Virus record (IMG/VR): IMGVR_UViG_3300033417_000006
Coordinates: 4,281 to 68,280 of that record
DNA: 64,000 nucleotides
Strand: one strand, 5' to 3'
Origin: a virus
Lineage: Duplodnaviria > Caudoviricetes
Shown: positions 1 through 64,000 of the stretch, in pieces
Layout of the letters: every line of letters begins with the position of its first letter
How positions within the stretch are numbered: the stretch's first letter is position 1
Made by a program: the position numbers and the translations under genes
The notes under the pieces: model-generated
Seen by the model: the letters and a program-made list of their open reading frames with translations, nothing else
Databases searched by the model: none
Told to the model about the DNA's origin: nothing

Positions 1-16
1 CTGGGAGAGTCTTCAC

Positions 17-574
17 TTGGACATCATCATTCAGGCTCCGGTATTGAGCATTCCCAATGTCGGTCGGAGTGTCCTTGGCATTGGGCGCCCCGCACATCAT
101 GGTCCTCAGGCCGGGGCAAGATTCAAGGCGACCTTGCAACACCTGGAGAAACTCAATTATGACAGGTTTATCATCGGCGAATACGATTCGCTGCTGTTCC
201 AGGTGCCGGCGACGAAGAACGCTCTTGTTGGCCCCATGTTTTTCGACGGCGAACCAGGACCTGGATTCCAGAGCCACATCTTTGTTCATCCGCCATTCAT
301 GGTGACGAAATATATTTTGCATCAACTCAACGAGGCAATGCCGCGTGATGATGCCGAGAACGGTTTTTGGGATCGGCTATTGGGTCGAGCCATTGAAATT
401 TCTGGCGTGCCGACGGACGATCTTCTGGCCGATGGCAGGGCGTTCAGCAGGAACACCATTGAACCCAATGATTACTCGGGCCTGGACAAAGCCTTGGCCG
501 GCGGCGCCTTCGCGTTTCATGGAGTCAAAAGCAACGAGGTCTTATGGCGAATTCTCAACCGCAGAAAGGTATAA
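17..574 (+). CDS. Glycosyltransferase-like protein (GT-A-like), possibly 5'-truncated at window edge
   Basis: FIIGEYDS (DxD-like) and C-terminal FAFHGVK resemble fringe/GT31-type proteins; first gene of a coupled cluster. Confidence 0.4.
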   Translation: MDIIIQAPVLSIPNVGRSVLGIGRPAHHGPQAGARFKATLQHLEKLNYDRFIIGEYDSLLFQVPATKNALVGPMFFDGEPGPGFQSHIFVHPPFMVTKYILHQLNEAMPRDDAENGFWDRLLGRAIEISGVPTDDLLADGRAFSRNTIEPNDYSGLDKALAGGAFAFHGVKSNEVLWRILNRRKV

Positions 575-1254
575 TCAGTTACTCGCTGTATGGGAGCGAT
601 CATCGTTACACCCTGGGGGCCATAGCGAATGCAATTGCTGCCAAGCTGCATTATCCCGGCTGGCGCGCCGTGTTCTGGTGCGTTGACGTTCCCGAAAACA
701 TAATGAATGGCATCGAGGGTTTTGGCGGGATCATTCGAGATATTCCAAGGGGTGTTCCGCCAATGTTCGCCAGATTTATGGTTACCGACACCGATCCAGA
801 TTCACCGTTCATCATCAGGGATGCCGACAGCCGGTTGAGCCAAAGGGAAGCCGGCGCTGTTCGGGAATGGCTCGACTCTGATTTTGCGGCTCACGCCATG
901 ATAGATCATCCTGCTCATACTGGGCGGGCTTTGAATGGTGGCATGTGGGGATGCAAACCCGGTATTCTCGGCAACATGCTTGGATTGATCCAGGCATGGC
1001 AACGGCAACAGAAAGATAGACGATACAGCGGCCATGACGATGACCAGAATTTTCTTGCTGCTTTCGTTTGGCCAAGGATAAGTGGCAAGACCATGATTCA
1101 CACCTCGTTTTTGCCCCATGAATATCCGAACGCGCGATCGTTTCCAGGCAAACGCGATGGGCACAGGTTCGTTGGTGAAGTTTGGGTGTATGACGTGAAT
1201 GGGAATGAATATCCGAGAGACGACGATTGGCGGGCAATACCCATCGAGATGTAA
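544..1254 (+). CDS. Glycosyltransferase-like protein of a family common in phages and giant viruses
   Basis: Motifs IISYSLYG, YPGW, IIRDADSRLSQRE, DHPAH, GGMWG, DDQNFL. Confidence 0.6.
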   Translation: MANSQPQKGIISYSLYGSDHRYTLGAIANAIAAKLHYPGWRAVFWCVDVPENIMNGIEGFGGIIRDIPRGVPPMFARFMVTDTDPDSPFIIRDADSRLSQREAGAVREWLDSDFAAHAMIDHPAHTGRALNGGMWGCKPGILGNMLGLIQAWQRQQKDRRYSGHDDDQNFLAAFVWPRISGKTMIHTSFLPHEYPNARSFPGKRDGHRFVGEVWVYDVNGNEYPRDDDWRAIPIEM

Positions 1255-1925
1255 TGCACAATTTAATCATCAGACCACATTTGGGCCTGGGCGATATGCT
1301 CATCATCAATGCCATTGTGAGGGAGCGCGCCACGAAATACGATACGGTTAATCTGCTCTGTAAAGAGCACAATACGCCCTCCGTGGCATTTATGCTCCAC
1401 GATCTAGGCAATGTCTTTGTGAAACCGGTTACAGGCGATGATGAAGCCGATGAAGTTTTCAAGCGAACGATTAAAGGCAATTGGGAAGGGTTAAGGCTTG
1501 GTCAGGGCGGACCAGGAAATTTCAACTCGCAGATATTCGATCAGGAATTCTACAAACAGGCTGGGGTGCCATTTGACAAGCGTTGGCAGGATTTTGCTGT
1601 TGTGAGAAACGGCGCCACGGAAATCAAGGCGGCGGATCAGCCCTATGTGTTCATGCACGAAGATCAAAGCCGGGGTTACGCGATTTACAGAGGGAATCTC
1701 GATAACGTTTTCAGTGTTACGCCAGGCGTGACGGCCAGCATTTTCGATTATTATGGAATGCTATTGGGCGCCGATGAGATACATTGCATTGATTCATGCT
1801 TCTCGATTTTAGTGGATTCCATAGCGCAAGAGAAACTTGAAGCCAGGAGATTTGTGCTGCACAGATACGCGAGGCGCCCGACAGAGGTTCCGACATACAG
1901 ACTGCCGTGGGAGGTCTGGCAATAA
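1254..1925 (+). CDS. GT-B/GT9-like glycosyltransferase
   Basis: N-terminal HLGLGDMLIINAIVR and C-terminal ADEIHCIDSCF; ATG overlaps the upstream TAA (TAATG). Confidence 0.6.
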   Translation: MHNLIIRPHLGLGDMLIINAIVRERATKYDTVNLLCKEHNTPSVAFMLHDLGNVFVKPVTGDDEADEVFKRTIKGNWEGLRLGQGGPGNFNSQIFDQEFYKQAGVPFDKRWQDFAVVRNGATEIKAADQPYVFMHEDQSRGYAIYRGNLDNVFSVTPGVTASIFDYYGMLLGADEIHCIDSCFSILVDSIAQEKLEARRFVLHRYARRPTEVPTYRLPWEVWQ

Positions 1926-2551
1926 TGCAACTCGGATTTAACATGGCCGGCACGGAATCGGTATTCGAGGCCATGCTCGACAAAGCCATTATTGGAGCCA
2001 TGCATCCATGTTTTCTGTATCAAGAATTTGGAGTAGCAAAAGGCGACACGTTTTTCTCGGTGATCGACAAGCTAATGAGCGTTCGATTGGGGAAATGGGC
2101 AGCAGTGGGCAACGATATTTTAGGCGCAGCATACTTCGTTCCATCGGATTTCATCAAGCGAATCCCAAGCAAATGTTGGTATGGAATAGCTAAAAGAGAT
2201 TCCACTGCCATAGAAGTCATCGTGGCCTCGACAAATCCAGCAAACATTGAATGTTTGGTAAACTTCGCGCTTATAGATTCCTGCCACTGTTTAGATTGCG
2301 TGACGAAAACGTTTTGCGGATTGGAACCATTGACGAAACGCGGATGCATCGTGGCCTTCCACGATGCCTGTGAAGAGGATCAGGGCGGACATATTCAGCC
2401 GCATTCAGGACGCGGCATCGAGGTTCGCAAAGCCATTCAAGAATTAGGATTACTGTCTGGGGAACGACCGGGTTGGAAGTTTCTGGAAGAAGTGCGTGGC
2501 GACAAGAATAGGCAAGGGAACGGGTTCATGTTTTTTGAGCGGGCAATTTAA
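1925..2551 (+). CDS. Class I SAM-dependent methyltransferase (Methyltransf_24-like)
   Basis: EFGVAKGDT (motif I), FALIDSCH, IVAFHD; TAATG coupling. Confidence 0.7.
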   Translation: MQLGFNMAGTESVFEAMLDKAIIGAMHPCFLYQEFGVAKGDTFFSVIDKLMSVRLGKWAAVGNDILGAAYFVPSDFIKRIPSKCWYGIAKRDSTAIEVIVASTNPANIECLVNFALIDSCHCLDCVTKTFCGLEPLTKRGCIVAFHDACEEDQGGHIQPHSGRGIEVRKAIQELGLLSGERPGWKFLEEVRGDKNRQGNGFMFFERAI

Positions 2552-2759
2552 CTCTACACATTTTGATGATTTCCTTCTCTGTCAGACCGTGTTTTCTGGC
2601 CCTGCCGCATAGTTCTTTAACAGCCGATTGCAGGTCTGCTTTGTCGCCAAGTTTGTAAGCCCTGGTCTCGAACACACGATAACGTTTGCGACGGTTGACT
2701 GCATCAGGGATGTCGCGAAACTGGATTGCCAAGACTTCGTATTGATCGGATGCGGTCAT
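2526..2759 (-). CDS. Hypothetical protein
   Basis: ATGA overlap with the upstream stop at 2756-2759. Confidence 0.5.
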   Translation of the reverse strand: MTASDQYEVLAIQFRDIPDAVNRRKRYRVFETRAYKLGDKADLQSAVKELCGRARKHGLTEKEIIKMCRVKLPAQKT

Positions 2760-3868
2760 TCCCATTCCTCCACCAAGTTCTCAAACCACTCGGCCCTTTT
2801 CCTGCGCCACGTCGGGACGCCGCGTTGGAACCCGCGCAGGCCCCCGTTCCAAACCGCGTATTCCTCCCACGGCAACGGCTCGCGTTTCAGCACAGCCAGG
2901 AAACGGCGGCGATTGAGCGCCCTGATCTTGAGCGCAACGGGTTCGGCTTCGTAACGGTTTGCTGCGAGCTTAAACGGTTTCGTTGTGACTTCGCCCCAGG
3001 CAAGCTTCGTGATCTGGAACCGGGACAGTTCGCCGGCGGACCCCACGGCGCCGTCCCTGTTCCCGGACTCGATCTGCGCCAGGGCGTAGAGGAAAGCGGC
3101 GTCGGACACAGCTTGGACTTGGTTCGCGAACAGCATGACAGCGATTGCTATGACGGCGAGTTTAGGCTTCCAGACTCTTGCAATATACCGCGCAAGCTCG
3201 AATGGTATTTTGGCGATCATGGCGGCCGTGGCCTTGCGGGCGTTGATCTTGGATGATGTTCTGCCACTGATTGAGTCAGGATCAGCGAACCAAGCACGGC
3301 CTGATTTGTGTTGCTTTACGCCATCTCCCAGGCGGTGGTATTCCCGATCACTATACGTCCTTGGCCCGCAATGACATTGGAATTTCATGCGTCTTTTCGT
3401 GACAATCGGCATTAGCGCCGGCACGTCGCCAAACAAGTGATAACTTCCGTAGTTCCACCGAGATCGTCCAACCCACGGTTGTGCCCCTCGTACATTTTCT
3501 ATGACGATCGGGCACTCGGCTTCCCGGCCAATACGAACGCAGGCGTCAAATAATGCATTAAGTTCAGCGATGCGTTCAGGGTGCGCGGAATCACGATACC
3601 AAGCCGCCAGAGCCTTGGCTCGCGTCCAAGGCATCGCCATGTAAGAATATTTTTGACAAGGAGGCGAGGCAACGATTAGTTGGACTTTTCCGCGAAATTG
3701 TCTGCCGTCAATGGTGCGAATATCTTGCAAGACGAGTTGTGCAGGGTAGCGATCTTCGCCATAGACGTGCTGTTCTATATCGAATCCGACTACATTCCAA
3801 CCCTCGGCCAATAAACCGTGCGACCATCCACCCAAACCGCAGCACAAATCTACCGCTAGCGGTTTCAT
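2756..3868 (-). CDS. C5-cytosine DNA methyltransferase fused in frame to a signal-peptide-like segment and a lysozyme/lytic-transglycosylase-like domain
   Basis: DLCCGLGG (I), SPPCQ (IV), IENV (VI), AKIPFELA; then KLAVIAIAVMLFANQVQA and ALAQIESGNRDGAVGSAGELSRFQIT; ATGA start at 3868. Confidence 0.8.
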   Translation of the reverse strand: MKPLAVDLCCGLGGWSHGLLAEGWNVVGFDIEQHVYGEDRYPAQLVLQDIRTIDGRQFRGKVQLIVASPPCQKYSYMAMPWTRAKALAAWYRDSAHPERIAELNALFDACVRIGREAECPIVIENVRGAQPWVGRSRWNYGSYHLFGDVPALMPIVTKRRMKFQCHCGPRTYSDREYHRLGDGVKQHKSGRAWFADPDSISGRTSSKINARKATAAMIAKIPFELARYIARVWKPKLAVIAIAVMLFANQVQAVSDAAFLYALAQIESGNRDGAVGSAGELSRFQITKLAWGEVTTKPFKLAANRYEAEPVALKIRALNRRRFLAVLKREPLPWEEYAVWNGGLRGFQRGVPTWRRKRAEWFENLVEEWE

Positions 3869-4119
3869 GTGACGCTCCCCCATTTCAAACCGTTGGCAAT
3901 CTTCCATATCGCCGTGAACGAAACGCCAAACAATTTTGCGATTGATCGTTGTGTCGTACCATTAGCAAGTCTGTTGCGGGCCTCGCGCACTTGATCAATC
4001 GTAAGTTTGGCTCCTGGATTAGAAGTCCCGACATTCTGCGATTTACCAATTTTGGAAGCGGATAGTTTTGTCCGAGTCGCAAGGCTGCGTGGTTTTCCTG
4101 TAAGGAATTTAGTCATCAT
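3865..4119 (-). CDS. Small HTH protein resembling the DNA-binding tail of HNH homing endonucleases
   Basis: NPGAKLTIDQVRE...TQRSIAKLFGVSFTAIWKIANGLKW; no nuclease motif. Confidence 0.6.
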   Translation of the reverse strand: MMTKFLTGKPRSLATRTKLSASKIGKSQNVGTSNPGAKLTIDQVREARNRLANGTTQRSIAKLFGVSFTAIWKIANGLKWGSVT

Positions 4120-4310
4120 ACTTTTTTTGCCAGTCGTTGTCTGATAACCTCGACGGCCTCCTCGCGCGAATCCGCCACGAATGGCGGTACGACCTCAACT
4201 ACGAAATCGTTTCCGTAGCAGTCCTCGGTATAGTCTTTGTGATCGCCAAACCACCGCTTCACTTGGATGCTTCCATTTTGATGCAGGTATCCCCACCACA
4301 TTATGTTCAT
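4116..4310 (-). CDS. Hypothetical phage protein
   Basis: SD-like AAAGGAA upstream; stop overlaps next start. Confidence 0.55.
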   Translation of the reverse strand: MNIMWWGYLHQNGSIQVKRWFGDHKDYTEDCYGNDFVVEVVPPFVADSREEAVEVIRQRLAKKV

Positions 4311-4314
4311 AGTT

Positions 4315-4572
4315 TCATTCCTTTCTCTCCGAGTTTGGCCCGGTTGCGCCATCAAGCATGTAAATGCGGATCAGCGTCGCTGAGGCATACCTGCGTTTAA
4401 CCGCAGCTTCCCAATCGGCGACCTTCCAGTATTCCACAATGGAACACATCGTCACTATTTTCCATTCCTTGTGGCTGGTCCCGGCGTAGGCGAGCACTAA
4501 TACTTCCGGGCAAGGCTTAACTTGGCTAGTCATCCATTTTTCTTGTTCGAGCGTCATTGTTGCAATCATCAT
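4315..4572 (-). CDS. Hypothetical phage protein
   Basis: Open frame in a tightly packed array; ends in the GPNSERKE repeat. Confidence 0.5.
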   Translation of the reverse strand: MMIATMTLEQEKWMTSQVKPCPEVLVLAYAGTSHKEWKIVTMCSIVEYWKVADWEAAVKRRYASATLIRIYMLDGATGPNSERKE

Positions 4573-4576
4573 ACTT

Positions 4577-5080
4577 TCATGCCTTTCGCATCCCCATTAC
4601 CACGCCGCGCCCGCCCTCGAACGTGAACGGAATAACAGTGCCATAATCCGTACTTACATCCCACCAAACGTTCGGTAGCAGCGCAAGCTTCTCCAAGTAA
4701 ATCGAAAAGACCTTGTGATTACCGCAGTCCGTTCCGAATGCAGATTCAATTTTGCCTGTCCCATCGCACAGATGGCACGACAGGCGCGGACCCTTATGCG
4801 GATGCACGCAGTCACAGTCCGCCCATTTTGTTTTTTGGAAATCCGCAGGTGGCCGCGTCGGGTCTCGGAAGTTCTCGTGTGCATCCGAGATTATTTTCCT
4901 GGCACTTTCACCAAATTTTGAGCGTGTGATTTTCTTGCCAGCGCCTGGAATCTCAAGCGCGATTCGCCCGTCCGTGGCATAGAGACTACCGCCGTAGTGG
5001 ATCGGTTGCATGATTTGAGGTCGCGACTCATCCACGGACACGAATTGCATAATGTCGAATGATAATTCAGTTTTGGTCAT
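4577..5080 (-). CDS. Hypothetical protein with a zinc-ribbon insert
   Basis: YATDGRIAL N-terminus; CDC...CHLCDGTG; start after the junction repeat. Confidence 0.55.
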   Translation of the reverse strand: MTKTELSFDIMQFVSVDESRPQIMQPIHYGGSLYATDGRIALEIPGAGKKITRSKFGESARKIISDAHENFRDPTRPPADFQKTKWADCDCVHPHKGPRLSCHLCDGTGKIESAFGTDCGNHKVFSIYLEKLALLPNVWWDVSTDYGTVIPFTFEGGRGVVMGMRKA

Positions 5081-5081
5081 T

Positions 5082-5279
5082 TCATTCCTTTCTCTCCGAG
5101 TTTGGCCCACCTTCGCTGTTCGGCGAACGTGGTTCGCTGTAGAACGAATGCCCGCATTTGCAGGTGTAGCCTTGGACCGCTTCCGGACCTTCAAGACCCT
5201 CAAGCTCAAGCGTAGTCGGAATCGTAGCGGATGGACAACCGCAGGGCATCGACGGTTCGTTTAGTTTCGCTTCACTCAT
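5082..5279 (-). CDS. Small zinc-ribbon protein
   Basis: CGCP...TCKCGH; ends SPNSEGGPNSERKE. Confidence 0.5.
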   Translation of the reverse strand: MSEAKLNEPSMPCGCPSATIPTTLELEGLEGPEAVQGYTCKCGHSFYSEPRSPNSEGGPNSERKE

Positions 5280-5578
5280 TTCGTTTCCTTTCCTTGCGAG
5301 TTTGGCCCAACTTCGCTGTTCGGCGACTCGCTCTTAGGTTTGCTCGGATGTCCGGGGCATCCGTCCACATCGCTCCATCCTTCGCACTTCTTGCCCATTG
5401 GCAGCACCCGCTTACCTTGGACAAGTTGGAGTTTCAGCCAGTCTCTCACCACCTTGCCGGATTTCTCGTGAGCGCCATCGGTTGTGAACAGCCGCCGCAG
5501 TTCCCTGTCAGTCCGGCGGAGCGCACCTTTGATGTCCACGCACATGTGATGAGTTGACCATTTAGGTTCTTCACTCAT
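5276..5578 (-). CDS. Hypothetical phage protein
   Basis: CEGWSDVDGCPGH motif; coupled start and stop. Confidence 0.55.
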   Translation of the reverse strand: MSEEPKWSTHHMCVDIKGALRRTDRELRRLFTTDGAHEKSGKVVRDWLKLQLVQGKRVLPMGKKCEGWSDVDGCPGHPSKPKSESPNSEVGPNSQGKETK

Positions 5579-5763
5579 TTCGTTTCCTTCTCCAACCCTT
5601 CGCGCAGGTTGCGTATGATGCGCTCGGCCAGATCGTAAACATCGTTGCGCAGTTCGTCGGCCAATGATCGGCTCTTGAGCGCGGGTTCCCAATGCTTAAC
5701 GTGCGCGTCGATCAGTTCCGAGATTCGTCGTGTGCCGGGTGTTATTGGAGTGCCGTTTGTCAT
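5575..5763 (-). CDS. Hypothetical protein
   Basis: ATGA-coupled on both sides. Confidence 0.5.
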   Translation of the reverse strand: MTNGTPITPGTRRISELIDAHVKHWEPALKSRSLADELRNDVYDLAERIIRNLREGLEKETK

Positions 5764-7028
5764 GTTTCAATAGCGGGCGCGTACTGTTCCGCGTCGAGAT
5801 TAAATGTCCACGCTACGGCTTGTCTAGCAGTCCGCATCCCAGGCGGGACTCGCAAAACATAATTTTTGAACGAGCCATCTGGTTCTGGTGTACTATTGAT
5901 AACCTCGACGAAACACACATCCTCTCGACCGTCTGGGAAGTGGCGCCGGAATAGTGCCCCGAAATCGTCAGAGTGAATCAGTGTCGATCCACTTTCTTTA
6001 ATCCATCGCTGGCGTCCAAACTTCTCAATCATCACCCTGCGAATTTCAGCATTGTTTTCGCTGTCGATGTTCGCGACGCTAATTTCGACGGGACGCTCCA
6101 CGATCCATGACGGTAGCCGAACTCCATGTGAAGCGTAAATTGACCAACCGTCCGGGTATTGGACGGCGGGGCCAGTCTCACAATGCAGTCTGCCCTGGTC
6201 GTCTCGTTTTAACGTGGTATGCCGCTCAGCAACCCAACATATTTTTTCGTGTAGCAACCACCAACCAGCGGACTGCGCGACACGAAGAATGCCACAGAGC
6301 TTGTTAGTTTCTGTATCGAGCGCCGCCGCGACTCTGAAAAAATCATAAAAGGACAACCAGCCGGCATCATGTTGCCCACACACGCTGGCCCACACGCTGT
6401 CCCACACGCTGTCCCTCACGCTGTCCCTCACGCTGGCCCACACGCTGTCCCTCACGCTGTCCCCCACGCTGTCCCTCACGCTGTCCCTCACGCTGGCCCC
6501 CACGCTGTCCCTCACGCTGGCCCACACGCTGTCCCCCACGCTGGCCATCACGCTGTCCCCCACGCTGTCCCTCACGCTGGCCCACACGCTGTCCCTCACG
6601 CTGGCCCACACGCTGTCCCTCACGCTGTCCCTCACGCTGGCCCCCACGCTGGCCATCACGCTGTCCCACACGCTGTCCCTCACGCTGGCCATCACGCTGT
6701 CCCCCACGCTGTCCCACACGCTGGCCATCACGCTGGCCCACACGCTGTCCATCACGCTGGCCCCCACGCTGGCCCTCACGCTGGCCGCGATCTGTAGGCC
6801 TGACTTTTCCAAGTTGAATACTAAGGCCCTGGTGAGTCCTTGCGCCAACGGGGAACCACACCAGACGATCATCGGTTTCTCCAAACCTGCAACATGGTAG
6901 GCTTCGGTAATACCAATTTCTGCTTCCCGTCGGTTAGCAGGCTCGGTCGATAGTCCAATCTGCGTCCATTTCTGGACGAACTCTGGAAATCTGGCGATCT
7001 GTTCTTTTGTAAGCGATTTAATTTTCAT
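5760..7028 (-). CDS. DUF6745-like phage protein with a tetrapeptide repeat
   Basis: (W/R/G/M)(A/D)SV repeats, then GQHDAGWLSFYDFF, LHCETGPAVQYPDGW, NAEIRRVMIE, VINSTPEPDGS, YVLRVPP. Confidence 0.8.
   Translation of the reverse strand: MKIKSLTKEQIARFPEFVQKWTQIGLSTEPANRREAEIGITEAYHVAGLEKPMIVWCGSPLAQGLTRALVFNLEKSGLQIAASVRASVGASVMDSVWASVMASVWDSVGDSVMASVRDSVWDSVMASVGASVRDSVRDSVWASVRDSVWASVRDSVGDSVMASVGDSVWASVRDSVGASVRDSVRDSVGDSVRDSVWASVRDSVRDSVWDSVWASVCGQHDAGWLSFYDFFRVAAALDTETNKLCGILRVAQSAGWWLLHEKICWVAERHTTLKRDDQGRLHCETGPAVQYPDGWSIYASHGVRLPSWIVERPVEISVANIDSENNAEIRRVMIEKFGRQRWIKESGSTLIHSDDFGALFRRHFPDGREDVCFVEVINSTPEPDGSFKNYVLRVPPGMRTARQAVAWTFNLDAEQYAPAIET
6381..6788. repeat. Tandem array of 34 x 12-bp units inside the DUF6745-like gene
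   Basis: Unit cacgctg(g/t)cc(ca/ct/cc/at) repeated contiguously. Confidence 0.95.
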
Positions 7029-7030
7029 AG

Positions 7031-7333
7031 TCAGTCCCGAACATTTCGCGGGGCTTCCTCCGCGTATTCACGTTGTCTCACCACCCGGTATATTCCGGGT
7101 TCCAACTCGATTTTCGCGTGTTCCTGGTGCGTGAGCATTGCCATCGCCTCACGCACCTCGAAAACGGTTGCAAGACCATCAACACTGTGCGTCGCTAGAT
7201 TGCCGATTAGTGTATGGGCATGCCCAGTAGCCTCGCCTCGTGCCAGAATGGCTTTTTGGTTTTGTTGCAGTTTGGCTCCATCGGGGATTGCATCAATCCT
7301 CTCGATGAGCACGTCACCTTGTCTTATTTGCAT
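7031..7333 (-). CDS. Small partner of DUF6745-like proteins (RQGDV family)
   Basis: IRQGDVL...GEATGHAH...HQEH...PGIYRVVRQREY; directly upstream of the DUF6745-like gene. Confidence 0.7.
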   Translation of the reverse strand: MQIRQGDVLIERIDAIPDGAKLQQNQKAILARGEATGHAHTLIGNLATHSVDGLATVFEVREAMAMLTHQEHAKIELEPGIYRVVRQREYAEEAPRNVRD

Positions 7334-7370
7334 GGGTACCTTTCTTTTTTGTTTATGGTTTGTTTGTCGC

Positions 7371-7724
7371 TCATGGTTTCCTTTCCAAGGTTATCTCCGT
7401 TCTTTCCTCGCCTCTCGTCGCGACTTTGACTTGCTGGACCGCGTATTCGGTGACGATGGCCGGGTTATCGTCGGGAATGACACCGGCGTACCGCAATCCG
7501 TCAACGTGGAATTTCCCGGCCAAATTGTCGATGTCGCATAATCGCCGCCGATAGCTGACAACGACAATCCGATAGCGCGGTGAATTCGATCTCGGAGTCG
7601 CTTTCGTTCCCAGTGGTTCATCGCGAACAGCCGGTTGAGGCTCGGCACGGGTTCCCGTACGATGATCCTTAAGCATCCGCCTTGAGATATAAGCTTGGTA
7701 ATCATGAACGCTCCAGCGTGGCAT
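7371..7724 (-). CDS. rusA: RusA-like Holliday junction resolvase, catalytic C-terminal half
   Basis: RRRLCDIDNLAGKFHVDGLRYAGVIPDD; GGAGG SD and TGATG coupling at 7724. Confidence 0.75.
   Translation of the reverse strand: MPRWSVHDYQAYISRRMLKDHRTGTRAEPQPAVRDEPLGTKATPRSNSPRYRIVVVSYRRRLCDIDNLAGKFHVDGLRYAGVIPDDNPAIVTEYAVQQVKVATRGEERTEITLERKP
7391..7705 (-). CDS. Overlapping ORF carrying a RusA-like N-terminal half
   Basis: LRIIVREPVPSLNRLFAMNHWERKRLRDRIHRAI resembles the RusA N-terminus; GGAG upstream of its ATG. Confidence 0.5.
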   Translation of the reverse strand: MITKLISQGGCLRIIVREPVPSLNRLFAMNHWERKRLRDRIHRAIGLSLSAIGGDYATSTIWPGNSTLTDCGTPVSFPTITRPSSPNTRSSKSKSRREARKERR

Positions 7725-8194
7725 CAATCCTCCAGTTTGATCTCGCGAATCCAGTGCTTGACCGCCAGCAATGACGAGCCGCACGGCACGCCACCAGCAC
7801 AAATAGTATCACCGCTAGGCGATATGCATACGACAGTGGTTAAGTTACCATGGGTGGTTGAAACTTCCACAACCCACCAACTGCCGGGCTTCAGTTTGAA
7901 CTCTGACTTGGGTCTGGGCGGAATAGATAGCCAATAGGTGAAACAACTCTCCTTTGTAACCAACGTGTATTGGACTGACTTGACATAATGTCCGTTGCGG
8001 TCGTGATAATTTAAGCCCAGCACACAGCCACAATAATCGGCTTCCACGGCAGTTGGCAACCTCTCTGCCGTGGGAATCCATTGCGACGGTTGCAACAGTT
8101 CTCGTGCTTTTTGTGCTACGTCTAGCCATGCGTAACCACTTCTCGAACAAGTGTAAATATCATTTAGCTTATATGCTAATTCCTGGTCATTCAT
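7724..8194 (-). CDS. DUF551-like phage protein
   Basis: QWIPTAERLP...FTYWLSIPPRP. Confidence 0.55.
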   Translation of the reverse strand: MNDQELAYKLNDIYTCSRSGYAWLDVAQKARELLQPSQWIPTAERLPTAVEADYCGCVLGLNYHDRNGHYVKSVQYTLVTKESCFTYWLSIPPRPKSEFKLKPGSWWVVEVSTTHGNLTTVVCISPSGDTICAGGVPCGSSLLAVKHWIREIKLED

Positions 8195-8287
8195 TGTCGT
8201 GCCTTTCTATTTTGTTACCAATCCCTATCTCGATAATACAAATCATCATCGCGCGGCTCTATGTCCAAAGAGAGCGCGCCTCTCAAT

Positions 8288-8479
8288 TCACTTAATGCAG
8301 ATTTCAATGTTTCCCGGCACGTTAATATCGGCATGGGCGCAAAGATTTTCACACCCTTGCTTTATATGCACTTTGCCAGTGCATTGTATTCTCAGCACAG
8401 TTGAGCCTTGCTTGTTGTGTATCCAGATAGCTTTTCCGCCATCCTGAAACTCCAAGATAGCTATGGGTATTGTGTGCAT
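8288..8479 (-). CDS. Hypothetical protein
   Basis: SD AAAGG upstream; protein-like composition. Confidence 0.5.
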   Translation of the reverse strand: MHTIPIAILEFQDGGKAIWIHNKQGSTVLRIQCTGKVHIKQGCENLCAHADINVPGNIEICIK

Positions 8480-8486
8480 GCCAGAC

Positions 8487-8867
8487 CTAAACCTTTCTAC
8501 CTAACTCCTGGTCAATCAAGCGTTGGTAATCCGCAAACAGCGGAAGGTGTGCGGGTTTTATTTCATATCCACTTGATGGGATTCGTTCATCGTTGCGGAT
8601 GAGGTCGGTTAGTTCCGGCGTGTAGGCTTGTGCAAGGCCCTTTCTGATTTGTGTCAGGCAACCAAAACAACACTTGTCAATTACAGGTCCACCAGAAGGG
8701 GATACAAACTGGAATAGGCATCCAGCGACATGATCAATTGGTTCACCCCACGCAACAGGAATCTCCACTGGGCGCTGTGTCAGGTAATCCACGGCGTGGT
8801 CGTAGTGGTCTCGTGGACGTTGTGTTGGTAACGTTGTTGCTGGCTTGGGTTGAGTTGTTGTTATCAT
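8487..8867 (-). CDS. Hypothetical protein
   Basis: SD GGAGG upstream; CLFQF...CCFGCLTQIR. Confidence 0.55.
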   Translation of the reverse strand: MITTTQPKPATTLPTQRPRDHYDHAVDYLTQRPVEIPVAWGEPIDHVAGCLFQFVSPSGGPVIDKCCFGCLTQIRKGLAQAYTPELTDLIRNDERIPSSGYEIKPAHLPLFADYQRLIDQELGRKV

Positions 8868-8927
8868 ACGCCTGTTCCTCCTGTGTGTTCTGCCGTTTTC
8901 TGTCCCGTAGTCTTCTCGCGGTGCTTC

Positions 8928-9275
8928 TCAACCGCGGCCATTAGTTGTGGTCTTGCGGTCACTAGGCGCCTCCTGTGGTGCTGAGGGGCAACGGTCTGGG
9001 TCCCCACCGGCCTCGATGACGCCGGCACGGAGACCAGGGTTGCCAGAGTTGTAGCGGTCGGTTGCGGTGAGGCCACAGTGCACACATCTGTATAACGTGC
9101 CTGCCGCTGATGGTGGGAGACCGAGTGATCCCCACGGGGTTGACGGTCCTATTTCCCATTTGTGGTGCACGGTCTTGGTCCTTTCCTTTATAGTTGTTCG
9201 TTCATGATCGAACCTTAGTCTATCGCCGATAGTCCTGTCAAATATTATTTTCAACCTTTTTTCGAAGCGCGTCAT
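8928..9275 (-). CDS. Hypothetical protein
   Basis: Open frame in the same-strand array; RCVHCG. Confidence 0.4.
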   Translation of the reverse strand: MTRFEKRLKIIFDRTIGDRLRFDHERTTIKERTKTVHHKWEIGPSTPWGSLGLPPSAAGTLYRCVHCGLTATDRYNSGNPGLRAGVIEAGGDPDRCPSAPQEAPSDRKTTTNGRG

Positions 9276-9441
9276 ATCGCCCCTCAGCCCACGCCCGCTT
9301 GATCGCGCGCCCGATTTTGCGCGCGTTCTGTTTCCCGTTGCGACGGGACGCAGCCGACTTTTTCCTGGTGATCGTGGAGCCGGCGCGGCGGGCTTGTTCG
9401 GCCCAGGCGGCCTTTGGGTTTGGACTGTCGAGTATGCTCAT
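9238..9441 (-). CDS. Small basic protein
   Basis: KKSAASRRNGKQN motif. Confidence 0.45.
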   Translation of the reverse strand: MSILDSPNPKAAWAEQARRAGSTITRKKSAASRRNGKQNARKIGRAIKRAWAEGRYDALRKKVENNI

Positions 9442-9474
9442 GGGGCGGCAACTTAGCCTATCGCCGATGGGTTG

Positions 9475-10086
9475 TCAATGGCGTTCCCAGGGTTCCAGAA
9501 ATTTTAAGCCGGCGATTGCAAATACCTCGCGCTCGGAGTGGGCCTCAAGCCTGATGCCTGTCTGCAAGTCCGTAAAGCCTGAACCGTATGGGTGCCACTT
9601 AAGACCCCGGTGTTTGGCGGCCATGCAAATTCGGACGTTGGTTTCGGCGCCCCCTGTCCGGCAAACCAGGTAGTTCCACCATGCTTCCAGATTGGTTGCA
9701 AAAAGATCGACGGGGATACCGCTCGCGACGTACGTCATGAGTTTGTTCTTCTCGCCGAAGGATTCCCGGCCGTTCTTGTTCAATCGTTTCGCGAGAATGC
9801 CGTTCGCGATTAAGGTCGCAATGGTCTCGTCGGCGAGATTCACCAAGATCGGTTCAGGGAGCAAGCTCTCGTGGTTCTGTTTTGTTCCCAGAATCGGTAC
9901 GAAGACGATTTCGACATCGCCGACCAATTCGTTTCCGCGACGCAACGATCCCGCGATTTCGATGCGCGTGGACACAGGCCGGAGATAGCCGAGAATCTCC
10001 GATGCCACCAGCAGCGCGGCTTGGTTTGGATACTTGGGTTTGTTCACGAAAAGAATGCCGCTGTTATCCCGCTGTTCGTTTGCCAT
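9475..10086 (-). CDS. Minimal X-family DNA polymerase (palm and thumb only)
   Basis: IAGSLRRG..VGDVEIV, PVDLF, YLVCRTGGAETN, SEREVFAIAGLKFLEPWER. Confidence 0.85.
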   Translation of the reverse strand: MANEQRDNSGILFVNKPKYPNQAALLVASEILGYLRPVSTRIEIAGSLRRGNELVGDVEIVFVPILGTKQNHESLLPEPILVNLADETIATLIANGILAKRLNKNGRESFGEKNKLMTYVASGIPVDLFATNLEAWWNYLVCRTGGAETNVRICMAAKHRGLKWHPYGSGFTDLQTGIRLEAHSEREVFAIAGLKFLEPWERH

Positions 10087-10885
10087 AGGTTGCCTTTTTT
10101 CCATCCCAAATCATGTCGTTTATGGCTGCCTGAATAACTCGATGCGTGCCGCCGATCTTCACAAACTCGCGCAAGTCCTTTGCTGGCGGCACATAAATTA
10201 CACTCAGCACACCCAGCATGGCTTGCAATCGTTCCCCGCCTTCTATGCCTGGCTTGTCGTTATCGGCGACAATCACAACTCGTTTGATCTTATTCCCGGC
10301 GATGAATTGTTGCACGATTCTATTGCCCGATTGACATGATGGCCGGCCAACAGCATAGAAGCCCAGATCAAGCGCGGCGGCGCAATCTGTTGGACCTTCT
10401 GTTATCATGCAGCAACTCGCATCCACGGCGCCAGTTGGAATGAATAATCCATCGCGACCGCCCTTCAAGGAACGTTTCATGCCGCCTGGATACCGTAGCC
10501 TGACCCCCGTGATTCGGCGCTCGGCATCTCGCATGGGAAAACCCCAGGCGTCATCATGCGTTCTGAAAGTGCCGATGTTAAACAAGGAGTCCACTGACAA
10601 TCCCAACTCGGCAGCCAATGGCGCAATTCGTTGAATACCGCATTTGTGCATCTCGACATATTGCCCGGCGTTTGTTTCTGGCAAAGGCTGCGCCACCGCG
10701 CTCGCCGGCTTGCGGCAATGGTTCCCATTGAGCCTATGTAACCAGCCTGCATCGCCGGCTCGCCGATCCGATTGTATTCTGGCGCAGATTGCGACAGCAT
10801 CGTGCCGCGAAATCATGCACCAGTCCGATTTGGAACATACCGGACAGGGATTGGCGCGATTAACTCTTTGCCAATTGTGATGCAT
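10064..10885 (-). CDS. DNA primase (zinc ribbon + TOPRIM)
   Basis: CPVCSKSDWC; ITEGPTD; VIVADNDKPG; KDLRE. Confidence 0.85.
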   Translation of the reverse strand: MHHNWQRVNRANPCPVCSKSDWCMISRHDAVAICARIQSDRRAGDAGWLHRLNGNHCRKPASAVAQPLPETNAGQYVEMHKCGIQRIAPLAAELGLSVDSLFNIGTFRTHDDAWGFPMRDAERRITGVRLRYPGGMKRSLKGGRDGLFIPTGAVDASCCMITEGPTDCAAALDLGFYAVGRPSCQSGNRIVQQFIAGNKIKRVVIVADNDKPGIEGGERLQAMLGVLSVIYVPPAKDLREFVKIGGTHRVIQAAINDMIWDGKKATYGKRTAG

Positions 10886-12533
10886 TGTTTCTTTTCCAGC
10901 CGTTAGCTTTAAGTTGGTCGATGAGTTTACTCGCCTCCCATCTTGCGATGCCATTGATTTCTTCCGTGGAATAGCCAGAGCGGGAAAGGACAGCAAGTTG
11001 CTTGCTGGACGCGCCAAATATCGCGGCGATTGTGCCTTTGGCTTCCTCGAAGGTCATGCTGTCGGGATCGTGCCCGCGGCTCGCGAGAATCTTTCTCTGC
11101 TTTTCGCTCAGTTTCGGGTATTGCCTGTAACCATTCCATTTTTCGGCCCGTTTCCTAAACATATCGAATGGATCAACGTAATGCAGCGACACCGTGGCGG
11201 CGGCCTTGATGCCCTGAACTTGGGCCCTGGCGCGCGCCGCCCGGGCCTCCGCGATTGCCTTGGCTCGCAATTCAGCGGCTTCAACTGTTTCGCGCAGGTT
11301 CCGTTCCTTGGATTCATTCTCGGATATTCGCAACGCCAGGTCTTTTGCTTCATCACTGGTTGCGCCTCCAAGAATGTCGATTGCAGTAACGAGCTTGTGC
11401 CGATGCGCGTTTACTCCGGTAAAATCCAACACAAGAACATTCGGTTTACTGGATTCCTTGATACTGTTGATTCGGGATTGAGCGTCCGGCAATCCATCCA
11501 CGATGCCGGGTAACGGTCTTGTGCCACGGCCAACCATCTGCGCGTAACGGCTTCGGCTCATCGTCGGCGCCGCGCACGCCACGCATTCTATGGCTGGAAT
11601 ATCAACGCCCTCGCCGATTATCCCGACATTGGTCAGAAATTGAATGTCGCCCGAACTGAATCCGGTAAGAATGCCTTTTCGATCCGAGTCCGGCGTTTTC
11701 TCCGAGATTGAGGCCGCGCAATTCGGTTTGTATTGGTTGAGGATTTGCGCCGTTAATTCCGCGTTTTCGATGGATGTATTGAAAACTAGTGTCTTGCGAT
11801 TTCCAACGGTTTGAATAATTGCATCCGAAATCCCGAACAGATTTTTCTTCTCCTTCAACAACCTGTCCAAATCCGCGCCATTGAAATCCCCGGCTGTTAC
11901 CTTCACCTTGTTGAAATCCAGGCTTTCCAGTTTACAAACCTTTTGTTCAATATCGACAAGCCAACCTTCCTCGATCATATGGACGATTTCGTAATTGACG
12001 GCTACGGAGTCGCAAACCTTACGCAAAGCCATGCCGTCATGCCTGTCGGGCGTAGCCGTAAATCCGACCATCCGCAATGCAGGATTGCCGTCCATGAAAT
12101 GTTTGATGACGGTCAACCAAGAGCGGCTTGTCGCGTGATGGATTTCGTCCCCGATCAGCAGCGAAAATTCCGCCGGTCTGAATTTATCCATGCGCCGCCA
12201 ATTCTCTTCGCTGCCAGAAATCAGGCTTTGCACCATAGCCACTATGACAACAGCGGAATTATGGCCCCGCCTCGCTCTGAACGCCCCCATTTCCATCTCG
12301 GCGTAAATCCCGAATTGATTGAGCCTGGCTACCATTTGCTTTGCGAGTTCGCGCCGATGAACCAGGACAAGGGTTCGCTCGGGGCGATTGCGGGTGCACA
12401 ATTCGGCAATGCAACTGCCTTTACCCACGCCCGTGGGCATCACGCACAGCGTTGACCGAATGCCCTTGGCCCATTCTGCTGATATTTGATCCAGCGCGAT
12501 CTGCTGATATTCGCGCATGGTTTGTTTACTCAC
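10860..12533 (-). CDS. Superfamily 2 DExH helicase
   Basis: REYQ, MPTGVGK, GDEIHH, TATPDR, GEGVDIP, QMVGRGTR; start at GTG 12533 or ATG 12518. Confidence 0.9.
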   Translation of the reverse strand: MSKQTMREYQQIALDQISAEWAKGIRSTLCVMPTGVGKGSCIAELCTRNRPERTLVLVHRRELAKQMVARLNQFGIYAEMEMGAFRARRGHNSAVVIVAMVQSLISGSEENWRRMDKFRPAEFSLLIGDEIHHATSRSWLTVIKHFMDGNPALRMVGFTATPDRHDGMALRKVCDSVAVNYEIVHMIEEGWLVDIEQKVCKLESLDFNKVKVTAGDFNGADLDRLLKEKKNLFGISDAIIQTVGNRKTLVFNTSIENAELTAQILNQYKPNCAASISEKTPDSDRKGILTGFSSGDIQFLTNVGIIGEGVDIPAIECVACAAPTMSRSRYAQMVGRGTRPLPGIVDGLPDAQSRINSIKESSKPNVLVLDFTGVNAHRHKLVTAIDILGGATSDEAKDLALRISENESKERNLRETVEAAELRAKAIAEARAARARAQVQGIKAAATVSLHYVDPFDMFRKRAEKWNGYRQYPKLSEKQRKILASRGHDPDSMTFEEAKGTIAAIFGASSKQLAVLSRSGYSTEEINGIARWEASKLIDQLKANGWKRNNASQLAKS

Positions 12534-13342
12534 TTGCTGCGTGACCATAGCTCTTTGGTTTCCTTGTCCAAAATGTTGTTCCACTGGAATTTCGAGATGT
12601 AACCGCGCCGATAGCACAGGGTATCCGTCCCGCGCCCAGCGCACTTCGGGCAGACCGTGAATGGGGCGAGATTATTTTTGAGTTTGTGATGGAACGAATC
12701 GGCTTCGGAGACTTCCTGCTGGCCGAAAACTTTGAACGCCGGATCATTCCCTTGGACACCGTGCCGGATAGTTAAAGCCACCTCATGCGAGAGTTTTTCG
12801 AGCCGCGTCGCCACGATGTCAGCCGCGATCCATCGCAGCTTCAAACCGTCAGGTATTTTATGCCCCAACTCATCCACTAATTCTTCGTTGTCGGCGGCTT
12901 CCAAGGATTTTGTGGCCTCGGAAATACTTGCTGCCGTTAGCTTTGCGCTTATCTTTGCAAGTCGTTGAGCGCATTCTGGTTGCGCTATTCGGGCTTTCCC
13001 GGATGCGATTGCAAGTACTTGAGCGCGTTTAGCTTCTGGAACTTTTGCCAACACGGAAGCCTGCCCAGGGCTTTGTATAAAATTTTCTACATTTGAGGGT
13101 AGTGCCGCCTTGATTTTTGCCGACTCGATCAGCTTATAAACCCGATCCCGAGTCCAATTGTGAACTTTCTGGCAATAGTCCTCGAAAGTGCCGAATTGCT
13201 CGCGGTAAAGCCGCCGGTCCCGATACTCAGCCAGGGCCAAACCGACCCGGACGAATTGCGCTTTGCCGTAGCTGATTGCCTCGTCGCATCGCAATTTGGC
13301 CTTCCGTTCATCGGCGGAGAGCCTGGTTTTGATTTCAGCCAT
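12530..13342 (-). CDS. DUF3102-like phage DNA-binding protein
   Basis: VGLALAEYRDRRLYREQFGTFEDYC; GGAG SD. Confidence 0.6.
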   Translation of the reverse strand: MAEIKTRLSADERKAKLRCDEAISYGKAQFVRVGLALAEYRDRRLYREQFGTFEDYCQKVHNWTRDRVYKLIESAKIKAALPSNVENFIQSPGQASVLAKVPEAKRAQVLAIASGKARIAQPECAQRLAKISAKLTAASISEATKSLEAADNEELVDELGHKIPDGLKLRWIAADIVATRLEKLSHEVALTIRHGVQGNDPAFKVFGQQEVSEADSFHHKLKNNLAPFTVCPKCAGRGTDTLCYRRGYISKFQWNNILDKETKELWSRSK

Positions 13343-13674
13343 GAGAATCTCCCAAAAGCCCCATGGAGTCCTCGGCCCTCGAAGGCGCATCAACGAACGG
13401 CATAACTGCCGGAAGTAACGCCAGCCAAGGACCCCATGGGGATTTCGTGGTTCTCATACGCTGATGTATTATCGAGTGCCAACATCCTGCCACACGCCGC
13501 GTGGCTGTCAACAGCGTTTTTTCGCCTGTGCCACCCGCTTCTTCTCGATGCAGGCCGGGCATCGTGCGCTCACTAGCCCCGCATAAGCGCCGCGAGTGTG
13601 GCGATACGCGCGCGCGCCGCATATAATACAGCGCCCCGACTTGCGCCTCCGTATCTGGAATGCCCGTTGCCGCG

Positions 13675-13854
13675 TCACAGCAACCCCCTGACGAACCAGA
13701 GCGTTACCAGATACACAATCACCATCCCCACCCCGAAAACCCGTAGGAACGCAAGCTCGTCGCTCTGGCGGTCGTTCTGGTCCCAGGACTCCCGCAACTC
13801 CTCGATGAGCGCCAGGAGCCGTGTCGAGCCGTGGTTGTCGTGGTCTGGTGTCAT
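13675..13854 (-). CDS. 59-aa membrane protein (below the ORF-track cutoff)
   Basis: My translation: MTPDHDNHGSTRLLALIEELRESWDQNDRQSDELAFLRVFGVGMVIVYLVTLWFVRGLL; ATGA coupling. Confidence 0.5.
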   Translation of the reverse strand: MTPDHDNHGSTRLLALIEELRESWDQNDRQSDELAFLRVFGVGMVIVYLVTLWFVRGLL

Positions 13855-14108
13855 TGGTCCCTCCCTTCAGCTTTTGCGATTGCCGCCAGCGCGGCTGCCA
13901 TTTCCGCCCGATGATTCCGTTCAGGCCCCCCAGAGTATTCAGCCACGAATAACCGGAGAGCCGCCAGCATGTCCGGCGCCGACGCTAACAGGTGGCCATC
14001 CGCGGGAACTCCGTACACGCTATCGCCGTTGACATCGTAAACCCACGGTCCAGGCGTGTGCGCCGTCGTTTTATCGTCTGCTGTCATCGTGTTGAATTTC
14101 ATCTTCAT
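13851..14108 (-). CDS. HTPGPW-family small phage protein
   Basis: HTPGPW...LLASAPDMLAAL...AAIAKAEG. Confidence 0.7.
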   Translation of the reverse strand: MKMKFNTMTADDKTTAHTPGPWVYDVNGDSVYGVPADGHLLASAPDMLAALRLFVAEYSGGPERNHRAEMAAALAAIAKAEGRDQ

Positions 14109-14198
14109 CCTTTCCCCCGCTCGCGCGGATTTGTTGTTGCGCGGTCATTCGCGCCTGCCGGCCCCGACGCTCGGGACCGGACGGCGGGAATCACGGGA

Positions 14199-14381
14199 CT
14201 AGTATCCCCGCTCGATAGCCCACGAAGTAAACTCCGCGGAGCTACAATTGCTCCGGAAGTTTTCCTCCGTCAGCGCGCCGTAGAGGCCCTCGAAGGCCTC
14301 TACGTATTCATCATCCCCGTGGGAGCACTCCCCGGGGTTCAATTGCAACACTGCACATACAATCTGTCGTTTTGTTTTCAT
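14199..14381 (-). CDS. Hypothetical protein, first gene of the leftward early unit
   Basis: SD-like GAGAAG; downstream of a candidate promoter. Confidence 0.45.
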   Translation of the reverse strand: MKTKRQIVCAVLQLNPGECSHGDDEYVEAFEGLYGALTEENFRSNCSSAEFTSWAIERGY

Positions 14382-14417
14382 AGTCTTCTCTTTGTTGTGT
14401 TCCGTCTCACTCTCCAC

Positions 14418-14447
14418 ACCCTACTCTAGCCACGTTAGACCGTCAAC
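14418..14447 (-). promoter_or_regulatory. Candidate sigma70 promoter for the leftward early unit
   Basis: TTGACG-N17-TAGGGT with an AT-rich upstream tract. Confidence 0.5.
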
Positions 14448-14474
14448 TACTATTTTTACGATTCCCCCTAACCA

Positions 14475-14623
14475 GTTGACTGTCAACATATTATAGCCGT
14501 AAATAATTTGCTCCCGAACAGCCGGACCAGCGAGCCACCCCACCCAAATGTCGTCCGCCGGCGTACAGTAACCTGCCCCGGGACATTAACTGTCCAACCC
14601 CATGGACATTGACTGTCTAACCC
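14475..14623. repeat. Palindrome GTTGAC-T-GTCAAC plus two 20-bp direct repeats
   Basis: 14475-14487 palindrome; GGACATTAACTGTCCAACCC (14581-14600) vs GGACATTGACTGTCTAACCC (14604-14623). Confidence 0.75.
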
Positions 14624-15027
14624 TCCTCGCCGCGGTCGCCTGTTTAATGCTCAATGCGGCTCGATCCGTCGTGTTCGTCCCAGGCTGCGCCATGGCGCTT
14701 GCCCAGGCCCAGCACGCCGTGTGTGAACTCCCCCAGTTGCTCGAACATGACGGCGCCGATGTCCGGTTCGCCATTCATCCCGTCGCCGGGCGCATGCCGG
14801 GCCACATGAACGTCCTCCTCGCCGAAGCCAACGTTCCCTACGATGAATTGTTCGAGATGGACGTCGTCAATCCCATCATGGACACCGTCGATGTCTGCGT
14901 CGTCATCGGCGCCAACGGCGGCGCCAATCCCGCCGCGCGCGAGGAACCGGCCAGCCCCATCTACGGCATGCCGGTCATCGAGGCGGATCGGGCGCGAACG
15001 GTCGTTGTCCCAAACCGTGATGGGTAA
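14602..15027 (+). pseudogene. pntB: Decayed fragment of NAD(P) transhydrogenase beta subunit (domain III)
   Basis: AQAQHAV...RFAIHPVAGRMPGHMNVLLAEANVPYD...IGAN..NPAAR...SPIYGMPV; PGYG changed to PGCA; truncated; visibly higher GC. Confidence 0.9.
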
Positions 15028-15458
15028 CACCGGTTCTCGAAGCGTAATTCGCCATCAATTCACCTAACTCATTGGACTCCAAGTTGTTGCGTGTGTGGAA
15101 AACTCGCGACAAACCCGGCCATGATGCACCTAACCCAGGTCACCGGGTGTTGTGTGGATGCCCAAGCCCTTGATCGCCATGAGGTTAGCAGTACATTTTC
15201 GCACAATACTTATTATATTCAATTCGGTTTCCAGAGTAGGATCGAAGGCAGGAGACCCGCCCCCGGGAGAGCGGGCAGCCCCCTGTGGCACCTCGCGTCT
15301 ATTAGTACCCCCCTCTGCGCAACTCAGCCGGAAGTAATTCGAGGTTGGGCTGGCAATAATTTCCCCCCTGTACCCCCTTTTCTTCTTCTTCTCAGACGTT
15401 ACAGTAACGCTACAAAATGTTACTTGCATTACACGATAAGATATGGGAAGGTGTGTTC

Positions 15459-16043
15459 ATGGCGATTGGGAAGCGATTGAGGTTCGAGATATTCAAGCGG
15501 GACAGGTTTGTTTGCCAATACTGTGGGGCGAAGCCGCCATCGGTTGTTCTTGAAGTAGATCACGTTGAACCGAAATCGCTTGGTGGGGTGGATGACGAAC
15601 CGAATTTGATAACGAGTTGTTTGGATTGCAACAGAGGCAAGGGAGCGGTTCCATTAAGAGATCGAGTGAAGGAGATTTCTTTCGGCTTGGAGATTCAGCA
15701 GGAGAGGTTGGACCAGAGGATTGCTTACCAGAAATTTCTCGAAGAGAAGGCCGAAAAGGAGGGTGAGTGGGTTGAAGTTATCTTGGAGCGATGGGCGGTA
15801 TTAACCGGGCAGAATCCCGATTCCGACGAGTGGTCGTTTTATTGGGAACTGGAACCTGCGGTTCGTAAATTTGTGAAGCTGCTTGCCGCCGAAGAAATTA
15901 TTGAGGCGGCGCAGATTGCGTTCGGCAGATATCCCAACGCGACGCAGAGTTACCAGTTCAAATTCTTCTGCGGAATATGCTGGAGGAAGATTCGAGGTTC
16001 GGGGGTTTTGGTGACTAGTAGCGTGCAAACTGGAAAGGATTGA
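15459..16043 (+). CDS. HNH endonuclease
   Basis: RFEIFKRDRFVCQYCG...EVDHVEP...NLITSCLDCNRGK. Confidence 0.9.
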   Translation: MAIGKRLRFEIFKRDRFVCQYCGAKPPSVVLEVDHVEPKSLGGVDDEPNLITSCLDCNRGKGAVPLRDRVKEISFGLEIQQERLDQRIAYQKFLEEKAEKEGEWVEVILERWAVLTGQNPDSDEWSFYWELEPAVRKFVKLLAAEEIIEAAQIAFGRYPNATQSYQFKFFCGICWRKIRGSGVLVTSSVQTGKD

Positions 16044-16507
16044 ACGGCGTGTATGTGAAGCTTTACAATCAGATATTGGATTCTTCGATAGCGAACAACA
16101 GGCGGTTGCGGCATTTTTTCACGGATTTGCTGTTATGCAGTGATCCCGAAGGGAATGTGATAATGACGAAGGAAGCCATTGCGAATCGGATACGGGCATC
16201 ATTGGAGGAGGTTGAATGGGGGCTAGCGGAATTGAGCAAGCCTGATCCTGGAAGCAATCATCTGGACATGGAGGGGAAGAGGATTATTCCCTTGGCAGGG
16301 CATGGGTATGGATGGAAGGTGGTGAACTACGCCCTTTACCGGACGATAAAGAGCGCCAAAGAGTTGCGGGCGGAAACCGCGGAGAGAGTTCGCAAGCACA
16401 GGGAGAGGAAGGCTGAAAAGAGAAAGAGGTCTAATTTAAGCACATCGACAACGCTGGCCGAGCGGGTGTACACGAAGAAAGTCGAGGATGGGGAGATAGA
16501 GCTATGA
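16040..16507 (+). CDS. Phage replication initiator / replisome-organiser-like N-terminal domain
   Basis: YVKLYNQILDSSI...PDPGS...EGKRI...GWKVVNYALYR...ERVRKHRERK; TTG start overlapping the upstream stop. Confidence 0.7.
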   Translation: MNGVYVKLYNQILDSSIANNRRLRHFFTDLLLCSDPEGNVIMTKEAIANRIRASLEEVEWGLAELSKPDPGSNHLDMEGKRIIPLAGHGYGWKVVNYALYRTIKSAKELRAETAERVRKHRERKAEKRKRSNLSTSTTLAERVYTKKVEDGEIEL

Positions 16508-16662
16508 AAAACAAGATGGAGAAGAAGTGGCCGCTTAATGTTGATCCAAACCTATCGGCCAAACAGGTCATTAAAATGCGGTTGGATCGGGAACAACTGG
16601 AATGGCAACGGAAGTATCCAAAATACGCGGAGGCATGTCGAAGGATTGGTAGATTCATCTAA
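16504..16662 (+). CDS. 52-aa hypothetical protein
   Basis: ATGA coupling and GGAG SD; my translation begins MKNKMEKKWPLNVDPN. Confidence 0.4.
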   Translation: MKNKMEKKWPLNVDPNLSAKQVIKMRLDREQLEWQRKYPKYAEACRRIGRFI

Positions 16663-16664
16663 CC

Positions 16665-16871
16665 ATGATCGACGTTGAGACATGCAAGGAGCATTGCTGG
16701 CATTTCACCGGCAAGGTGCTTCTTTGCGATCCGCCTTTATCCGAGGAGGTTTGCTGTCAATGCGGTAGCACAAGGAAGTTTAGGATGAAGTCGGCTGTTG
16801 ACGCCGCGTCCGGCCACGGGCCGCATCATCCCCGCCGTTGGTTTGCCGAAGGGGTGAAGAAGAGATGCTGA
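16665..16871 (+). CDS. Small Cys/His-rich protein
   Basis: CKEHCWH...CCQCG...HGPHHP. Confidence 0.5.
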   Translation: MIDVETCKEHCWHFTGKVLLCDPPLSEEVCCQCGSTRKFRMKSAVDAASGHGPHHPRRWFAEGVKKRC

Positions 16872-17049
16872 CCGAAGCCCCGGGGGCCGGGTCGGCCCCT
16901 GAACGAATCCATAGCGCCGCAATCCCGCGGTTCACGGCTGGAGCATCATAGCCGGGCCCAGGACGGCTTCTGGCGGGTTTTGATTGATGTAAGTAGTGTG
17001 GGGGGTGGTTTTGGTTATTTAGATAGCGTCCAGGGTGGGTTTTGTTCGA

Positions 17050-17259
17050 TTACCGGGGTTTCCTGCCCGCTCTTCGAAGGATTCTGACCTCAGGGATTTT
17101 GGGGGCGCCTGGATCACGATTTTGCCAGAATGCGACGGCGGTATGTGGATTTATTGCGATTGGACCCTTGGAGTGACAATTTTTGCAGGTGAGGCAGGAC
17201 CAGCCGTCAGGGTGCTCGGTATGGACGATTTTGGTTGAGCCGCAGAAAGGGCATGGCAT
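17050..17259 (-). CDS. Lar-like (restriction alleviation) zinc-ribbon protein
   Basis: MPCPFCGS...CKNCHSKGP...AVAFWQNR. Confidence 0.65.
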   Translation of the reverse strand: MPCPFCGSTKIVHTEHPDGWSCLTCKNCHSKGPIAINPHTAVAFWQNRDPGAPKIPEVRILRRAGRKPR

Positions 17260-17717
17260 GAGGGGTTGACCTTTTGTTTGCCAGAAGGTGGGGCGCATAC
17301 GAAGTCGATTTTAAGGATGGCTCTATGATAACGGGATGGGAAAGCGGCGCGATAATTTCTGTTGAGGAGTTCGAGGCTTTTGGGTTGCTGGATATTGGTG
17401 ATAATAGCCGAAATGCCGCTTCTATTTTTGTTCGAGAAATCTGTTATCGGGCAATGATAATGGTTGTCGCCGGGGTTGATGGCGAGAATGATTTTCTTTC
17501 CGATACCAAGGGAGTCCAGGAGGTTTTGGGTAAGAGCAGGCGCGAATTTGATGCGGTCGCGGCTTATCTGGATGAATTGATTATGGTGATGCCATGGGAA
17601 TCCGTTTTGGACTAGCCAGAAGCACCATGGGTAGGTGTGTGGGACAAGGAATAGTTTGAAGCCGGCGCCGGTTTTTGTGATGTCCTGGAATTCTTTTTTG
17701 GAGCAGAAGAATTTCAA
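17151..17717 (-). CDS. Hypothetical protein (strand ambiguous, see findings)
   Basis: TTG start overlapping the upstream TGA; many C-ending codons; a + strand ORF 17274-17615 is also open. Confidence 0.4.
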   Translation of the reverse strand: MKFFCSKKEFQDITKTGAGFKLFLVPHTYPWCFWLVQNGFPWHHHNQFIQISRDRIKFAPALTQNLLDSLGIGKKIILAINPGDNHYHCPITDFSNKNRSGISAIITNIQQPKSLELLNRNYRAAFPSRYHRAILKIDFVCAPPSGKQKVNPSCHALSAAQPKSSIPSTLTAGPASPAKIVTPRVQSQ

Positions 17718-18382
17718 GTTTTCTTTCCCCGTGATTTGCCTTGCTTCTGGTTTTTGTCGTCCTGACCGTAAAAGACTTTGGCATCGTTTGCCACGGCCCA
17801 TTTCTCGCAGGTTTCGCCGTAATAAGCCCTGGTGCAGGTGAGATAGCCCTCTTTGTGCGCCGTTGGGTCTGGGCCGATGAAATAACCGTCGGTAAAGAGA
17901 ATTCTGTTGGTTGGCAGCGCCGCGAACTGGCCGGTATCGAGTTTCAGAATATGAGCGCATTTGCTTTGTTCAGGATCGAAACAGAAGGTGGTATCAACGC
18001 CGTTGGTCGGCAGCCACTCGATTGTGGCCATGTAATCGCCACAAACCTTTTCCCTGGTCCTGAGCATGGCGATGGCTCTGTGATTTAAGAGGTAAGCAAA
18101 TTGGATTACCACGATATTTGGGCTGAAACAATCCCATAAACAAAGGTCTTCGAGCGGCAGTAACCGGTCCGGCGGAACTTCGTGAACGATGGCATTGAGC
18201 GGGATGCCGCGAAAATGAGCGCCAGTCCTGAGCATAACGTCGAAGGACAATGCACGGGCGGGGATCGAGCGCACTGCGAAGACATGGGCTTCCGTGAATT
18301 TGCCCCTGCCCCTTTCATGATTGAAAAGGAATTCGTTTCTGACCCAAACCCGGGTCGTTGGAAAATCAGCGCAGAGTTCCAT
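17714..18382 (-). CDS. Conserved phage protein
   Basis: VWVRNEFL...SIPARAL...LWDCFS...HILKLDTGQFAALPTNR recalls a widespread phage family of unknown function. Confidence 0.7.
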   Translation of the reverse strand: MELCADFPTTRVWVRNEFLFNHERGRGKFTEAHVFAVRSIPARALSFDVMLRTGAHFRGIPLNAIVHEVPPDRLLPLEDLCLWDCFSPNIVVIQFAYLLNHRAIAMLRTREKVCGDYMATIEWLPTNGVDTTFCFDPEQSKCAHILKLDTGQFAALPTNRILFTDGYFIGPDPTAHKEGYLTCTRAYYGETCEKWAVANDAKVFYGQDDKNQKQGKSRGKKT

Positions 18383-18731
18383 GGCGAATCATGCTGTAAC
18401 CCATCTTGAGCGCCCACAGGGGTTGATCGTGAATTTGGCGATGCCCGGCGCGGCTCACGGCAAGCCAATATTCCTGGTCGAGCAGAAGTTTGCCCCGGCC
18501 TTTCATGTGATGAATGTCCTCGGAGGAGCGCCAGGGATAAACGGCGCAACGCGGATTAGCTTTCAGAAAGGCTTCCCTTTGCGTCCTGTAAATTTTCATC
18601 GCGGCTTCCATTTTTCTTGATCTGCGCCGGAGTTTACGTTTCTTCTTCGGCGTTAATTTCGCATTTGGCATTGTCGTCCATAATGCTTTACCATGGCTCC
18701 TTCCAGGTTTCCTTGGATTGCTTTTTAGCAT
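18366..18731 (-). CDS. HNH-like nuclease lacking the usual Cys ligands
   Basis: EDIHHMKGRG..LLDQEYWLAVSRAGHRQIH. Confidence 0.6.
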   Translation of the reverse strand: MLKSNPRKPGRSHGKALWTTMPNAKLTPKKKRKLRRRSRKMEAAMKIYRTQREAFLKANPRCAVYPWRSSEDIHHMKGRGKLLLDQEYWLAVSRAGHRQIHDQPLWALKMGYSMIRHGTLR

Positions 18732-19026
18732 TGGCTTTTTGAATTAAATGATCGACTAATTCCCGGCCGAGAGCAAATCGCGCGAATCGCAAATGTTTGC
18801 ATCTATGACTGTCGCCGATGGGTTTTGCGCCGCGATTAAGGTCTTTCTGCAACCGGAATTGGAAATCGGGGCAACCGCAAAACCCGTTGCCATCCCACGC
18901 CATGAGATCGACGAGATAACAGGTTGTCCATTCATGGTCGCTTTGCACCCAGCAACGCAGGAGTTCATTTGGGAATTGGATTACGCGCACTATTTCAATT
19001 CGCGCCGCAAACAATTCAGGAGCCAC
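18688..19026 (-). CDS. SWIM-type zinc-finger protein
   Basis: YLVDL...FCGCPDF...RCKHLR. Confidence 0.7.
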   Translation of the reverse strand: MAPELFAARIEIVRVIQFPNELLRCWVQSDHEWTTCYLVDLMAWDGNGFCGCPDFQFRLQKDLNRGAKPIGDSHRCKHLRFARFALGRELVDHLIQKANAKKQSKETWKEPW

Positions 19027-19148
19027 GATTTCAGTGTGATTCCTTTCCTGATGAGCTTGATTCGCAACCGAATCCTGAGAGCAGGGTCGATTTCAATGAC
19101 GAGAAAATGTCTGCGCCGCATGCCGGAAATATAAGTTGTAAATCAGGC

Positions 19149-19182
19149 TTTACAAGGAAAATGTTACGGCTAAAATGCCAAT
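19149..19182 (+). promoter_or_regulatory. Candidate leaderless promoter
   Basis: TTTACA-N16-TAAAAT-N6-GTG(19183). Confidence 0.5.
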
Positions 19183-19485
19183 GTGATAGTTATGAATGGA
19201 ACCCTGGTGGAAGCCGTGCTCGAATTCTGGAAAAGGTATCCGGCACCGAACAGAATGGATTTGTTGCTGCTCCTTTTATTGGCCGGTGCCTGCGATGAGC
19301 ATGGGGTTGTGAAAACCACAATCACCTGCATCTCTGAGAGGACAAGGCTGAGCAAAAAGCGAGTCACGGCGGCGATCCATAATTTGGGGTGTAACGGCGG
19401 CATCCATTTCAGAAAAGACGGCAATAATATCCGGTTGGTTTTAATCCTGGGAACCCAACGCTCAAAGGCGGAACTCCATGGCTAA
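19183..19485 (+). CDS. Winged-HTH-like protein
   Basis: TTITCISERTRLSKKRVTAAIHNL. Confidence 0.5.
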   Translation: MIVMNGTLVEAVLEFWKRYPAPNRMDLLLLLLLAGACDEHGVVKTTITCISERTRLSKKRVTAAIHNLGCNGGIHFRKDGNNIRLVLILGTQRSKAELHG

Positions 19486-19672
19486 AATACTACCAGCGAA
19501 TTTGTGCCCGGCCTGTAACGAACCCTTGTTGTTGGAGGCTCACTCGGGTTGGTGCTGGGTATTTTGCGGCAACGGTGAATGTCCTCAACCGAAGTTAAAC
19601 GACGGCGCAAAGGGCCGTAACATCGAATCGGCTTACCAAGCCTTGGAAGAGATTTACGAGTCCCTGGCTTGA
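19478..19672 (+). CDS. Small zinc-ribbon protein
   Basis: CPACNE...VFCGNGEC. Confidence 0.5.
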   Translation: MAKILPANLCPACNEPLLLEAHSGWCWVFCGNGECPQPKLNDGAKGRNIESAYQALEEIYESLA

Positions 19673-19914
19673 ACGATTTTCTTGAGGAAATCGGATTCCG
19701 CGCGGCAGATGTTTGCCAGGATTTCCCGACCATCTTTCTCGTGAAACTCCGAGAGTTGTTGGTAAAGCCTGATTTCGCGTTGAAGACAATCAAGGAACAT
19801 CCGAAGTCTTGCCGCGCGTTTTTGCCGCCATCGCTTTTGATGCCTAGCATGACAACTTCGGCACGTTCGCTGACCCGACCTTCTTGGGTTGCCACATTTG
19901 CATTGCTTGTTCAC
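19654..19914 (-). CDS. Small zinc-finger protein
   Basis: CKCGNPR...TCRSCHAR; ATGA coupling. Confidence 0.5.
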   Translation of the reverse strand: MNKQCKCGNPRRSGQRTCRSCHARHQKRWRQKRAARLRMFLDCLQREIRLYQQLSEFHEKDGREILANICRAESDFLKKIVQARDS

Positions 19915-21038
19915 GTCAGAATGACGGATGGAGATTTATCTTTGGACTCGATGCAATGCTCCAGGTTGGAGTTGATCCAGTCATTTGCAGCTTTTTTGGT
20001 GCAGCCAGTTATTTTCCTGTAAAGATCGGCGAGTGGCCCCAAGCCGACCTGACAGGTTTGAACGAAGAGTTGCTGCAATTGTTTCGTTGAGAGCGGCGCT
20101 CCATCGACACTGAAATCCTTTTGGTTAAGCCTGAATTGGTTTTCCAGGGTTTCCCATACCTTTTGGGGATCGGTAATCTTGCGCTGTTCACCCGTTGGTT
20201 TCAAGGCCAAGCCGGGTATGACCACCCCTTTTTCCAAATCGGCTTTGACCGCGGCCTTGATTTTATCGGCGATGTCCAGGGCCAGGGTTGCGGCATTCCA
20301 AAGCCTGAACTTTTGCTCCGGGGCAAGCAATTCCCACTTGGGTTGCTGCAAGGTAAAGGCAACGGCAAGAGCCGGCGGACAGGTTTTCTTGGCTCGACAG
20401 AACTTGCATTGCCGGGTTCCAGGGTATCGCGGGGCATCGGGGACCATGACTCTGTGAATGATGCCAAGGAGTTCCGACTCGGCGCCGGCCAACGCTTCGA
20501 GGTCGTAATCGCAGGCTTGCCCCTTTTTGCGGTTAGGCTGATTGATGGCGACTCTCACGATTTCGAGGTCGTAATTCCTTGCCAAGAGAACCGCTAAAAC
20601 CCTTAGTTGCAGATTGGATTCACTCGGTGGCACCCCGAGCCAGCCCGTTTTTAGATCAACGATGAGACCCGCCTTTGCCTTGGTACAAATGGCCTGATAA
20701 TCGGCTTGGCCGGAGAACAGTTTTTGGCCTTTGCGCCGATAAAACAGCCTTTTCTCGCGCTGCTCGACTAGCGACATTCGGTTTACTCCGATGTCATCAA
20801 GCCATTCCTCGACGATGATTTCGTGGGAACCCCTCGATTTAGCTATGAATTCGGCGTCGCCAGGGTCTAAATCCAGGACATCACCATCGGTATCGGCTTG
20901 ATGAAGTTCGGTTCCCCTGTGTGCCCACGGACTTTCCTCCTGCGGCAAATCCTTTTCGGCACTGTATTTGCCGGGGCAAAGGGCGTAGGACTCGAAGGCC
21001 GATGCCGATGGTAAACCGAGCCTGGCGTCAGTTTCCAT
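19911..21038 (-). CDS. PD-(D/E)xK nuclease (DUF2800/Cas4-like), recombination exonuclease partner of RecT
   Basis: PSAS...CPG...RGTELH...FSGQAD...IVDLKTG...NLQL...CKFCRAKKTC. Confidence 0.85.
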   Translation of the reverse strand: METDARLGLPSASAFESYALCPGKYSAEKDLPQEESPWAHRGTELHQADTDGDVLDLDPGDAEFIAKSRGSHEIIVEEWLDDIGVNRMSLVEQREKRLFYRRKGQKLFSGQADYQAICTKAKAGLIVDLKTGWLGVPPSESNLQLRVLAVLLARNYDLEIVRVAINQPNRKKGQACDYDLEALAGAESELLGIIHRVMVPDAPRYPGTRQCKFCRAKKTCPPALAVAFTLQQPKWELLAPEQKFRLWNAATLALDIADKIKAAVKADLEKGVVIPGLALKPTGEQRKITDPQKVWETLENQFRLNQKDFSVDGAPLSTKQLQQLFVQTCQVGLGPLADLYRKITGCTKKAANDWINSNLEHCIESKDKSPSVILT

Positions 21039-22143
21039 TGGTTTTCCTATTGATTTGGACCTGAGCTTTAACGGCGGCCCAGTTTTCGATGAGATCGGCG
21101 AGAACATCGTCGGACACCGAGACGAGCATATCAGTTTCCTCGCGGCAAAGCTTGCGCCGGATGAGAATCGCGAGGATTTCGGCTTCATCGACGGCATCTC
21201 GCTTCATCAGGGCATAGATGCGATCCACGATTTGAATTTCGGCTTGATCGGCAACGGTTTTGGGTTTCCTGCCTCTCCTTGGTTTTTCCGGGGGGTCCTG
21301 TGGAGCCTCCTGTGCGGGTTCCTCCGGGGTTTCATCATCGGGAATGGTATCGTCAGCATTCTCTGGTTCCGGCTCGCCTAATGGCAATTCCGTGGCTTCC
21401 CCGGCCGGTTCGGATGAAAAGACAGGCTTTGCGGCTCGATACCGTTCATTTTCTGTTAAGGCTTCATCGTCTTTTTCGAGGAGGACCATGATTTCATGGC
21501 TGATGGGGAGCCATTTGGCCAGCCTTTTAAAAATGGTTTTTTTGGCCATTTCATCGAAATCTGTGACCCAAGGCCCGTTATCCCTGGCTTTCGATCGTTT
21601 CCTCACTTTTTCGATGTCGGAGATATGCATGATGTCGAATTCCTCGGCGCCGCCTTGAAGTTTAACGTAAGAGTAGTAAACCGTGGGTTTACCCCTGTTT
21701 TTGTAATTGGGCTTGTGCTTGAGGAACTTGCCGGTGCCGAAGAGATAATCGAAATCGTCATGCTCACCAACCCAATCGCTGTGGATGTTTTCGATGAGAC
21801 CGGTGCGCCGCACTAATTGCACAATGCCTTTGTAATCAAGGATTAGGGTGCAATTCGTTCTATTTGTTTTGTTGTCACGATACGGGATGAGGTGGGCCTG
21901 GCCGCCGGTTGGGAACAGACCCATGGCGGCGATGTCGAGAATGCAATGGGCCAAACTGACCTTGGTGCATTCGCCGAGCCTCGGAGTTTTGTTGAAAGCA
22001 GAGAGAATTGCGGATAGGAACGTTGGTTTTCGGATATGCTTGGGCAAAACCTCGTCGAGTTGTTTGGCCAGGTCGTTTTCGACCCAACCACGGATTTCTT
22101 GTTTGCCCGGGACTGGCACCATGGATTGTTGTTGAATGCTCAT
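21028..22143 (-). CDS. recT: RecT-family single-strand annealing protein
   Basis: GLFPTGGQAHLIPY, LDYKGIVQLVRRTG, GPWVTDFDEMAKKTIFKRLAKWLP; acidic tail. Confidence 0.9.
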   Translation of the reverse strand: MSIQQQSMVPVPGKQEIRGWVENDLAKQLDEVLPKHIRKPTFLSAILSAFNKTPRLGECTKVSLAHCILDIAAMGLFPTGGQAHLIPYRDNKTNRTNCTLILDYKGIVQLVRRTGLIENIHSDWVGEHDDFDYLFGTGKFLKHKPNYKNRGKPTVYYSYVKLQGGAEEFDIMHISDIEKVRKRSKARDNGPWVTDFDEMAKKTIFKRLAKWLPISHEIMVLLEKDDEALTENERYRAAKPVFSSEPAGEATELPLGEPEPENADDTIPDDETPEEPAQEAPQDPPEKPRRGRKPKTVADQAEIQIVDRIYALMKRDAVDEAEILAILIRRKLCREETDMLVSVSDDVLADLIENWAAVKAQVQINRKTNGN

Positions 22144-22179
22144 ACCGAGAAGATACCGGTTCCACGTAGAACCGTCAAC
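22144..22179 (-). promoter_or_regulatory. Leaderless promoter of recT
   Basis: TTGACG-N17-TATCTT-N6-ATG; no SD. Confidence 0.7.
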
Positions 22180-22247
22180 AATTATTTTGCGGCTAAAAAG
22201 ACGCGGCATTAACTTGCCGTTTTACGTTTTCTGGTATCAGCTTTGGC

Positions 22248-23291
22248 GTGCGCGAGTTATGGGAATTGACCGGTGAGAATTTCGTTCTGCCTATTTCTGT
22301 TGAGCCGAGCGAAACCGCGTTTGCGGTGAGGCTCGGCGCCGGTCTGAGGTTGCTACAAAAACAACGGGACTCCGGCGGCGCTCTGCTTGATGCCGTGGCG
22401 ACGAAACGGGTTGGGGGCCGTTGGTTCGTGACTCAAGAACAATTGACGGTTGTGGCGCGCCGCAGCCAGCAAACAGAGCCAGAGGAAGTTCTCTTCTGGA
22501 CACCGGAAAGGAATGTAACGGTGATGCCATCTTTAACGAAGCGGTGGAGAGGGTTTCTTGATAGTTTCGTGGCGAAGTTGACGAAGGCAGGATTCCCCAT
22601 GGATTCCCAGGAGATAACCGAGACATGGGTGAGTTTCTGCAATGTGCTCCTGGAAATACTGGTGGTTGAAGAGAAACCCATCGACCTGTTTTTCTGCGAA
22701 ATTTATCCCACGGCATTGCGCCCGAACATTCAAGACCTGTTTTTTTCCGCGAGCCTTATAAGAAAAGGAGTCAAGACGCCGAGCGTCATGCTTGAAGCCA
22801 AGGTGAATCTTAATGAATTTAATGGCGACCCATGGTTTTTGATGGTTCGTCCCGATGATGGTAACATACATTTGGCGCGTCGCCTTGGCATTCGCGCGAC
22901 GCAGTATTGGATGAAGGCTGCGGCTGGAAATGAAAAGGTGAGGTTCGGTTATTATGGCGCCGTGGATTACTGCCGGAAAGCCATGGAACGATGCAAAAAG
23001 TATTGGCAACATGAACATAAAACGTTTGCGGCGCACAACAATTACATGGTTAAAGCACGGGGCCGCGTGTGTGGCGACGACGGTGAGGATAGGTTGGTGG
23101 CTGCGAACCAGGATCACGGCAAAAGACCTCCTTGGCAGATTGACGGCCTCTCTTTGGACATACTTGGTTTCCCCGCGGGTAAGCAAAGCGATTTGGATGG
23201 GAAGGATAAAATCCTGCATGAGATGCCCGGTGTGGAACGCCAAGGAGAAACTGTGCGGTACCCCGGGCCGGACGGTAAAGATAGGGACTGA
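22248..23291 (+). CDS. Hypothetical protein
   Basis: 347-codon open frame, GTG start; last ~90 codons overlap the next ORF. Confidence 0.55.
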   Translation: MRELWELTGENFVLPISVEPSETAFAVRLGAGLRLLQKQRDSGGALLDAVATKRVGGRWFVTQEQLTVVARRSQQTEPEEVLFWTPERNVTVMPSLTKRWRGFLDSFVAKLTKAGFPMDSQEITETWVSFCNVLLEILVVEEKPIDLFFCEIYPTALRPNIQDLFFSASLIRKGVKTPSVMLEAKVNLNEFNGDPWFLMVRPDDGNIHLARRLGIRATQYWMKAAAGNEKVRFGYYGAVDYCRKAMERCKKYWQHEHKTFAAHNNYMVKARGRVCGDDGEDRLVAANQDHGKRPPWQIDGLSLDILGFPAGKQSDLDGKDKILHEMPGVERQGETVRYPGPDGKDRD

Positions 23292-23415
23292 CATTTATCA
23301 GCAGGGCTGTTTATGCTATATGCCATGCGCGGCGAAGCTAAAGGCCAAACATTGTTGGGCAAATGAAATCGTTGGCGGTCAATCGGAAATAGGGTGGAAA
23401 GAGAAATATGGCTAA
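23011..23415 (+). CDS. Cys-rich small protein
   Basis: CMRCPVWN...LCG...GCLCYM...HCW; stop overlaps the next start. Confidence 0.55.
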   Translation: MNIKRLRRTTITWLKHGAACVATTVRIGWWLRTRITAKDLLGRLTASLWTYLVSPRVSKAIWMGRIKSCMRCPVWNAKEKLCGTPGRTVKIGTDIYQQGCLCYMPCAAKLKAKHCWANEIVGGQSEIGWKEKYG

Positions 23416-23893
23416 CAACAAAATGCGATTGGAGCGGATACCGATTGGCTTGGGCCTGATCGGGCTAAAGAATTTGCCGGCAAAGAAAGCCTTTCGGAAG
23501 CTGGAAAGGTCGAGTCACAAACTTGGTTTAATCAAGGCCGGGGCGAGCATTTTGCGGGACATCATGAACCTGGGTGTTGGCGTTGATACCGTTGGGCCAT
23601 TGCAAATGGCCAAGGGCTATTCCGTGATGACACAGCAGATGGTGGCGAATGCCATGCTGCAATTGAATACGTTGATCGAGAACGCTGAGAGCGATGAGGT
23701 TCGAGAGCGGGCGATTTACGCCCTTGGCTATCTGGCAAAGCGCATGAGTGACGTTACCCTTGCTGTGCGAACCATTGAAGCCGAGGAGAAAAGCGGGGTG
23801 AAAACGCTTAAACGCAGCTTTGTGCCATTGCGAGAGATTAAGGAGGCGCTGGTTGTGGAAAAACCCGTTGATAAAGGCAAAGGCAAGGTTTAG
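23408..23893 (+). CDS. Hypothetical helical protein
   Basis: Coupled start; protein-like composition. Confidence 0.55.
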   Translation: MANNKMRLERIPIGLGLIGLKNLPAKKAFRKLERSSHKLGLIKAGASILRDIMNLGVGVDTVGPLQMAKGYSVMTQQMVANAMLQLNTLIENAESDEVRERAIYALGYLAKRMSDVTLAVRTIEAEEKSGVKTLKRSFVPLREIKEALVVEKPVDKGKGKV

Positions 23894-23903
23894 AATCCCG
23901 GAT
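23868..23903 (+). promoter_or_regulatory. Leaderless promoter of the tail fibre gene
   Basis: TTGATA-N17-TAGAAT-N7-ATG. Confidence 0.65.
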
Positions 23904-26513
23904 ATGGCGCACATTGACGACGACATAACGCATTACAACCCGGACACCGGGCACCCACCGCCGCCCTCAACATTTCTATGTGACCAGAGCCATTACTGCA
24001 TTGCTGGGTCGCCGGAGGGCATAATTTCGGCTCGAACAGGCGCGATAGCCATCGACACGGATAGTTGCGAACTTTGGTTGAAACGGACCGGCACGGAGAA
24101 AACGGGTTGGTGCCCCGTTGGTGGTGAGGAGGGAGAGGTCGCAGGTTTAGGCACGCCTGGTTTCGTTCCGTTATGGGCGACGCCATCAACACTCACGGAC
24201 TCGCTGTTGCAGCAGGTCACAGGCGACATCGTATTGACAAGCGGCCAGTTGTTGTTGCCGAACGGCACAGCAGCCGCGCCTAGCATTGCGTTTGCGAATG
24301 ATTCAGGGACAGGGTTTCGATTAAATGCTGCCTCTGACATTAGGTTGTCTATTGGTGGTATTTCCAGACATGGCTGGACTGGAGATACATATTCCATCTT
24401 TCAGGATGCCGCAAGAATAGCATTTGGTTCATCTTCTGATGCTTTTATACGTCGTGATGACCCTAACATTATTGCCATTCGCAACGGCACAGCCGCACAG
24501 GAATTTCGCATCTGGAACACAGACGGCGTTACAATCGACGAGTTCGTTTCGATTGGATTCAAGAACAACGCTAATATCCTTACGATTCAGACGGAGCAAG
24601 TTGGTGGTGGAACGGTTAAGAACATTGCGTTCATGGGTGGGAAAGTGTCGGTTGGGACGCTAGCCATGCCTCCCATTACTAGTATAAATGCTAATGAGGG
24701 TATCCAACTTAGCGGGCAGTTAGTTCTGAGCGGTGGTGGGGATAGGACGATTCGAACAGACAACTCAAGTGCGTCTTTACGTTTTGGGTTGAATGAAACA
24801 CTAGGCGTAACAAATTGGAAATTTCATAATAATTCAATTGAGGTAGCCAGAATTACAAGCAATGGCAGCTTATTACTTGGAACTACGAGTAATACTGGCA
24901 AAGTAGTAATCAGCCAAGGCACAATCACAACTGATCTTAAGGCGTTGGACATATCTACGACGTGGAATAATGCTGCGGTTGCGTTTGGTGGTATTAACTT
25001 GGCTGTTACAGGCACAGCAGCGGCAAATACATCCCGTCTAATAAACTTAGTGTCTGATGGGTTCGTAAAGTTTCAAGTGGCTAAACGCTCGGGAACAACA
25101 TACGACACCCATATTGATGTAGGCGGACGGTTGGGTTGGCTTACAAACTCACAGTTCGAATCTTCAGTGGATGGAAGTATAACGCTGCTTAACGCAGCTG
25201 CGACAAGCTTCACCGCACTAAACTTCGGTGGAGTATCAGCCAGCTTTCCATCACTACGGGTTTCTGGCGCAGAGTTGCATCTAAAATTAGCTGATAATAG
25301 TGCGTTCACTACGTTGCAATCGGGTCATCATTTGCCGGGGGTAGATGATACGTTTGATTTGGGTTCTAGCTCACTACGTTGGAAAGATTTGTATTTAGGT
25401 CCAGGCAGCATCCTAATAGGTGATAATCCACCAGCAACAGGAATAATCAAGGTAGATGGTGGAACTGTCATTGGTAGCACACCAGTTATAAACCTCAATC
25501 AAACATTAAACAATGGTGCTGTGCAGTTTAGAGCATTTGATCTTAACATCACTAACACAGCAAGTTCCATAGCTTCCACACTGTTCAGGATACGTGTAGA
25601 TGGCACCACAGTCTTTGGTATTCGCGTTGGTGGTTTGTGGACCATAGGTGGGTCCCCATTATCAGCTAACGAAATTGTGGGTGCTAACTCTGGTGCAACC
25701 GCAATGGAGCGCAAGACTATCACTGGCGCTGGTGGCATCACCATCAACCAGAGCGTCGGCGGCATTGAGATTGACGGGGCCGGTGTGGGTGGCACGGCTG
25801 CCGGGCCGGAGGGCGCGGTGCAACTGAACCAGAGCAGCGCGTTTGCCGGCGAAGCGGACTTCATCTGGGAGGATGCGGATGACACGATCCGGTTGGGCCA
25901 AGGTGATGCCACGAGCACGGTTCGATTGTGGTGCGATGCCGGGGCGCCCAACATCTTCGCCATTGGTCCTGCTCGGGAAGCCACAGGAGAACCCATTTTC
26001 AGATCGTATTACGATAACTCAGCGGCGACACCGAAGTATCTATCGATGGCGTGGCAAGGCACACCGGGAGCACCGCAATTCCATATATTCCCGTCTCAAT
26101 CAGCCAGTTTGAAACTGTCAGTTCCGAATTCCAGTGACATTATACTTTTCAACGTCAATACGGGCGGGCCTGACCCAAGGAGAGTCGCCGTGGACGCCAC
26201 AGGGCTTCAAATAGGCACAGTCGGGGTGAATGGCAGCAGAATGACAATGTGGCTGTTCAATACCGCCAACCTCGATTTCGGGACCATTGGCGCCACCAAC
26301 TCCGTAACCAGGACGATAACCGTGACTGGCGCTCTTGCAAGTGACGTAGTGGCGGTGGGTTATCCCGACAGTTTTGCGAATACGGAGCTTATTCTCGTAG
26401 CCTGGGTAAGCGCCGCTGACACAGTTTCAATCAAGGCTAAAAACCCGAACGCAGTCGGAGGCATCACACCTGGCGCTTCGGACTTTGACGTGTTCGTATT
26501 CCAGGGAGCTTGA
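23904..26513 (+). CDS. Tail fibre/spike protein
   Basis: Gly/Thr/Ser-rich beta repeats: GTAAAPSIAF, DDTFDLGSSSLRWKDLYL, GAVQLN...FAG. Confidence 0.75.
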   Translation: MAHIDDDITHYNPDTGHPPPPSTFLCDQSHYCIAGSPEGIISARTGAIAIDTDSCELWLKRTGTEKTGWCPVGGEEGEVAGLGTPGFVPLWATPSTLTDSLLQQVTGDIVLTSGQLLLPNGTAAAPSIAFANDSGTGFRLNAASDIRLSIGGISRHGWTGDTYSIFQDAARIAFGSSSDAFIRRDDPNIIAIRNGTAAQEFRIWNTDGVTIDEFVSIGFKNNANILTIQTEQVGGGTVKNIAFMGGKVSVGTLAMPPITSINANEGIQLSGQLVLSGGGDRTIRTDNSSASLRFGLNETLGVTNWKFHNNSIEVARITSNGSLLLGTTSNTGKVVISQGTITTDLKALDISTTWNNAAVAFGGINLAVTGTAAANTSRLINLVSDGFVKFQVAKRSGTTYDTHIDVGGRLGWLTNSQFESSVDGSITLLNAAATSFTALNFGGVSASFPSLRVSGAELHLKLADNSAFTTLQSGHHLPGVDDTFDLGSSSLRWKDLYLGPGSILIGDNPPATGIIKVDGGTVIGSTPVINLNQTLNNGAVQFRAFDLNITNTASSIASTLFRIRVDGTTVFGIRVGGLWTIGGSPLSANEIVGANSGATAMERKTITGAGGITINQSVGGIEIDGAGVGGTAAGPEGAVQLNQSSAFAGEADFIWEDADDTIRLGQGDATSTVRLWCDAGAPNIFAIGPAREATGEPIFRSYYDNSAATPKYLSMAWQGTPGAPQFHIFPSQSASLKLSVPNSSDIILFNVNTGGPDPRRVAVDATGLQIGTVGVNGSRMTMWLFNTANLDFGTIGATNSVTRTITVTGALASDVVAVGYPDSFANTELILVAWVSAADTVSIKAKNPNAVGGITPGASDFDVFVFQGA

Positions 26514-27037
26514 TTATGATTACACGAAGGAAAGCTTTGGTGTTGACGGTAGCCGGGGTGGCCATGGCCGGCTGTAAAACGTTCGTCCACCCATGGACCT
26601 ACGACAAGTTCACTGGCAAAACCATCACCAGGGGCCAGATGCATGAAGGCTTGAAACTCCACGGTATCACCGCGGCCTTGGACGGGTCTCAGGATGACGT
26701 GTTCTCGCAAATGTCCCTGCCGTGGATAGCGCAACGGATCAATACCATCGGCAACAACTATCACGGCGCGGATTGCCTTTGGATCGCCAACCATTACCGC
26801 GCAAAGCATCAGCCGGGGGCCGTGGGTTCGTTGTTCGGCGTCGTCACGAAGGAATTCGCGCGCGGGTTGACCGGCAAAGCCGTGGGGAAAGGCCATGCGC
26901 TCAACGTGTATTGGACTGACGCCGGGGTCCGGGCCGTCGATTGGGGGTTCAGCCTGATCTGGACCATGGAAGATTTACTGGCTTATATCACGTTCGAACC
27001 GGGAGCTACGAAGGCGTATTCAAGCGCCCTGGTATGA
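26510..27037 (+). CDS. Putative Tat/lipoprotein with a papain/transglutaminase-like Cys-His-Asp core
   Basis: TRRKALVLTVAGVAMAGC signal; ADCLW...GHALNVYWTD...AVD. Confidence 0.55.
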   Translation: MIMITRRKALVLTVAGVAMAGCKTFVHPWTYDKFTGKTITRGQMHEGLKLHGITAALDGSQDDVFSQMSLPWIAQRINTIGNNYHGADCLWIANHYRAKHQPGAVGSLFGVVTKEFARGLTGKAVGKGHALNVYWTDAGVRAVDWGFSLIWTMEDLLAYITFEPGATKAYSSALV

Positions 27038-27237
27038 GGACAATAACGGTGGAGATCAGCGATGCCATGTATGAGGCTGCAAAGCGTATGAACAAGGTGA
27101 TGCCAGCCCGCTTCTTGGACGGCAAACCCATGGACTTGTCGCCCGAGGATTACATACGGAACCGCATCCAACATTTATGCCGTGGGTTCGTCGCGTTCCA
27201 TGGCATGAAGGAGACGGAGCATTGCATCCACGATTAA
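27034..27237 (+). CDS. Small ribbon-helix-helix-like protein
   Basis: MRTITVEISDAMYEAAK; ATGA coupling. Confidence 0.45.
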   Translation: MRTITVEISDAMYEAAKRMNKVMPARFLDGKPMDLSPEDYIRNRIQHLCRGFVAFHGMKETEHCIHD

Positions 27238-27241
27238 AGCC

Positions 27242-27688
27242 ATGGTAGTGCCTATCAGCGGGACGGTGACGGCGCAGCAAGGGGGAAGCTCGAACCCTTG
27301 GACAACGAATCTTAAGAGCATCAATGGCACCATCATATCGGATTCCAGTGTGCCGGTTAAAGGGGTTTCAGCGACTCGCGCCGATACATATACCGTGCCT
27401 GCAGACGGTGTTACCGTGAATGTCAGCACAAAACCGGTGAAATGCCACGCCATACAGGTGAAGGGCACCGGGGCGGTTGCGGATGCCTGGGATGTGCGAT
27501 TGGAAGGGAGCCTTGACAACGTGAATTTCACCCAGATATTGCAGCACATCAACGGGACCAATACGGATGGCGAAGTCGTGTTCTCTGGGGCTGCCCTGGC
27601 GCCGAGCCTCTATTTTCGGAGCCGAGTCGAGACAATAACACTTGGCAGCGCCACGAATGTCGTGGTAACAGTACTTGGAACCGAGTGA
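27242..27688 (+). CDS. Putative virion structural protein
   Basis: Beta-rich; WDVRLEGSLDNVNFT motif. Confidence 0.5.
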   Translation: MVVPISGTVTAQQGGSSNPWTTNLKSINGTIISDSSVPVKGVSATRADTYTVPADGVTVNVSTKPVKCHAIQVKGTGAVADAWDVRLEGSLDNVNFTQILQHINGTNTDGEVVFSGAALAPSLYFRSRVETITLGSATNVVVTVLGTE

Positions 27689-27692
27689 ACTT

Positions 27693-28088
27693 ATGCAAAT
27701 CGAACAATCCCATATTGGAAACCTGCTTGCCGCTCACACCGCCCTTGACGCCATCAAGGAGGACAAAACGCCGCGCTACGATTTCACGCCGAAAGTGGAT
27801 TGGAGCATAAGCAAGAACATCCGGGTTCTCGCCAAGGAAAACGAGCGCATCGAGGAGTTGCGCCAAGACTTGGTGCGAAAACATGGGTTGCGTAAATTCA
27901 AGGAACCCGAGAAAGAAGCCGTGTATGACGTTTTCTTGGTGGAATGGCGGGCGGCAATGCAGGGAGAATTGGACTTGCCACTGTTGCACTTCATCAAATC
28001 CGATTTCAGGTTGAGCAACAACAAAATACCGAGGGGCGTCCTAGCCACGTTGGCGCCCTTGATCGACGATTTTGAAAGTGATGAGTGA
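27693..28088 (+). CDS. Hypothetical protein, tail-fibre assembly/chaperone-like
   Basis: KNIRVLAKENERIEELRQDLVRKHG...LATLAPLI. Confidence 0.5.
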   Translation: MQIEQSHIGNLLAAHTALDAIKEDKTPRYDFTPKVDWSISKNIRVLAKENERIEELRQDLVRKHGLRKFKEPEKEAVYDVFLVEWRAAMQGELDLPLLHFIKSDFRLSNNKIPRGVLATLAPLIDDFESDE

Positions 28089-28344
28089 GCCTAGCGAACC
28101 GAAAACCAGGGCTGACGGCGGGATGACTGATTTTATTCGACGCCCGAGTTTCGGAAAGGCCGTTAATCTCATGGCGTTGATTGCCGGACTCTCGGGATTC
28201 ATGGGCGCTTGGTTCATAATCCCGTATAAGATCGAGCAATTGGAACAGCGGGTGTCCGTTTTGAGTTCAGACCATGACCTATTGATCGAATTGAGAGAAC
28301 GATGCAAGTCAATCGAACGAAAAGTGGACCGGATCGCGCCTTAG
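28081..28344 (+). CDS. Membrane protein (1 TM + coiled coil), holin-like
   Basis: LMALIAGLSGFMGAWFII followed by IEQLEQRVSVL. Confidence 0.5.
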   Translation: MSEPSEPKTRADGGMTDFIRRPSFGKAVNLMALIAGLSGFMGAWFIIPYKIEQLEQRVSVLSSDHDLLIELRERCKSIERKVDRIAP

Positions 28345-28346
28345 CC

Positions 28347-28529
28347 GTGGCGGGGTTGCTGCTCTGGTTCGTCTGCGTCTGGACGGCGTGCAAAACCTTT
28401 GGTGTCAAATCCGTTGACCCTACTCCTGCCGACCCATTGACGAGAGAAGAACTTATGCAGGATATTGAAAGGCTAATGGATGAGTCCGAACAGAAAATCG
28501 ACGAGATCATTCAACACAGGACAAAATAA
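28347..28529 (+). CDS. Small exported/lipoprotein-like protein
   Basis: Hydrophobic N-terminus ending WTAC; helical acidic tail. Confidence 0.4.
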   Translation: MAGLLLWFVCVWTACKTFGVKSVDPTPADPLTREELMQDIERLMDESEQKIDEIIQHRTK

Positions 28530-29215
28530 TGAGGATCAGTATTTCCTTGATCGGGCTGTTGTTGATTATCTTTGCCAGTGGTTGTCTCGGGTTAAAGCCG
28601 TTGAAACCAGGGAAGGCATCGCTTGGGCCGGGAAGCCCGGAGTTCACACAGTCCGAAAACCCGCAGGCCCCGTCCGAAGCCAGTCATGAGTCATCGACGC
28701 AAACTCAGAGATCGTTCCCGCCGGGAACCACGGTCACGGAAACCACGAAAGAAACTGGCAAAGATGGCGTTGAACGAATCTCTGGACTCCGAGTTTACCA
28801 GGTTCCATCCGCATTCGACGAACTGGAAAAACGATTAGACAAAAAGACGGTGAGCATAGGGGCCGCGCAGAAAGATTTGAGCCGTGAAGTCGCGGCGAAG
28901 CTCAAGGCGATGCAACCCGCGATATGGATTGGGCTGGCGCTAATTTTGGGGTCCCTGTTCTTATTCTGGAAAGGGTGGATAACACCGGGCTTGATAGCCG
29001 CTGGGGGCGGTATTGGGCTGATGTTATTCGCGAATCTGATAGCGAGCCATACCGTGCTGTTGCTCGTTTTAGCCTTGATAGGGCTGGCGATTTACATTGT
29101 GTTCTGGTCCTACAACAAGGGTTCGCTTGATCGAATCCTGCCAGATGCACTCGACAAGAACCCGCCCAAATCTGCCATTGACGGTGGGTTGTCGAAGCCA
29201 GTTGACAAAACCTGA
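28529..29215 (+). CDS. Lipoprotein with C-terminal TM helices (unimolecular spanin-like)
   Basis: Lipobox ASGC at residue 19; hydrophobic helices near the C-terminus. Confidence 0.55.
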   Translation: MRISISLIGLLLIIFASGCLGLKPLKPGKASLGPGSPEFTQSENPQAPSEASHESSTQTQRSFPPGTTVTETTKETGKDGVERISGLRVYQVPSAFDELEKRLDKKTVSIGAAQKDLSREVAAKLKAMQPAIWIGLALILGSLFLFWKGWITPGLIAAGGGIGLMLFANLIASHTVLLLVLALIGLAIYIVFWSYNKGSLDRILPDALDKNPPKSAIDGGLSKPVDKT

Positions 29216-29237
29216 TTTAGTGACTATAGTCAAATGA
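29202..29237 (+). promoter_or_regulatory. Hybrid leaderless promoter of tnpB
   Basis: TTGACA-N17-TATAGT-N7-ATG; palindrome TGACTATAGTCA over the -10. Confidence 0.75.
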
Positions 29238-30378
29238 ATGATAACCTACGAGTTCAAGTTGAGACCGAACAAGGCCCAAGAAGCGGCTTTATGGCTTCAA
29301 CTACAACTCACGCGAGAGCTTTACAACACCGCGTTGCAAGACCTAATCGCGCATTACAAGGAAACCGGCAAGCACTTGAACTTATTCACGCAAGACAAGG
29401 CGCACAACAAAGCGACGCACCCGCAAATGCCAGCCGCTCTTGTGGACACGACACTCAAGCGATTGCATCTGTCGTTCGCGCACTTCTTCCGGCGTTGCAA
29501 GGAAGGAGCGCGAAAGAAAGGTTTCCCGAGATTCAAACCAGCAAATCGTTGGCACTCTTTGCATTTTCGGGATGCTGCCGGCAATGGAATTTCGGATTGT
29601 TATTTCAAGGCAGGGAAAATTCTCGGGGGACGCATTCGATTCAACCGGCACCGGGATATAAAAGGTGTCATCAAGTTCTGCCGGGTGCTACGAAAGCCGA
29701 GCGGCTGGATTTTGCAAGTGGTATGCGAAACGAAGTTGGAGCCGTTGCCGAAGACCGGCAAGAGCATTGGGCTGGATTTCGGCGTCAGGCATCTGGTGAC
29801 AGACAGCAACGGCGGCAAGGTGGGGAATCCGAACCATCTCAAGAAATCATTGCGCCGGTTGCGAGTGGCACAACGGCGGATTGCACGCCGCAACAAAGGC
29901 AGCAATCGTCGGAAGAAAGCGTGCCGAGTGGCTGCGCGGATTCACGAACGGATTGGAAACCAGCGGCGCGACTACTTGCACAAGACGGCAAGGCATTACG
30001 TCAACGGTTACGACACTATCTGTGTCGAAAATTTGAACGTGTCGGGGATGGTCAAAAACCATCACCTTGCGCGGGCAATCACAGACGCATCATGGACGAT
30101 GCTGCGACGGTTCATCGAGGCCAAGGCTGCAAGTGCCGGGCGCACGGTGATCGCGGTGCCTCCGCATTGGACATCCCAAAAGTGTTCATCGTGCGGGGAA
30201 ATCGTACAGAAGGCGTTGAGCGTGCGAACGCACGTTTGTCTGCACTGTGGTTACTCGGACTGCCGAGACACCAATGCGGCAAAGAACATTTTAAGGCTGG
30301 GATGCAGCCTTCAGGGAGAGGTTGCAATAGCGACCTCGTTGAACTGATAAACATCGGATTTATCCGATGAGCAATCAC
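29207..30378 (+). mobile_element. IS200/IS605-family solo tnpB element (no tnpA)
   Basis: Preceded by TTGAC; subterminal hairpin CATCGGAT-TT-ATCCGATG (30352-30369); ends TCAC; removing it restores an in-frame end to the upstream gene. Confidence 0.8.
29238..30347 (+). CDS. tnpB: RNA-guided endonuclease TnpB
   Basis: N-terminal YEFKLRPNKAQ; RuvC GLDFG / VENL / RDTNAAKN; zinc finger CSSC...CLHC. Confidence 0.95.
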   Translation: MITYEFKLRPNKAQEAALWLQLQLTRELYNTALQDLIAHYKETGKHLNLFTQDKAHNKATHPQMPAALVDTTLKRLHLSFAHFFRRCKEGARKKGFPRFKPANRWHSLHFRDAAGNGISDCYFKAGKILGGRIRFNRHRDIKGVIKFCRVLRKPSGWILQVVCETKLEPLPKTGKSIGLDFGVRHLVTDSNGGKVGNPNHLKKSLRRLRVAQRRIARRNKGSNRRKKACRVAARIHERIGNQRRDYLHKTARHYVNGYDTICVENLNVSGMVKNHHLARAITDASWTMLRRFIEAKAASAGRTVIAVPPHWTSQKCSSCGEIVQKALSVRTHVCLHCGYSDCRDTNAAKNILRLGCSLQGEVAIATSLN

Positions 30379-30398
30379 AAAAACCCGAAACCAAAGGA
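30200..30398 (+). ncRNA. Predicted TnpB omega/reRNA with guide 30379-30398 (5' end approximate)
   Basis: Established for TnpB: scaffold overlaps the gene 3' end and right end, guide is the right flank; hairpin seen at 30352-30369. Confidence 0.55.
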
Positions 30399-30404
30399 TT
30401 GATT

Positions 30405-30578
30405 ATGATACTCGACTTAGTTGGAACCGCCCTGATCGTTTGGGCCGCAATTCTCTTTAACAGTTTTGCAGTCAAACAAGCTGGCAAATACGTGACGAAA
30501 AAGGAGTGGTGGAACATAACCATTCTCGGCGCTGTCACGGCTGCCATAACAGCCTTGATATTTCACGCATTGCGATGA
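30405..30578 (+). CDS. 57-aa two-TM membrane protein, holin-like (below the ORF-track cutoff)
   Basis: My translation: MILDLVGTALIVWAAILFNSFAVKQAGKYVTKKEWWNITILGAVTAAITALIFHALR; ATGA coupling to the next gene. Confidence 0.55.
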   Translation: MILDLVGTALIVWAAILFNSFAVKQAGKYVTKKEWWNITILGAVTAAITALIFHALR

Positions 30579-30970
30579 TAACAGGTTTGCGAACAATACC
30601 GGGGCGCGCCAGTGAAAGGGTTAAAGCCCTGCATCGCCATGCCGCGGTGGGTGATCAATCGACGAGCCAGATGATCGGCGCACTTGTTACCGCTGGCAAA
30701 ACGCTTTACGTCACCAACATCGTTATTTCTGCGTTCAATGTAAACACGGCCTCCAGGGCCGTGTTTAACGTCCTGGATGGCGATGGCGGCACGTTGCAGT
30801 TGCCTATGCTCCTGTCGGCTGCATCCGCGATTGGCGGTGGAACATCTGCCGCGCCGCCAACTGTGTTCGGCATGGAGACCGAACCGTTGCCGTTCACGAT
30901 CGGGTTTTGGGTGCAGATTGTTGTCGGCACGCTAACGTATAGCGCGTTGTGGATTGGGTACGAGGTTTAG
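30575..30970 (+). CDS. Putative structural protein
   Basis: Beta-rich: VTAGKTLYVTNIVIS. Confidence 0.5.
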   Translation: MITGLRTIPGRASERVKALHRHAAVGDQSTSQMIGALVTAGKTLYVTNIVISAFNVNTASRAVFNVLDGDGGTLQLPMLLSAASAIGGGTSAAPPTVFGMETEPLPFTIGFWVQIVVGTLTYSALWIGYEV

Positions 30971-31338
30971 CTGGCAGGCGCCGTTGGCTTAATCTCCTGA
31001 CCTGACGCGGCAAGGGCAGCCTTGGCTGCTCGCATTCGCGCTTTTTCCTCACTCAAAAGCTTCGCCCATCGCTCCATCTCTTGCCTGGTCCATTTACGAA
31101 GACCCGTTTCGTATTCCCGGACGTAACGCGGTTTGACTCCAAGTTTCCAAGCCATCCATCTCCGTCCCCTGGATGTCCTGTGTCTGGCCTTTTTCATAGT
31201 CAACCCAATTACTGCATCCGACATTGCGTATGGCTTTAGCATTCTACCCTTCCTGGCCTTGCGCGAGCAGCACGCGGCCACTAGCGATTTTCCTTCGCCT
31301 TTTTGTTCTGGCGCAGCCGCGTCATCTGATCGCATCAC
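30967..31338 (-). CDS. HTH (XRE/Cro-like) protein; true start may be internal
   Basis: RRWMAWKLGVKPRYVREYETGLRKW. Confidence 0.55.
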   Translation of the reverse strand: MMRSDDAAAPEQKGEGKSLVAACCSRKARKGRMLKPYAMSDAVIGLTMKKARHRTSRGRRWMAWKLGVKPRYVREYETGLRKWTRQEMERWAKLLSEEKARMRAAKAALAASGQEIKPTAPAS

Positions 31339-31416
31339 CCTCGGAGTCTGACCTCGGCTCCCTCTATCGCCCCCGAGCCATCCCCGATGCCATCTAAAGC
31401 AGAGCTTAGCTTACGA

Positions 31417-32001
31417 CTAACGCCAGACCGTTGATTTCCACAGGATTTTGTTGGCCCAGATTTTTTCTTGGCCCCGCGCATCCCTCCTGGCCGGGATCAG
31501 CCAGCTTTCGCGTTTCACATTCCTCGCCGCCGTGCGCACGGAGTTGTAGCGGTGCCTGAACAATGCAGGCAATGAGAATAGGAATGTGGCCACTTGCAAC
31601 TTGCGTTGCAACGTCCGGTTGTGAATTAGGCCGCGCCGCCCCCAAGGCTCTCGCCATTGGTCGTAATCGCCGCGACTCGCACTCGCCCCATGCCAGCCAG
31701 TACATGAAGCTGCTAGGTGAGACCATCCTGTGAAGATGCTCCCTGCCGATTTGTTGGCATTGGTCGGGAGCAGACCGTTGGAACGACAAAAATAATGCCG
31801 GGGATCGATGTCGCTCCATGCAATGCAAAACTCTGTGGTGGAGAAGGTGCGGGCGCCCGGCTCGTTTGCCACACCGATCAAATTGTTTACAGGATTTTGC
31901 ATTACGCCAATAGACTTGCGCATCCATCGTAAATTCGTCAACACTTTTTTTGCGTTGCGGTTGGCCCGTTTTCGGGCTAAGAATTCTGCCGTGAGGACCA
32001 T
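31417..32001 (-). CDS. Hypothetical protein
   Basis: 194-codon frame with a basic N-terminus. Confidence 0.5.
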   Translation of the reverse strand: MVLTAEFLARKRANRNAKKVLTNLRWMRKSIGVMQNPVNNLIGVANEPGARTFSTTEFCIAWSDIDPRHYFCRSNGLLPTNANKSAGSIFTGWSHLAASCTGWHGASASRGDYDQWREPWGRRGLIHNRTLQRKLQVATFLFSLPALFRHRYNSVRTAARNVKRESWLIPARRDARGQEKIWANKILWKSTVWR

Positions 32002-32326
32002 TTTGGCTGCCGCGAATTTGATACCGCCGTGTTTATGCCGATTGGTGGCCCGGCAGAATCATGGGTCCAGGGGGATAACCCATGCCGAATTGGCGCGGCG
32101 CTCCGGGTTATCGAAGTCCAAGGTTATGGACCTCTCATTCCGAACGTCGTGGGATGGCGTTTCCATTGATGTCCTGCAAAGGTTTGCCCTGGCCTGTGGG
32201 GTCAATCACATGCAGACAAGGCGCACCCTGGAATACCTGCGGCGCCGCAAGATGATGCATGTCCGGCAGGCCCCACCGGCGAGCCGCAGGTTCTACGCGC
32301 GGTTATTCGAGCTGGTCAAACACTGA
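31991..32326 (+). CDS. HTH (XRE-like) regulator
   Basis: ITHAELARRSGLSKSKVMDL. Confidence 0.65.
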   Translation: MRTILAAANLIPPCLCRLVARQNHGSRGITHAELARRSGLSKSKVMDLSFRTSWDGVSIDVLQRFALACGVNHMQTRRTLEYLRRRKMMHVRQAPPASRRFYARLFELVKH

Positions 32327-33887
32327 CGAGGTTTGGGCTGTGTTCCGTGGCGTCTGGGCGGTGCATTTCCTCCTCTAATTCATACACGGATTCCATGTAA
32401 ATGGGGTAAGACATGGCATCGAAGACATGGCGTAAATGCTTGTTGTTCATGACGTATTCCTTGCCTTCGCCCTTTCGGATTTCCTCAAACATTTGAATGG
32501 TTTTCTCGCAGCGCGACGATACGAAAAGCCGTTTCTGACGCAGCAATTTACGGATCAACCTGACTCTGGCCTGAACTGAATCCATGGGTTTAGCCACGCC
32601 TTCGAGCCTGATTTTGCCATGGGACGCCGCCATGACCTCCATGTAATCGTAACTTGCGCTTGATGGTCGCCAGACATTGAGGGCTGAATCATCGGACCAA
32701 TGTTGCCAGTCGAATGCGCGATTATAGATTTTCTCCAATTGCCTTTGTTTTTCCAGGAATTCCTCGGTGATTTCGCCGATGCTTTTCTGTTCGCCAATGG
32801 AATAAACCTCATCGAGAACGGACCAGCAAGCCGCCATGGCGCCTTGCCTGATGATGCGTTTATCCAAAAACACGATGGCATGATTGACGAAACCAAGGTC
32901 CCAACCTGAGAAAAGTGTTGTGGTCGATGGCGATACGTCTATCTGATCGCCTTCACCGGGTTGACCCCCGATAACGTGGGTGTTGCGGCTGAATAAATCC
33001 GAGAAATGCCGATCAGCCCTGACGCTGGTATCGCTATGAATGCCAAGGACATGGGATTCGTAGAGGGCGCGGTCGTCGGCGCACAAGGATTCCAATTCTT
33101 TGGCGCGCCGAGGGTTAATGCGAGGATTATCCTTCATGAACATCTCGATTAGGCCCAGGTCGGCTTGGAACTCCGGGTCGGGATGATCCTTTTGGACTCG
33201 TTCCTCATACCAGAGTTTGTAGAACCATGATTTGTTGCCTTCATCTTCATCGGGGTTGGTGTCGGCAAGCCACTGATGGTAGATGTCGGGTTCATTGTTC
33301 TTGGGTTCCAAGTGAGGCATACGAAGGCAGGGCAGGGAATAAATGAGGACTTTGCGGGTCTTGAACAGGCTCAATTCGGAGAAGAAAACCATGCTGAACC
33401 GTTTCCCCTTGAGCTTGGCGGCGACTTCATCATCGTTGTCGATTGAGAATAGTTCGGCCCTCGAATCGCCACCGTAATAGTTGCGAACCGTGAAATAGAC
33501 GGTTCGAGTTTGAGGGTCCTGTTTGGTTCCCGGTGTGCCTCTGGCATCAATGCTGGTGAAGTTGAACCCGATGTCGGCATTGATCCATTCCGGGATGGCG
33601 TAGGTGAGGAGATCGTTCCACGTCCCGGAATCCTTGGCGAGTTTGATGGTTTTGGCCACGAAAGCCACTCGGGCGCCAGGCGTCTCGAATAAATGTCGGC
33701 AAATTCTGTGCACGCAGATCCATGTTTTTGCGGCGAGCCTGGAGCCGGAAACGAGAAGGATGCGGGAACGGGAATTGAAAACATCCCATTGTTTGCCAAA
33801 AAGGTCGGGTTGCCACGGTTCAGCGTCTTTACGATGTTCTTCCGGGACGAGCTTGGCGGATTGCTGGATACGCTTGGGTCTAGCCAC
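32316..33887 (-). CDS. terL: Terminase large subunit
   Basis: SGSRLAAKT (Walker A variant), MVFFSEL (Walker B variant), ADTNP, SGWDLG, SDDSA, HVFDAMSY. Confidence 0.85.
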   Translation of the reverse strand: MARPKRIQQSAKLVPEEHRKDAEPWQPDLFGKQWDVFNSRSRILLVSGSRLAAKTWICVHRICRHLFETPGARVAFVAKTIKLAKDSGTWNDLLTYAIPEWINADIGFNFTSIDARGTPGTKQDPQTRTVYFTVRNYYGGDSRAELFSIDNDDEVAAKLKGKRFSMVFFSELSLFKTRKVLIYSLPCLRMPHLEPKNNEPDIYHQWLADTNPDEDEGNKSWFYKLWYEERVQKDHPDPEFQADLGLIEMFMKDNPRINPRRAKELESLCADDRALYESHVLGIHSDTSVRADRHFSDLFSRNTHVIGGQPGEGDQIDVSPSTTTLFSGWDLGFVNHAIVFLDKRIIRQGAMAACWSVLDEVYSIGEQKSIGEITEEFLEKQRQLEKIYNRAFDWQHWSDDSALNVWRPSSASYDYMEVMAASHGKIRLEGVAKPMDSVQARVRLIRKLLRQKRLFVSSRCEKTIQMFEEIRKGEGKEYVMNNKHLRHVFDAMSYPIYMESVYELEEEMHRPDATEHSPNLVSV

Positions 33888-33936
33888 GAGACAATTCTAG
33901 TTTGCAAAGTGGAAAAAGCAACGATAGGATGTGGCC
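33888..33936. promoter_or_regulatory. Overlapping divergent leaderless promoters (terL leftward, head operon rightward)
   Basis: Minus strand: TTGCTT-N16-TAGAAT-N6-GTG(33887). Plus strand: TTGCAA-N17-TAGGAT-N6-ATG(33937). Confidence 0.7.
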
Positions 33937-34215
33937 ATGGACAAACTCTTGATAACGCCGGAAACGGCTGCCGAGAAACTTGCGGACTGCAAGGTTGGTG
34001 ACACCAAGGAAATCACGATGACCGTAAAGGTCACGAGATTCGATGATACCTGGTTCGAGGCCGATGTAACGAGCGTGGACTACGTGGAGCCAAGCGAAGG
34101 CCCAGGAGAAGGCGAAGCGGAGGCCGCTGAACCAATTGAGACCGCTGGTGAAGCCGAGCAAACGAGTCCGAGAAGGCCGGCGGCGGTTATTGCCGTTCTT
34201 GGCAAGGGCAAGTAA
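33937..34215 (+). CDS. Small acidic protein
   Basis: Directly upstream of the portal; acidic composition. Confidence 0.6.
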   Translation: MDKLLITPETAAEKLADCKVGDTKEITMTVKVTRFDDTWFEADVTSVDYVEPSEGPGEGEAEAAEPIETAGEAEQTSPRRPAAVIAVLGKGK

Positions 34216-34216
34216 A

Positions 34217-36625
34217 ATGGTATCGCTCGACATTTTGGAGCGCCGCGGATCGTCGGCGGAGAAGATACGTCCTATTCTTGAGGAGCATGGTTCCGGGACG
34301 GGCGCCGGGGCGGCGCTCATCAATTATTACAAGCACAAGGACAGTCACGACCTTACTATTGCCGAGAAGATTGGGCGTCTCAGAAACAGGATGCGGCTTC
34401 GGATTCAGGGCGGCAGGGAGAACAACATCCTGACCCACAAATTGTATCACGCCCTTGATTTGGCTTGGGACATCCCGTTCCGGCAGATCAGCCCGACGCT
34501 CCTCGGGAGTTTGATTGATAAAGACGCATCGACCGACGAGGTTTTGAACAAATTGAACGCCTGGGGTTTCAATGTTTCCGAGGTAATCACGGAGACCGAA
34601 GACCCTAAAACGGGCAAGAAGATCAAGAGAATTGATGTGCCCGCATTTTTCCATATCTTTGTGCCGCTTGTCAGGGCCTATGTGACTATTCGTTGGGCGA
34701 AATTAACGAATGACAGGAGGCTTCAGCCGTTCTTCAAGTTCGATCCCGGGGTCAACAATGAACGCACGAGAATGCAAGCAGAGATCATCACGCACAGAAT
34801 CGAAGTGATGTCCAGGCAGATGGGCTATTTCAACGTGATAAAGCAGGCCGTTTTTCAAATGTTGCATTATTCGAGAGCCTTGATATTTCCCGTCGAGGAA
34901 TGGTTTAGCGAGGAGCAGGAGTACATCAATGAAGACAAGAAGATTGGAATTCAAGTTGTTCGCGAGGGAATACGTTATCATCTGCCGCACCCTACGCGAA
35001 CCTTTATCGACGAGAACCATCGCCCGAGCACCTACAACACGAATACGGGCTGCGAATATGGCGGCTACTGGCGGGTGTTGAGATACAAGGATGTTCGGGA
35101 TCAACCGGATTTCTTCAATATCGACAAGATTTCCATAGGCGCAACGGACTGGTGGAATTCGGCGAATGTGTTCTTCAACACGGTTTACAACGTATGCACC
35201 ATCAAGACACCGACAACGGCGAGTGCTGTGCCCAGGGATAGAGAGACGAAAATGGCGGAGCAATATTACAGCCAGGCGCATGAGGATCAAAGTGTCTTGA
35301 TAACCGAGTATTACGAGAAACTCATACCCAAGGAGAATGGCCTTGGGGATTATGAGCATCCGGTCTGGTTCAGATTCGTTGTAGCCAGTGATGACACCAT
35401 CATTTACGGGGCGCCCTTGCCGTATAACCCCATTATTTACATGGGCTACGACGCCGACGAACAGCGGAGCCAGAATGCATCTTTATCGCTCGAAATTCTG
35501 CCGTTCCAGGATCAGATAAGTAATTTGATGACGCAATATCTTCTTACCATCCGGCAGAATCTAACGAATGTGACTTTTGTGGATGAAGACGTGTTGCAGG
35601 CAACCGAGGGCGGCGGATTGAAGGTGATTCAAAATCTCGGTGAGAAATTGTGGCGCAAGGTGAATTTCCTCAAGTATTCCGGGAGAAAGGCGAAGGTGGC
35701 GAAGCACGATATTCCGAACGCCTTTTACAGCCACAGATTCCCGAACATGAATTCGCAGGAGATTCTTCAGGGGGTAAACACCATCTTGAACATCTTGGAA
35801 CGGATATTGGTGATGAGTGCCCAGGAAGTTGGGTCAGCGGCGAGCCACGAGCAGACCGCTGAAGAGATCAGGAATGTTTCAGCATCGACATCGACACGAT
35901 TGATGGCAACGGGCATCCCAATTGATGAAGCCAGCGAGGCCATGAAGTTGCAGCTTTATCAGGCCCTAATGGCATACGGGCAGGATGAATTTTACGCCCA
36001 GGTGCCGCATGATTCCAGGATAACCAAGGAAACCTTGGAGAAATATGGGTTTACTTGGGATGAAAGAAACGATCCCAATACAAGGGAGAAACAGATCACG
36101 GTGAAAGTGAAGAAGGGCGCGATATGGATGGAGAGTTTCACCAGTAAACGGGATGTCTATGACAGGGTGAACAACGTGCAGATCGCGGCGGCCTTGGCGA
36201 ACTCTTTTGGTCAATGGCTTGGCAATCCCATGCTCTCCACGGCGGTTGGCGCGGACCAAGCTCTTGAGGTTATTAACCTCATCGCGCGGCTTGCCGGGTT
36301 CCCGCGAGAATTCAAATTGGAGAACAAAGGCGAGATGCCACCGGAACAAATGCAGCAACAACTGGCGCAATTCGCGAAGCAATTGAGCGATGCTATCTTA
36401 AATCAGGTTAAGGAAGGTTTGACACCAGTGATTGAAAATCAGAAACAAATGGGTGAAACCTTGCAGGAACTCGGGCGAATCGTTGAATCGCTCATGGCAG
36501 CCGGCCAAGCCCCGGCGCCGGTTCCACCCACAGAATATGATCGACCATACATTCCGCCCTTACCCCAAGGAGAAGGTGAGCCGGTTGCGCCAATGGCTCC
36601 GCCTCCCGGAATCACAATTGTTTAG
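34217..36625 (+). CDS. Portal protein (large, with C-terminal coiled coil)
   Basis: Position between terL and scaffold/capsid, ~800 aa, Gln-rich C-terminal helix; no diagnostic motif recognised. Confidence 0.65.
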   Translation: MVSLDILERRGSSAEKIRPILEEHGSGTGAGAALINYYKHKDSHDLTIAEKIGRLRNRMRLRIQGGRENNILTHKLYHALDLAWDIPFRQISPTLLGSLIDKDASTDEVLNKLNAWGFNVSEVITETEDPKTGKKIKRIDVPAFFHIFVPLVRAYVTIRWAKLTNDRRLQPFFKFDPGVNNERTRMQAEIITHRIEVMSRQMGYFNVIKQAVFQMLHYSRALIFPVEEWFSEEQEYINEDKKIGIQVVREGIRYHLPHPTRTFIDENHRPSTYNTNTGCEYGGYWRVLRYKDVRDQPDFFNIDKISIGATDWWNSANVFFNTVYNVCTIKTPTTASAVPRDRETKMAEQYYSQAHEDQSVLITEYYEKLIPKENGLGDYEHPVWFRFVVASDDTIIYGAPLPYNPIIYMGYDADEQRSQNASLSLEILPFQDQISNLMTQYLLTIRQNLTNVTFVDEDVLQATEGGGLKVIQNLGEKLWRKVNFLKYSGRKAKVAKHDIPNAFYSHRFPNMNSQEILQGVNTILNILERILVMSAQEVGSAASHEQTAEEIRNVSASTSTRLMATGIPIDEASEAMKLQLYQALMAYGQDEFYAQVPHDSRITKETLEKYGFTWDERNDPNTREKQITVKVKKGAIWMESFTSKRDVYDRVNNVQIAAALANSFGQWLGNPMLSTAVGADQALEVINLIARLAGFPREFKLENKGEMPPEQMQQQLAQFAKQLSDAILNQVKEGLTPVIENQKQMGETLQELGRIVESLMAAGQAPAPVPPTEYDRPYIPPLPQGEGEPVAPMAPPPGITIV

Positions 36626-36854
36626 GGACCAACTGAACACCCTGGCAATCGAGGAAACTCTGATTGCCGTTGGTAAATCCATGGAGAGCCTTGATGAGAA
36701 ATCAGAGGCGGCATGGGCGGAGCACCATTTTCGGCAGGCGAAGAAATATCTGGACTTCATCGAGGTAATGGAGTTAATTGCGTCTGGAAAGTCGCCAAAC
36801 AATCTCGGTGAAGCCATGGATTACGGCGACATAGAACTGCGATCAACCCATTAA
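36537..36854 (+). CDS. Small protein overlapping the portal C-terminus
   Basis: Typical post-portal position; LRQWLRLPESQLF. Confidence 0.55.
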   Translation: MIDHTFRPYPKEKVSRLRQWLRLPESQLFRDQLNTLAIEETLIAVGKSMESLDEKSEAAWAEHHFRQAKKYLDFIEVMELIASGKSPNNLGEAMDYGDIELRSTH

Positions 36855-36860
36855 CTCACT

Positions 36861-38375
36861 ATGCCAGCCATCAAGGAAAAAGAGGCAACACAGGAGAAAA
36901 AGGACGAAGGCGCCGAGGTCCTGTCGAAGTTGAGTCCTGAGGAGTTGGAGAAGCAAAGGGTGGTATTCCTCCATAAACATGGTTTTGGTCCGAAACCCAT
37001 TGAAGAACCAAAGAAAGATCAGAAACCCGACGAACCCGAGAAAGGCGAGGCCAGCGAGGAAGATGAAAAGCCCGAGAAGCCCGAGAAGCTGGAGAAACGC
37101 GAGAAGCCTCCAAGACAGGAGAAGCCCAAGCCGAATAAGGGCAAGGTCGATGAGGAGTTCGCGGAGAGGTTCGCCGATAGGCTCGTGGAATCCGTGGAAA
37201 CAAGGCTTGGCAGGAAGGAGAAAGCCGAGGAACCCGAACCGGAACCACAGGAAGATAACAGTGCCGAGTTGGAGGTTCTTGAAGAATTGGAGCTAACCAA
37301 TGCACGGTATAAGGGGATTCGAGATGCCACGGAAAAGTTCTGGAAAAAGGAGGAGAAATACGCGCAGGAATGGAAAAAGGTCAATGCCGGCCAGGAATTC
37401 GATCCTGAGGGCGCTGAACACGAGGATTTCTACGCAAAGGAACAACCGAAGTATGAGGAAGAAGATTTGGCATCGGCCCGGCGCCGCGTCGAGACGCGAA
37501 GAATAATCAAGGAAGAAATTGCGCCCACCAGGGACATGGTGGGTAAGGAGACGGGCAGGTTACGCGAGGAGATGTTGATGCGCAGCGAAGGGCCGGCTCT
37601 GCAAAAGATCGCTTACGACAGCGTGACGAGGATGTTGCAGCAATCCGCGCCCGACCTGGCGAAGCTGGCAACGAATGACAAGGGCCAGATCGTATTGACC
37701 GAAGAATCCCTGAAAAAGATCGAGGAAGCCGACCCGATTGCCCTTGAGATTCTCAATGAAGAAGCGGAACAACTGAGGAATCTCGTCATTGAACTCGAAA
37801 AACTGTGGCGTTACCCAGGGGCGTATCCAGCCAATGATGACTTCGCGATTACGATGGCCAACGGTCACACGTATCATCCTCACCGCGACCTCCTTGGGTT
37901 TGCCTCGCGTTTGGAGAAGGACATCTCGGAACTCCAGAAAGACGAGACCAAGAAAGACGGCAAAACATTCATGACGTTGCAGGAATACACGGAGCGCACG
38001 GAGAAAATCTTGAAATCGAAGATGATGAATCCGCCTCAGAAAACATCGGCGTTGCGGGACATGAAAACGCGATATTGGCTGCTTACTTCGGAAGACATTG
38101 AACGCGCTCTTGTTGCCGATTTTTCGGAACGAACCCAGGCAAGAATCAAGAAAGAGACGGATCGGTTGGAAAACTGGAGTAAACGCAAACCCAAAGGCGC
38201 GACAGAAGAGACGCCAAGTAAGACCGGAGAGACCGAGCCAAAACAAGCCCCGGTCAAGGCGCAACGCAGATTTCCATCTACTGCCGCTGGTTCTGAAAAC
38301 GTGAACACGCAGAAGCCTGGCGAAAATTCAGGAACAAAACGCGACGAGGTGCTCGCGAATAAGATGGGCTGGTAA
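36861..38375 (+). CDS. Scaffolding-like protein
   Basis: Very E/K-rich and helical; lies between portal and capsid. Confidence 0.6.
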   Translation: MPAIKEKEATQEKKDEGAEVLSKLSPEELEKQRVVFLHKHGFGPKPIEEPKKDQKPDEPEKGEASEEDEKPEKPEKLEKREKPPRQEKPKPNKGKVDEEFAERFADRLVESVETRLGRKEKAEEPEPEPQEDNSAELEVLEELELTNARYKGIRDATEKFWKKEEKYAQEWKKVNAGQEFDPEGAEHEDFYAKEQPKYEEEDLASARRRVETRRIIKEEIAPTRDMVGKETGRLREEMLMRSEGPALQKIAYDSVTRMLQQSAPDLAKLATNDKGQIVLTEESLKKIEEADPIALEILNEEAEQLRNLVIELEKLWRYPGAYPANDDFAITMANGHTYHPHRDLLGFASRLEKDISELQKDETKKDGKTFMTLQEYTERTEKILKSKMMNPPQKTSALRDMKTRYWLLTSEDIERALVADFSERTQARIKKETDRLENWSKRKPKGATEETPSKTGETEPKQAPVKAQRRFPSTAAGSENVNTQKPGENSGTKRDEVLANKMGW

Positions 38376-38429
38376 TAGGATGTGAGTGTTATCGCGAACG
38401 ATGTTGTTCGCTGATTGCGCTTACAAACT

Positions 38430-40184
38430 ATGGCAGGACCAGTAACGATCACCGACGTATTTGCCGAACAGTGCTCACCGGTCATCAACACGGACTACGA
38501 TACCTGTGGGACCGTGACGAGGGCAACGGTGGCTCACCTGACGGCGACCCAACTCGAAACCCTTTTCACTCCCGGCGGCCTCTTCGCCGACCTCGACGCC
38601 TGGTTCTTTCACAGCATCGAAATGAAAGCCTGCGGTGTGCGCAGGTACGCCTTTTACGATTGGATCATGGCGAACACGGACCGGACGATGGCGCGGGCGC
38701 AGTTGAGCGTGACCAAGGTGCAGAAGAGTCCATCGTTGCTGCATCCCTTCATCCTTGCCAGGCAGTATTCCGTGGTGAACCGGGATTATTGGAAGGTGAC
38801 AGACGGCTTTGCCGAAGGTGATTATACGCCTGCCACAACGGGACCGCTCACCCAAGCCGACCTTGACCTGATGACGGAAGGCACGGACAGGATTATCCGG
38901 GTTGAATCCAGGCATTCAATCCCGGCGGATGCCAATTGGTTCAGGGTCAGAGACAACGTTCACATCATTGGATCGGACGGTGGATTGGCGCAACACGGGC
39001 AATGGCGGGTTTTGGCAGCCGTAGCCGCCGATGATCTGACATCGGTTGATGTCGTTGTGCGGAGCGTGAACGCGGGTTCCACCGAACCCTATGCTGCCGC
39101 GCCGACAGCGGGCGTGATTATCAACGGAGTCAACAACGTCAGTGATTACGAGCAATGGTGCCAGAATTTGCCCACAATCGATCCCCGCAAAAGGGTGTTG
39201 TTCTGGTGGCAGACCTGGAGGGGCGCGCGCTGCATCGATTCCGAGTACAAAGAGGTTTACAAACGGTTGTATGACACCAACCCGGCTTTCCGTGAATTTG
39301 GGGATCAACCGCTTGCCGAGCGGAATCGGCAGGATGAATTGGAAAGTCAGAGACGGTTCGTTCACGCCTTTTTCTACAACAAACCGATCAGCGCGAGCCA
39401 GACCAAGGACCTCTGGGAGAGTTTGGAAGCCATCAACACGCCTGTCGGCGCCGTTTTGGACCCAGGCACAAGCGGCAAACTGATTGCTCGAAGGGCAAAC
39501 TTCATTGGGGTCAGGGAGCAGTTGCGGCAGTGCGACCGGGTCTTTGATTTGCAGGGCAACCCTCTGAACTTCTACGAGTGGCTGGACCTGAATTACAACA
39601 TCAAACGAGCGCGGCAGACCATTTTGCAGAGAAAAGTTGGGGACATTGATTGGTACACAAGCGAACGGTTCCGGGCGCAGATGCAGACCGCGTTCATGCA
39701 GTATTACAAGCAGGAATACCTTGAACAATTGCGAATCACGGTTGAATACGGGAAGATCAATCAATTGGGCCAGGTCTATGACACCTATTACGCCAAGTAC
39801 CCGAACGGGGTTCGAATCAATGTCCTGAGTGACGAATTCTTCGACGACTTTCAGGATGAATTCGAGCATCAAAGCATTGGCGACCGCGGCAACCTCCTGG
39901 TCTGTTTGGACATTGGGAAACCGGGACCGTCAGGCGGGACGATTTACTACGGCCAGATTGCGGTGAACCGGAAGGTCTATACCTCGGCAAAGATCGAGGA
40001 ACTGGCGAAATTCGACAGCACATATCGGTGCGTACTCGAGACGATTCAACAGGAACAAACGTTGATGAGTGAAACCGGGACGGTGATTGTGGAGTGCCCA
40101 TTGGCAAGCGCCTGGATCGAGAACTTCTCAAGCGATGTGCCTGATACCACTGGTAAGAGCGAGCCTTACACGAACATTTACTAA
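38430..40184 (+). CDS. Major capsid protein (putative)
   Basis: Follows the scaffold gene; strongly biased codon usage; strong terminator downstream. Confidence 0.65.
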   Translation: MAGPVTITDVFAEQCSPVINTDYDTCGTVTRATVAHLTATQLETLFTPGGLFADLDAWFFHSIEMKACGVRRYAFYDWIMANTDRTMARAQLSVTKVQKSPSLLHPFILARQYSVVNRDYWKVTDGFAEGDYTPATTGPLTQADLDLMTEGTDRIIRVESRHSIPADANWFRVRDNVHIIGSDGGLAQHGQWRVLAAVAADDLTSVDVVVRSVNAGSTEPYAAAPTAGVIINGVNNVSDYEQWCQNLPTIDPRKRVLFWWQTWRGARCIDSEYKEVYKRLYDTNPAFREFGDQPLAERNRQDELESQRRFVHAFFYNKPISASQTKDLWESLEAINTPVGAVLDPGTSGKLIARRANFIGVREQLRQCDRVFDLQGNPLNFYEWLDLNYNIKRARQTILQRKVGDIDWYTSERFRAQMQTAFMQYYKQEYLEQLRITVEYGKINQLGQVYDTYYAKYPNGVRINVLSDEFFDDFQDEFEHQSIGDRGNLLVCLDIGKPGPSGGTIYYGQIAVNRKVYTSAKIEELAKFDSTYRCVLETIQQEQTLMSETGTVIVECPLASAWIENFSSDVPDTTGKSEPYTNIY

Positions 40185-40224
40185 TCCTCCAAATGACAAC
40201 GAGTGGTTTTGCCTGCCACTCGAC

Positions 40225-40260
40225 AAAGGCAGCCAATACCAGCTTGGCTGCCTTTTTGTT
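40225..40260 (+). terminator. Rho-independent terminator after the capsid gene
   Basis: AAAGGCAGCCAA-taccagc-TTGGCTGCCTTT followed by TTGTT; a second hairpin GAGTGG/CCACTC at 40201-40221. Confidence 0.85.
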
Positions 40261-40264
40261 GGCC

Positions 40265-40299
40265 TTGTAAATGCCGTGGGGCGGCTATATGGTTAAGCC
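40265..40299 (+). promoter_or_regulatory. Leaderless promoter of the tail/ejection unit
   Basis: TTGTAA-N17-TATGGT-N6-ATG(40300). Confidence 0.6.
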
Positions 40300-40707
40300 A
40301 TGCGATATTTCAAGAAATTCAATCCCCGGCAAAAGCTGATGTTATCGCGTGGAAGCTGGATGTCGTTTCCCGAGGTAACATGGAACATAGGACTCCTGGC
40401 AACTGAAAGCCCGGGGTTAATAGCCGAACTTGAAAAAGCTATGGCTGCCAAGAGGGGTGGCATCGTCGAGATCAGCGCGGAAGAACACTCATCGTTGTTG
40501 CAAAAAAAAACGGCAGAGAACTTGAAGAGACCTTGGCGCGAGGAATTAAGCAACGAACAAATCAAGGCTCGCCAGCACGTGCTCCAAAAAAAGGGAGCAC
40601 CTGCTGCGGGGCGATCCGGCACAGAAACGGTTGAGGAATCCCTGGCCCGGGATAAAGGGGCTGATCTTGCGCATTTAGTTGAGAGACCAACAGCAACGCG
40701 GCGATGA
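40300..40707 (+). CDS. Hypothetical protein with two in-phase slippery A-runs
   Basis: CAA AAA AAA ACG and CAA AAA AAG GGA. Confidence 0.65.
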   Translation: MRYFKKFNPRQKLMLSRGSWMSFPEVTWNIGLLATESPGLIAELEKAMAAKRGGIVEISAEEHSSLLQKKTAENLKRPWREELSNEQIKARQHVLQKKGAPAAGRSGTETVEESLARDKGADLAHLVERPTATRR

Positions 40708-42323
40708 CATTCTTGGAATTAAAACAGGCCCTTCGGGCCGAGATTTGGCCGTCTGGCGAGGCCAAGACGCTGAGGACGGCTCACGACAAATATTTTCTCG
40801 AAGCCATCATTGATTTGGAAACTTGGATAGATGGTTTGCAAGTCAACAACACGAGCGTAATACCGTTCTGCGACACCTTCTTTAACTGCGGATCGTCCGT
40901 GATTAACGCCCCGATTGGACGCATTAAAAGCGTTTACAGCATTGCCAACGAGGAATGGTGCGACAAGGTTTACTACCGATTCGACAGTTACAGAGAACTC
41001 CGGTGTTGGCAGTGGAACCTGTTGAAATTCAGTCAGCCTGCCGATTTGGGTTTGCCTGTCTTAGCTGAGGGATTCAAGCGAGCGGAACGGACCACCGACA
41101 TTCATCCCGACACCGAGAAGAAGTATTTACGGGCAAGAACGGGTATCTGGACCATACAGAGGCGTAAACTATGGGTGGCGCCGTGGCTGCAAAGCAATGA
41201 GAGCATCGTCGTGGAATGGGACGGAGTGAAATCGTTCTGGAACGACTCCGATCCATTGGACGAGAATTATTGGACGCCGGACGCCTTGGCCTGCATCAAA
41301 CTCTACGTTCAGATTGCGCACGAACGGGATTTTGGTTGTGAAGGGGATCGGTTGATGATGTTGCGGGAGGAATATCAGGAGGCGCGCGCGGATTTATTCT
41401 GGTATTTCCAGCAATTGGAGAAACCGCCGGAGGATCACTATTGCTTCGATACCAGGTTGCCGACATCGACGGAGGTTGAGGATGAAGAAGTCAGCGAGAC
41501 CGCTGAACCCGATGTTGTCTTCGCGCAGATCGGTGATTTCGGCGTGGACGATGTCAATGAACAGGCTGTGGCGGATTTGGTTGCTGGTTGGACCCCGTCA
41601 TTCATCGTAACCACCGGAGACAACAATTACGGCGAGATCGACTATGATTTGGCCGTGGGTCAATATTACAGCGCCTTCATTTTTCCTTACAGCGGCGCTT
41701 TTGGCGCTGGCGCAACGGAGAACAAATTCTGGCCTGTGCCAGGTAAGAACGATTGGTTCACGTATTCCGGGCTTGAATTTTATCTCACCTTTTTCGGGTT
41801 GCCATTCAATGAGCGGTATTACGAATTGGTGAGGGGTTACGTGCATTTCTTTTTCCTTTCGACTGATGCCGAGGAACCCGACGGCAGGACAGCGACATCA
41901 ACACAGGCGGCCTGGTTGCGGCGGAGGCTGGCGTTATCCACGGCGAAATGGAAGGTGATTGTGATGCACGATTCGCCTTACACAACGGGCGGCACGAACG
42001 TGGCGGAAACAGATTTGAGATGGCCATTCAAGGATTGGGGAGCGGACCTGGTGTTGTCAGGCGGGCAACACTTTTACGAGAGACTTGAGGTCGATGGATT
42101 GCCATTTGTCGTGAACGGCGCCGGAGGAGCCATGCTGCATAGTCTTGTTACGGATGTGCCATTGGAGAGCCGGTTCAGGTATGACGAAGATTTTGGGGCG
42201 TTGCGTTGCACCGTGGGTTGCCAAAAGTTGCTGCTGGAATTTTTCAATCAAGCCGGAACATTGATTGACAGCCTGACCATGACGAAGACGCCTGTGAATA
42301 TAACAACACTCAATATCCCCTGA
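40704..42323 (+). CDS. Head-tail adaptor-like domain fused to a degenerate calcineurin-like metallophosphoesterase
   Basis: N-terminal MTFLELKQALRAE; C-terminal IGDFG, TGDNNY, PGKNDW, MHDSPY, LSGGQHFYER. Confidence 0.75.
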   Translation: MTFLELKQALRAEIWPSGEAKTLRTAHDKYFLEAIIDLETWIDGLQVNNTSVIPFCDTFFNCGSSVINAPIGRIKSVYSIANEEWCDKVYYRFDSYRELRCWQWNLLKFSQPADLGLPVLAEGFKRAERTTDIHPDTEKKYLRARTGIWTIQRRKLWVAPWLQSNESIVVEWDGVKSFWNDSDPLDENYWTPDALACIKLYVQIAHERDFGCEGDRLMMLREEYQEARADLFWYFQQLEKPPEDHYCFDTRLPTSTEVEDEEVSETAEPDVVFAQIGDFGVDDVNEQAVADLVAGWTPSFIVTTGDNNYGEIDYDLAVGQYYSAFIFPYSGAFGAGATENKFWPVPGKNDWFTYSGLEFYLTFFGLPFNERYYELVRGYVHFFFLSTDAEEPDGRTATSTQAAWLRRRLALSTAKWKVIVMHDSPYTTGGTNVAETDLRWPFKDWGADLVLSGGQHFYERLEVDGLPFVVNGAGGAMLHSLVTDVPLESRFRYDEDFGALRCTVGCQKLLLEFFNQAGTLIDSLTMTKTPVNITTLNIP

Positions 42324-42326
42324 CCT

Positions 42327-43022
42327 ATGCCTAGCCCTGTTGTCCCAGATGAATTCAAGGAATTGATACCTAGCTCGACATCGGGCGCCTGTGAGCGGTT
42401 TGTCAACGCGCTGATACTGTTCCCGTTGCGATTTTGGCAATTCATCAATTGGTTCCTGGATTCCTCGGGAAATGTGTCCGAGGCAGCGATAAAAACGATA
42501 ACACCGACTGGCGGCTTGTTCTTTTCAGCCTCACCGAACGCGCCGACCGGATATTTGTTATGCGACGGGGCAGCGGTGTCTCGGACGACATACGACGATC
42601 TGTTTACTGAGATCGGGACGACATGGGGCGCCGGCGATGGCTCGACGACGTTTAATGTGCCGGATTTCAGGGCAAGATTTCCTGTCGGAGTTGGGTCAAC
42701 GACGGACGGCACCTATGCCCTGGCTGACGTTGGCGGAGCCAAGGATGTTGTTCTCGCCGCCGACCATATAGGGCCGCACATACACCCTTTCTGGACGGTT
42801 GGCGGCACCGGCGGCGTGCAGGTTTACGCCGAGAAAAGCAAGCGCGGTACGAATTTCGATCCCTTTGCTGCGGGTAGCGGCGCGGAATTTGCGGAGACCT
42901 TGGAGAACAGGCCGAACGGACCAGGGGCAACACCATCAAGCGACACCGACGCCCCAGACCCGGCGGATGCGCACGAGAACCGACCGCCATTCGCGGCTTG
43001 TTACATTTACATCAAAGACTGA
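42327..43022 (+). CDS. Tail collar domain protein
   Basis: PTGYLLCDGAAVSRTTYDDLFTEIGTTWGAGDGSTTFNVPDFRARFPVG. Confidence 0.9.
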   Translation: MPSPVVPDEFKELIPSSTSGACERFVNALILFPLRFWQFINWFLDSSGNVSEAAIKTITPTGGLFFSASPNAPTGYLLCDGAAVSRTTYDDLFTEIGTTWGAGDGSTTFNVPDFRARFPVGVGSTTDGTYALADVGGAKDVVLAADHIGPHIHPFWTVGGTGGVQVYAEKSKRGTNFDPFAAGSGAEFAETLENRPNGPGATPSSDTDAPDPADAHENRPPFAACYIYIKD

Positions 43023-45139
43023 TGTCGATTAAGAACTGTTACAAATTATTTGATTGGCAACCCATGGCGGGTCTCCTGGACAACAGGTCTAGCCCGGAAC
43101 AAATGGCGGCGTTATCCTATAGGTTGAAGCAAAACACATGGTCGCCGGATGAAAGAAAGTTTTGTCGCAGACCGCAATGGGAGCGGTTATTCCCAAAGCC
43201 CGAGGAGGATTATAACAACGAGGATTTGCACGATCAACTGCTTGCCTTGCAAACCTTTTACAACGACCTCGATCCAGCGACCGATCCACAGGGTCACATC
43301 CGAATTTATCCACATGCCGATTGTGATTCCACGTTGCAGACAAGAACGAATGGGCGCGAGCCGGTAACGCTTATCCTTGAAGCCATATCCAGCTTTGGCT
43401 CCAGGAAATTGATTGCGGGAACGCAGAGCAGGATTTATGTCCTGAATGAACGGACTGGCAATTGGAAGTTGATTGCCGATGGTTTCGGCAAATCCCAGGA
43501 AGCCGGGGTATGCCCGAGGGAAAGATTTTATGCCACGTTGAATCAGAACGCGGTGTTGTTCACGAACAACTATAACGCGCCGTTTTTCTGGAAATTCGAT
43601 GAGCCGACGAGTGGTTGCGCCATGCAGGCATGGACGCCGATACCAGATTTGGATTTGATAGGGCTGACGAAAGCGGCTGTGTGTTGGACATGGAAAGGGG
43701 TGACGTTCCTTGCCGATGTTGAGATGGACGGTTTGCGGCATGAAAACAGGGTTGTATGGTCGGATTACAACAATCTATCTTCTTACGATCCATCGAAGCC
43801 GGAAAGCATAACGGGCTTTCAAGACCTGGAACATGGCGAGAAAATTTTAGGCGGACTTGAGCAGGGAGATTTTCTGTTGATCTACACCACGAGACGAATA
43901 TGGCAGGTGGCCGTGGTTGGAGGCGAAGGTGTGTTTAATTTCCAGAAGAAATATTCACCGGGCGAAAGCAAAGACCGCTGTTTGTTTTACAGAAACACGT
44001 TAATATCGGACGGTGAAAATCATTTCTACCTGGGTGTGGACGGAATTTACGCTTACAATCTCTACACAGCGCGACCGGAAAGGATTGAATGGATGCATGT
44101 GGGGAGCAAAGAGCTTTTCGACACCATCAATCCCGGATGTTGCGATAATCACATTGCTGAATTCAACACTGTCACGAAGGAACTTTGGTTTAGCTGGTCA
44201 ACGACTGGGAACGAGAATTGTTGTCCAGACAAAACGCTGGTCGTCAACCTGAAATACCCGGATGTAAGCACCGTGGATTTCGGTTTCACGGCATTCACGC
44301 ATTACCAGAGCGATCCTAGGCCGACAATCAGGGATTTCATTCTGGACAACTGCATTTGCACACCCGCCGAACTGAACACGCTCGGACATGGATTTGTGAA
44401 GGAGGGATTGCCAAGAGTTGACCAGACGCCAAGCTGCACGCCGAGGACAAGTATATATTCGAACACAGACATCATGGTTGATGGCGCTGCCGTGGAGGAT
44501 TACACAAAGACAACGGCGGATACCGGTTCGTTATGCGACTTGCTTGGGGACAGTTTGCTTGAGGATTTATGCGGGGACTGCGATTCCGAGATAACATTTA
44601 TAGGGGCATCGAGCGAGGACCTGTGTTTGAAACAGATAGGAGAGGTTTATCTGAGAGAACGATGCACGAACCCGGCGGCAACGGGAACAACGGGTGGTTC
44701 CGGTTATACTTCTTCTCTGGGAACATACGCTGATGATCCTTATACGACAAAGATCAGGACCGGGCCGATGGGTTTTGGAGCGAATCAACAGGAAAAAGAG
44801 ATCGGCTGGTTTGGGCTCGGCCTTTTGCCCGAACTGCAAGTGACGCCGTTGGCGGTCGAGTGCAGAATCGGACGATCCGCTGAGGCGAGTGATCCTAATA
44901 ATGAACTCTGCGCCATTGTTTGGGATGAACAGGATAACAAGGTCTTGGAATGCCAGGATGCAAACAGTGAAGCCGATCATGAATCTGATGGGACCCGAGC
45001 GTTTCAGATGGTTGAATGGCCGATGTTTTATCAGGGCTATTTTCTTTATTGGGAACTCACGATAGCCGGTGTCGGTGGGCCGGTATGTTTTAATCGGGCA
45101 ACGCACAGGGTTCGACTATTGGACTATTGCCATCGTTGA
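43022..45139 (+). CDS. Tail tubular/stabilisation protein (P22 gp10-like beta-propeller)
   Basis: RVVWSDYNN, LIYTTRRIW, HFYLGVDGIY, ELWFSW, TLVVN; position in the tail module. Confidence 0.65.
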   Translation: MSIKNCYKLFDWQPMAGLLDNRSSPEQMAALSYRLKQNTWSPDERKFCRRPQWERLFPKPEEDYNNEDLHDQLLALQTFYNDLDPATDPQGHIRIYPHADCDSTLQTRTNGREPVTLILEAISSFGSRKLIAGTQSRIYVLNERTGNWKLIADGFGKSQEAGVCPRERFYATLNQNAVLFTNNYNAPFFWKFDEPTSGCAMQAWTPIPDLDLIGLTKAAVCWTWKGVTFLADVEMDGLRHENRVVWSDYNNLSSYDPSKPESITGFQDLEHGEKILGGLEQGDFLLIYTTRRIWQVAVVGGEGVFNFQKKYSPGESKDRCLFYRNTLISDGENHFYLGVDGIYAYNLYTARPERIEWMHVGSKELFDTINPGCCDNHIAEFNTVTKELWFSWSTTGNENCCPDKTLVVNLKYPDVSTVDFGFTAFTHYQSDPRPTIRDFILDNCICTPAELNTLGHGFVKEGLPRVDQTPSCTPRTSIYSNTDIMVDGAAVEDYTKTTADTGSLCDLLGDSLLEDLCGDCDSEITFIGASSEDLCLKQIGEVYLRERCTNPAATGTTGGSGYTSSLGTYADDPYTTKIRTGPMGFGANQQEKEIGWFGLGLLPELQVTPLAVECRIGRSAEASDPNNELCAIVWDEQDNKVLECQDANSEADHESDGTRAFQMVEWPMFYQGYFLYWELTIAGVGGPVCFNRATHRVRLLDYCHR

Positions 45140-45140
45140 C

Positions 45141-45656
45141 ATGCCAAAAGCACCATTAAATTTGCGGCGTCAGGCGGTCTCAAAACAGGCCGTTGAGCCA
45201 GTGACATTACCGACGCCGCCGAGGTTCCCGGAAGCCTTGAGGAGAATATTCGCGAAGCACGCCGGCGAATTCGATAAATACGACAAGGACATGCTGAAGT
45301 GGCGCGACGAAGCGCAATACATACTTTACCAGGCATTACAGGCGCTAAAACTTGATCGAAGCGTTATTGAACAGATCATAACGGAAATTGCTGCATCGGT
45401 GGTTGTTGGCGCCGGGGTAATAGCGGAGACCAATTTTGGCCAGGCCCCAAACGAGGGCGCATCGGCATTGGCGTCGCGCGAGGATCATACCCACGGAACT
45501 CCGGCGAATCCATTGCCGGGGCATGTGGCGGCGCCGGACCCGCATCCGCAGTATCTCACCGAGGCCGAAGCCCTGGATTTGATAACTCAGAACAGCGGGG
45601 ACGATGATGCCTGTGATTGCGCCATGGTGACATCAATGACCTACGGAGGAATGTGA
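45141..45656 (+). CDS. Virion structural protein
   Basis: HVAAPDPHPQYLTEAE motif, typical of tail-associated proteins. Confidence 0.6.
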   Translation: MPKAPLNLRRQAVSKQAVEPVTLPTPPRFPEALRRIFAKHAGEFDKYDKDMLKWRDEAQYILYQALQALKLDRSVIEQIITEIAASVVVGAGVIAETNFGQAPNEGASALASREDHTHGTPANPLPGHVAAPDPHPQYLTEAEALDLITQNSGDDDACDCAMVTSMTYGGM

Positions 45657-46015
45657 TGGAAGTCGTGGGAACAATAAACGAGGCGATTATACCAGCGGTG
45701 GGCGCCTGGACATTGCTCTACACGGTCCCCGACGATCTGTCGGCGACATTGAGCACCATTGACATCAACAACAGGGATGATGCCGCGACGAACTTGGATG
45801 CCGGGGTATGGCTGGCCTTTGCGCCGCCGCCTGAGGTCAGGGAGGAAAAGCACGAACGGTTGACCGATTTTCAGGTTGAACCCAGGAACCCTTTTTCGAA
45901 GACGCAAGGCTGGGTCTTGAGATCGCAGACCGAGGTTTGGGTGAAATCGGACAAGAGCGATGTTGGATTTGCAATAACGGGCTTGCTGTTCGCCATCGCG
46001 GAAAACATCTACTAG
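45656..46015 (+). CDS. Putative structural protein
   Basis: TLLYTVP...IDINNRD; coupled start. Confidence 0.55.
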   Translation: MEVVGTINEAIIPAVGAWTLLYTVPDDLSATLSTIDINNRDDAATNLDAGVWLAFAPPPEVREEKHERLTDFQVEPRNPFSKTQGWVLRSQTEVWVKSDKSDVGFAITGLLFAIAENIY

Positions 46016-46378
46016 ATGAGCCAAGGCAACGCCAATCCTTTCGGGAAAGACATAGATGCCGCCGTGATGCCAACCGGGGGGCGTGGTGTGAGGGGTTGGT
46101 TATCTGCGATATTCGATGCCATGGCGCAGGCATCGAGTTTCACCAAGATCAAGCGCGACCTGTATCGAGATGATGAACAGGTGTTGTATGATGTGCCATC
46201 GCCGCCGGCTTCGGCGAAGATGTACAGCGGGTTTGCCAATGAAAGCGCGACGACGGCGCAAACGGTTTGGGACATTGTAAGGACGACATACGATGCCAAT
46301 GGCAACCCGGCATCGGAAGGCATTGCACTTGGAATTGCATGGGACGATAGGGTGACGGAAACCTACACGGACGATTAA
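46016..46378 (+). CDS. Putative structural protein
   Basis: WDIVRTTYDANGN...AWDDRVTETY. Confidence 0.55.
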   Translation: MSQGNANPFGKDIDAAVMPTGGRGVRGWLSAIFDAMAQASSFTKIKRDLYRDDEQVLYDVPSPPASAKMYSGFANESATTAQTVWDIVRTTYDANGNPASEGIALGIAWDDRVTETYTDD

Positions 46379-46419
46379 AGCTGTTGTGGAAGCAGCAAAA
46401 ATGGAGTAAGGATTAAGCC

Positions 46420-47373
46420 ATGGCAACAAAACGAGCCCAGATGCCGGCGGAGTCAGGCTTCGGTCTCTCCACGATCATCAACATGGCTACTGGCGGGCCT
46501 GAGACCGAATTGATGCGGTTACGCAAAGAGCCGTATCTGGACAAAAAGTATCGGTCGATGGTGGGCGACTGGGATGTGTTTGGCAAGGAAAGCAAGCAGA
46601 GCCTTGGATATTGGGCCAAGGCATTCATGCAGGGTCAACCGGAGCGTGAAAGGATGGCCGGCGAAGAATCTGGGGCTGTGGGGAAATATTTCAGCGGTGA
46701 GATGGATGAAATCTTGCGCAGACTCAGGCAACGCAGGTCTCAAGCCATGAGTGATATCACGGGCCGATCACTGGATTACGCCACGCGGGAACGGAAGCTC
46801 GGTGCATTGGGGGGGCCGACCGGCGAAAGTTCATGGTTGAACAGGTTGGCGATGAAACAGAGCGGGGATATTATGACCAGGGAAGCCTTGGATGCCGCCG
46901 AACAGGAACGACGCGATTTGGGTTACTTGGAGCAAGTCCGACTTGCTTCTCCAGGTCGGCGACAGGCAATTCAAGATGCCGCATTGGCGGCGAGAATGAC
47001 ACCGGAAGAAGTTTCGGCGCAGGAGTTGAGGCGACGCTTCGGGGTCTTGGGCGAACTTGCCCGTCTGATTCAGGAGAACACCATGTATGGAACGCAAGTC
47101 GTGGAAAGTCCATGGGCAGGGTTTGCTCGCGGTCTTGACACCGGGATAACGAATGCGGCGAGTGTGGCGGCGAGCATCTACGGGATGGCTGGCGGCATGG
47201 GCGGCGGCGCAGACATGGGCGGCGGTGGAGCGCCATCTACGGCATCATTGGCGGCGCAATACCCGGCTTTATCTGGCTCGCCGTATGCTGGGATGAGCTT
47301 GAATGTGCCACAGGGCGGCGGCGGTTCCTATGGAACATTTTCGAGTTCACCGTATGCGGGATTGAGATACTAA
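46420..47373 (+). CDS. Putative ejection (internal virion) protein
   Basis: Helical, Gly/Ala-rich tail; lies after the tail genes. Confidence 0.55.
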   Translation: MATKRAQMPAESGFGLSTIINMATGGPETELMRLRKEPYLDKKYRSMVGDWDVFGKESKQSLGYWAKAFMQGQPERERMAGEESGAVGKYFSGEMDEILRRLRQRRSQAMSDITGRSLDYATRERKLGALGGPTGESSWLNRLAMKQSGDIMTREALDAAEQERRDLGYLEQVRLASPGRRQAIQDAALAARMTPEEVSAQELRRRFGVLGELARLIQENTMYGTQVVESPWAGFARGLDTGITNAASVAASIYGMAGGMGGGADMGGGGAPSTASLAAQYPALSGSPYAGMSLNVPQGGGGSYGTFSSSPYAGLRY

Positions 47374-47374
47374 C

Positions 47375-48610
47375 ATGTCAGCTTTAGGCGATACCATTGG
47401 ACAGGCGGGCGCGGCTTACCGAGCCGGGATAGGACAATCGCAGCAAGGCTTTCAGAATGCTCTGGGTAATTTCCTGCAAACGCTGTCGAATTTGCAGCGG
47501 CAACGCGAGACCCAAACGGAGCGCCAAAGGGAAGATGATTATCGCCAAACTTTGTTGGGTCAAAGAGAGAAAGAGCAAACAGAAGCGATTCGGCAATGGA
47601 CGGCAGAGCACGATCTTAGAAGAGATGAATCTACGTGGCGCCAGACATATCCGCCTTACAGTTCACAGGCTTACCGTGATGACCAGGTTCATCGGCAGAT
47701 GGCGGAATCCGATGCAGCCGAAGGACTTTTTAAGGCCGACAATTTCAGAGGCAAACTTTCCGAGCCGGAAATAAAATTCTTCGATAGATACAATCAGCAA
47801 GTCCGCAGGGAAGGCGAGGAACGATTCAAGACACACAAACAGGCGGCGGACTCCTTTAACAGACTCGCCAAACTCGAAACCAAAGACATACCTGAAACTG
47901 AAATAGAAGCCGAGAAATGGTTGTGGATTAGGGGCGGCAAAGATGATCAAAAGGTTAGAGACGCACGGAAACAGTTGAAGGATTTCCGGGAAGAAGCTGA
48001 ATCTCTGCGTGGATTAACGAAAGCCTTGGATAAGGAAACTATGAAAGGCATAAGGTACAATCCTGCGACTCGCGGATTTGAGCCTCTTCCCTTGCCTTGG
48101 AAGGATGAAGGCCGACAACTGCCGGGAGCACAACGGCAGGGAGCCGGCATGTTTCAAAACATTATCGGGGCATTGAGCCGATTAGGGACGCCAACGGCGG
48201 CGCCAGCGGCAGGACAGGTCCCGGCTGCCGTTGCGCCGGGGCAACCTGAAATGAATGTGCCCGGAGCGGTCAATCGCGGAGCGCCGAGATTGAATCCATG
48301 GTTGGGTGCCAGATGGGACATGCCAAGGCAGGGTTATGGCCCCGACGCTTCCGTGGCGAATCTGCTCTCTGGATTGCGCGCTGCGGATGCGCCAGCACAG
48401 GGACCGGCATTACCAGGATTGGGTGGAAGCATGACTGCGGGGCAACCGGCTTGGATGCCTTACTCCGTGGATGATCGGCAAATGTCGGAAGCCATCGCGA
48501 ATGAGAGAAATGCATTTGCGAACCGCGTGAAATTCCTTGAACAACAAGGTATGACGCGGGAAGAAGCCGTGGCTGAGGCGTTCAAATATTTTCCAGACTT
48601 CAAGTTGTGA
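47375..48610 (+). CDS. Putative ejection (internal virion) protein
   Basis: Gln/Glu/Arg-rich coiled coil; lies immediately before the giant ORF. Confidence 0.55.
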   Translation: MSALGDTIGQAGAAYRAGIGQSQQGFQNALGNFLQTLSNLQRQRETQTERQREDDYRQTLLGQREKEQTEAIRQWTAEHDLRRDESTWRQTYPPYSSQAYRDDQVHRQMAESDAAEGLFKADNFRGKLSEPEIKFFDRYNQQVRREGEERFKTHKQAADSFNRLAKLETKDIPETEIEAEKWLWIRGGKDDQKVRDARKQLKDFREEAESLRGLTKALDKETMKGIRYNPATRGFEPLPLPWKDEGRQLPGAQRQGAGMFQNIIGALSRLGTPTAAPAAGQVPAAVAPGQPEMNVPGAVNRGAPRLNPWLGARWDMPRQGYGPDASVANLLSGLRAADAPAQGPALPGLGGSMTAGQPAWMPYSVDDRQMSEAIANERNAFANRVKFLEQQGMTREEAVAEAFKYFPDFKL

Positions 48611-48613
48611 CTC

Positions 48614-51600
48614 ATGCCAAGCACAGACGAAGAGATATTAGCGGAAGCCCGAAAGCAATTGCATGGGGGCGATCCTCGCACCGCAGAACCTACGGTGGCA
48701 GGACAGGGTCATCCGTCACGGCAATCCATTTTTGGGGTCAGGACTTCCGTTTCCGATGATGATGAGATATTCGCGGAAGCCCGGAGGCAGCAGAAAGCCA
48801 GTGCTATAGGTTTTCGTGAGGCGGCGCGGCGGGAATGGGAAAGAACACCTGGGGAGGAGCTTGTTCCATTCGGTGATGTTGGGAGACTAGTGACAGGAAA
48901 ATCCCCGACCTGGAAATTATATCGCGCCGCAGAAGTGGTTAGGCAAGGAGATGAAACTGATCCAGAATACGAGAGATCGTTGTTGTATCTCAAGGAATAT
49001 CAGGATGAACAGGCGCGTATTCGGGATGAGAGCAGGCGTAAAACTTTCATGGGCAAAGTCGGCAGCGGTATTGTGGGTATTGCCCCGAGATTGCCGAAAT
49101 ACCTCGTTGAATTCGGAGTGACAGGACCCCTCTACACCCTGGGAAGAAAGGTGGGATCGAAGTTATTGGGGAAGGGCGCGAAATCAGCGGTGAGCAAATT
49201 CGCGGGGCGCCAACTCGCAAGAGCCACTGGGGCGGCAGCACAAACGCCAGCGGTGATGGCAGGTAGTATCGGGGAAAGAACCATTCAAAGGCTGACTCCG
49301 TATTTAAATATCACCGAGGATGAAACCGGTAGATTGGAAGCCGCGTTTCAAGATACCGACGACAATTTTCTAAGCGCATTAACCAAATCCTTTGGAGAAG
49401 GATTCATTGAAACCGCGACAGAACGGAGCGGTTTGCATTTGATGAAGCCATTGAATAAGGCCGCGACAAAGCTCGGTTTGAAGCGGGCCATAACAGCGCG
49501 TTGGCTTGAAAAGAATCCCAATGCAACTGTGGATGATTTAATAACCAAACTTCGATCTAAGACGGCTTGGCATGGACCGATTGCCGAAATTCTCGAAGAG
49601 GAAGCCGGAAAAGCCGCTAGGGCCGGAGTCGGGCTTGAAGAATACAAACTGACAACATTGGATGAATTGGTTGCCATGGGGGCATCGTTTGCCCTGCCGG
49701 AAGCCGGGTTTCGCGGACTCCGTGGATTGAGCAGGTTAGCAACAATGAGGAGGGATTATGCCACTGATGAAAGGGCGGAGCAGGAAGGTCGTGAGCCGGA
49801 ATATCGCCGAACTGAGGCGGAGCGGGAGGAAGAAAGGCAAGATAGGGAACGTGCGATTGCGGAACAAAGAGCACGAGAGACGGGTAGCCGCGGCGGTCGC
49901 GCTACGCCAGGCGGGCCTGTCGAAGTTCGGGAAGAAGTGACGGAACCGAAAATCCCGATCATTGGCGGCGTCAACTCCGCTGATCTTCGTAACATTGCCT
50001 CTGCCCTTGAACCCGCTATTGATCGTGGGTTGGCAGCCGCGAAGGAGCGCGGGGATGTTTTCGGTGAAGCCAGGTTATCGACGAGACAAGGGCTTGTCCG
50101 GCAATACCTCGATGATCCAAGTCCTGCCAATGCAAAACGATTGGGTCGAGTTCTTGGACTTGAAATCAACGAAGATGCCGAGGGTGTACCGACGATCTAC
50201 GAGGCACTCAGGGATCGTGGGGCAACAATGGTGACGGAGGTAGAACGACCCAAAGGCGAGGCGAAGGCTATCGTTGAGTTCGAGGATGGATTGTGGTGGA
50301 GAACGGAACCAACGGGATTCCGGTATGGCCCATTTGGGAGTCGCGCGGATGCCATGGGAAGGGTGGCTAAACCGCCTAGCAAACCAGCCCCGGCCGCCGC
50401 TGAGCGTGTTGAAGAAGTGACGGAGGACGAGACTCAACCCAAGCCACCGGAGTTGATGCCGTTGGCAGGACTTGGGGCAGAAGAACTTGCGGAGGCGCTC
50501 AATCTCTATGCCGATAAATCTGCTGGATTTGACAAACGATCAGGCAAAACGGTTGGTTTTACCAGAACAACCAGGATAACTGCTGGCCTGCCGTTGTGGG
50601 AGAACATGACGCCGGACGAGCGCATGGCTGAGTTCAGGAGTCGCGCGCAGGAAGATTTCAAAAAGGCGTCTGAGGAAGCTGTAAACCCCGTGGAATACAT
50701 GATCGAACGGGCATTAGACCCATTGGACCCGATGTCGGGCATATATAAGATTCTGCTGCTGAATCGTGGGGCCGCAATCGAAGGTGGCAAGATAAGGTTA
50801 TCTCCAGAGCTTGAGTCGCTGCGGGCGGGCCGATCACTTCCAGGGGCAAAGCCTCCGCGTCCAATTATTTCTGGATCGCGCTGGTCCGCTGTAACACCAG
50901 TCAAATCCGCTGGCGTAGATGGTGTATGGGGCGTGGTTGATGCCGCTGATTTGGTGAGTTCAAACGATAGCGGTTACGATCAGAGGTTTCAGCCAAGGGA
51001 TCGTCGAAGAATGGCGAGTCGCGAGCAAATCGCGGAAATAGCTTCCAGGCTGCAACCGGAACGGCTCGGCGCATCCGAGACTACGGATTTAGGGTCTCCA
51101 ATTGTTGATGAACACAATCAAGTGCTTTCAGGCAATGGAAGGTTGGAGGCCATACGGCTTATTTACGATTCTCAGAGCGAGCGAGGAGCCGAATATAAGC
51201 AATTCGTTATGCGCGAGGCCCAAAGACTTGGGGTTGATCCAGCGAAATTAGAAGGGATTAAGCAACCCGTGCTTGTAAGGCGAGTTACGAATTTCGGCGA
51301 GATAACCAAGGGAGAATTTGCAAGGCAAAGCAACGAACAACAAGTCTTGGGGATGAGCGACGCGGAGAAGGCCAACCGTGACGCGGCTATGCTTGTTGAT
51401 AATCCAGGGTTGCTAGACATTTTTCTTCCCAATGAAAGTGGTGATGTTTTAGCCGCAAGCAATCGTGAATTTTTGAATAAGTTTATTCAGGGAACAGGGG
51501 ACCGGGCAACGCTGCTTAATGCCGATGGCAGTTACAACGTTAAGGCGCTCGGGCCGCGCGTGAAAGCGGCTGTATTGGGCGCACTTTTAGGAGCCGAAGA

Positions 51601-54600
51601 CAGAAACACAATTTCAAATTTAGTTGAACGCGCTGTTGATTTGAACATTGCGAACGTGGCTTCCGCGCTTCAAAACGCCGCGCCACGATTGTTGAAGTTC
51701 CGCGGCAATCCGTATGACCTCAGCCCGATTTTGAACCAGGCGATAAAAGATTTGGTAACGATCAGAACAGAGGGGCGGAAAGCGGAGGAATTTCTTGGGC
51801 AATCGACATTATTCGGGGATGCCCAACGGACCGCTGAATCGGATTACCTGCTTTTACAGTTTGCAAAACTCGGAAGCTCGAAGCAGATTGCAGAAGGACT
51901 GACTCGGTATGCTGAGCTTGCATCGAAAATTGATGTCACAACGCCGGACATATTCGGAGCTAAACTAGCAACCAGGGAAGAATTATTACAGCAAGCTTAT
52001 GAACGCAAACAAGCACCCGAAGCCAGCCAAACCGGTCTCCCGCTGGCAAAACCTCCAGGACAAGCTCCGCCAACCGGGCCACAGGCTCAACCTGCTGCAA
52101 AAGGCGTTCCAACACCGCCCGGTCCAGCCGCCGAAGCACCGGCGGTAACGCCGTTTGGTTCAGAGAATGTTTTGATCAGCGCACAACGAGCGGAAGAACT
52201 TAAGAAGCGCATCAAGGACAAGCTGAAGAACGTAAACATTGGAATTGACCCAACCATCTTCTCTGATGCCGTTCAACTCGGCGCATATTATATCGAAGGA
52301 GGGCTCCACCGATTTTCCGACTGGGCTGCCAAAATGTTGGAAGATTTAGGAGACGTAATCAAAGATCATCTAAGGAGTATTTATGAAACCGCCAGAGTCA
52401 CTATCGAATCGCCAAGCGGCGAAAGCCGTAGCGGACAACCCCCCGGTCTTCAACCCGGACTACTACCTCCAGGAGAGCGCATCGTCACCGCCCGACCTGA
52501 GCATACCAATGCCGCGGATGAGTCAGTCATCCCAAAAGAACTCCTCCCGCACCTTGATCCGCACCAGAGGCAAGGCTCTGCGACTGCGATAAGAAGCATG
52601 GAAGTCCGCGGCGGCATGTTGCTCGCCGATGCCGCTGGAGTTGGTAAAACTAGGCAAGGAATCACAGTCGGAAAGTACGAGGCTGATCGCGGATCAAAGG
52701 TCGTGATTGTAACGCCGTCGATGGTCATAAAGCAGAACTGGAAAAAGGGAACGTTTGGTGGCAGCTACGCCTACGACTCCGGCCAGATGGGCGTCAAGAT
52801 CAGGCTTGCTAGGGATGGCAATGTCAATCCAGGCGAGATCGGAATCACAACGCATGAGAACTGGAAGGACATAGCAGCGAACACCGACGGCAACACGGTT
52901 CTGATCATAGACGAGTGCTTTGTGCCTGGAACTAAAATCAAGATGGCCGATGGGACTCTGAAGGAGATCGAGAAAATAAAACCTGGCGAGTTTGTAAAGA
53001 ACGCATCTGGGTGCGGAGAGGTGGAAGCCGTAAGTAGGCGTTGGGCTGGATCGTTGGTAAAGATCGCTACGGAGGCTGGCAGCGTGATATGTACCCCAAA
53101 TCACCCGTTCCTTACACAACATGGATGGATTAAGGCTGGACAACTTAGCCAATCACACTATCTTAAAACCCATGATGAAACAATGCGAATGGTGTGGGGT
53201 TCGGTTTGTGGGGAAAATCGACCAGCCGAAACAGAGATTCTGCGGGACTTCCTGTTCGGCGAAATGGAGGACCAGCCGACCAGAATCGAAGGCGATGTAT
53301 TCGACGCCGCAATTCCTGAAACATCTTTCAGAAGGTTTGAAACGGGCGCACAGCTTGAATCCAAAACTTGCGGAGGCGGCTTCACGGCGTATGACGACGA
53401 ACAATCCAATGCGGATAGATGGAGTTCGGGAAAAGGTGTCAGCCACGCTTCAACGAATCGGCCACGGCCCGTCGGTCAGGGGTGGGAACGGAACTGGCCC
53501 AACAGCGGCGGAGCAGATTTTGTTGAGTGCTCTACCTGGGACGAAGCACAACCACGCCGTTTCGCTTGGAAAGAGAACAAAGGGCTATCCGACATGCTAC
53601 AAGGTCGATGTAGCCATGCCCGGAATCAGGATGGCAATAGAGTGCGACGGGTTATCCCATGGCGCTTTTGCGCGACAACTTCAGGACCGAAAGAAGGAGG
53701 CGAAACTGTTGGAATTAGGGTGGATAGTGTTGAGAGTGTCCAACAAAAGGATTTTACACGATACGGCGGCGGTAATTCTGGAGTTGAAGTCTATAATCTT
53801 CAGGTTTCAGGACATCCAAGCTACGTCCTATCCAATGGTGCGGTAGTCCACAACTGCCACTTCCTTAAGAATCAAAGCCAGCGATCACAGCACGCAACTC
53901 GTGCGATTGCAAAAGCGAAGTCGGTCCTGTTCATGTCCGCAACGCCTGGCGACAAACCTGAGCACATCTATTATCTCGCTCGCATGGGGATCATGGAAGG
54001 AAAGACGGTCCAACAGCAGCTTAGCGACCTTGGCATGACACTCGTAACCATCGACAAGATGGTTAAGGAGGCTGATGGCACTTGGCGAAAGCGACGGATT
54101 ACGTTCTGGGCTCCAGACCAGCGCGTTACTGATACCCAACGGCACGAACGGTTCAGCGCCCTGTTCGACCGAATGACCGCAAGTGGCGCGATGCTGAAGC
54201 GTGAGATCAGCATGAAAGGGACTCATGTCCAGGTGTTAAAGATTACGCTGCCTCCCGAAGCTCACGACGCACAGCAACTCATCATTGACACGGCTTTGCG
54301 AGCTTACCATGAATCGCATTTCGATGATGTGAAGGGACTTAGGAAAGCCAACATCCTCATGCACCTTCGGCGGCAACAGGAACCATTCAAGATTGCCTCA
54401 GCGGTGATGCTGGCACAACGCGAGTTGGCTGCTGGGCGGCAGGTGCTTATTTTCGTGTCGAGGGTCAATGAATCTGAGGCCGGCTTTAACGAGTACGTGA
54501 AGACGCTGTCTGGAGAAGTCGAGACGGTCCGGCATGTTGCTATGACGAGCGAAGGAACCGCTAAGTTGCTGCGCGAGGCACTCGAAGACGCCGGGATTCA

Positions 54601-57600
54601 CGACATAGCCGAGATTCATGGCGGAGCCGAGCAAGGCGCGTTGGAGGCGTTATCAGATTACCAGGGTGGCCGGAAGCGGGTGATGATTGCGACCATCGAG
54701 AGTGCAGGCACCGGGATTAACGCCGATGACATCGTCGGAAACCTACCCCGGTCCATGATCGTCGTGACTGCACCGTTTGACGCCGTCAGCAACGTTCAAG
54801 CGGCGGGTCGTATCTGGAGGCTCAAGACGCTGAGCGGCTCGAATTATTTCTTTCTGTTCGGAGACACCTCCGTTGACGATTGGAACGCCGACATCATCGG
54901 ATCGAAGATGAAACAACTCGGTGCCATCGTTGAGGGCCAGATTAGAAAACTGGATATTTCGGACCCGGACCTTGACAGCACAGACGATTACCACGAAACG
55001 ATGCGAGGTCAGCCGGCTGGGCCGTCAACGGCGGTGGTGCTCGAAAAGTTTCCGCAGTTGGAATGGAAACCGTTCCAGACCAAAGGCGGCAGGCAGATGT
55101 TCGTTGCGTCTGCAACGCCTGCGTTCTGGAAGTGGTGGAACGCGAACGGCAAAAGGGATAATGCGCTCGGCGTCTCGGTAACTAAGTATAAAGAGCAATG
55201 GCAGGTATGGTCGGACAAACCTTTGATTGTCAGAGGCCAGTTGCGCGAGGAACAACCGCTTTTCGGAGCACCGGAGACCGTTGAGCAACAGAAAGCCAGG
55301 GAATTAGCTGAGCAAAAAAGGCGCGCTGAAGCCGAAGCCAAACGTAAACTGGAAGAGCGCGCGTCGAAAAAACTAACGGGCACAGCCGGAGACCTCGGTC
55401 AGAAAGACCTTTTCGGCGGCGAAACCGATCTTTGGGCCATGAAAGAGGCGAGTGGCGACCAACCAACGCTTGATGGCATAGCCCAAGATATTTATGGCAA
55501 AGACTATGATGATTTGACCCAGGACGAAAAAGGTGTTACGGATGTTACCTATGAAGCCGAACTCAGGGTATCCTCCAAAAAAGAAACCCGGCGAGAAGGG
55601 ATATACCCCGAGGCAGGTGAGCCGATTGTCGAGACCCGCCCCATACGACAAGCCCGCGCCCAAACCACTGCTGATCTTAGCCGAACCCACGAAGAACTGC
55701 TTGCGGATGCAGAGCAATTAAGCGCGGATGTTACGCGGCTTAAACATGAACTTTTTAACGCCAAAGGTCAGCCATACGAAAGCAGGCTTCAGGCGCAACT
55801 GGAATCTGCCCAGGCCAATTTGCTGGAAATAACCGGGGAATTGAATTCCCGAATGGACCGGTTGCGTGGAATACCACGCTGGGTCGAACTTCAAACAAAG
55901 AGCAAGCGCGGCAGCATAACATCCGCCGAAGAGCTTGAATTAACCGGCATCCGAGCGCAAGCAGATCGGGAAGCTCGATCCGAACGTGCGAGTGCCACAC
56001 AAGCGCAATTAGGTGAACCGCGAGCCATGTTTTACTCCCGGCTGACGCGAACAGTCGAGCAATCTCAACAGGGTCGGGCCACGGGCGCACAGTGGAAGGC
56101 CACGATCAAAGGCAGCAAACTCGGGGTAAGCCAAGGCGAAATGGATTTGGTTGGCATCGAGGATTTGGAGGACGGCAAGACCTACACGAAACAGGAAGTA
56201 CTGGATTATCTCAAGGCGAATGAAGTGGTGGTCAAGGATGTGACGCTGGGAAAAGAACCGGTAGCTTCGTTGCCACTCAGGCGGTTTATGTATCGAGAGG
56301 GCATTGAAAGCCCCACCACCACGGATGAGTGGCTGAACCTTTCAGGTAGGATTGAAGACAAGGCAAAGGCGTTGTCAATGCGAGGCGACGACAGGCAGGC
56401 GGCAGAGTTCTTTGAAATGGCAGAAGCCGCGAACAGGGCCGCCGAAGGACTTGATCCTGAAACCGGAAGCACGCAAGGCCAAACCCGCTTCTCCACCTAC
56501 CAGCTTCCCGGCGCGAAGAAGGGGAGTTATCGCGAAGCGCTGTTGACGGTGCCGGAAGATGCTGGTCTTTCGAAGATGACAGACGCGCAAATGCGGGATT
56601 TTTACCAGCAGGCATTTGGCGTCATGCCTACTGAGGCGATGGATACGGAGACCCTACGCAAAGACATCGAGAAGAAACTACGCTACCACGGAACAGATTT
56701 CGTTGAGCGCATGGGTGGAGTTAAGTCGCCGATGACGGTTTGGCGCGACGGCCACTCCCAATTCTCCGACATAGCCAATCCAATAGTCCGCCTCCGATTC
56801 AACGAACGCACAACCTCCGACGGTAAGCGGATGCTGTTCCTTGAAGAAATCCAACCCCCGCTAAAAGGCGAGTTCGAGAAGATGCCCGCGCTGTTCCAGA
56901 AGAACTGGCGGGAGATTGCGTTTAAGTATGCTTTGAAGTTAGCCGCATCGAGCAGCGAGAGCCTTGACCTTCAACGCCTCAGAAACCCAAAGAGCATTTG
57001 GGAACTTGGTGAGAATGTCTTTGGGCGAGAAATGGCATCGGCGATGCCGCTGGAGGTTGTGGATGGTGGAGTGCTGTCCGCTTTTCATCACGACCAAGTT
57101 CTCCAGGCGGTTGTCTCGAATCTTCCCGTTGACGTGGTGAACAACCTCACACGACTCAAGATTTCTCCCGATAGCCTGCTCCGCAATCCATCTATGGTCT
57201 TTGAGACACTTCCCGTCTCTGCTCGTAACTCGATAGCGCGAGGGGTTCTCGGTGCGATGCGCGAGGTTGGCGCACTCCTTGGAGCAAAACTGGCGAGTGG
57301 CCTCAATCGAGGGGTAGATGTGGAAATCCTTCCCGCACTGATGGCAAGCCATTTGGAGGTCAGAGAAGTTGTGGGAGCGCTTGCCCCTCAATCCCTTTAC
57401 CATGATTTCAATGCGCGTGGGGGCTTGGAAAATCGCCCTGCATCGCTTGGAACAAAACAACCCGCGCCCGTTTTTTATGTAACAGGAAGGGGCATAGAAA
57501 GGCTTCCGACAAACGGGGCAGAGTTTTTGAGCACCGTTCTTCCGGCAAGCGGTAGAGCAGAATCGGGCGTCGGCGCGACTAGGCCGAACGCTGAAGGTGG

Positions 57601-60600
57601 AGGAGCACGTCTCGCAGATGTTCTGGACTGGCATAACAAAATCCTACGCGAAACAGGCAACTCAAAGCAAGGAGATTTCACACCCGAAATTTCAGCACTT
57701 GGCTGGACCACGGGCGAGCAGCAGGCGGAGCGGTATGATTTGAGCAAGCAAGTTGACGCCATCAAGGTCAACGTCAGAACCGATGGCAACTTCAACATTG
57801 AAGTTAAGCCACCTGGAAATCTCGGATTCAGAGCCATCGCATCTGGTATAAAACCAGGCGAACTGGAGAACTATATCGGGAAGGATTTATCTCGGAAGGT
57901 TTTAGAAGGATTGGATTCGGCATCGGAATTTGTTTACGAAGGGGTTAGCCTCAAAGTCGGTGGTGAGGGCCTGACAAAACTCTACGATGTGGACTTTCGC
58001 AACGTCGTCAACAACCTGCCAGCGGTGAAGAAGTCGGGGCAGAAGGTCGGGACGGCGGAGATTCCAAAACCCTCTGGAAGGCAAATCTCCGAAGAGAATC
58101 AGTTAGGAAGGATGAAGGAAGGAAGCTGGGTCGTTCAAGAAGAAGGTGGACAGTTTCTCTATGGAACACCATCCGAAGCGCAAGCAACTGCATGGGCAGA
58201 ACGCCAAGGGCTTAAAAATTACAAAGTCTTGGAGAATGATAAATACGGAGAGACCGATTTAATCCACTCCCTCACCCTGACTCCGCAAATTCGCGAATCC
58301 GTCATGGGCGGGCAAGCACTGTTTCAGTTGCCAGCGGGTTCCAAAGGATTGGCCAGCACTCAACAACTCATAACGCAACAAATCAAGGCGAAGCGCGGCA
58401 TCATCGAGCAGGCGCCGGAGATCGCGGTTGGATTGGAAGACATTCTTGCCATGGTTGAAAGGAGCGATTTGCACTCCGCTGTCAAAGGTGTGCTGGTCAA
58501 CTTTCTGCGAAAACCATTTGCGAAGAAGCTGGATTTGAGCCGGTTGACCCTGGAACTCCGGGATTATTTGGATCACGGTTATTCCGGCGAGATCATTGGG
58601 AGCCTGATTCGAATTGGTCGAGACATGGTCACGCCAACAACGTTACCGCATGAGATCGACCATTTCTTATTCAATTTCCTGCCGCAAGAGAGCCGTGACA
58701 TCATCGAAGCCGAGCGACGCAGAAGGTTGGAGGCAAGGGCCAGGGAACTCGGGATTGACTTGAAAGATTTGCCCGTGGATTTGGTGGCGGGCATGATGGA
58801 GTCCGAACATTTTGCGGAAGCCCTTGCGGCTGGGGCGCTCCCTCGATCACTTTATCCATACATCAATGCCGCAGAGTTTTCGGCTTGGATTACCAGTGCC
58901 GAGGCGGAACTTGAATACGCGCAGCGCGGGGCGCTCCGTGACATCATAAACACCATCATGGATTGGTTACGAGGTTTGATGGATGGCTTGAGGCGAATGG
59001 CGGGTTTTACGCCGTCATTCGAGCAGGTGATGAGAGAAAAGCTCGCGGGCCGGTACATGAACAGTGCCGAGAGCGGATCGGCATTTGATAAGACCCGAAG
59101 GGCATCATTTGCCGAGGACCCCAAACATGCACAACGTTTGGTTGCACGAGCCAAAACAAGGGGCGAAGAGGCTGAGAAAGTCGAGCGTCAACTTATTGCA
59201 ACCCAGGTTGCGGCTCCGATTAAATTCATCGAAAAACATGGTCCCAAGGATAATCCCGTTGTCTCACGGATGTTGGGATTATTCGATATGCAGAACATCA
59301 TGGCGGCATCGGAAACAAGTGATGCCCCGGAATATCGGGAGTTAAGGGAGCAACTGAAAAACACCGCCTATTTTCACGTAGCGGCGTGGGAGGTCGGGGC
59401 GCGGTTTCATGTGCAGAAACAGCGATGGCAGGAAATCCTTGATGACAGGGATGTCTTGGAAAAAGAAATAGGGAGTCCTGGCTTCAAGGCAAAGCTGAAA
59501 CGGCTATCGGAAACTCAACTTGCCGAGGAAGCCATAACGGATGGGATAAAGCAATTCATGGCATCATCGTCGGCGGCGGTTCAAAAGGCGGTGACGAGAA
59601 TGAAGACGGAGGCATTGAGTGAAGCTGAATTGGAACGGTTGATGGCCGAGGTAAGAGACGGAGAATCAAGAAAAGAATACGAGGCTGCAATTCGCCAGGC
59701 CATCAAGGATATTATCAGGATTTTGCCTTCCGAAAAATTGTCGCAACTTTATGACATCGGCGAGCACCATGAGTTGGAGTCTGAATATAACCGGTTAAAA
59801 TCCGAGTTGTATGGCGTGGAAAAGACGACGCAACCCATGGACCCGAACATTGTCAGGTGGGCATTCGAGGCCATGCGGGTTGCTCCGAGAGAAACCCGGA
59901 AGATCGCGGTATCGAGGTTGATTCAAACCAGCCGTGAATTCTCGAAGGAACTCAGTGATTACGAAAAACAGGTTGTGACGGAAATGGAGGCATCGCCACG
60001 AAAAGCCGTGACGAAAATGTTGGAGAAACAACGGACATTAACCCGGAAACAACAGATGTTGCAACTTGCTTTCGAGGAGTTGCACAAGGACTTGCAGAAG
60101 AAGATCAGGGATTACGGGAACCATGTGAGCGCAGGCGCGGTTGTCGAGGCCATTTTTGTCGATGCAGACGTAAGAGCGTATGAAAACACGGTGAATGTTG
60201 ACGGTGGCATCGAGGCCCGCCCGATGGCGCGTGTTCAGGTAAATGGCGAATGGATCAACGTCAAGGATTTGCATTACGACGTGGTTTCCGGCAACCCGAT
60301 CTTCGTGAGGCCCAACGGACAATTATTGCAAGTGAACATAACCGGGGATGTGAAGCAATTCGCGGCGGAACGGGAGAAGCTGCGGGCATTGCTCCAGGAA
60401 TGGTATGATTGGAAAGATGTTCAGGACAAATTGGCTCCCGAGGTAAGGGACCCGCACTACCAGTTTTTTCTCAACACAATATCTGCGATCAATCATATCT
60501 ATCTCTCGACGCGCGTGAGCCAGCCCGCGAGCGCGGTGGCGCCTGCAAATATCCTGAGCAACCAACCATTGAGCGATTGGGATATGCCACGATTTTTGAT

Positions 60601-63600
60601 TGACGATCTTGCAAACAGGATTGGCGGCGCCGTGAAAGTTTTGGGCCAGAATTTCAACAGGGTTTTCCTGCATTTACGGGCGATTCTTGCCGATAACGTT
60701 TATAAACAGAAGAATTTAGCCCGCCGCGCGGTGAACAGTTTGGGTCTAAAAAAGGGCAGGTCATGGGGAGAAGCTTACATGGTGATGTATGACAAGGTTC
60801 TGAAACCATTGGCGGCGATGGCGCAAAGACCGGAGGCTCGATTCGAGGTCGGTTACGAAATTGTCGATGGTTACAAGGTGACACCTGAACTCCTGCAATA
60901 TCTGGAATGGCAATCCAAGATTGCGGCGCAAGCCTTCAATGCCGTGCAAGAATTGGTGCCTGGAGAGCGACCGGGCCTGGCTTTTACCCCGGTGATCGAG
61001 GACGCCGTTCTGGGATATTCTTTCTTCGGAAAATCAATTCCTGTGAGTCGTTACACACTGCCGTTTGGCGGGTATAGCAATGATGCTCTTGCCTTTGGCC
61101 GGGCCTATGCCCAGGCGAAACTGGAAGGTGACAGGGGCAAACAGATGCAATTGCTCAAGAACAACTGGGAATTGTTGGCATCGTATATTGTTGATCGGGC
61201 GAGCATGGCCCGGGTGGTATCTGAATTTGAACCCGCCTATGAATTGTTGGCGGAAAAGATAAGGGCAGGGACCATCGAGGAGAAAAGCTTTGATTGGGTT
61301 GCGAGCCGGATAGCCGAAATCATGCCGGCTGAAACCGAGGCGGAAATAAGCGAGGAAGAACATCTTGAAAACATCGGGGAAAAACTGGTGTCGGAATTGG
61401 ATAACCTCGTTAATTTCTTCAACAAAATTGAGGGAGAGAAATCCGCAACGGTCCATATCAAGACGCCGGACAAAAAGAATTCATTTACGGCGCGTCGCCA
61501 TGACCAGACCTTGCCCTATTACTTCTTGGATTATGGCTGGCGAACATCCGGCAATTTCCTGAACTTCATGTACAACGGCCATACCCATGCCTACGAGCGA
61601 TTCGCGCATGGCCTTGAAGCCGTGCTGAAAGATTTGCAACGGCAACAATCCGAGTTGACGACGAAGTATAAGGAAAGAGCGGAGAGACTCGGCATAACGG
61701 AGGAACGATCGAGGAAAGAGCTTGTGAATGAAAACAAACTCGCTTTTCTCAACGGCCAGACCTTTGACCAGTATTGGGGTTTGGAGAAACGCATTCGGCA
61801 ACTTAAGAAAGCGATTCAGAACACCATGGAAGTTTGGGCCGGCGGTAACGACGCCGAGATGGACATCAGGGCTTACATGCGATTTCAGCGCAGCGTGATT
61901 GGCGGAATTCTGAGCGGGCCGGCGACGCTTATACGAAACGGCGGGGGATTAGCTTACCTTGGGAATGTTTTGGCGAGGACCATGAGGAGCGGCGTTGAGG
62001 CCGGTGGGGTGGCGGCATGGAATATCATTTGGAACGGCATGTTCAAGTATGTGCCATCGGCGGCTTTGGGCGTGGCGAAGATCGGGGTTAAGCTGCCGGG
62101 ATCGGCCTATACATTTCTGAAAACATTGGCAACGACCAGGGACGTTCAGATGTCCGTGGTGAAAGCTGTTTCACCCTTGATCCAAGAATTGTCGAAGAAT
62201 GTTTATAGCAGGATCGAGGATTACAGGACCATGGAAGAAAATCGGTTGATGATGCCAATTGATAGCGTCAATGAATTCGAGGCGAAAATATTCGATTTAG
62301 CCAATGCCGGCCTCATTATCGAGCGACGCCGGGGCCTCATGGAAACCACGGCGCTATCGTTGCTAGGTTTCTTCGACGACTTCGTTCTGACGGCGCTGAC
62401 AAAACCTGTGTTGCCAAGGCTCGGCGATGCCAGCATTAACAGCGCTGCTCTAGCCTCTGGGTCGACGGTGTTGAATCGAATCGAGAAACGGTTGCGGGTG
62501 CTCTTCGAGCAATGGAAGAAAAGCGGGGCCATCGAGACGAGATTTAATTTTACCGACAGGAACGATCCAAGGAACGTGTTTGCCGGGCAGGAAATATTTC
62601 CAGGAAAAGTTGAGACGTTATCAAGACAAAAGATGGCTTTGTTGGAGCAGTATTTCGATTGGACAGGCAAGACTTTCCACGAGGCCGCCTATGATTTCAT
62701 CAAGGCATTGCATGAGGGGCGCGAGGCTGAATTCATGGATAAACACGCAAGACTTCAGTTTGCGGAACAAATCGAGCAAGAGATCAATGTCGCCGGGCCG
62801 TTAAACCGGCCGCAATGGACTCAAAAGGCGGGTTTCTTCAATCAGATCATGGCGCCTCTCATGGGCTGGAATGTTCATGCTTTACGAACATTTCCGAAAG
62901 TGTTGTCTCGACCCGGTGTGAATCCGCATACCAGCCGATTGGTGATGTGGATCACCATTGCCACCATGGTATTGCCAGTGGTTATAGCCTTGAACCTGGC
63001 TCAAGACACAGGTCTCGAAGAATTGATCCGGTTATTCAGCAAACACGGATTAGGAATCGAAAGGCCGACGCGCCAACCATGGGAACGAGAGGGAACCCGG
63101 AGCCAAGCCATCGCCACCTTGATTGCCGCCGTAAATCCCGTGCCGTACCTGGCAACGGTAGTCAACACGGCTCTGAACGATATGCCCAACAGGGCGAGCT
63201 ATGACATCAATCCGGTGATGATAAGCAAACTCAATGACGTGGTGACTTATATGGGGGGTGTGGTCAATACCGGGGACCCCTTGTATGGATTGAATTATCT
63301 CGTGAAAGGGTTCCTGCCGGTATCAGAGGCTTTTCTGAACAGGATACCGTGGTTACGGGGAACTGCAGAGGCCCTGAGCGCGCGGCGCCTCATGACGAGA
63401 TTCGGACCGCAGGACCTTCTGAGGGAAAAGGTTGGGGGCGGCGGCATGTCGCGATTGGCGACACCGTTGACACCTTATGCCGATCGAATGCTGAACGCTG
63501 CCATGCAAGAGGATTGGCCGGAATTCAACGCGCAGTATGCCGAGGCGGTCGAAGTCGCCCGGGAATTGGGCCGTGACGAGCCGGAGGAGACGGTACAGGA

Positions 63601-63958
63601 CGCCTTTCTTGGCAGGAACCCATACAGCAGGGCATTCCGACAAAAGCTCTCCCAAAGCCAACGTAGCGCGTTTATGGGCAAGCTAGGGGCAGACCAAAGG
63701 GCTTTGGTGGAGGGTGTGGAGCGTAAATTCAGGCGTGGCGCGGATTTGTTGGGGCGAAAAACCAGTTTTGCCAAGGAAGATGAATTTGCGACTGTGCCGG
63801 CCTTGGCCATGATTGCGCCTCGCTACACGACCAGGGGCTTGTCACGACGACGCTCAGTTTTCGCCAGGGGCCCAATCGGGCGACTCGGGAAACCCAGTGC
63901 CAGGTATCGGCGCCGTGGCCTTTCCAGAATGGGGCGCCGCCCCAAGCTTAGCTTCTAA
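48614..63958 (+). CDS. 5114-aa polyvalent (DarB-like) virion/ejection protein: ParB-like domain, SF2 helicase (intein-containing), HExxH metallopeptidase-like motif, helical C-terminal region
   Basis: QPRDR...LGSPIVD...VLSGNGR (ParB-like); LADAAGVGKT, IIDE/CH, SATPG, AGTGIN, QAAGRIWR (helicase); PHEIDH. Confidence 0.85.
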   Translation: MPSTDEEILAEARKQLHGGDPRTAEPTVAGQGHPSRQSIFGVRTSVSDDDEIFAEARRQQKASAIGFREAARREWERTPGEELVPFGDVGRLVTGKSPTWKLYRAAEVVRQGDETDPEYERSLLYLKEYQDEQARIRDESRRKTFMGKVGSGIVGIAPRLPKYLVEFGVTGPLYTLGRKVGSKLLGKGAKSAVSKFAGRQLARATGAAAQTPAVMAGSIGERTIQRLTPYLNITEDETGRLEAAFQDTDDNFLSALTKSFGEGFIETATERSGLHLMKPLNKAATKLGLKRAITARWLEKNPNATVDDLITKLRSKTAWHGPIAEILEEEAGKAARAGVGLEEYKLTTLDELVAMGASFALPEAGFRGLRGLSRLATMRRDYATDERAEQEGREPEYRRTEAEREEERQDRERAIAEQRARETGSRGGRATPGGPVEVREEVTEPKIPIIGGVNSADLRNIASALEPAIDRGLAAAKERGDVFGEARLSTRQGLVRQYLDDPSPANAKRLGRVLGLEINEDAEGVPTIYEALRDRGATMVTEVERPKGEAKAIVEFEDGLWWRTEPTGFRYGPFGSRADAMGRVAKPPSKPAPAAAERVEEVTEDETQPKPPELMPLAGLGAEELAEALNLYADKSAGFDKRSGKTVGFTRTTRITAGLPLWENMTPDERMAEFRSRAQEDFKKASEEAVNPVEYMIERALDPLDPMSGIYKILLLNRGAAIEGGKIRLSPELESLRAGRSLPGAKPPRPIISGSRWSAVTPVKSAGVDGVWGVVDAADLVSSNDSGYDQRFQPRDRRRMASREQIAEIASRLQPERLGASETTDLGSPIVDEHNQVLSGNGRLEAIRLIYDSQSERGAEYKQFVMREAQRLGVDPAKLEGIKQPVLVRRVTNFGEITKGEFARQSNEQQVLGMSDAEKANRDAAMLVDNPGLLDIFLPNESGDVLAASNREFLNKFIQGTGDRATLLNADGSYNVKALGPRVKAAVLGALLGAEDRNTISNLVERAVDLNIANVASALQNAAPRLLKFRGNPYDLSPILNQAIKDLVTIRTEGRKAEEFLGQSTLFGDAQRTAESDYLLLQFAKLGSSKQIAEGLTRYAELASKIDVTTPDIFGAKLATREELLQQAYERKQAPEASQTGLPLAKPPGQAPPTGPQAQPAAKGVPTPPGPAAEAPAVTPFGSENVLISAQRAEELKKRIKDKLKNVNIGIDPTIFSDAVQLGAYYIEGGLHRFSDWAAKMLEDLGDVIKDHLRSIYETARVTIESPSGESRSGQPPGLQPGLLPPGERIVTARPEHTNAADESVIPKELLPHLDPHQRQGSATAIRSMEVRGGMLLADAAGVGKTRQGITVGKYEADRGSKVVIVTPSMVIKQNWKKGTFGGSYAYDSGQMGVKIRLARDGNVNPGEIGITTHENWKDIAANTDGNTVLIIDECFVPGTKIKMADGTLKEIEKIKPGEFVKNASGCGEVEAVSRRWAGSLVKIATEAGSVICTPNHPFLTQHGWIKAGQLSQSHYLKTHDETMRMVWGSVCGENRPAETEILRDFLFGEMEDQPTRIEGDVFDAAIPETSFRRFETGAQLESKTCGGGFTAYDDEQSNADRWSSGKGVSHASTNRPRPVGQGWERNWPNSGGADFVECSTWDEAQPRRFAWKENKGLSDMLQGRCSHARNQDGNRVRRVIPWRFCATTSGPKEGGETVGIRVDSVESVQQKDFTRYGGGNSGVEVYNLQVSGHPSYVLSNGAVVHNCHFLKNQSQRSQHATRAIAKAKSVLFMSATPGDKPEHIYYLARMGIMEGKTVQQQLSDLGMTLVTIDKMVKEADGTWRKRRITFWAPDQRVTDTQRHERFSALFDRMTASGAMLKREISMKGTHVQVLKITLPPEAHDAQQLIIDTALRAYHESHFDDVKGLRKANILMHLRRQQEPFKIASAVMLAQRELAAGRQVLIFVSRVNESEAGFNEYVKTLSGEVETVRHVAMTSEGTAKLLREALEDAGIHDIAEIHGGAEQGALEALSDYQGGRKRVMIATIESAGTGINADDIVGNLPRSMIVVTAPFDAVSNVQAAGRIWRLKTLSGSNYFFLFGDTSVDDWNADIIGSKMKQLGAIVEGQIRKLDISDPDLDSTDDYHETMRGQPAGPSTAVVLEKFPQLEWKPFQTKGGRQMFVASATPAFWKWWNANGKRDNALGVSVTKYKEQWQVWSDKPLIVRGQLREEQPLFGAPETVEQQKARELAEQKRRAEAEAKRKLEERASKKLTGTAGDLGQKDLFGGETDLWAMKEASGDQPTLDGIAQDIYGKDYDDLTQDEKGVTDVTYEAELRVSSKKETRREGIYPEAGEPIVETRPIRQARAQTTADLSRTHEELLADAEQLSADVTRLKHELFNAKGQPYESRLQAQLESAQANLLEITGELNSRMDRLRGIPRWVELQTKSKRGSITSAEELELTGIRAQADREARSERASATQAQLGEPRAMFYSRLTRTVEQSQQGRATGAQWKATIKGSKLGVSQGEMDLVGIEDLEDGKTYTKQEVLDYLKANEVVVKDVTLGKEPVASLPLRRFMYREGIESPTTTDEWLNLSGRIEDKAKALSMRGDDRQAAEFFEMAEAANRAAEGLDPETGSTQGQTRFSTYQLPGAKKGSYREALLTVPEDAGLSKMTDAQMRDFYQQAFGVMPTEAMDTETLRKDIEKKLRYHGTDFVERMGGVKSPMTVWRDGHSQFSDIANPIVRLRFNERTTSDGKRMLFLEEIQPPLKGEFEKMPALFQKNWREIAFKYALKLAASSSESLDLQRLRNPKSIWELGENVFGREMASAMPLEVVDGGVLSAFHHDQVLQAVVSNLPVDVVNNLTRLKISPDSLLRNPSMVFETLPVSARNSIARGVLGAMREVGALLGAKLASGLNRGVDVEILPALMASHLEVREVVGALAPQSLYHDFNARGGLENRPASLGTKQPAPVFYVTGRGIERLPTNGAEFLSTVLPASGRAESGVGATRPNAEGGGARLADVLDWHNKILRETGNSKQGDFTPEISALGWTTGEQQAERYDLSKQVDAIKVNVRTDGNFNIEVKPPGNLGFRAIASGIKPGELENYIGKDLSRKVLEGLDSASEFVYEGVSLKVGGEGLTKLYDVDFRNVVNNLPAVKKSGQKVGTAEIPKPSGRQISEENQLGRMKEGSWVVQEEGGQFLYGTPSEAQATAWAERQGLKNYKVLENDKYGETDLIHSLTLTPQIRESVMGGQALFQLPAGSKGLASTQQLITQQIKAKRGIIEQAPEIAVGLEDILAMVERSDLHSAVKGVLVNFLRKPFAKKLDLSRLTLELRDYLDHGYSGEIIGSLIRIGRDMVTPTTLPHEIDHFLFNFLPQESRDIIEAERRRRLEARARELGIDLKDLPVDLVAGMMESEHFAEALAAGALPRSLYPYINAAEFSAWITSAEAELEYAQRGALRDIINTIMDWLRGLMDGLRRMAGFTPSFEQVMREKLAGRYMNSAESGSAFDKTRRASFAEDPKHAQRLVARAKTRGEEAEKVERQLIATQVAAPIKFIEKHGPKDNPVVSRMLGLFDMQNIMAASETSDAPEYRELREQLKNTAYFHVAAWEVGARFHVQKQRWQEILDDRDVLEKEIGSPGFKAKLKRLSETQLAEEAITDGIKQFMASSSAAVQKAVTRMKTEALSEAELERLMAEVRDGESRKEYEAAIRQAIKDIIRILPSEKLSQLYDIGEHHELESEYNRLKSELYGVEKTTQPMDPNIVRWAFEAMRVAPRETRKIAVSRLIQTSREFSKELSDYEKQVVTEMEASPRKAVTKMLEKQRTLTRKQQMLQLAFEELHKDLQKKIRDYGNHVSAGAVVEAIFVDADVRAYENTVNVDGGIEARPMARVQVNGEWINVKDLHYDVVSGNPIFVRPNGQLLQVNITGDVKQFAAEREKLRALLQEWYDWKDVQDKLAPEVRDPHYQFFLNTISAINHIYLSTRVSQPASAVAPANILSNQPLSDWDMPRFLIDDLANRIGGAVKVLGQNFNRVFLHLRAILADNVYKQKNLARRAVNSLGLKKGRSWGEAYMVMYDKVLKPLAAMAQRPEARFEVGYEIVDGYKVTPELLQYLEWQSKIAAQAFNAVQELVPGERPGLAFTPVIEDAVLGYSFFGKSIPVSRYTLPFGGYSNDALAFGRAYAQAKLEGDRGKQMQLLKNNWELLASYIVDRASMARVVSEFEPAYELLAEKIRAGTIEEKSFDWVASRIAEIMPAETEAEISEEEHLENIGEKLVSELDNLVNFFNKIEGEKSATVHIKTPDKKNSFTARRHDQTLPYYFLDYGWRTSGNFLNFMYNGHTHAYERFAHGLEAVLKDLQRQQSELTTKYKERAERLGITEERSRKELVNENKLAFLNGQTFDQYWGLEKRIRQLKKAIQNTMEVWAGGNDAEMDIRAYMRFQRSVIGGILSGPATLIRNGGGLAYLGNVLARTMRSGVEAGGVAAWNIIWNGMFKYVPSAALGVAKIGVKLPGSAYTFLKTLATTRDVQMSVVKAVSPLIQELSKNVYSRIEDYRTMEENRLMMPIDSVNEFEAKIFDLANAGLIIERRRGLMETTALSLLGFFDDFVLTALTKPVLPRLGDASINSAALASGSTVLNRIEKRLRVLFEQWKKSGAIETRFNFTDRNDPRNVFAGQEIFPGKVETLSRQKMALLEQYFDWTGKTFHEAAYDFIKALHEGREAEFMDKHARLQFAEQIEQEINVAGPLNRPQWTQKAGFFNQIMAPLMGWNVHALRTFPKVLSRPGVNPHTSRLVMWITIATMVLPVVIALNLAQDTGLEELIRLFSKHGLGIERPTRQPWEREGTRSQAIATLIAAVNPVPYLATVVNTALNDMPNRASYDINPVMISKLNDVVTYMGGVVNTGDPLYGLNYLVKGFLPVSEAFLNRIPWLRGTAEALSARRLMTRFGPQDLLREKVGGGGMSRLATPLTPYADRMLNAAMQEDWPEFNAQYAEAVEVARELGRDEPEETVQDAFLGRNPYSRAFRQKLSQSQRSAFMGKLGADQRALVEGVERKFRRGADLLGRKTSFAKEDEFATVPALAMIAPRYTTRGLSRRRSVFARGPIGRLGKPSARYRRRGLSRMGRRPKLSF
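53137..53171 (+). promoter_or_regulatory. Leaderless promoter embedded in the intein coding sequence
   Basis: TGGACA-N16-TATCTT-N7-ATG(53172); the -10 is identical to that of recT. Confidence 0.6.
53172..53846 (+). CDS. Vsr/DUF559-like endonuclease with N-terminal zinc finger, overprinted in the +1 frame inside the intein
   Basis: CEWC...FCGTSC; YKVDVA...IECDGLSHG...QDRKKE..L..LGWIVLRVSN. Confidence 0.85.
   Translation: MMKQCEWCGVRFVGKIDQPKQRFCGTSCSAKWRTSRPESKAMYSTPQFLKHLSEGLKRAHSLNPKLAEAASRRMTTNNPMRIDGVREKVSATLQRIGHGPSVRGGNGTGPTAAEQILLSALPGTKHNHAVSLGKRTKGYPTCYKVDVAMPGIRMAIECDGLSHGAFARQLQDRKKEAKLLELGWIVLRVSNKRILHDTAAVILELKSIIFRFQDIQATSYPMVR
56939..57634 (-). CDS. Zinc-finger HNH homing-type endonuclease nested antisense inside the giant ORF
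   Basis: Three CxxC...FCSxxC modules; HRWIAEQAIGRNL...EVVHHVNG...DNRLENL...HSTIH. Confidence 0.9.
   Translation of the reverse strand: MPVQNICETCSSTFSVRPSRADARFCSTACRKNGAQKLCPVCRKPFYAPSCYIKNGRGLFCSKRCRAIFQAPTRIEIMVKGLRGKRSHNFSDLQMACHQCGKDFHIYPSIEATRQFCSKECANLAHRTENPSRYRVTSRDGKCLKDHRWIAEQAIGRNLESCEVVHHVNGKIRDNRLENLVVMKSGQHSTIHNLQRHRRCHFSPKDILTKFPNALWVSEALKVKALAARCG
57635..57670 (-). promoter_or_regulatory. Leaderless promoter of the antisense HNH gene
   Basis: TTGCTT-N18-TAGGAT-N6-ATG; same -35 as terL and same -10 as the head operon promoter. Confidence 0.6.
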
Positions 63959-64000
63959 TTCACCCATGGTTGGGTAACGGTCCAACCCGAGTGAGGACGT

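Follow-up and report, generated by a model that had tools for sequence, protein, structure and literature searches.

RusA of Escherichia coli, like Rus of lambdoid phages (Pfam: PF05866; PDB: 1Q8R, 2H8C, 2H8E), is a Holliday junction resolvase made of one chain of about 120 amino acids. Cooperating phage proteins can also be encoded in different frames of the same DNA, as is the case for Rz and Rz1 of bacteriophage lambda, where one gene is embedded in the other and each has its own start. In a further group of genes, two reading frames are joined by a programmed -1 frameshift; examples are dnaX, in which an internal Shine-Dalgarno (SD) sequence can stimulate shifting, the transposases of the IS3 family, the phage tail chaperone genes G/GT, and Bacillus subtilis cdd, in which the hexamer CGA AAG has been reported to support shifting. 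The RusA-like locus described here departs from the plan of E. coli RusA: its first ~50 and its last ~70 residues lie in different, overlapping frames.

The locus is part of the window, i.e. the whole 64,000-nucleotide stretch of Caudoviricetes DNA that was analysed. Two ORFs, A and B, share about 300 nt, of which 19 nt are selected in both frames (Table 1). The ATG of ORF A lies 19 nt downstream of the ATG of ORF B, and the latter shares bases with the stop codon (TGA, 7726-7724) of the preceding ORF, 8194-7724. The codons of B begin one base 5' of those of A (frame B equals frame A minus 1), so that passage from A to B amounts to a -1 shift. ORF A comprises a RusA-like strand β1 and helix α1 (residues about 11-52), followed by a disordered Ser/Thr-rich tail with a basic end, which is the out-of-frame shadow of the B core. 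Its translation includes ...CLRIIVREPVPSLNRLFAMNHWERKRLRDRIHRAIGLSLSAIGG... and, in a second excerpt, ...LRIIVREPVPSLNRLFAMNHWERKRLRDRIHRAIGLSLSAIGG..., after which comes a Ser/Thr/Pro-rich stretch with the basic end. In ORF B, an N-terminal helix is followed by a linker, in which the A core is read out of frame as a shadow, and then by the RusA catalytic half (β2-α2-β3-β4); the ORF starts with MPRWSVHDYQAYISRR, later contains RYRIVVVSYRRRLCDIDNLAGKFHVDGLRYAGVIPDDNP, with a Pro/Gly/charged stretch in between, and ends with EERTEITLERKP. The first-pass annotation had read the locus as a RusA resolvase split over two overlapping frames whose joining would take a -1 shift. This frame relation is correct, and the ORFs, their ATGs, the SD-like sequences, the CGA AAG hexamer and the 8-bp direct repeat that it listed were all found again.

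Table 1. Features of the split RusA-like locus, in positions of the window.
Feature	Position	Strand	Remarks
ORF B	7724..7371	minus	ATG 7724-7722, stop 7373-7371 (within coordinates); 117 aa
ORF A	7705..7391	minus	ATG 7705-7703, stop 7393-7391 (within coordinates); 104 aa
SD of ORF B	7733-7729	minus	GGAGG, 4 nt ahead of the B ATG
SD-like sequence of ORF A	7714-7711	minus	GGAG, 5 nt ahead of the A ATG, inside B codons 4-5
CGA AAG hexamer	7606-7601	minus	in frame A
8-bp repeat GCTATCGG	7576-7569 and 7555-7548	coding strand	two copies
Part of ORF A under frame-A purifying selection	7559..7672	minus	-27 to +86 nt, counted from the PSLN Pro codon (7645-7643)
Part of ORF B under frame-B purifying selection	7374..7577	minus	residues R50 to P117, with D64, D66, K71, D75, D86
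Zone constrained in both frames, 19 nt	7559..7577	minus	third-codon-position freezing
N-terminal helix of ORF B	7665..7709	minus	residues 6-20, motif W-[TS]-x-[EDH]-[QED]-[YL]-x-x-Y-x-x-R-R

In Pfam, neither ORF A nor ORF B has a match even at E<=1, and the neighbouring ORFs gave no match either. ORF B is matched by two RusA-like families of the PHROG collection (phrog_34, E 6.4e-8; phrog_1682, E 1.5e-7), in which a search with the A-frame ORFs returned nothing relevant; neither the A nor the B profile reached RusA when PDB sequences were searched. An AlphaFold2 (AF2) model of ORF B, based on 58 homologues, has a mean pLDDT of 83.9, rising above 90 for residues 50-117. The model contains a helix at residues 6-20 (pLDDT 80-86), coil at 21-49, a strand at 50-59, a helix at 65-79, and strands at 91-100 and 108-116. 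E. coli RusA provides the top PDB matches in Foldseek (probability 0.97-1.0, rmsd 2.4 Å over ~70 columns), and VIA-align gives Z scores of 6.4, 6.0 and 5.9 against E. coli RusA structures (rmsd 2.1-2.3 Å), the next unrelated folds following at 4.2. In the best of these superpositions, residues 48-117 of the model fit residues 52-118 of 1Q8R_B (Z 6.4, rmsd 2.2 Å, 66 residues aligned, 24% identity). The RusA α/β fold is thus present in the C-terminal two thirds of the ORF B model only: B corresponds to RusA from β2 to the end and lacks roughly the first 50 residues. The 58 B sequences all have D64, K71, D75, R78 and D86, and nearly all have D66 and N67. In the register of the superposition, D64, D66, K71 and D86 come to lie where E. 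coli RusA has D70, D72, K76 and D91, and these residues of B may well be equivalent, one by one, to the catalytic Asp triad and Lys of RusA.

The missing N-terminal portion is found in ORF A. Its AF2 model shows a strand at residues 11-14 and a long helix at 31-55, with a pLDDT of 88-96 for residues 21-50 and a disordered tail. Foldseek found no fold match for this model alone, as is expected for a fragment. When the alignment of A is compared by hhalign with relatives that encode a RusA-like protein in a single frame, residues 9-48 are matched with 89.9% probability (E 1.7e-6). On one such protein (L039), the A profile aligns to β1-α1 at residues 16-53, and the B profile to residues 51-134 (98.6% probability, E 1e-15). 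The alignments indicate that the two halves are complementary, A supplying β1-α1 and B the rest of a RusA-like fold. The one continuous polypeptide that is a feature of RusA is not found here: in the window and in 74 other loci, the halves stand in frames A and B.

To collect these loci, contigs from viruses, genomes and metagenomes were scanned, and an HMM was then run over all three forward frames. The same layout with B = A-1 was found in 75 viral and metagenomic loci, the window included, which is well beyond what chance would give; these are all loci with a strong B match, and each carries the A motif in the frame that produces this relation. Counted from the PSLN Pro codon of A, β2 of B begins after 71 nt in most loci and after 68, 77 or 83 nt in a few; the value is always 2 mod 3. 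The split loci come from independent samples, at protein identities of 35-60%. A tblastn search of phage records yielded BK063671.1 (Caudoviricetes; listed host Methanomicrobiales), which is 35% identical and uses the same two frames; in seven metagenomic homologues of B, the N-terminal RusA motif lies in frame B+1 without exception. The genome-contig scan yielded a single split locus, located in a Verrucomicrobiota MAG. Related loci belong to replication and recombination modules and adjoin a primase, an SNF2 helicase or a methylase, surroundings in keeping with a function in the replication and recombination of phage DNA.

B-type proteins are numerous in the databases. An exhaustive profile search of 1.84 billion cluster representatives gave 3603 of them at E<=1e-3 and 1406 at E<=1e-10. 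An in-frame RusA N-terminus is absent from all 19 B-type representatives that were read and from all seven first-round homologues. Nearly all of these proteins instead have a PEPxVRxEpLG-like linker, which is the frame-B reading of PSLNxLFxMNHW in A; three short ORFs begin downstream of it. The nearest clusters in the ESM Atlas come from viruses and are labelled 'hypothetical protein'. For A, a word-index search with the ORF alone found nothing, and a profile search of a collection of 5.8 billion protein clusters uncovered two called A-type ORFs; the one traced to its contig again overlaps a B ORF. Among the loci and the matches to the A profile, we found no case of A and B as separate, non-overlapping genes. 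On the evidence of these sequences, the split RusA-like layout is real and not an error. The architecture is apparently undescribed to date: no account of a split or frameshifted RusA came up in a literature search.

RusA-like genes of the ordinary, continuous kind do occur among distant relatives. Eleven loci with weak B matches are of this type; the stretch that connects their two motifs is longer by about 25 residues. The named single-frame relatives, from phages and Bacillota MAGs (L039, L042-L044, L046, L047, L078 and L084), resemble the split family in the motifs PP[ST]LN..MHW, RRRD.DN, KFLLDGLRYAG and P.R.EI. They differ in the length of the connection, which amounts to ~29 residues from HW to β2 in the single-frame proteins and to a nucleotide distance of ~13 codons in the split family. 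PF05866 matches four of these eight relatives, only weakly (best E 5.5e-5); one scores 20.7 bits, under the curated cut-off of 22.8. Their alternative frames are not free of stops: in the five continuous relatives that were scored, the +1 frame of the C-terminal half contains one to five stops in every case, and the -1 frame of the N-terminal half contains stops in three. In a tree of the catalytic half, the split clade and the continuous genes are separated by one branch with support of 100/99. This topology is compatible with a single origin of the split.

Where each frame is under selection can be read from the pattern of substitutions. An alignment of homologous loci, which the first-pass annotation had suggested as a check on dual-frame constraint, shows that both frames are conserved and that a zone of 19 nt is constrained in both. 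The selection analysis used 40 representatives below 80% nucleotide identity, with positions counted from the Pro codon of PSLN. A coding signature in frame A, i.e. conserved residues together with synonymous variation, extends from -27 to +86; in ORF A, P21 and N24 are invariant and S22 and L49 nearly so, the latter being the nearly invariant Leu at +84 (7561-7559 in the window). The signature of frame B begins at +68 and continues onward. Between +68 and +86, the end of the A helix (…AIGLSL) therefore lies over the start of β2 in B (RYRIVV). In this zone, the third codon positions of B at +73 and +85 are T in 32 and 31 of 34 loci, respectively, which is abnormal for codons of Ile, Val or Leu; they are frozen since they form the second base of the Leu TTR codons of A. 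Conversely, the third positions of A at +68, +77 and +80 are frozen by the Arg and Val codons of B. Because the end of the A helix and β2 of B occupy the same bases, a single -1-shifted chain could hold only one of the two.

Outside the zone, the frames are also kept free of stops. Stops in one frame were counted after we had resampled synonymous codons of the other, real frame. The B frame is open across the A core in 40/40 representatives, compared with an expectation of 12.9 (pooled codon usage) or 25.7 (within-gene permutation); the Poisson-binomial P values of 1.6e-21 (pooled) and 9e-12 (permuted) treat the representatives as independent and are overstated, as these are not phylogenetically independent. 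For the A frame, 29/40 representatives are free of stops as far as +237 (expected: 6.6 and 14.6, respectively), with P values of 2.7e-16 and 1.4e-9 that carry the same assumption and overstatement. In the other 11 lineages, the A tail ends earlier, at +150 to +225. The shadow halves of A and B are stop-free; their sequence is not conserved, and AF2 models them as disordered. The end of the A tail is strongly basic in most lineages, and one may speculate that it binds DNA. Codon by codon, the comparison indicates that both frames are kept open and that each is under purifying selection somewhere.

Start signals are present for either frame. In most loci, an ATG for A is found 27-105 nt upstream of PSLN, and in nearly all an ATG or GTG for B is found 16-196 nt upstream. 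Their order varies by lineage: B comes first in some, including the window, and A first in others. SD-like signals stand ahead of the two starts in only about 14-15 of 38 loci. The N-terminal peptide of B, W-[TS]-x-E-Q-[YL]-x-x-Y-x-x-R-R, shows frame-B synonymous variation in 15 non-redundant loci; the motif lies upstream of the start of A, and in a number of the 15 loci frame A contains stops there. Conservation of this upstream peptide as protein implies that ribosomes initiate at the start of B itself and do not merely enter B from A. An internal start of B just ahead of β2 was considered and rejected, for no ATG, GTG or TTG is conserved between +32 and +77.

We favour, as probable, the interpretation that the locus produces two separately translated, complementary chains and not the fused product of a programmed -1 frameshift. 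According to this model, one mRNA would carry two nearly co-extensive overlapping genes, each translated from its own start. Gene A would yield a chain of about 12 kDa, whose first ~52 residues form RusA β1 and a full-length helix α1; gene B would yield a chain of about 13.5 kDa with a short N-terminal helix, a disordered linker, and β2-α2-β3-β4 with the catalytic Asp and Lys residues. The strand and helix of A would pack onto the three-stranded sheet and helix of B, completing the RusA-like fold. A and B may thus associate to rebuild one such fold, probably in an A2B2 assembly equivalent to the RusA homodimer, and the complex could resolve Holliday junctions or branched DNA in phage replication and recombination. 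As to its history, an ancestral frame disruption may have been rescued by fragment complementation and then fixed. We consider it slightly better than an even bet that these loci represent a large phage gene family of single origin in which one enzyme fold is encoded as two chains in overlapping frames of the same ~350 nt and reassembles into an active resolvase. In such a family, the A chain would be a hidden protein, overlooked almost always by gene callers. The first-pass annotation had offered programmed recoding or a heteromeric resolvase; the second is strengthened by the separate starts, the open frames, the dual-constraint zone and the N-terminal peptide of B, while the first is unsupported as a frameshift at CGA AAG.

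Two features of the family have no explanation in the two-chain model. The long A tail is open in 29/40 representatives, where a stop after α1 would seem harmless, and no lineage has separated the genes. On their account we keep programmed -1 frameshifting in consideration, as an unlikely explanation. It would have ribosomes start at the A ATG, read β1-α1, slip near 7575-7560 or at CGA AAG, and end in B; the product would be one RusA-like chain of about 100 amino acids, with full-length A and B as by-products or additional isoforms. That the halves of a single-domain fold are always -1 related, at an almost fixed spacing as from a recoding site, and are never found as separate genes is in favour of this explanation. 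Furthermore, a purine-rich, SD-like AAGGAG tract occurs 15-25 nt upstream of the junction in many lineages, but such a tract also simply encodes the Lys/Glu face of the A helix.

Against a frameshift stands the lack of a common signal. The window does contain CGA AAG, a hexamer reported to support -1 shifting in IS1222 (work cited in PMC10885494). Yet CGA AAG is in frame in only 2/40 representatives; as it is not conserved, we judge it incidental. A shift at this place would delete α1 altogether. Canonical slippery heptamers (X XXY YYZ) lie in frame A, from +24 to +96, in only 4/40, and homopolymer runs of six or more occur in 6/40. Nor does a conserved RNA structure follow the junction: RNAalifold predicts 0 consensus pairs for 30 loci between +55 and +150, and the RNA fold of the window itself is unremarkable (z -0.83). 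A shift at the alternative position, HRAI|RIVVV, would cost ~15 residues relative to the single-frame relatives, namely the end of α1 and the loop. Selection in frame A runs 19 nt past the start of β2 in B. Finally, frameshifting needs neither frame open past the shift site; it explains neither the open frame B with its conserved start and N-terminal peptide upstream, nor the open frame A downstream. Some related mechanisms were discarded. Transcriptional slippage was rejected on the same count of homopolymer runs. The 8-bp direct repeat is not conserved, being absent from the other loci in the nucleotide alignment, and is likewise judged incidental. A double frameshift from B to A and back to B would take two unsupported events and is inapplicable where A starts upstream of B.

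A second alternative, which we regard as improbable to a still greater degree, is that both ORFs are translated without forming a joint enzyme. B would then be a self-sufficient, trimmed RusA-like nuclease whose N-terminal helix packs at the place of α1, and A an independent small protein, e.g. a regulator or a basic-tailed peptide that binds DNA. The AF2 model of B alone is of high confidence, its N-terminal helix included, and the strongly basic end of most A tails would suit such a role; the high pLDDT of a fragment, however, reflects the alignment and is no proof of stability alone. Several lineages (the L017 group, L007 and L029) are without the N-terminal motif of B, yet keep A, and in some single-frame relatives an N-terminal extension coexists with β1-α1, which implies that the extension is no substitute for α1. 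The conserved part of A is exactly the β1-α1 segment of RusA that is missing from B. The last alternative, a single-base indel in an ordinary rusA gene that arose by pseudogenization or by an assembly or sequencing error, can practically be dismissed: a lone frame break of one base in a small gene usually has such a cause, but here the break recurs at the same place in 75 independently sampled loci, selection acts on both frames, and the split clade is set apart from the continuous relatives by the single branch with 100/99 support. The close homologues are all split and only distant relatives are continuous; neither of the outcomes named in the first-pass annotation as refuting its reading, an assembly error or homologues with a continuous RusA and no conserved second frame, has come about.

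The practical consequence concerns annotation. Pipelines call only ORF B and label it hypothetical; the putative resolvase function and the second protein would thus be missed systematically in the many phage genomes with this family. If the two-chain model is true, the family would represent an ancient and widespread natural example of a single-domain enzyme made of complementing fragments from overlapping frames; it would also offer a clean model for the rescue and fixation of frame-disrupting mutations and for the limits of dual coding. If recoding takes place instead, ribosomes would shift frame in the absence of every known signal, which would be no less notable.

Compared with the described systems, the locus combines traits of several. 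With RusA of E. coli and the lambdoid phages it shares the fold of the B half, which superposes on the RusA structure, and, in A, the N-terminal strand and hW..R.K helix seen in the single-frame RusA-like relatives; it differs from RusA in that the nucleotide distance between the halves falls about 40 nt short of what a continuous chain would need. With dnaX, the IS3-family transposases, the tail chaperone genes G/GT and cdd it has in common the -1 relation and the fact that a fusion would make sense. Those genes, in contrast, have a conserved slippery site, usually with a stimulatory SD sequence or RNA structure, none of which is conserved here, and they do not require the -1 frame to be open or to have a start upstream. 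The nearest architectural precedent known to us is Rz/Rz1 of lambda, whose ORFs, like those of the split RusA, overlap in different frames with their own start signals. Rz and Rz1 are unrelated proteins, whereas A and B are complementary halves of one ancestral single-domain fold, and their overlap extends over nearly the whole of both genes.

Some of the continuous, single-frame RusA-like relatives (phage or Bacillota MAG loci L042, L044 and L047) carry an N-terminal extension starting MTRLS..Q/AR..G, and the B ORFs in one sub-group of split loci (L004, L006 and L045) begin with MPRLSLDDVLAK. The resemblance between the two stretches is very short; if it does reflect homology, the B frame would be ancestral, and it would be beta1-alpha1 that was put out of frame.

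Several lineages have an ORF B that continues past the RusA core for about 15-50 additional C-terminal residues (for example, ...EVEYPSERSMQHILDRLHSS...). In these loci (L029, L030, L032, L033-L037, L071, L073, L075 and L079-L083), the stop codon of ORF B lies at +308 to +419, counted in nucleotides from the Pro codon of PSLN in frame A, and ORF A ends at its usual place. In one family member, L060 (metagenome contig ERZ1292637.83426), early stops occur in both frames, i.e. at +101 in B and at +129 in A; L060 may have decayed, or the stops may reflect a sequencing error at low coverage.

Features downstream of the putative resolvase locus
Feature	Window position	Strand	Description
Mini-ORF	7374-7324	minus	16 codons, MSDKQTINKKERYPCK
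Next gene	7333-7031	minus	100 aa, phrog_27831, unknown function
Repeat-containing ORF	5760-7028	minus	422 aa, internal repeat array
Tandem array	6381-6783		12-nt unit CACGCTGTCCCT (plus strand)

The ATG of the mini-ORF shares bases with the stop codon of ORF B (ATGA), and the mini-ORF in turn overlaps the ATG of the next gene; the arrangement looks like serial translational coupling. Further downstream, the array within the 422-aa ORF comprises 33.6 tandem copies (85% matches), which are translated into a run of [DA]SV[WRMG] tetrapeptide repeats. The array is also spanned by open ORFs of 142 and 164 aa, one per strand. On both sides of the tetrapeptide run, the N- and C-terminal parts of the 422-aa product look like ordinary protein.

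Follow-up and report, generated by a model that had tools for sequence, protein, structure and literature searches.

TnpB elements, the ancestors of Cas12, are common in phages, and how they maintain themselves within compact operons whose genes are closely coupled is the question raised by the locus described here. In a 64,000-nucleotide stretch of a Caudoviricetes record (the window), a tnpB gene separates two closely spaced phage genes, and we asked where the element begins and ends, what its guide RNA would recognize, and what the insertion costs the genes on either side. Every sequence feature that a first-pass annotation had described within 29202-30404 is present on direct reading of the sequence. 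The element is a phage-resident, tnpB-only member of the IS200/IS605 type (IS1341-like) that lacks a TnpA transposase, and it interrupts the 3′ portion of a phage gene for a membrane lipoprotein. Our account of the element as a whole has a probability of roughly 0.55. Features are collected in Table 1.

Table 1. Features of the tnpB locus and predicted empty-allele junctions (positions in the window; a slash marks the cut).
Feature	Position	Strand	Basis or description
Upstream phage gene	28529..29215	+	228 aa, lipobox (FASGC), C-terminal membrane helices
TCGAC, preferred left-junction candidate, cut after 29155	29151..29155	+	Element length; GAC placement in relatives
Left end (LE), preferred model	29156..29237	+	Degenerate hairpin region (AAATC ... 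CGGTGGGTT), then promoter
TTGAC, second in-frame left-junction candidate	29178..29182	+	Fits NTGAC, same codon phase
Sigma-70-type promoter, TTGACA-17-TATAGT	29202..29230	+	11/12 match; same layout in relatives
Stop-free +2 frame, candidate translation relay	29234..30370	+	378 codons from ATG 29234; open from 29216
tnpB	29238..30347	+	369 aa, predicted RNA-guided nuclease; Pfam, ISDra2 homology, invariant residues
Guide-RNA (omega/reRNA) scaffold	30229..30378	+	Overlaps tnpB 3′ end and right end; 5′ limit approximate
Mini-ORF MSNHKNPKPKD*	30367..30402	+	ATG in right-end hairpin, overlaps +2-frame stop (ATGA)
Predicted guide (empty-site target), AAAAACCCGAAACCAAAGGA	30379..30398	+	Flank directly 3′ of conserved right end
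Downstream phage gene	30405..30578	+	57 aa, two hydrophobic helices; no family match at threshold
Predicted empty-allele junction, cut after 29155 (internal-promoter model)			GCACTCGAC/AAAAACC
Predicted empty-allele junction, first-pass model			CCAGTTGAC/AAAAACC, i.e. ...CCAGTTGAC/AAAAACCCG
Predicted empty-allele junction, third candidate			GCCATTGAC/AAAAACC

An intact TnpB nuclease in a mobile clade

The tnpB product carries HTH/WED-REC, OrfB_IS605 (RuvC) and zinc-ribbon TNB domains in that order, with PF12323, PF01385 and PF07282 all above their cut-offs (HTH, 6.7e-7; OrfB_IS605, 4.9e-29; Cas12f1-like_TNB, 1.3e-21), and it matches PHROG 506 with an E value of 4e-102. The RuvC triad D180, E264 and D344 is intact and occupies columns that are invariant across 30 relatives, as do the zinc-finger cysteines C316, C319, C334 and C337. 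The triad aligns to residues that we take to be D191, E278 and D361 in ISDra2 numbering. ISDra2 TnpB (8bf8) is matched over residues 6-354 at E 1.8e-49. Because the residues with which ISDra2 contacts its TAM (Y52, S56, K76, F77, Q80, T123 and N124) are not conserved in the window protein, its target motif is not inferable by homology. A TldR, the nuclease-dead repressor form of TnpB, was ruled out: the triad is intact, and within the window the guide has no match other than its own flank. Gene callers chose the +2 frame over tnpB, and this TnpB is therefore missing from the protein database.

Searches for a Y1 (HUH) TnpA (PF01797) gave no match in the 68-kb record, which is estimated to be 75% complete; a host Y1 TnpA could be a source of the transposase. 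TnpB relatives are found in 427 of 50,697 GenBank phage records, and since relatives occupy different sites in unrelated phages, the clade does move. Homologues of the upstream gene have another gene directly downstream of them, without tnpB. At the nearest such loci (L064 and L066) tnpB is absent but the genes downstream are unrelated to those of the window, so these loci lend loose support to the status of the element as an insertion. The viral contigs yielded no further loci of the upstream protein.

The right end and the guide

Relatives at 30-82% identity share a right end that reads ...GAGAAGC, a hairpin and GAG..TCAC, and they diverge directly after it. In the window the terminal hairpin (CATCGGAT..ATCCGATG, 30351-30368) is intact and the element ends with ATCAC at 30374-30378; the 3′ scaffold up to this point is common to twenty-odd relatives. 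The scaffold folds at -57.8 kcal/mol, compared with -37.8 ± 3.6 for shuffled sequences (z = -5.6), and compensatory changes are seen at 17 of its 24 consensus pairs. Rfam returned no family over 29000-30700. These data show that the last ~150 nt of tnpB plus right end form a conserved guide-RNA scaffold ending at ...ATCAC (30378). The first-pass reading of the locus as a TnpB element is borne out, with intact nuclease residues and a conserved scaffold.

As conservation stops at ATCAC and divergence follows immediately, the guide is assigned to the adjoining 20 nt, and both the right boundary and the guide fall exactly where they had been placed. The guide sequence is unique in the window with 3 mismatches allowed, and the five bases ahead of the resident copy are ATCAC rather than NTGAC. 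If the guide is read in this way, the junction of an empty allele is predicted to read GAC/AAAAACCCG.

The promoter of tnpB and the left boundary

The promoter listed in Table 1 is the best sigma-70-like match within 28000-31500. The tnpB ATG at 29238 lies 7 nt past the -10 box and has no Shine-Dalgarno sequence. An equivalent layout (TTGAC, 16/17 nt, TAnnnT, 6 to 9 nt, start codon) is seen again in about 13 relatives, a recurrence that takes the promoter beyond chance, and the earlier proposal of a near-consensus, leaderless tnpB promoter holds. Other leaderless promoter-like sites are present elsewhere in the phage.

A second part of that proposal fared less well. The first five bases of the promoter, TTGAC at 29202-29206, had also been put forward as the TAM, which would mean that the element borrows its -35 box from the target site. 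This is probably not so. Ten relatives have an intact left-end hairpin (L016, L018, L023, L005, L021, L026, L028, L030, L072 and L015), and in them the box homologous to TTGAC is found 11-75 nt downstream of that hairpin, and so inside the element; the hairpins upstream of the box are like each element's own right-end hairpin. In five of the ten an NTGAC lies further out still, at a distance upstream of the hairpin of 11 nt (L015), 12 nt (L005) or 19-20 nt (L016, L018 and L023). With the hairpin upstream of the box in relatives and NTGAC upstream of both, TTGAC is most likely the element's own -35 box, and by this sequence comparison it is more likely part of an internal promoter than a target motif.

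Three in-frame GAC/ junctions are available in the window, after 29155, 29182 and 29206. On somewhat better than even odds, we place the left end at 29156, with the promoter internal and the motif of the clade, NTGAC, 5′ of the hairpin. A cut after 29155 gives an element of 1223 bp, beside 1225 bp for L016, 1230 bp for L005 and 1245 bp for L018. TCGAC at 29151-29155 would be a one-base synonymous variant of the NTGAC of relatives (CTC for CTT, both Leu), GAC is present at the equivalent place in relatives, and GGTGGG stands 13 nt 5′ of TTGAC, as it does at 11-14 nt in L016, L021, L005 and L026. Of the hairpin itself, the window keeps only the 3′ arm GGTGGG and AAATC, the 5′ arm being non-complementary at the aligned place; matching left/right hairpin pairs are present in L018, L021, L023, L026 and L028 and absent in the window. 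This decay of the left-end hairpin, set against a conserved right end, indicates that transposase-driven movement of the element has probably ceased. A junction after 29182 is less likely, as the boundary would then fall inside the hairpin-like part of the left end. The likeness between 29136-29201 and the left ends of relatives is one of position alone, and an unconstrained local alignment of the two was not significant (p about 0.1).

That last result is also what would be expected under the first-pass model, in which the element spans 29207-30378, its left end is 31 nt long without a hairpin, and TTGAC at 29202-29206 serves as target motif and -35 box together. At the outer junction of L015, L016, L017, L018, L005 and L023 the motif is NTGAC, from which TCGAC departs at the T; the TTGAC at 29202-29206, like that at 29178-29182, is the better fit. 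The left-end start AAGAACCCG and the right flank AAAAACCCG are identical at 8 of 9 positions, and both have a GAC codon ahead of the KNP that they encode; a homologue of the upstream protein (P0002) shares ...LPDALDKNP with it, so that 29156-29164 could be native gene sequence. In L015, L016, L005 and L072, moreover, the TTG of the -35 TTGAC happens to be a start codon in phase with the downstream gene. Against these points, relatives carry the homologous box inside the left end, past a hairpin that matches their own right-end hairpin; GGTGGG and AAATC are in register with that left-end hairpin; an element of 1172 bp would fall about 50 bp below L016, L005 and L018; and a Y1 transposase, by the established IS200/IS605 mechanism (architecture in PMC8612924), could not insert a 31-nt hairpin-less left end. 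We therefore judge this model unlikely, and equally so its corollary that the insertion site completes the promoter. The 8/9 repeat AARAACCCG itself, with one copy where the left end starts and the other in the right flank, is recorded as an observation in its own right.

The choice of boundary has a practical side. If the target motif were put at the promoter box, assays of the TAM or of interference would be run on the wrong substrate; the three candidate junctions correspond to three substrates with the same guide.

Empty-allele searches and possible homing

With the left end at 29156 and the guide in the right flank, TnpB and its guide RNA would cut NTGAC+guide in genomes that lack the element, and recombination with a filled genome would then copy it in, amounting to homing between co-infecting relatives or sister genomes. 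We hold this proposal to be plausible at slightly less than even odds. A search of viral contigs for the empty site with the first-pass junction found none. Neither did searches of metagenome contigs for the left flank, a gap of 0-12 nt and the right flank, searches of metagenome and viral contigs for the right flank with the next gene, or searches of viral contigs for the predicted empty sites of L005, L016 and L018. All four contigs (4/4) that encode the upstream protein in its exact 228-aa form carry the element, a look-up that used the exact sequence of the insertion-made form and could return only filled copies; exact-protein look-ups of three flanking genes likewise gave filled copies only.

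These searches bear on a different account, in which the element is a stranded resident, vertically inherited and nearly neutral, whose target has gone because every copy of the phage is filled. The filled state of the 4/4 contigs (within an exact look-up of the filled form), the empty-site searches of the viral and metagenome collections, the degenerate left-end hairpin and the transposase search of the 68-kb record are all in keeping with it. Nonetheless, nuclease residues and guide-RNA scaffold alike are preserved and covary across relatives, which argues for continuing selection on cutting, and relatives reside at different sites in unrelated phages. We regard the stranded resident as distinctly unlikely.

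Effect of the insertion on the flanking genes

The first-pass annotation described an insertion at nearly no cost to "lysis genes", one of them "spanin-like". These labels are without support, there being no Pfam or PHROG family for the flanking genes. The upstream protein has homologues that are 27-44% identical (closest, 44%), and their C-terminal tails are not conserved; its own last 3 to 20 codons come from the left end of the element. The gene thus loses only an unconserved tail, and to that extent the claim of a near-costless insertion stands.

The same annotation held that the element repairs its target gene by supplying a replacement stop. AAA ACC TGA at 29207-29215 does close the upstream ORF, as ...PVDKT*, and deletion of 29207-30378 extends it in frame to ...PVDKNPKPKD*, with the guide (30379-30398) followed by TGA at 30400-30402, TT and the ATG at 30405. 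This arrangement is not beyond chance: the 31 nt 5′ of tnpB contain a stop in each of the three frames, the tails are unconserved, and in-frame restoration is equally true for the junctions after 29155, 29182 and 29206. The idea of target-gene repair is right in spirit and is better shown at the right end, which gives an in-frame start codon to whatever lies downstream. The Shine-Dalgarno sequence of the downstream gene (AAGGA) falls inside the guide region.

A right-end start codon and a stop-free frame across tnpB

Over the whole of tnpB the +2 frame contains 0 stops where 12.5 are expected, and none of 5000 synonymous shuffles was stop-free; other phage genes have 0.6-1.1 of the expected stop number, none of them near zero. 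The contexts T/AA, T/AG and T/GA together occur once against an expectation of 42, and T/GG, T/GC and T/GT occur at normal levels, so that the depletion is restricted to stop-forming contexts. The +2 frame is also open in L015 (0 stops), L072 (1 stop) and two more full-length copies, P0148 and P0149. Fourfold sites in the comparisons with L015 and L072 are near saturation (0.37-0.58 identity), yet the frame has remained open. Among eight close relatives, five carry 3-10 stops in this frame, and at the amino-acid level it is conserved no better than the +1 frame. Transcription from the element's own promoter is likely to start downstream of ATG 29234.

At the right end, the mini-ORF runs through what is left of the interrupted gene and stops 2 nt short of the next gene's ATG. 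The geometry from left to right is an upstream stop at 29215, 18 nt, ATG 29234, TGA 30370 overlapping ATG 30367, an end at 30402 and ATG 30405. The same kind of stop-start overlap is found in L015 and L016; the overlaps ATGA, ATGA and TAATG open ORFs that exit the right end in the reading frame of the downstream gene. A right-end start codon in frame with the downstream phage gene was found in 7 relatives, and in 4 of the 7 the left NTGAC holds the native start of that gene. We rejected the hairpin ATG as a family-wide feature, for only the four closest relatives have ATG there; in others GTG or TTG serves instead, or else the ATG sits 45-54 nt further inward. Also rejected was a start of the L015 +2 frame at the ATG of its outer ATGAC (2317), as 2205-2396 is a real Cys-rich gene. 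When, as a check on native starts within NTGAC, the DnaC/IstB-like protein downstream of L018 was compared with 1.8 billion representatives, the N-termini of its homologues did not align.

We tentatively suggest that these features limit the harm done to the split operon. The upstream ORF would end at the stop in the left end; on read-through transcripts, ribosomes could then be carried across 1.2 kb by the stop-free +2 frame from ATG 29234 to TGA 30370; and the overlap of that stop with the right-end ATG would pass them to the mini-ORF, which ends just short of the next start. As read from sequence, the clade as a whole may possibly be "translationally transparent", combining landing at NTGAC where NTG is a start codon, an in-phase start codon at the right end and a stop-free frame over its whole length. 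Landing would often take place at an ATGA gene junction, and ribosomes on polycistronic transcripts would traverse the 1.2 kb of inserted DNA and start anew on the gene that it displaced. If both the right-end start and the relay frame work, the clade earns its place by keeping the genes on either side of it translated, and avoidance of second-frame stops would be a new constraint on the nuclease gene that shapes its codon choice.

That the +2 frame encodes a real second protein of 378 aa (Arg/Ala/Gly/Gln-rich and probably disordered) and is not solely a ribosome track is very unlikely: the frame is open in five lineages, the window, L072 and P0148 all have an ATG 4 nt ahead of the tnpB start, and an end point in the right-end hairpin is common to the window, L015, P0148 and P0149, but at all levels of divergence its amino-acid identity is the same as in the non-coding +1 frame, tnpB fourfold sites are near saturation, its product has no family match, and the Protein Atlas model is poor (pLDDT 0.42, pTM 0.26). 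Protein Atlas matches of the product are TnpB clusters, as expected of a wrong frame over a real gene.

Comparison with known systems

The element resembles ISDra2 of Deinococcus radiodurans (8bf8, 8exa, 8h1j; PMC8612924, PMC10097598) over the full length of TnpB, including the RuvC D-E-D triad and the zinc finger, in a guide RNA drawn from the tnpB 3′ end and right end with the guide from the flank, and in a 5-nt motif with a TGA core (TTGAT in ISDra2; NTGAC as the candidate here). It differs in lacking tnpA, in its unconserved TAM-contact residues, in having a near-consensus leaderless promoter of its own for tnpB, in its decayed left-end hairpin and in residing on a phage replicon. Homing is an established concept for ISDra2 (PMC8612924), and TnpA-independent, "non-restorative" homing has been shown for IS605 in plasmids (PMC11870625). 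In homing of tnpB-only, IS1341-type elements the nuclease cleaves the homologous site that lacks the element, and repair then introduces a copy of it with no need for a transposase; the same is proposed for the window element. A 2026 review discusses tnpB homing for phages and plasmids, the phage case being theoretical so far, and summarizes the free-standing homing endonuclease genes SegF, SegB and Mob of T-even phages (PMC13565253). Like these, the element is a selfish nuclease gene between conserved phage genes that would be expected to act in co-infection and to exclude a competitor's markers. Unlike them, it would recognize its target through a guide RNA that reads the flank, and would tell self from non-self by the presence of the insertion, whereas Seg and Mob do so by sequence differences in nearby genes.

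The full-text literature searched held no description of a TAM serving as a -35 box, of leaderless tnpB, of an overprinted frame in tnpB or of a right-end start codon. IStrons, in which a group I intron is fused to a TnpB element (PMC10690162), similarly reduce the cost to the interrupted host gene; they splice out of the RNA, whereas the means proposed here (left-end stop, relay frame and right-end start) are translational. If the proposal is correct, it would be a third way for guide-RNA nuclease elements to avoid harm, besides intron splicing and intergenic landing. Mycobacterial interspersed repetitive units (MIRUs), which are 40-100 bp long and have no gene of their own, are relays of translational coupling: a small ORF overlaps the stop of the preceding gene and the start of the following one, and translation of the operon stays coupled. 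The candidate relay is likewise an ORF that spans the insertion, with ends that overlap or abut the stop and start of its neighbors, and it differs in being 1.1 kb long and overprinted on a nuclease gene.

A TnpB element with a well-supported guide

The window covers 64 kb of a 68,280-bp source record with an estimated completeness of 75%; the same phage is also present in one ENA assembly and two short contigs. The element is a real TnpB element. Its 369-aa product carries three TnpB Pfam domains, aligns over its full length with ISDra2 TnpB (E 1.8e-49), and has the RuvC residues D180, E264 and D344 and four zinc-finger cysteines, all invariant in 30 relatives. The 68,280-bp record contained no Y1 transposase. 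All TnpB relatives, which reach 82% identity, are found in phage-like surroundings with their neighbours in the same orientation, and 427 of 50,697 GenBank phage records have a TnpB relative. In all three assemblies, gene callers annotated a 378-aa +2 frame in place of tnpB. Because the wrong frame was taken, the protein collection lacks this phage's true TnpB, and the best database match is only 82% identical.

When about 30 relatives were aligned, their 3′ regions shared ...GAGAAGC-hairpin-GAG..(A/G/T)TCAC or GTCAA, and similarity ceased right there. The last 150 nt of the element fold at -57.8 kcal/mol, as compared with -37.8 +/- 3.6 in shuffles, and 17 of 24 consensus pairs are preserved by changes to both partners when the eight closest relatives are compared. 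On these three grounds the right boundary and the guide, which is confirmed as the first-pass annotation gave it, are well supported. The guide sequence is unique in the window, and its resident copy follows ATCAC, not a target motif; such a copy, with no target motif in front, is the usual self-protection. By the established logic of ISDra2 (PMC8612924), TnpB and its guide would cut NTGAC followed by AAAAACCCG... in genomes lacking the element. Transposase-free spread through such cutting is documented for plasmids and has been put forward for phages (PMC13565253). Homing of the window element is plausible. Searches of viral and metagenome contigs found no empty allele in any collection, and the flanking gene's closest homologue shares only 44% identity with it.

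A start codon at the right end

The element had been proposed to repair its target gene by providing a replacement stop at its left end. That stop is real but unremarkable, as all three frames are closed in the 31 nt before tnpB; the C-terminal tails of upstream-protein homologues vary freely. The labels "spanin" and "lysis genes" were guesses, the neighbouring proteins matching no recognisable family. The case for repair is stronger at the right end. In seven loci with TnpB relatives (L015, L016, L017, L018, L021, L005 and L072), a start codon within the 3′ end of the element begins an ORF that crosses the right end and continues for 52-286 codons into the phage gene downstream. The phase is the same in all seven and joins two right-end bases to one flank base. 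In L016, L017, L018 and L005 the outer NTGAC carries the native start of the downstream gene in the same phase, and in L016 and L018 it also holds the stop of the preceding gene, through an ATGA overlap, so these four elements sit exactly at gene junctions. For example, a predicted empty ATGAC/G... gives MTHEEA..., and the filled ATGAGCATCAC/G... gives MSITHEEA.... At the right end in the window, one extra base (ATGAGCAATCAC) places the ATG in frame with a 7-codon remnant that ends 2 nt ahead of the next gene's ATG. The ORF leaving the right end of L072 is in a frame unlike that of the gene called there; judged by eye, we take its product (KGKWEWRVWSQGRITATS...) to be YegP/DUF1508-like.

A stop-free second frame over tnpB

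The +2 frame of tnpB has 0 stops in 370 codons, whereas synonymous shuffles have 12.5 +/- 2.8 and were stop-free in 0 of 5000 cases. Other genes of the phage have 0.6-1.1 of the expected stops, none close to zero. The frame has no stops in L015 (82% identity), one, close to the end, in L072 (69%), 3-10, below expectation, in L016, L018, L017, L070 and L067, and numbers equal to expectation in distant relatives. Fourfold sites have almost reached saturation when the window is compared with L015 and L072 and these with each other, so the open frame has been maintained and not merely inherited. The junctions T/AA, T/AG and T/GA together occur once against 42 expected; T/GG, T/GC and T/GT are normal, and depletion is thus limited to stop-forming junctions. 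Two more full-length copies of the frame are among called proteins (P0148, P0149). Since its amino acids are no more conserved than those of the +1 frame, and the structure model of its product is poor, selection seems to act on the frame staying open.

The +2-frame stop overlaps the right-end start codon, as ATGA in the window, L015 and L016 and as TAATG in L072. The +2 frame is also the frame of the upstream gene, whose stop lies 18 nt before the +2-frame ATG at 29234. Read together, upstream stop, +2 frame and right-end start form a candidate relay that would couple translation across the insertion. The right-end start codon and this stop-free candidate relay frame are two new features.

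Promoter, left end and insertion junction

Every base quoted in the first-pass annotation lies where it was placed. The promoter ahead of tnpB is the best match within 3.5 kb (11/12). Its -35 box had been thought to be borrowed from the target site, which is probably wrong, as the homologous TTGAC box lies inside the element in relatives. Ten relatives have a two-tier hairpin (type AAAT-CCCACC-CTTTAG-GGTGGG) upstream of this box, similar to their own right-end hairpin; matching hairpins at both ends, inside the element, are a hallmark of IS200/IS605 ends (PMC8612924). Five of the ten have an NTGAC still further upstream, 19-20 nt from the hairpin in L016, L018 and L023, 12 nt in L005 and 11 nt in L015. 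Because hairpin and NTGAC lie upstream of it, the box is probably the element's own -35. In the window, GGTGGG lies 13 nt before TTGAC, with AAATC further up, in register with the relatives; the 5′ arm has decayed. An unconstrained alignment of the window left end to relatives' left ends gave no significance.

Three candidate GAC/ junctions, all of one codon phase, are present in the window. We favour that after 29155, at about 45%. The junction originally proposed, after 29206, is less likely, and that after 29182, which would cut inside a hairpin-like region, is improbable; other junctions take the remainder. The AAGAACCCG that follows 29155 is 8/9 identical to the right flank; both code KNP after a GAC codon, and P0002, a homologue of the upstream protein, reads DALDKNP. 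An imperfect direct repeat (10/12) blurs the left boundary: one copy lies where the favoured left end would start, the second spans the right junction, and in both KNP follows a GAC or CAC codon. IS200/IS605 elements make no target duplication.

Comparisons among relatives indicate that left ends decay and right ends remain intact. L070, whose TnpB is 89% identical to that of L018, lacks the first ~52 nt of the L018 left end, hairpin included, and its shortened end still adjoins an ATGA at which the upstream gene stops. In L017, ATGAC and tnpB are only 18 nt apart, and this gap includes a Shine-Dalgarno sequence. L015 contains a small gene for a Cys-rich (zinc-finger-like) product of 63 aa; its stop, inside GGATGAAAC, precedes the outer TTGAC of the element by 5 nt.

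Coordinates of features in the window and in loci with TnpB relatives
Feature	Position	Remark
Upstream ORF	28529-29215	ends ...PVDKT* on AAA ACC TGA
Candidate junction	after 29155	cTCGAC; element 1223 bp (relatives 1225-1245 bp)
Candidate junction	after 29182	aTTGAC; element 1196 bp
Candidate junction	after 29206	gTTGAC; element 1172 bp
Flank-like sequence	29156-64	AAGAACCCG
Direct repeat, left	29153-29164	GACAAGAACCCG
Direct repeat, right	30376-30387	CACAAAAACCCG
Promoter TTGACA-17-TATAGT	29202-06 (TTGAC) to 29230	tnpB ATG 29238
+2 frame	29234-30370 (+)	378 aa
Right end	30378	ATCAC; flank AAAAACCCGAAACCAAAGGA, then TGA, TT, ATG (30405)
Guide	30379-98	
Other leaderless promoter-like sites	19183, 23904, 33937, 40300 (+); 22143, 9441, 8023 (-)	
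Long ORF	48614-63958 (+)	5115 codons
Outer NTGAC, downstream gene start	L016:2360-2364, L017:1352-1356, L018:2434-2438, L005:1415-1419	
Left ends compared	L018:2434-2545; L070:1946-2000	
Right-end ORF	L072:3091-3315	gene called at 3195-3533
Cys-rich gene	L015:2205-2396	

Several further phage ORFs begin 5-8 nt past a TAnnnT box that is itself preceded, at 16-18 nt, by a TTGnnn box, and these sites suggest that leaderless expression is common in the phage and its host. A single long ORF occupies about a quarter of the window.

Follow-up and report, generated by a model that had tools for sequence, protein, structure and literature searches.

The window analysed here, a stretch of 64,000 nucleotides from a Caudoviricetes virus record (IMGVR_UViG_3300033417_000006), contains a giant gene that lies downstream of tail-fibre and virion-protein genes and encodes a polyvalent protein (Table 1). 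The Walker B motif of the helicase in this protein is split by an intein as DE/CH (here and below, the slash marks a splice junction), with the flanks LIIDE/ before the intein and /CHFLKN after it. The same DNA, read one base later, encodes a nuclease, the stop codon of which is located within the last splicing block of the intein.

Table 1. Features of the host gene, the intein and the overprinted nuclease (positions in the window)
Feature	Positions	Strand	Remarks
Host gene, 5114-aa polyvalent protein with a ddrB-ParB domain and a Sno/SNF2-type helicase	48614..63958	+	single ORF
N-extein junction codons GAC GAG, Asp-Glu of Walker B/motif II	52910..52915	+	
Class-1 intein, 313 aa, host frame; Cys1, block B TPNH, terminal His-Asn	52916..53854	+	
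N-terminal Hint splicing region, intein residues 1–85	52916..53170	+	Pfam Vint, residues 1–82; AlphaFold2 pLDDT 94–98
Sigma-70-like hexamers TGGACA-16 nt-TATCTT, 7 nt ahead of ATG 53172; putative promoter	53137..53164	+	not above chance
Homing endonuclease ORF, +1 frame, 224 aa and stop; likely start ATG ATG at 53172/53175	53172..53846	+	
FCS-type zinc finger of the nuclease, invariant C5, C8, C24, C28	53184..53257	+	2w0t match, E 0.0017
Host-frame linker, intein residues 122–262, without domain, predicted unstructured (pLDDT <50)	53279..53701	+	
DUF559/Vsr-like catalytic domain, nuclease residues 143–206	53598..53789	+	
C-terminal Hint splicing region, intein residues 267–313	53714..53854	+	
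Nuclease stop TAG, across the Val-Val codons (GTA GTC) of intein block G	53844..53846	+	
C-extein junction codons TGC CAC, +1 Cys, then His of DExH	53855..53860	+	

Intein and insertion site

An earlier note on this DNA had proposed that a 313-aa intein interrupts helicase motif II between DE and CH. The host-frame translation and the splicing blocks bear this out: the intein starts with Cys (CFVPGT), contains block B (CTPNHPF) and ends with VVHN, which is followed by the +1 Cys, and all of 31 relatives keep C1, H63, H312 and N313. The Pfam Vint model matches the intein with 33.4 bits (cut-off 27). The note had also maintained that the intein frame lacks an endonuclease motif in its middle, and indeed, the Pfam search of the host-frame translation detects Hint/intein models at residues 1–82 and at the C end, and no domain between them. 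In the AlphaFold2 model of the intein, residues 1–95 and about 265–313 are confident (pLDDT >90 for 1–95 and ~270–313), and Foldseek matches this model to the gp41-1, DnaB and RecA inteins with E-values of 1e-5 to 1e-4. The N- and C-terminal parts are predicted to form a Hint fold together, and the intein is likely to be active in protein splicing. The host-frame linker that separates these parts is a by-product of the nuclease gene read one base early; its low pLDDT is not proof of disorder.

Comparison with homologues shows that the intein is an in-frame insertion at a conserved site and that the host protein exists without the insert. In a search of a representative library, ~29 of the proteins most similar to the host helicase (47–67% identity) have no intein at this site and read FDEA/HALKN, compared with IIDE/intein/CHFLKN in the window. 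Because these ~29 close homologues lack the intein, the insertion is sporadic, which suggests a fairly recent gain as judged from the homologous sequences. No close relatives of the host helicase were found in IMG/VR, and the cultured-phage matches are confined to the intein part.

Overprinted nuclease and dual coding

The +1-frame ORF is listed as 53121/53172..53846, and its frame is free of stops from 53088 onwards. The expectation that its product combines a zinc finger with a Vsr/DUF559-like nuclease holds on both counts: the N end carries a CxxC...CxxxC finger, and PF04480 (DUF559) matches the ORF with 30.2 bits, compared with the curated cut-off of 20.6. The profile of the nuclease family retrieves the structures 3hrl (E 2.7e-13) and 3r3p (0.003). 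The AlphaFold2 model of the nuclease has a pLDDT of 88.7, and a Foldseek search with this model yields 3hrl, I-Bth0305I (3r3p) and Vsr (1cw0), with a probability of 0.96–1.00 and a TM-score of ~0.7 on the target length. The residues D146, E157, D159, H163, D172 and K175, which do not vary among 22 sequences, are all present in the window copy; in the 48 full-length homologues (35–64% identity), the finger and the catalytic residues are invariant.

As the note had it, a contiguous intein is combined with a nuclease that has an ORF of its own in the +1 frame; the tail of this ORF overlaps the C-terminal splicing blocks, its TAG ending 8 nt ahead of the last intein base. The stretch that encodes the first strand of the C-terminal Hint region, IRVDSVESV, also specifies, in the nuclease frame, the motif LGWIVLRV.

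This layout is recurrent. The nuclease is encoded in the +1 frame of an intein of the form DE/C...HN/C or HN/S in 104 of the 107 related loci (94 unique inteins), which come from phages and MAGs, and the nuclease family has 438 relatives in IMG/VR alone. The hosts of the intein-nuclease unit are SNF2 helicases, ResIII/DEAD helicases, large terminases and a clamp-loader ATPase. Neither an in-frame form nor a split form was found among the ~100 loci.

The openness of the host frame across the nuclease can be compared with the expectation obtained by shuffling the synonymous codons of the nuclease and counting the stops in the host frame. In the window, ~225 host codons contain 0 stops against 9.3 expected, and none of the 200 shuffles gave zero; 16 stops interrupt the third sense frame, and 5–7 interrupt the reverse frames. 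The 94 unique loci contain 0 host-frame stops in total, compared with a mean of ~7.7 expected per locus under the same shuffling. Free-standing copies of the nuclease, in contrast, behave like the null (7 stops vs 8.2 expected for L003/L008, and 4 vs 10.1 for L070). Selection keeps the host frame free of stops. The distribution of mismatches in 18 independent pairs is in line with the coding capacity of each segment: in the N- and C-terminal Hint parts, the mismatch rate is the highest at host codon position 3 (0.40 in both), whereas in the nuclease part, the peak is at host position 1, that is, nuclease position 3 (0.389 vs 0.237 and 0.220). Measured family-wide, the middle evolves under purifying selection in the nuclease frame, and the ends do so in the host frame; the single copy in the window could be newly inactivated.

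Given that the window is a single metagenome-derived virus contig, an assembly or sequencing artefact has to be considered, in which two compensating indel errors would have displaced a nuclease that actually lies in frame, as in canonical inteins. The same +1 offset, however, is found in 94 unique loci of independent assemblies and in two cultured, finished phage genomes, and errors of this kind would not produce a stop-free host frame of such length; a search for in-frame nuclease fusions among longer proteins found none, although this is weak evidence. The recurrence of the offset and the stop-free host frame effectively refute the artefact, the probability of which is negligible.

The overprinted gene could also be viewed as a variant of the fractured genes with split inteins (Dassa et al. 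2009, PMC2677866), where a nuclease gene is located between two ORFs for trans-splicing polypeptides. The resemblance is substantial: the present loci share with the fractured genes the Vsr-like nuclease superfamily, the phage setting, a Hint fold related to that of the gp41-1 intein, and the overlap of the 3' end of the nuclease gene with the coding start of the C-terminal intein part. However, the host gene of the fractured loci is broken into two ORFs, whereas in the window it is one 5114-aa ORF, with a continuous host frame under selection. Neither the window nor the 94 unique relatives have the stop behind the N-terminal intein part that defines fractured genes, this absence itself being under selection, and a separate start for the C-terminal part is not needed. 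A fractured gene at this locus is thus highly improbable, and a cis-splicing intein with an overprinted nuclease gene is the reading adopted below.

Probable expression and mobility of the nuclease

An ATG located 3 codons ahead of CxxC is kept in the subfamily of the window, and clear Shine-Dalgarno motifs are present at the nuclease start in many other members of the family. The window's nuclease ATG is preceded by no Shine-Dalgarno motif; this says little because such motifs are rare in the window as a whole (5 of the 34 putative starts). Together with the open +1 frame that extends upstream of the ATG, the missing motif could nevertheless point to programmed +1 ribosomal frameshifting, whereby the nuclease would have no start of its own and would be made as a fusion with the N-extein and the N-terminal Hint part. 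Against this stand the conserved ATG just ahead of the zinc finger, the strong Shine-Dalgarno motifs of other members, and a +1-frame stop 16 codons ahead of the finger in the relative L001, which would confine a conserved shift site to a short interval; a slippery motif was not noticed. Frameshifting appears very unlikely, and the conserved ATG and the Shine-Dalgarno motifs of relatives speak for independent initiation of the nuclease.

The two hexamers reported in the note, 16 nt apart and 7 nt ahead of the ATG, are present (Table 1). They are the only such match within 3 kb; shuffled sequences have 1.8 ± 1.2, and because this many are expected by chance, the promoter is not treated as shown. 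The hexamers are also kept in L001, where the codon identity with the window is 7/9 at the promoter-like site and 12/39 further upstream, and family-wide, synonymous variation falls in the 60 nt ahead of the zinc finger. This conservation of synonymous sites is suggestive of a promoter, but both the excess of codon identity and the synonymous dip could as well come from N-terminal coding or translation signals. A promoter of its own, as the note envisaged, might uncouple early homing from the late expression of the host gene.

Under the proposed mechanism, ribosomes in the host frame would read straight through the intein, yielding one precursor in which the Hint N part (~90 aa) and the Hint C part (~47 aa) are separated by an unstructured linker of ~140–170 aa; the intein would then splice in cis, restoring DE-CH. 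One base later, the same DNA would act as a separate gene with its own ATG, transcribed from an internal promoter or as part of the host-gene mRNA, and the product, which would consist of the FCS zinc finger, a helical linker and a DUF559/Vsr-like domain of the I-Bth0305I type, would presumably cut intein-free alleles and thus mediate homing. It is highly probable that the intein and the separate +1-frame nuclease gene make up a mobile unit at the Walker B (DE/xH) site of the helicase domain.

Homing endonucleases commonly decay once fixed. The unit could accordingly be a fixed relic that once homed, with the nuclease now inactive or unexpressed in this virus and the layout retained as its deletion would damage the host gene. 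Decay after fixation is also the premise of PMC13619312, and a search of IMG/VR and the representative library found no close intein-bearing relative of the host protein with which recent movement could be tested. However, the window copy retains every family-invariant residue, the nuclease ORF is intact with a confidently predicted fold, the family evolves under purifying selection on the nuclease frame, and the sporadic insertion among homologues suggests a fairly recent gain. A relic is, on this evidence, unlikely, and a functional mobile unit is the preferred interpretation.

More tentatively, and with considerable doubt, the observations might extend to an abundant phage intein family in which sense-strand +1 overprinting is the standard, long-lived state. 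In such a family, LGWxVLRF, the last conserved motif of the nuclease, and RV[E/D]SVE, the first strand of the C-terminal Hint part, would share codons, and expression signals embedded in the Hint-coding sequence, possibly a leaderless-mRNA promoter, could allow early production of the nuclease even with a late virion host gene.

Annotation and known systems

The supposition that standard annotation misses the nuclease is confirmed by two phages with the same layout, Corynebacterium phage phi673 and Vibrio phage 104E43.1, for which GenBank gives the helicase only; metagenome gene callers instead call the nuclease and split the helicase. The layout is thus systematically mis-annotated, either by omission of the nuclease or by splitting of the host gene in two, and therefore, censuses of phage inteins and homing endonucleases undercount a family of hundreds. 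The overprinted region is also a clean natural case of long dual coding (~675 nt), with selection measurable in both frames, and the Hint parts, which resemble those of the fast intein gp41-1, and the compact Vsr-like zinc-finger nuclease could be useful as tools.

The suggestion of the note that no such arrangement had been described does not hold: the layout belongs to an already described kind. Out-of-frame and antisense intein endonucleases were reported in Gorbalenya 1998, as cited in two preprints from the Gogarten lab (2025–2026), which themselves describe overlapping-ORF intein endonucleases in a survey of actinobacteriophages (bioRxiv 10.1101/2025.01.02.630785) and in a cyanobacterial dnaX intein (bioRxiv 10.64898/2026.09.14.751524). 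The published out-of-frame cases are antisense LAGLIDADG, antisense VSR-like, frame-3 endonuclease VII-like and +2 LAGLIDADG enzymes. Shared between the published non-canonical inteins and the present one are a contiguous intein with a host frame that is open through the nuclease gene, an in-frame middle that is predicted to be unstructured, a nuclease that is encoded in another frame and evolves under purifying selection, and the oversight by annotation pipelines. The differences are the sense-strand +1 enzyme that combines an FCS finger with a DUF559/Vsr-like domain, the target, namely, the Walker B DE/xH site of several P-loop ATPases, and the large size of the family (see above). In the literature searched, no contiguous intein with a Vsr-like nuclease on the sense strand in the +1 frame was found, nor a description of these features in combination.

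The catalytic fold and the acidic and His residues of the nuclease match those of I-Bth0305I and the EDxHD enzymes as well as DUF559 proteins (3r3p, 3hrl; Taylor et al. 2011, PMC3239194). However, I-Bth0305I resides in a group I intron, whereas the present enzyme is encoded over an intein and carries an FCS zinc finger with a helical linker at its N end. A non-intein analogue has been described as well (PMC11855218), in which an endonuclease gene is likewise hidden inside a host ORF that stays open; the present locus differs in having complete intein splicing blocks, so that the insert is removed from the protein. A candidate for a second hidden endonuclease, of the type described in PMC11855218, is located at 56939–57634 of the same giant gene. 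What the window adds is this candidate and a new type of host, a polyvalent virion-module protein. Overall, the layout bridges three known arrangements, namely, endonuclease genes that stand alone, split inteins in fractured genes, and canonical inteins with an in-frame nuclease, and as such, it bears on how inteins acquire nucleases.

Intein and overprinted nuclease

The intein of the window and the nuclease encoded over it in the +1 frame are real and well supported. The virus record (68,280 bp, estimated to be 75% complete; IMG/VR) is mostly covered by the window. The host protein combines a ddrB-like ParB domain with a Strawberry-notch/SNF2-type helicase (AAA_34, Helicase_C_4), and its gene lies downstream of genes for tail fibres and virion structural proteins, all on one strand, a position from which a late, virion-associated role is plausible. 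The intein starts with Cys1 (CFVPGT), carries CTPNHPF as block B, ends in VVHN followed by a +1 Cys, and is inserted at LIIDE|CHFLKN, the Walker B/DExH motif of the helicase. In the host frame, the Pfam Hint models are confined to residues 1-82 and the C-terminal end, and the +1 ORF scores 30 bits against DUF559 (curated cut-off, 20.6) and has a CxxC...CxxxC finger. Its TAG stop, formed over the host codons GTA|GTC, leaves 8 nt to the end of the intein. The 48 full-length nuclease homologues (200-280 aa) share invariant finger cysteines, the RGGNG motif and the YKVD...ExDGxxH...DxKK...LGWxVxR motifs. The structural description of the intein and the nuclease in the earlier note proved correct throughout.

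Coordinates of the features in the window and in related loci
Feature	Position	Strand or frame	Length	Remarks
Host gene	48614..63958	+	5114 aa	
Intein	52916-53854	host frame	313 aa	within helicase
Nuclease ORF	53121 or 53172 to 53846	+1 frame		DUF559 match, N-terminal finger
ORF within host gene	56939-57634	-	231 aa	HNH_3 5.9e-10, zf-FCS 1.8e-5; host frame open
ORF	29234-30370	+	378 aa	no Pfam family at E <= 0.001
L001, related locus	3357-5789			
L002, related locus	5652-7736			
L070, related locus	2812-3654			free-standing nuclease without Hint flanks
L112, Corynebacterium phage phi673 gp43	1775-2413	+1 frame		nuclease in helicase intein
L113, Vibrio phage 104E43.1	1760-2389	+1 frame		nuclease in helicase intein

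The predicted structures agree with this division. The nuclease model, built with the family alignment (mean pLDDT 88.7), consists of a small beta finger, a helical linker and an alpha/beta nuclease core, and Foldseek matches it to the DUF559 protein 3hrl, the I-Bth0305I catalytic domain 3r3p and Vsr 1cw0 (probability 0.96-1.00, TM-score about 0.7 on target length); the sequence profile hits 3hrl (2.7e-13), 3r3p (0.003) and the FCS zinc finger 2w0t (0.0017). The host-frame intein model resembles the gp41-1, DnaB and RecA inteins, with pLDDT of 94-98 at residues 1-90 and mostly above 90 at about 270-313. Residues 122-262 (pLDDT below 50), for which the model shows hardly any secondary structure, are best read as a tolerated linker.

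Recurrence of the layout and selection in both frames

Across the window's nuclease, the host frame contains no stops, compared with 9.3 expected when the synonymous codons of the nuclease ORF are shuffled (zero reached in 0 of 200 shuffles). The two closest nuclease homologues on long contigs, L001 and L002, have the identical layout: when translated between stops, the helicase forms a single ORF (810 aa in L001, 694 aa in L002) that continues through a DE|CF...VHN|C/S intein, with the nuclease in the +1 frame. The comparison was extended to 80 loci from IMG/VR (out of 438 relatives found) and 26 from GTDB genomes. The frame one base before that of the nuclease is stop-free across the nuclease in 104 of 107 loci, compared with 2-28 stops in the other sense frame and 0-21 in the reverse frames. 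According to profile HMMs derived from the Hint parts, 104 loci (94 unique) have the nuclease enclosed by an intein, nearly always inserted at DE|C...HN|C or S; over the unique loci, host-frame stops number 0 against a mean of 7.7 expected per locus. The exceptions, free-standing nuclease copies without Hint flanks (7 stops in L003/L008, 4 in the -1 frame of L070), behave like the null. The N-terminal extension of the L070 nuclease (around ...RKIYS...) is still similar to the +1 reading of Hint block B in intein-borne relatives, so that this copy may have escaped or been stranded.

The out-of-frame position of the nuclease could have come from a frameshift artefact. However, the +1 offset is common to independent assemblies and to two finished genomes of cultured phages, and this explanation is therefore ruled out.

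Eighteen independent pairs of related inteins, 62-96% identical in nucleotide sequence, were used to count mismatches at each codon position of the host frame.

Mismatch rates by host-frame codon position
Region	Position 1	Position 2	Position 3
Hint N part	0.296	0.222	0.403
Nuclease overlap	0.389	0.237	0.220
Hint C part	0.198	0.129	0.400

The peak is at host position 3 in both Hint parts but at host position 1, the third position of the nuclease, in the overlap; thus, the middle changes in the manner of a nuclease gene, with an added ban on host-frame stops, and the ends in that of an intein. Close to the nuclease 3' end, both reading frames are important: the motif L-G-W-x-V-L-R-F (conservation of 89-100% in 91 loci) shares its codons with the host-frame strand R-V-[E/D]-S-V-E, which the Hint model confidently predicts as a beta-strand (residues 267-275). 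The distance from the nuclease stop to the intein end takes a few fixed values (8, 20, 44, 50 or 65 nt), and in most loci the stop begins on the second and third bases of a Val codon of the host frame (GTA or GTG), in block F or G.

Nuclease start and expression signals

The window's subfamily has an ATG 3 codons upstream of CxxC. In L001, a +1-frame stop sits 16 codons before the finger, which makes the short start, 53172/53175, the likely one. In many other members of the family, the start is preceded by strong Shine-Dalgarno motifs embedded in the host frame. None precedes the start of the window's nuclease, but SD-like motifs stand ahead of only 5 of 34 putative starts in the window, taken from the longest ORFs and perhaps wrong in some cases, and initiation in this phage and its host may be little SD-led. 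The promoter proposed in the earlier note, TGGACA-16-TATCTT, ends 7 nt before the nuclease ATG, a spacing that, we infer, would suit a leaderless transcript; matches of this type occur once in 3 kb, with 1.8 expected by chance. Where the window and L001 share a residue, the codon is also the same in 7 of 9 cases across the hexamers versus 12 of 39 in the rest of Hint N; over 21 pairs, variation at host third positions drops from about 0.5 to about 0.28 within the 60 nt that precede the finger, with no clear nuclease-frame periodicity there. Both features hint at a nucleotide-level constraint, compatible with a promoter, a translation-initiation region or N-terminal coding in some members. Early homing by a separately expressed nuclease can be hypothesized.

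Insertion sites, carriers and known systems

A C-extein search over 1.8 billion representatives retrieved many giant homologues of the host protein (47-67% identity to the window among those examined). None of the 29 close homologues examined has an intein at this site, and most, including 11 of the 12 closest, show the empty site ...FDEA|HALKN... or ...FDES|HALKN...; within this protein family, the insertion thus occurs sporadically. As a host, the 5114-aa polyvalent protein of the virion module is unusual. Other carriers of the intein-nuclease unit are SNF2 helicase-methylase fusions, ResIII/DEAD helicases, large terminase subunits and a clamp-loader AAA ATPase, and the unit is nearly always inserted at the Walker B DE or just behind it. 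This pattern fits homing combined with an occasional move from one nucleotide-binding site to another like it, a scheme already put forward for other phage inteins (bioRxiv 10.1101/2025.01.02.630785).

Metagenome gene callers called the nuclease in L001 and L002 and fragmented the helicase or added spurious antisense genes. The GenBank records of phi673 and 104E43.1, finished genomes of cultured phages, annotate the helicase and not the nuclease; these phages are ready experimental systems.

The antisense ORF within the host gene looks, by its domain matches, like a second hidden homing endonuclease of the ShiLan type (PMC11855218), the ShiLan insertion being a non-intein analogue of a hidden endonuclease gene; its FCS finger and that of the +1 nuclease are of one kind.

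The earlier note knew of no description of this architecture, but out-of-frame and antisense intein nucleases have been published. Overlapping-frame and antisense nucleases in contiguous inteins date back, as cited in bioRxiv preprints, to Gorbalenya 1998; actinobacteriophage inteins carry antisense LAGLIDADG, antisense VSR-like and frame-3 endonuclease VII-like nucleases, VSR-like nucleases being otherwise known with split inteins only (bioRxiv 10.1101/2025.01.02.630785). Full-text literature searches turned up no description of a contiguous intein that carries a DUF559/Vsr-like nuclease in the sense-strand +1 frame. The cyanobacterial dnaX intein, with a +2 LAGLIDADG nuclease (bioRxiv 10.64898/2026.09.14.751524), resembles the window's family in its frame-specific selection and disordered in-frame middle. 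Vsr-like endonuclease genes lie between split-intein halves, where 6-69 bp at the nuclease 3' end are shared with the C-terminal intein part (Dassa et al. 2009; PMC2677866), and the window's layout is the unbroken counterpart of these loci. The window's intein thus belongs to a large, mostly unannotated family and is a variant of an already described type of element.

Follow-up and report, generated by a model that had tools for sequence, protein, structure and literature searches.

How can an endonuclease gene occupy the middle of another gene's coding sequence without interrupting it and without being spliced out? This question is raised by a giant gene in the window analysed here, a stretch of 64,000 nucleotides from a Caudoviricetes record (IMG/VR IMGVR_UViG_3300033417_000006, positions 4,281 to 68,280), in which a preliminary description had noticed a minus-strand HNH gene hidden in a frame-preserving insertion. 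We conclude, with a probability of about 0.75, that the insertion is a homing-type HNH cassette placed antisense, codon for codon, in a surface loop of a GNAT-like domain of a giant polyvalent protein, and that it is translated through and not spliced. Read-through, expression, cleavage and homing are inferred, in the absence of RNA or protein evidence. The features of the locus are listed in Table 1.

Table 1. Features of the giant gene and its insertion (positions in the window)
Feature	Position	Strand	Basis
Giant host gene, polyvalent phage protein, 5114 aa	48614..63958	+	Open throughout
N-terminal part of the conserved GNAT-like host domain, ending in helix ..FKYALKLAAS	56006..56956	+	44-54% identity to homologues
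HNH endonuclease gene, 231 aa	56939..57634	-	Pfam, PHROG, full-length relatives
Insertion, 732 nt (244 host codons, residues 2782-3025)	56957..57688, ±9 nt		Missing from all aligned homologues
Candidate promoter TTGCTT-N18-TAGGAT-N6-ATG (TTGCTT 57670-57665, TAGGAT 57646-57641)	57641..57670	-	Sequence; homologous element
C-terminal part of the same GNAT-like domain, restarting with ..ISALGWTTGEQQAERYDLSKQV..	57689..58348	+	AF2 pLDDT 80-90; all invariant family residues present

A zinc-finger HNH gene lies antisense and in register in a giant polyvalent gene

Polyvalent proteins of phages and conjugative elements are long strings of conflict-related domains (Iyer et al. 2017, PMC5512222). The host protein meets this definition, being a very long chain with several unrelated conflict-related domains: a ddrB-ParB domain, a SNF2/Sno-type helicase split by an intein, the GNAT-like domain and a long C-terminal region. 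Its homologues bear ART-PolyVal, methylase, LPD and InPase families, and its gene closes a same-strand block that includes tail-fibre-like and virion structural genes.

On the opposite strand, the HNH ORF runs codon-in-register with the giant ORF. As the preliminary description had stated, its ATG is a host CAT (His 3007, 57632-57634) and its TAA a host TTA (Leu 2776, 56939-56941). The encoded protein has its HNH_3 catalytic core at aa 147-188, together with three zinc fingers of the FCS type, and its C-terminal part contains the conserved motif ..KFPNALW... It matches Pfam HNH_3 (E 5.9e-10, 39.1 bits against a cut-off of 24.8), zf-FCS (1.8e-5) and PHROG HNH families (down to 6.5e-16). Its relatives are full-length at ~235 aa and share every invariant Cys, His and Asn; H166, H167, N169, D174, N175, R176 and N179 are invariant with them. 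Judged by its sequence, the HNH gene is intact, and it is probably selfish. In the AF2 model (mean pLDDT 77), the best fold match is I-HmuI (1u3e; Z 4.2, rmsd 2.9 over 61 residues), followed by the HNH domains of Cap5, Cas9, GVE2 and I-PpoI, every match having Z <5. A Foldseek search of the PDB with this model gave nothing significant, and a PDB sequence profile search retrieved only FCS zinc fingers.

It is scarcely credible that the gene is a chance antisense ORF or a product of metagenome misassembly, even if its length by itself is not significant, with ~0.66 antisense gaps this long (235 codons) expected in a 5114-codon ORF. The source contig is a low-depth metagenome assembly, and two soil DNA runs yielded low-depth contigs that leave the left junction uncovered and provide no joint across the insert. 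Against an artefact stand the significant family matches, the full architecture with all invariant residues in place, and an AT skew that reverses sign over the HNH ORF. In addition, an independently built Logan contig spans the right junction with zero mismatches, and the same layout is found in many unrelated assemblies.

The insertion is absent from a highly conserved site in all aligned homologues

The flanks of the insert had been expected to be adjacent in homologues, and the alignment shows exactly this. About 40 database homologues and 14 relatives from viral contigs align to residue ~2780 and restart at ~3026, with their own coordinates contiguous, so that the insert is missing at this highly conserved site from all ~55. 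The empty site reads ..AAENG/FDSVGWTTG.. (the slash marks the insertion point), and a related soil contig provides an empty allele that joins at 57703. The exact borders could shift by a few codons, and no clear counterpart of the ENGFD residues is present in the host. With the site empty in ~55 homologues and occupied in 3, the presence/absence polymorphism at one conserved site fits one of the criteria for homing endonuclease genes. Neither of two findings that would have refuted the preliminary description was made: the segment is not a conserved folded domain of the homologues, and the giant gene is not truly split here. Neither direct nor inverted terminal repeats of a convincing kind turned up in a repeat search at the borders, so nothing points to a transposon or to duplication of a target site. 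The cassette is compact, with only ~54 nt of the insert outside the HNH ORF, all upstream of it, while the last 5-6 HNH codons and the stop extend into host sequence.

The absence of intein motifs, also claimed initially, is confirmed: the host-frame insert has no Pfam match at E<=0.1 and no PHROG match, and its sole His-Asn is followed by Lys and lies 20 residues short of the border, which fails the intein criterion. The same Pfam search picked up a genuine Hint intein in the giant protein, at aa 1435-1747.

Alternatively, the insert could be an unrecognised or very degenerate group I or group II intron, removed from the host mRNA, with the open frame merely incidental. Group I introns in phages frequently contain HNH genes, such as that for I-HmuI, the best fold match, and Rfam contains only described families and would miss a new ribozyme. 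We nevertheless regard this explanation as quite improbable. The ~54 of 732 nt outside the HNH ORF, which itself lies on the opposite strand, are too few to hold a ribozyme; Rfam (56300-58300, E<=10) returned no intron family, only three chance snoRNA/flavivirus rows; and the insert RNA folds no better than its shuffles (fold z-score 0.18). Moreover, an intron needs no open frame, yet 12/12 copies checked at the DNA level have one, and the predicted giant proteins that continue across such inserts number in the hundreds. The empty site, the lack of room for a ribozyme, the Rfam and folding results and the open frame here and in 11 other copies favour the selfish, translated insert that had been proposed over a splicing intron, read-through itself being inferred. 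Splicing of an unknown type remains formally possible. Translational bypassing of the T4 gene 60 type spans 50 nt, and was ruled out on length for an insert of 732 nt.

The interrupted GNAT-like domain keeps its conserved residues

Although the host domain has no Pfam match, its AF2 model gave GNAT structural matches up to Z 9.6, with alignments covering both flanks of the insert; among the 50 best VIA-align rows, almost all are GNATs, led by TacT2 (Z 9.6), AtaT (9.2) and TacT3 (9.0). The last 70 residues of the N-terminal flank are predicted at pLDDT 80-90. The mean for the whole model is 62.6, and Foldseek against the PDB gave only weak GNAT rows, none significant. The model places the insertion point in a loop between a helix and a strand of the GNAT-like fold. 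The plus-strand reading of the insert yields a "shadow" peptide without a family match in Pfam or PHROG and with mostly low predicted confidence (AF2). Model residues 361-430, within the shadow, are predicted to be helical (pLDDT 60-80), and the modelled loop may thus not be wholly disordered.

Does the domain survive the insertion? All 52 invariant columns are kept, on both sides of the insert, and the interrupted domain is 48-53% identical to its close relatives, the level that those relatives share among themselves. As far as conservation can tell, it is not decaying. The opposite view is that the insertion killed the domain, which is dispensable, and that the frame has stayed open only so that the 2100 downstream residues get made; the loop would then not be harmless. 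Polyvalent proteins are strings of semi-independent modules, the insert lies within a fold and not in a linker, and P0121 and P0132 carry two inserts in this same domain, all of which would suit a dead domain. The retention of 52/52 invariant positions, a divergence no greater than that of insert-free relatives, the position in a helix-to-strand turn and the flanking motifs retained by three diverged hosts occupied at the same site speak against it. We consider a dead domain unlikely, but since a recent insertion would look identical, it is not excluded.

The HNH gene avoids the codons that would stop the host frame

The host frame remains open because the HNH gene uses no TTA, CTA or TCA codon. 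A codon count gives 14 Leu and 18 Ser codons, the numbers first estimated, with these three codons at 0/32 (P ~0.0075 if synonymous codons are used as in the host). They account for 0/126 Leu/Ser codons in 7 further embedded copies, against 27% in 82 free-standing relatives, or 15% when GC-matched. In-register antisense is the sole frame in which synonymous Leu/Ser changes alone remove all host stops. Among the free-standing relatives, it is also the antisense frame poorest in stops (3.1 per 100 codons) and the only one that is ever stop-free (7/82, versus 0/82 and 0/82). All 12 embedded copies examined at the DNA level, including the present one, keep the host frame stop-free. Because an open frame was what identified the embedded copies, this codon contrast is partly built in; its independent part is that the open frame continues for >1000 codons of polyvalent-protein homology on either side.

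Candidate expression signals precede the HNH gene

The promoter proposed in the preliminary description is present as written, and is supported by the homologous element L105a, which has TGGCTT-N18-TATAAT-N6-ATG at the equivalent position. However, it lies under the threshold of a consensus scan, which called no sigma-70-type promoter in 56500-58100, and the AGGA 7 nt ahead of the ATG may just as well act as a ribosome-binding site (Shine-Dalgarno). A TAnnnT box stands precisely 6 nt ahead of the ATG in 7/12 embedded copies. In a control with automatically chosen start codons, TAnnnT-N6-ATG was found in 2/6 embedded and 6/46 free-standing genes; the motif is therefore suggestive, neither proven nor specific to embedded copies. 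If used, the candidate promoter would give a leaderless or near-leaderless HNH transcript, for which there is no RNA evidence.

We propose the following mechanism. The minimal mobile cassette would consist of the HNH homing-type endonuclease gene and its own upstream signals of ~54 nt. The host mRNA would remain unspliced, and ribosomes would read through it, adding a loop of 244 residues, largely without structure, which the domain would tolerate. The HNH protein would be made from its own antisense transcript, probably leaderless, and would cut insert-free alleles in related co-infecting phages, whose repair would copy the cassette in, that is, homing. Copies that put a stop in the host frame would be removed by selection, because such a stop would lose 2100 downstream residues.

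In-register antisense HNH genes recur in other giant proteins

A single-sequence locus search with the HNH protein returned only 2 loci, and an alignment-based search gave a larger set. Seven further in-register antisense copies were found in 6/80 related viral loci, and sense-embedded copies (ORF >400 aa) in 0/89 related HNH genes. The preliminary description had suggested searching for the antisense shadow. A shadow-peptide profile matches 1527 protein clusters (443 at E<=1e-10), mostly giant proteins: 129 of the best 148 clusters are >=1000 aa long, with a median of 2443 aa. Both shadow matches checked in DNA hold intact antisense HNH ORFs, four in total (E 7e-31 to 3e-18). Two of these four lie at the same AAENG/..GWTTG site and are 65% identical to one another; this site is occupied in the present gene, L105 and L106, three diverged hosts in which the flanking motifs are kept. 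At the level of genomes and predicted proteins, the in-register antisense layout is common in metagenomes.

This distribution bears on whether the HNH gene has been domesticated and is no longer mobile, serving for example in competition with co-infecting phages, in DNA packaging or in antisense control of the giant gene. The gene is intact with conserved upstream signals, and phage HNH genes are also reported to act with terminases. We find domestication hard to support, however: the gene is patchy, being absent from ~55 relatives and present in 3, other embedded copies occupy many different sites and domains, two HNH sublineages only 28-34% identical to one another share one site, and the gene lies far from the packaging genes.

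Returning to a mobile cassette, we lean, with less assurance than for the present locus, towards a general interpretation. Antisense codon-in-register HNH cassettes would form a distinct and widespread class of homing elements inside coding genes, above all those of giant polyvalent virion proteins, without intron or intein. They would be rendered harmless by the purge of the three stop-complement codons and by read-through of a shadow loop, and expressed as leaderless mRNA from a -10 box 6 nt before the ATG; sites such as AAENG/FDxVGWTTG would be recurrent targets for more than one HNH sublineage. Embedded copies cluster on the HNH tree (5 changes versus a mean of 7.8 for shuffled labels; 1/500 shuffles). 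This tree is poorly resolved, with 8/84 branches supported and the careful search unfinished, so no single origin of the embedded copies can be claimed.

Relation to known elements

If this interpretation is correct, these cassettes represent a third route, besides RNA and protein splicing, by which a homing endonuclease gene can reside within an essential coding sequence. Such HNH genes always escape standard gene callers, because they overlap a longer ORF, and phage metagenomes would consequently contain unannotated nucleases numbering in the hundreds to thousands; some "domains" of giant proteins would be merely the mirror image of an HNH gene. In this layout, nature would also provide a testable example of opposite strands that encode two proteins codon on codon, marked by a clear signature of selection in synonymous codon choice. 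Such inserts would mark permissive loops in giant anti-defence proteins, and could be a source of compact, possibly site-specific nucleases whose target sites are already known.

The closest known elements are the ShiLan domain or "hidden HNH" insertions, first described in PMC9957025, which occupy genes for DNA methylases and helicase-methylases in mycobacteriophages (Arsenault, Gosselin & Gogarten 2025, PMC11855218). There too, a phage gene has a patchily distributed insertion filled by a zinc-finger HNH gene, the host frame runs through it without stops, intron and intein features are lacking, the inserted residues are predicted to form a loop outside the host fold, and leaderless HNH expression has been proposed. 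By contrast, the ShiLan HNH shares the strand of its host gene, in the +3 frame, and would be translated from that gene's transcript, whereas the present gene is on the opposite strand, in register, with promoter-like signals of its own. The host also differs, being a 5114-aa polyvalent protein here, with a shadow profile that reaches the 1527 clusters. The present element is best read as an opposite-strand variant of the hidden HNH; PMC11855218 contains no mention of antisense or reverse-strand cases, and we found no description of an antisense version in the literature searched.

In mitochondria of Campsomeris wasps, cox2 has been reported to contain an in-frame insertion that has antiparallel overlapping ORFs and codes for an HNH-like nuclease, qnu (PMC5374615). 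The in-frame position, the HNH-like nuclease and the antisense overlap are shared with our locus, but the genome is that of an animal mitochondrion, several ORFs are clustered in the insertion, and two separate transcripts and proteins are made from the host gene.

I-HmuI, from the group I intron of the SPO1 DNA polymerase gene, and other intron or intein homing endonucleases resemble the present element in the HNH fold predicted for it, the highly conserved insertion site and the presence/absence polymorphism. They differ in that here no ribozyme or Hint domain was found, the gene is antisense and harm would be avoided by an open frame and not by splicing. Free-standing HNH and GIY-YIG genes can also insert into phage genes and split them, as mobE does in nrdA of Aeromonas phage Aeh1 and as seen in the T4 gene 39/60 region. 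These are likewise endonuclease cassettes inside a coding gene without intron or intein, but they divide the host gene so that it yields two polypeptides, which reassemble, while the present host ORF is continuous. In 3/80 of our loci, long antisense ORFs flank the HNH gene on both sides without sharing a frame, and gene-splitting HNH insertions may exist as well.

An HNH-bearing insertion in a giant polyvalent protein gene

The window was taken from a 68-kb viral contig in IMG/VR (positions 4281-68280); in it, a same-strand block with tail-fibre-like and virion structural genes ends with a giant gene, present as one ORF. Its 5114-residue product combines ddrB-ParB with a Sno/SNF2-type helicase containing a Hint intein, and its homologues are metagenomic proteins of 2800-7200 aa with ART-PolyVal, methylase, LPD and InPase families, identifying it as a polyvalent phage protein.

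BLASTP alignments of the giant protein with about 40 homologues stop at residues ~2778-2780 and restart at ~3026-3028, with contiguous homologue coordinates. In multiple alignments, the empty site reads ..FKWALRHAAENG immediately followed by FDSVGWTTGEQQAERYDLS.., and it was found in all 14 viral-contig relatives of the interrupted domain. The HNH gene starts 54 nt inward of the insert's right border and its frame extends 5-6 codons beyond the left one, its TAA being the TTA of host Leu-2776. The right junction is spanned without mismatch by another contig, and a related soil contig reads ..AAENGFDRIA, then joins the window at 57703 (..WTTG..). This soil metagenome contig (run X1 record 5) is a diverged relative, with 6 differences in 49 nt, carrying an insert-free allele, and the samples of that study thus contain phages both with and without the insert.

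Coordinates of the giant gene, its insertions and antisense HNH genes in other giant genes (L032, L105 and L106)
Feature	Position (nt)	Strand	Remarks
Giant host ORF	48614-63958	+	5114 residues, one ORF
Hint intein	52916-53854		splits the helicase DECH motif between DE and CH
Insert	56957-57688		732 nt, ±9 nt; host residues 2782-3025
HNH ORF	56939-57634	-	231 codons
L032 antisense HNH genes	442-987; 1399-2028		in register
L105 antisense HNH genes	2790-3497; 3609-4256		both in the same GNAT-like domain
L106 antisense HNH genes	6453-7037; 7209-7805		both in the same GNAT-like domain

The interrupted domain together with its insert spans 56006-58348. Its AF2 model (15-row alignment) assigned pLDDT 80-90 to the flanks, with most of the insert under 50. 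The best 50 VIA-align matches were GNAT acetyltransferases nearly throughout (TacT2, Z 9.6; AtaT, Z 9.2), with structural alignments covering both flanks. The insert occupies the turn that leads from a helix (..ALKLAA) to a strand (GWTT). None of the 52 invariant columns is lost in the window's domain, and its similarity to its relatives matches theirs to one another, which argues against decay of the interrupted domain; a recent insertion would give the same picture.

The antisense ORF encodes an HNH protein

About 0.66 antisense gaps of the HNH ORF's length are expected in the giant ORF, given its 107 shadow-stop codons; the length on its own is not significant. In Pfam, the ORF scores above the curated cut-off for HNH_3 (E 5.9e-10) and also matches zf-FCS; among PHROG HNH families, the best E is 6.5e-16. 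Database relatives of about 235 aa share its plan over their full length, with three CxxC...CSxxC fingers ahead of the HNH core, and the ORF keeps all the invariant Cys, His, Asn and Asp residues. The AF2 model has a mean pLDDT of 77. Structural matches to its C-terminal half have low Z; the homing endonuclease I-HmuI leads them, ahead of other HNH domains. Moreover, a sign change of the AT skew coincides exactly with the ORF. Together, these data identify the antisense ORF as a genuine gene and confirm the minus-strand HNH ORF claimed in the preliminary description. The promoter claimed with it, TTGCTT-N18-TAGGAT-N6-ATG, is present as sequence but scores under the threshold of the promoter scanner. 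The homologous element of L105, another giant gene, reads TGGCTT-N18-TATAAT-N6-ATG, and 7 of 12 embedded copies have a TAnnnT hexamer exactly 6 nt upstream of the chosen ATG. This spacing points to possible leaderless HNH transcripts; since an automatic control found TAnnnT-N6-ATG in 6 of 46 free-standing relatives, we regard it as a lead only. In most genes of the window (e.g. 48614, 36861, 40704, 47375), no Shine-Dalgarno sequence is recognisable in the 25 nt upstream of the ATG, and initiation in the phage's host may be SD-poor or leaderless.

Codon choice keeps the host frame open

An intron was judged very unlikely: the Rfam search returned no intron at E<=10, shuffled versions of the 786-nt RNA fold equally well (z 0.18), and there is no space for a ribozyme next to the opposite-strand ORF. 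Removal as an intein was rejected, the host-frame insert peptide having neither a Pfam or PHROG match nor intein terminal residues; the same search does detect the genuine intein of the giant protein. Terminal repeats of the insert were looked for and none was found. The +1 frame of the genuine intein holds an ORF of 224 aa (53172-53846) that matches DUF559/Vsr-like endonucleases (E 4.3e-7, above cut-off) and REase_MTES_1575, on which basis the giant gene may host a second, same-strand 'hidden' nuclease.

TTA, CTA and TCA are the sole codons giving an in-register stop on the other strand, and the window HNH uses none of them in its 14 Leu and 18 Ser codons, for which the probability at host usage, where they make up 16% of Leu and 13% of Ser codons, is 0.0075. 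Their share of Leu/Ser codons is 0/126 in seven other embedded copies and 27% in 82 free-standing relatives (15% in the GC-matched subset). The open frame itself served to recognise the embedded set; evidence independent of this is that the frame continues, with polyvalent-protein homology, for more than 1000 codons. Among the alternative frames of free-standing relatives, stops are sparsest in the in-register antisense one, which is sometimes free of stops altogether; neither other antisense frame ever is. This accounts for the in-register position of all embedded copies, since synonymous changes can remove every stop in that frame. The host frame stays open through HNH codon choice.

With an empty site in homologues, no sign of an intron or intein and an open frame, the first interpretation of the preliminary description, a selfish element tolerated as a translated insert, is supported. 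Among published elements, the ShiLan 'hidden HNH' in methylases of mycobacteriophages (PMC11855218) comes closest and follows the same logic. However, the ShiLan HNH lies on the same strand as its host gene, whereas that of the window lies on the opposite strand. The ShiLan paper makes no mention of antisense cases, and no description of an antisense form was found in the literature searched. We consider, with a probability of about three in four, that the window's insert belongs to homing-endonuclease insertions that are read through, as a variant on the opposite strand; its translation, and the activity and homing of the HNH, are inferred.

Antisense HNH genes recur in giant genes

Six of 80 viral loci with HNH relatives carry an HNH antisense and in register within open frames of 1092-2126 codons; these frames match polyvalent proteins, and two copies are present in one locus. 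Of the 89 HNH genes in the 80 loci, none is embedded in the sense orientation. A profile of eight shadow peptides, the host-frame translations across such HNHs, was searched against 1.84 billion cluster representatives and matched 1527 proteins at E<=0.001, of which 443 reach E<=1e-10; the 148 best include 129 of at least 1000 aa (median 2443 aa). Two matches were fetched as DNA, and each contains two intact in-register antisense HNH ORFs. Two separate genes of this kind per giant gene are seen in L032, L105 and L106.

In both fetched genes, one HNH copy lies between ..AAENG or ..AAEL and ..SWDTG or ..GWTRG, which is the loop occupied in the window. These same-site HNHs (L105:3609-4256 and L106:7209-7805) share 65% identity, against 28-34% with the window HNH, whose closest relative (42%) is the L105 copy at the other site. 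From these identities, more than one HNH sublineage appears to have colonised the loop site, which hints at repeated colonisation or target switching.

A free-standing-looking HNH, L020:2971-3492, groups as sister to the embedded L042:2956-3519 with strong support (SH-aLRT 99). The shadow frame of L020 is also stop-free, over merely 235 codons, and it may be a copy recently gone from, or still outside, a long ORF. In three further loci (L029, L030 and L037), the HNH lies between antisense ORFs of 300-740 aa on both sides, with no common frame through it; these flanking ORFs could be host genes that the insertion has split and that are not read through.
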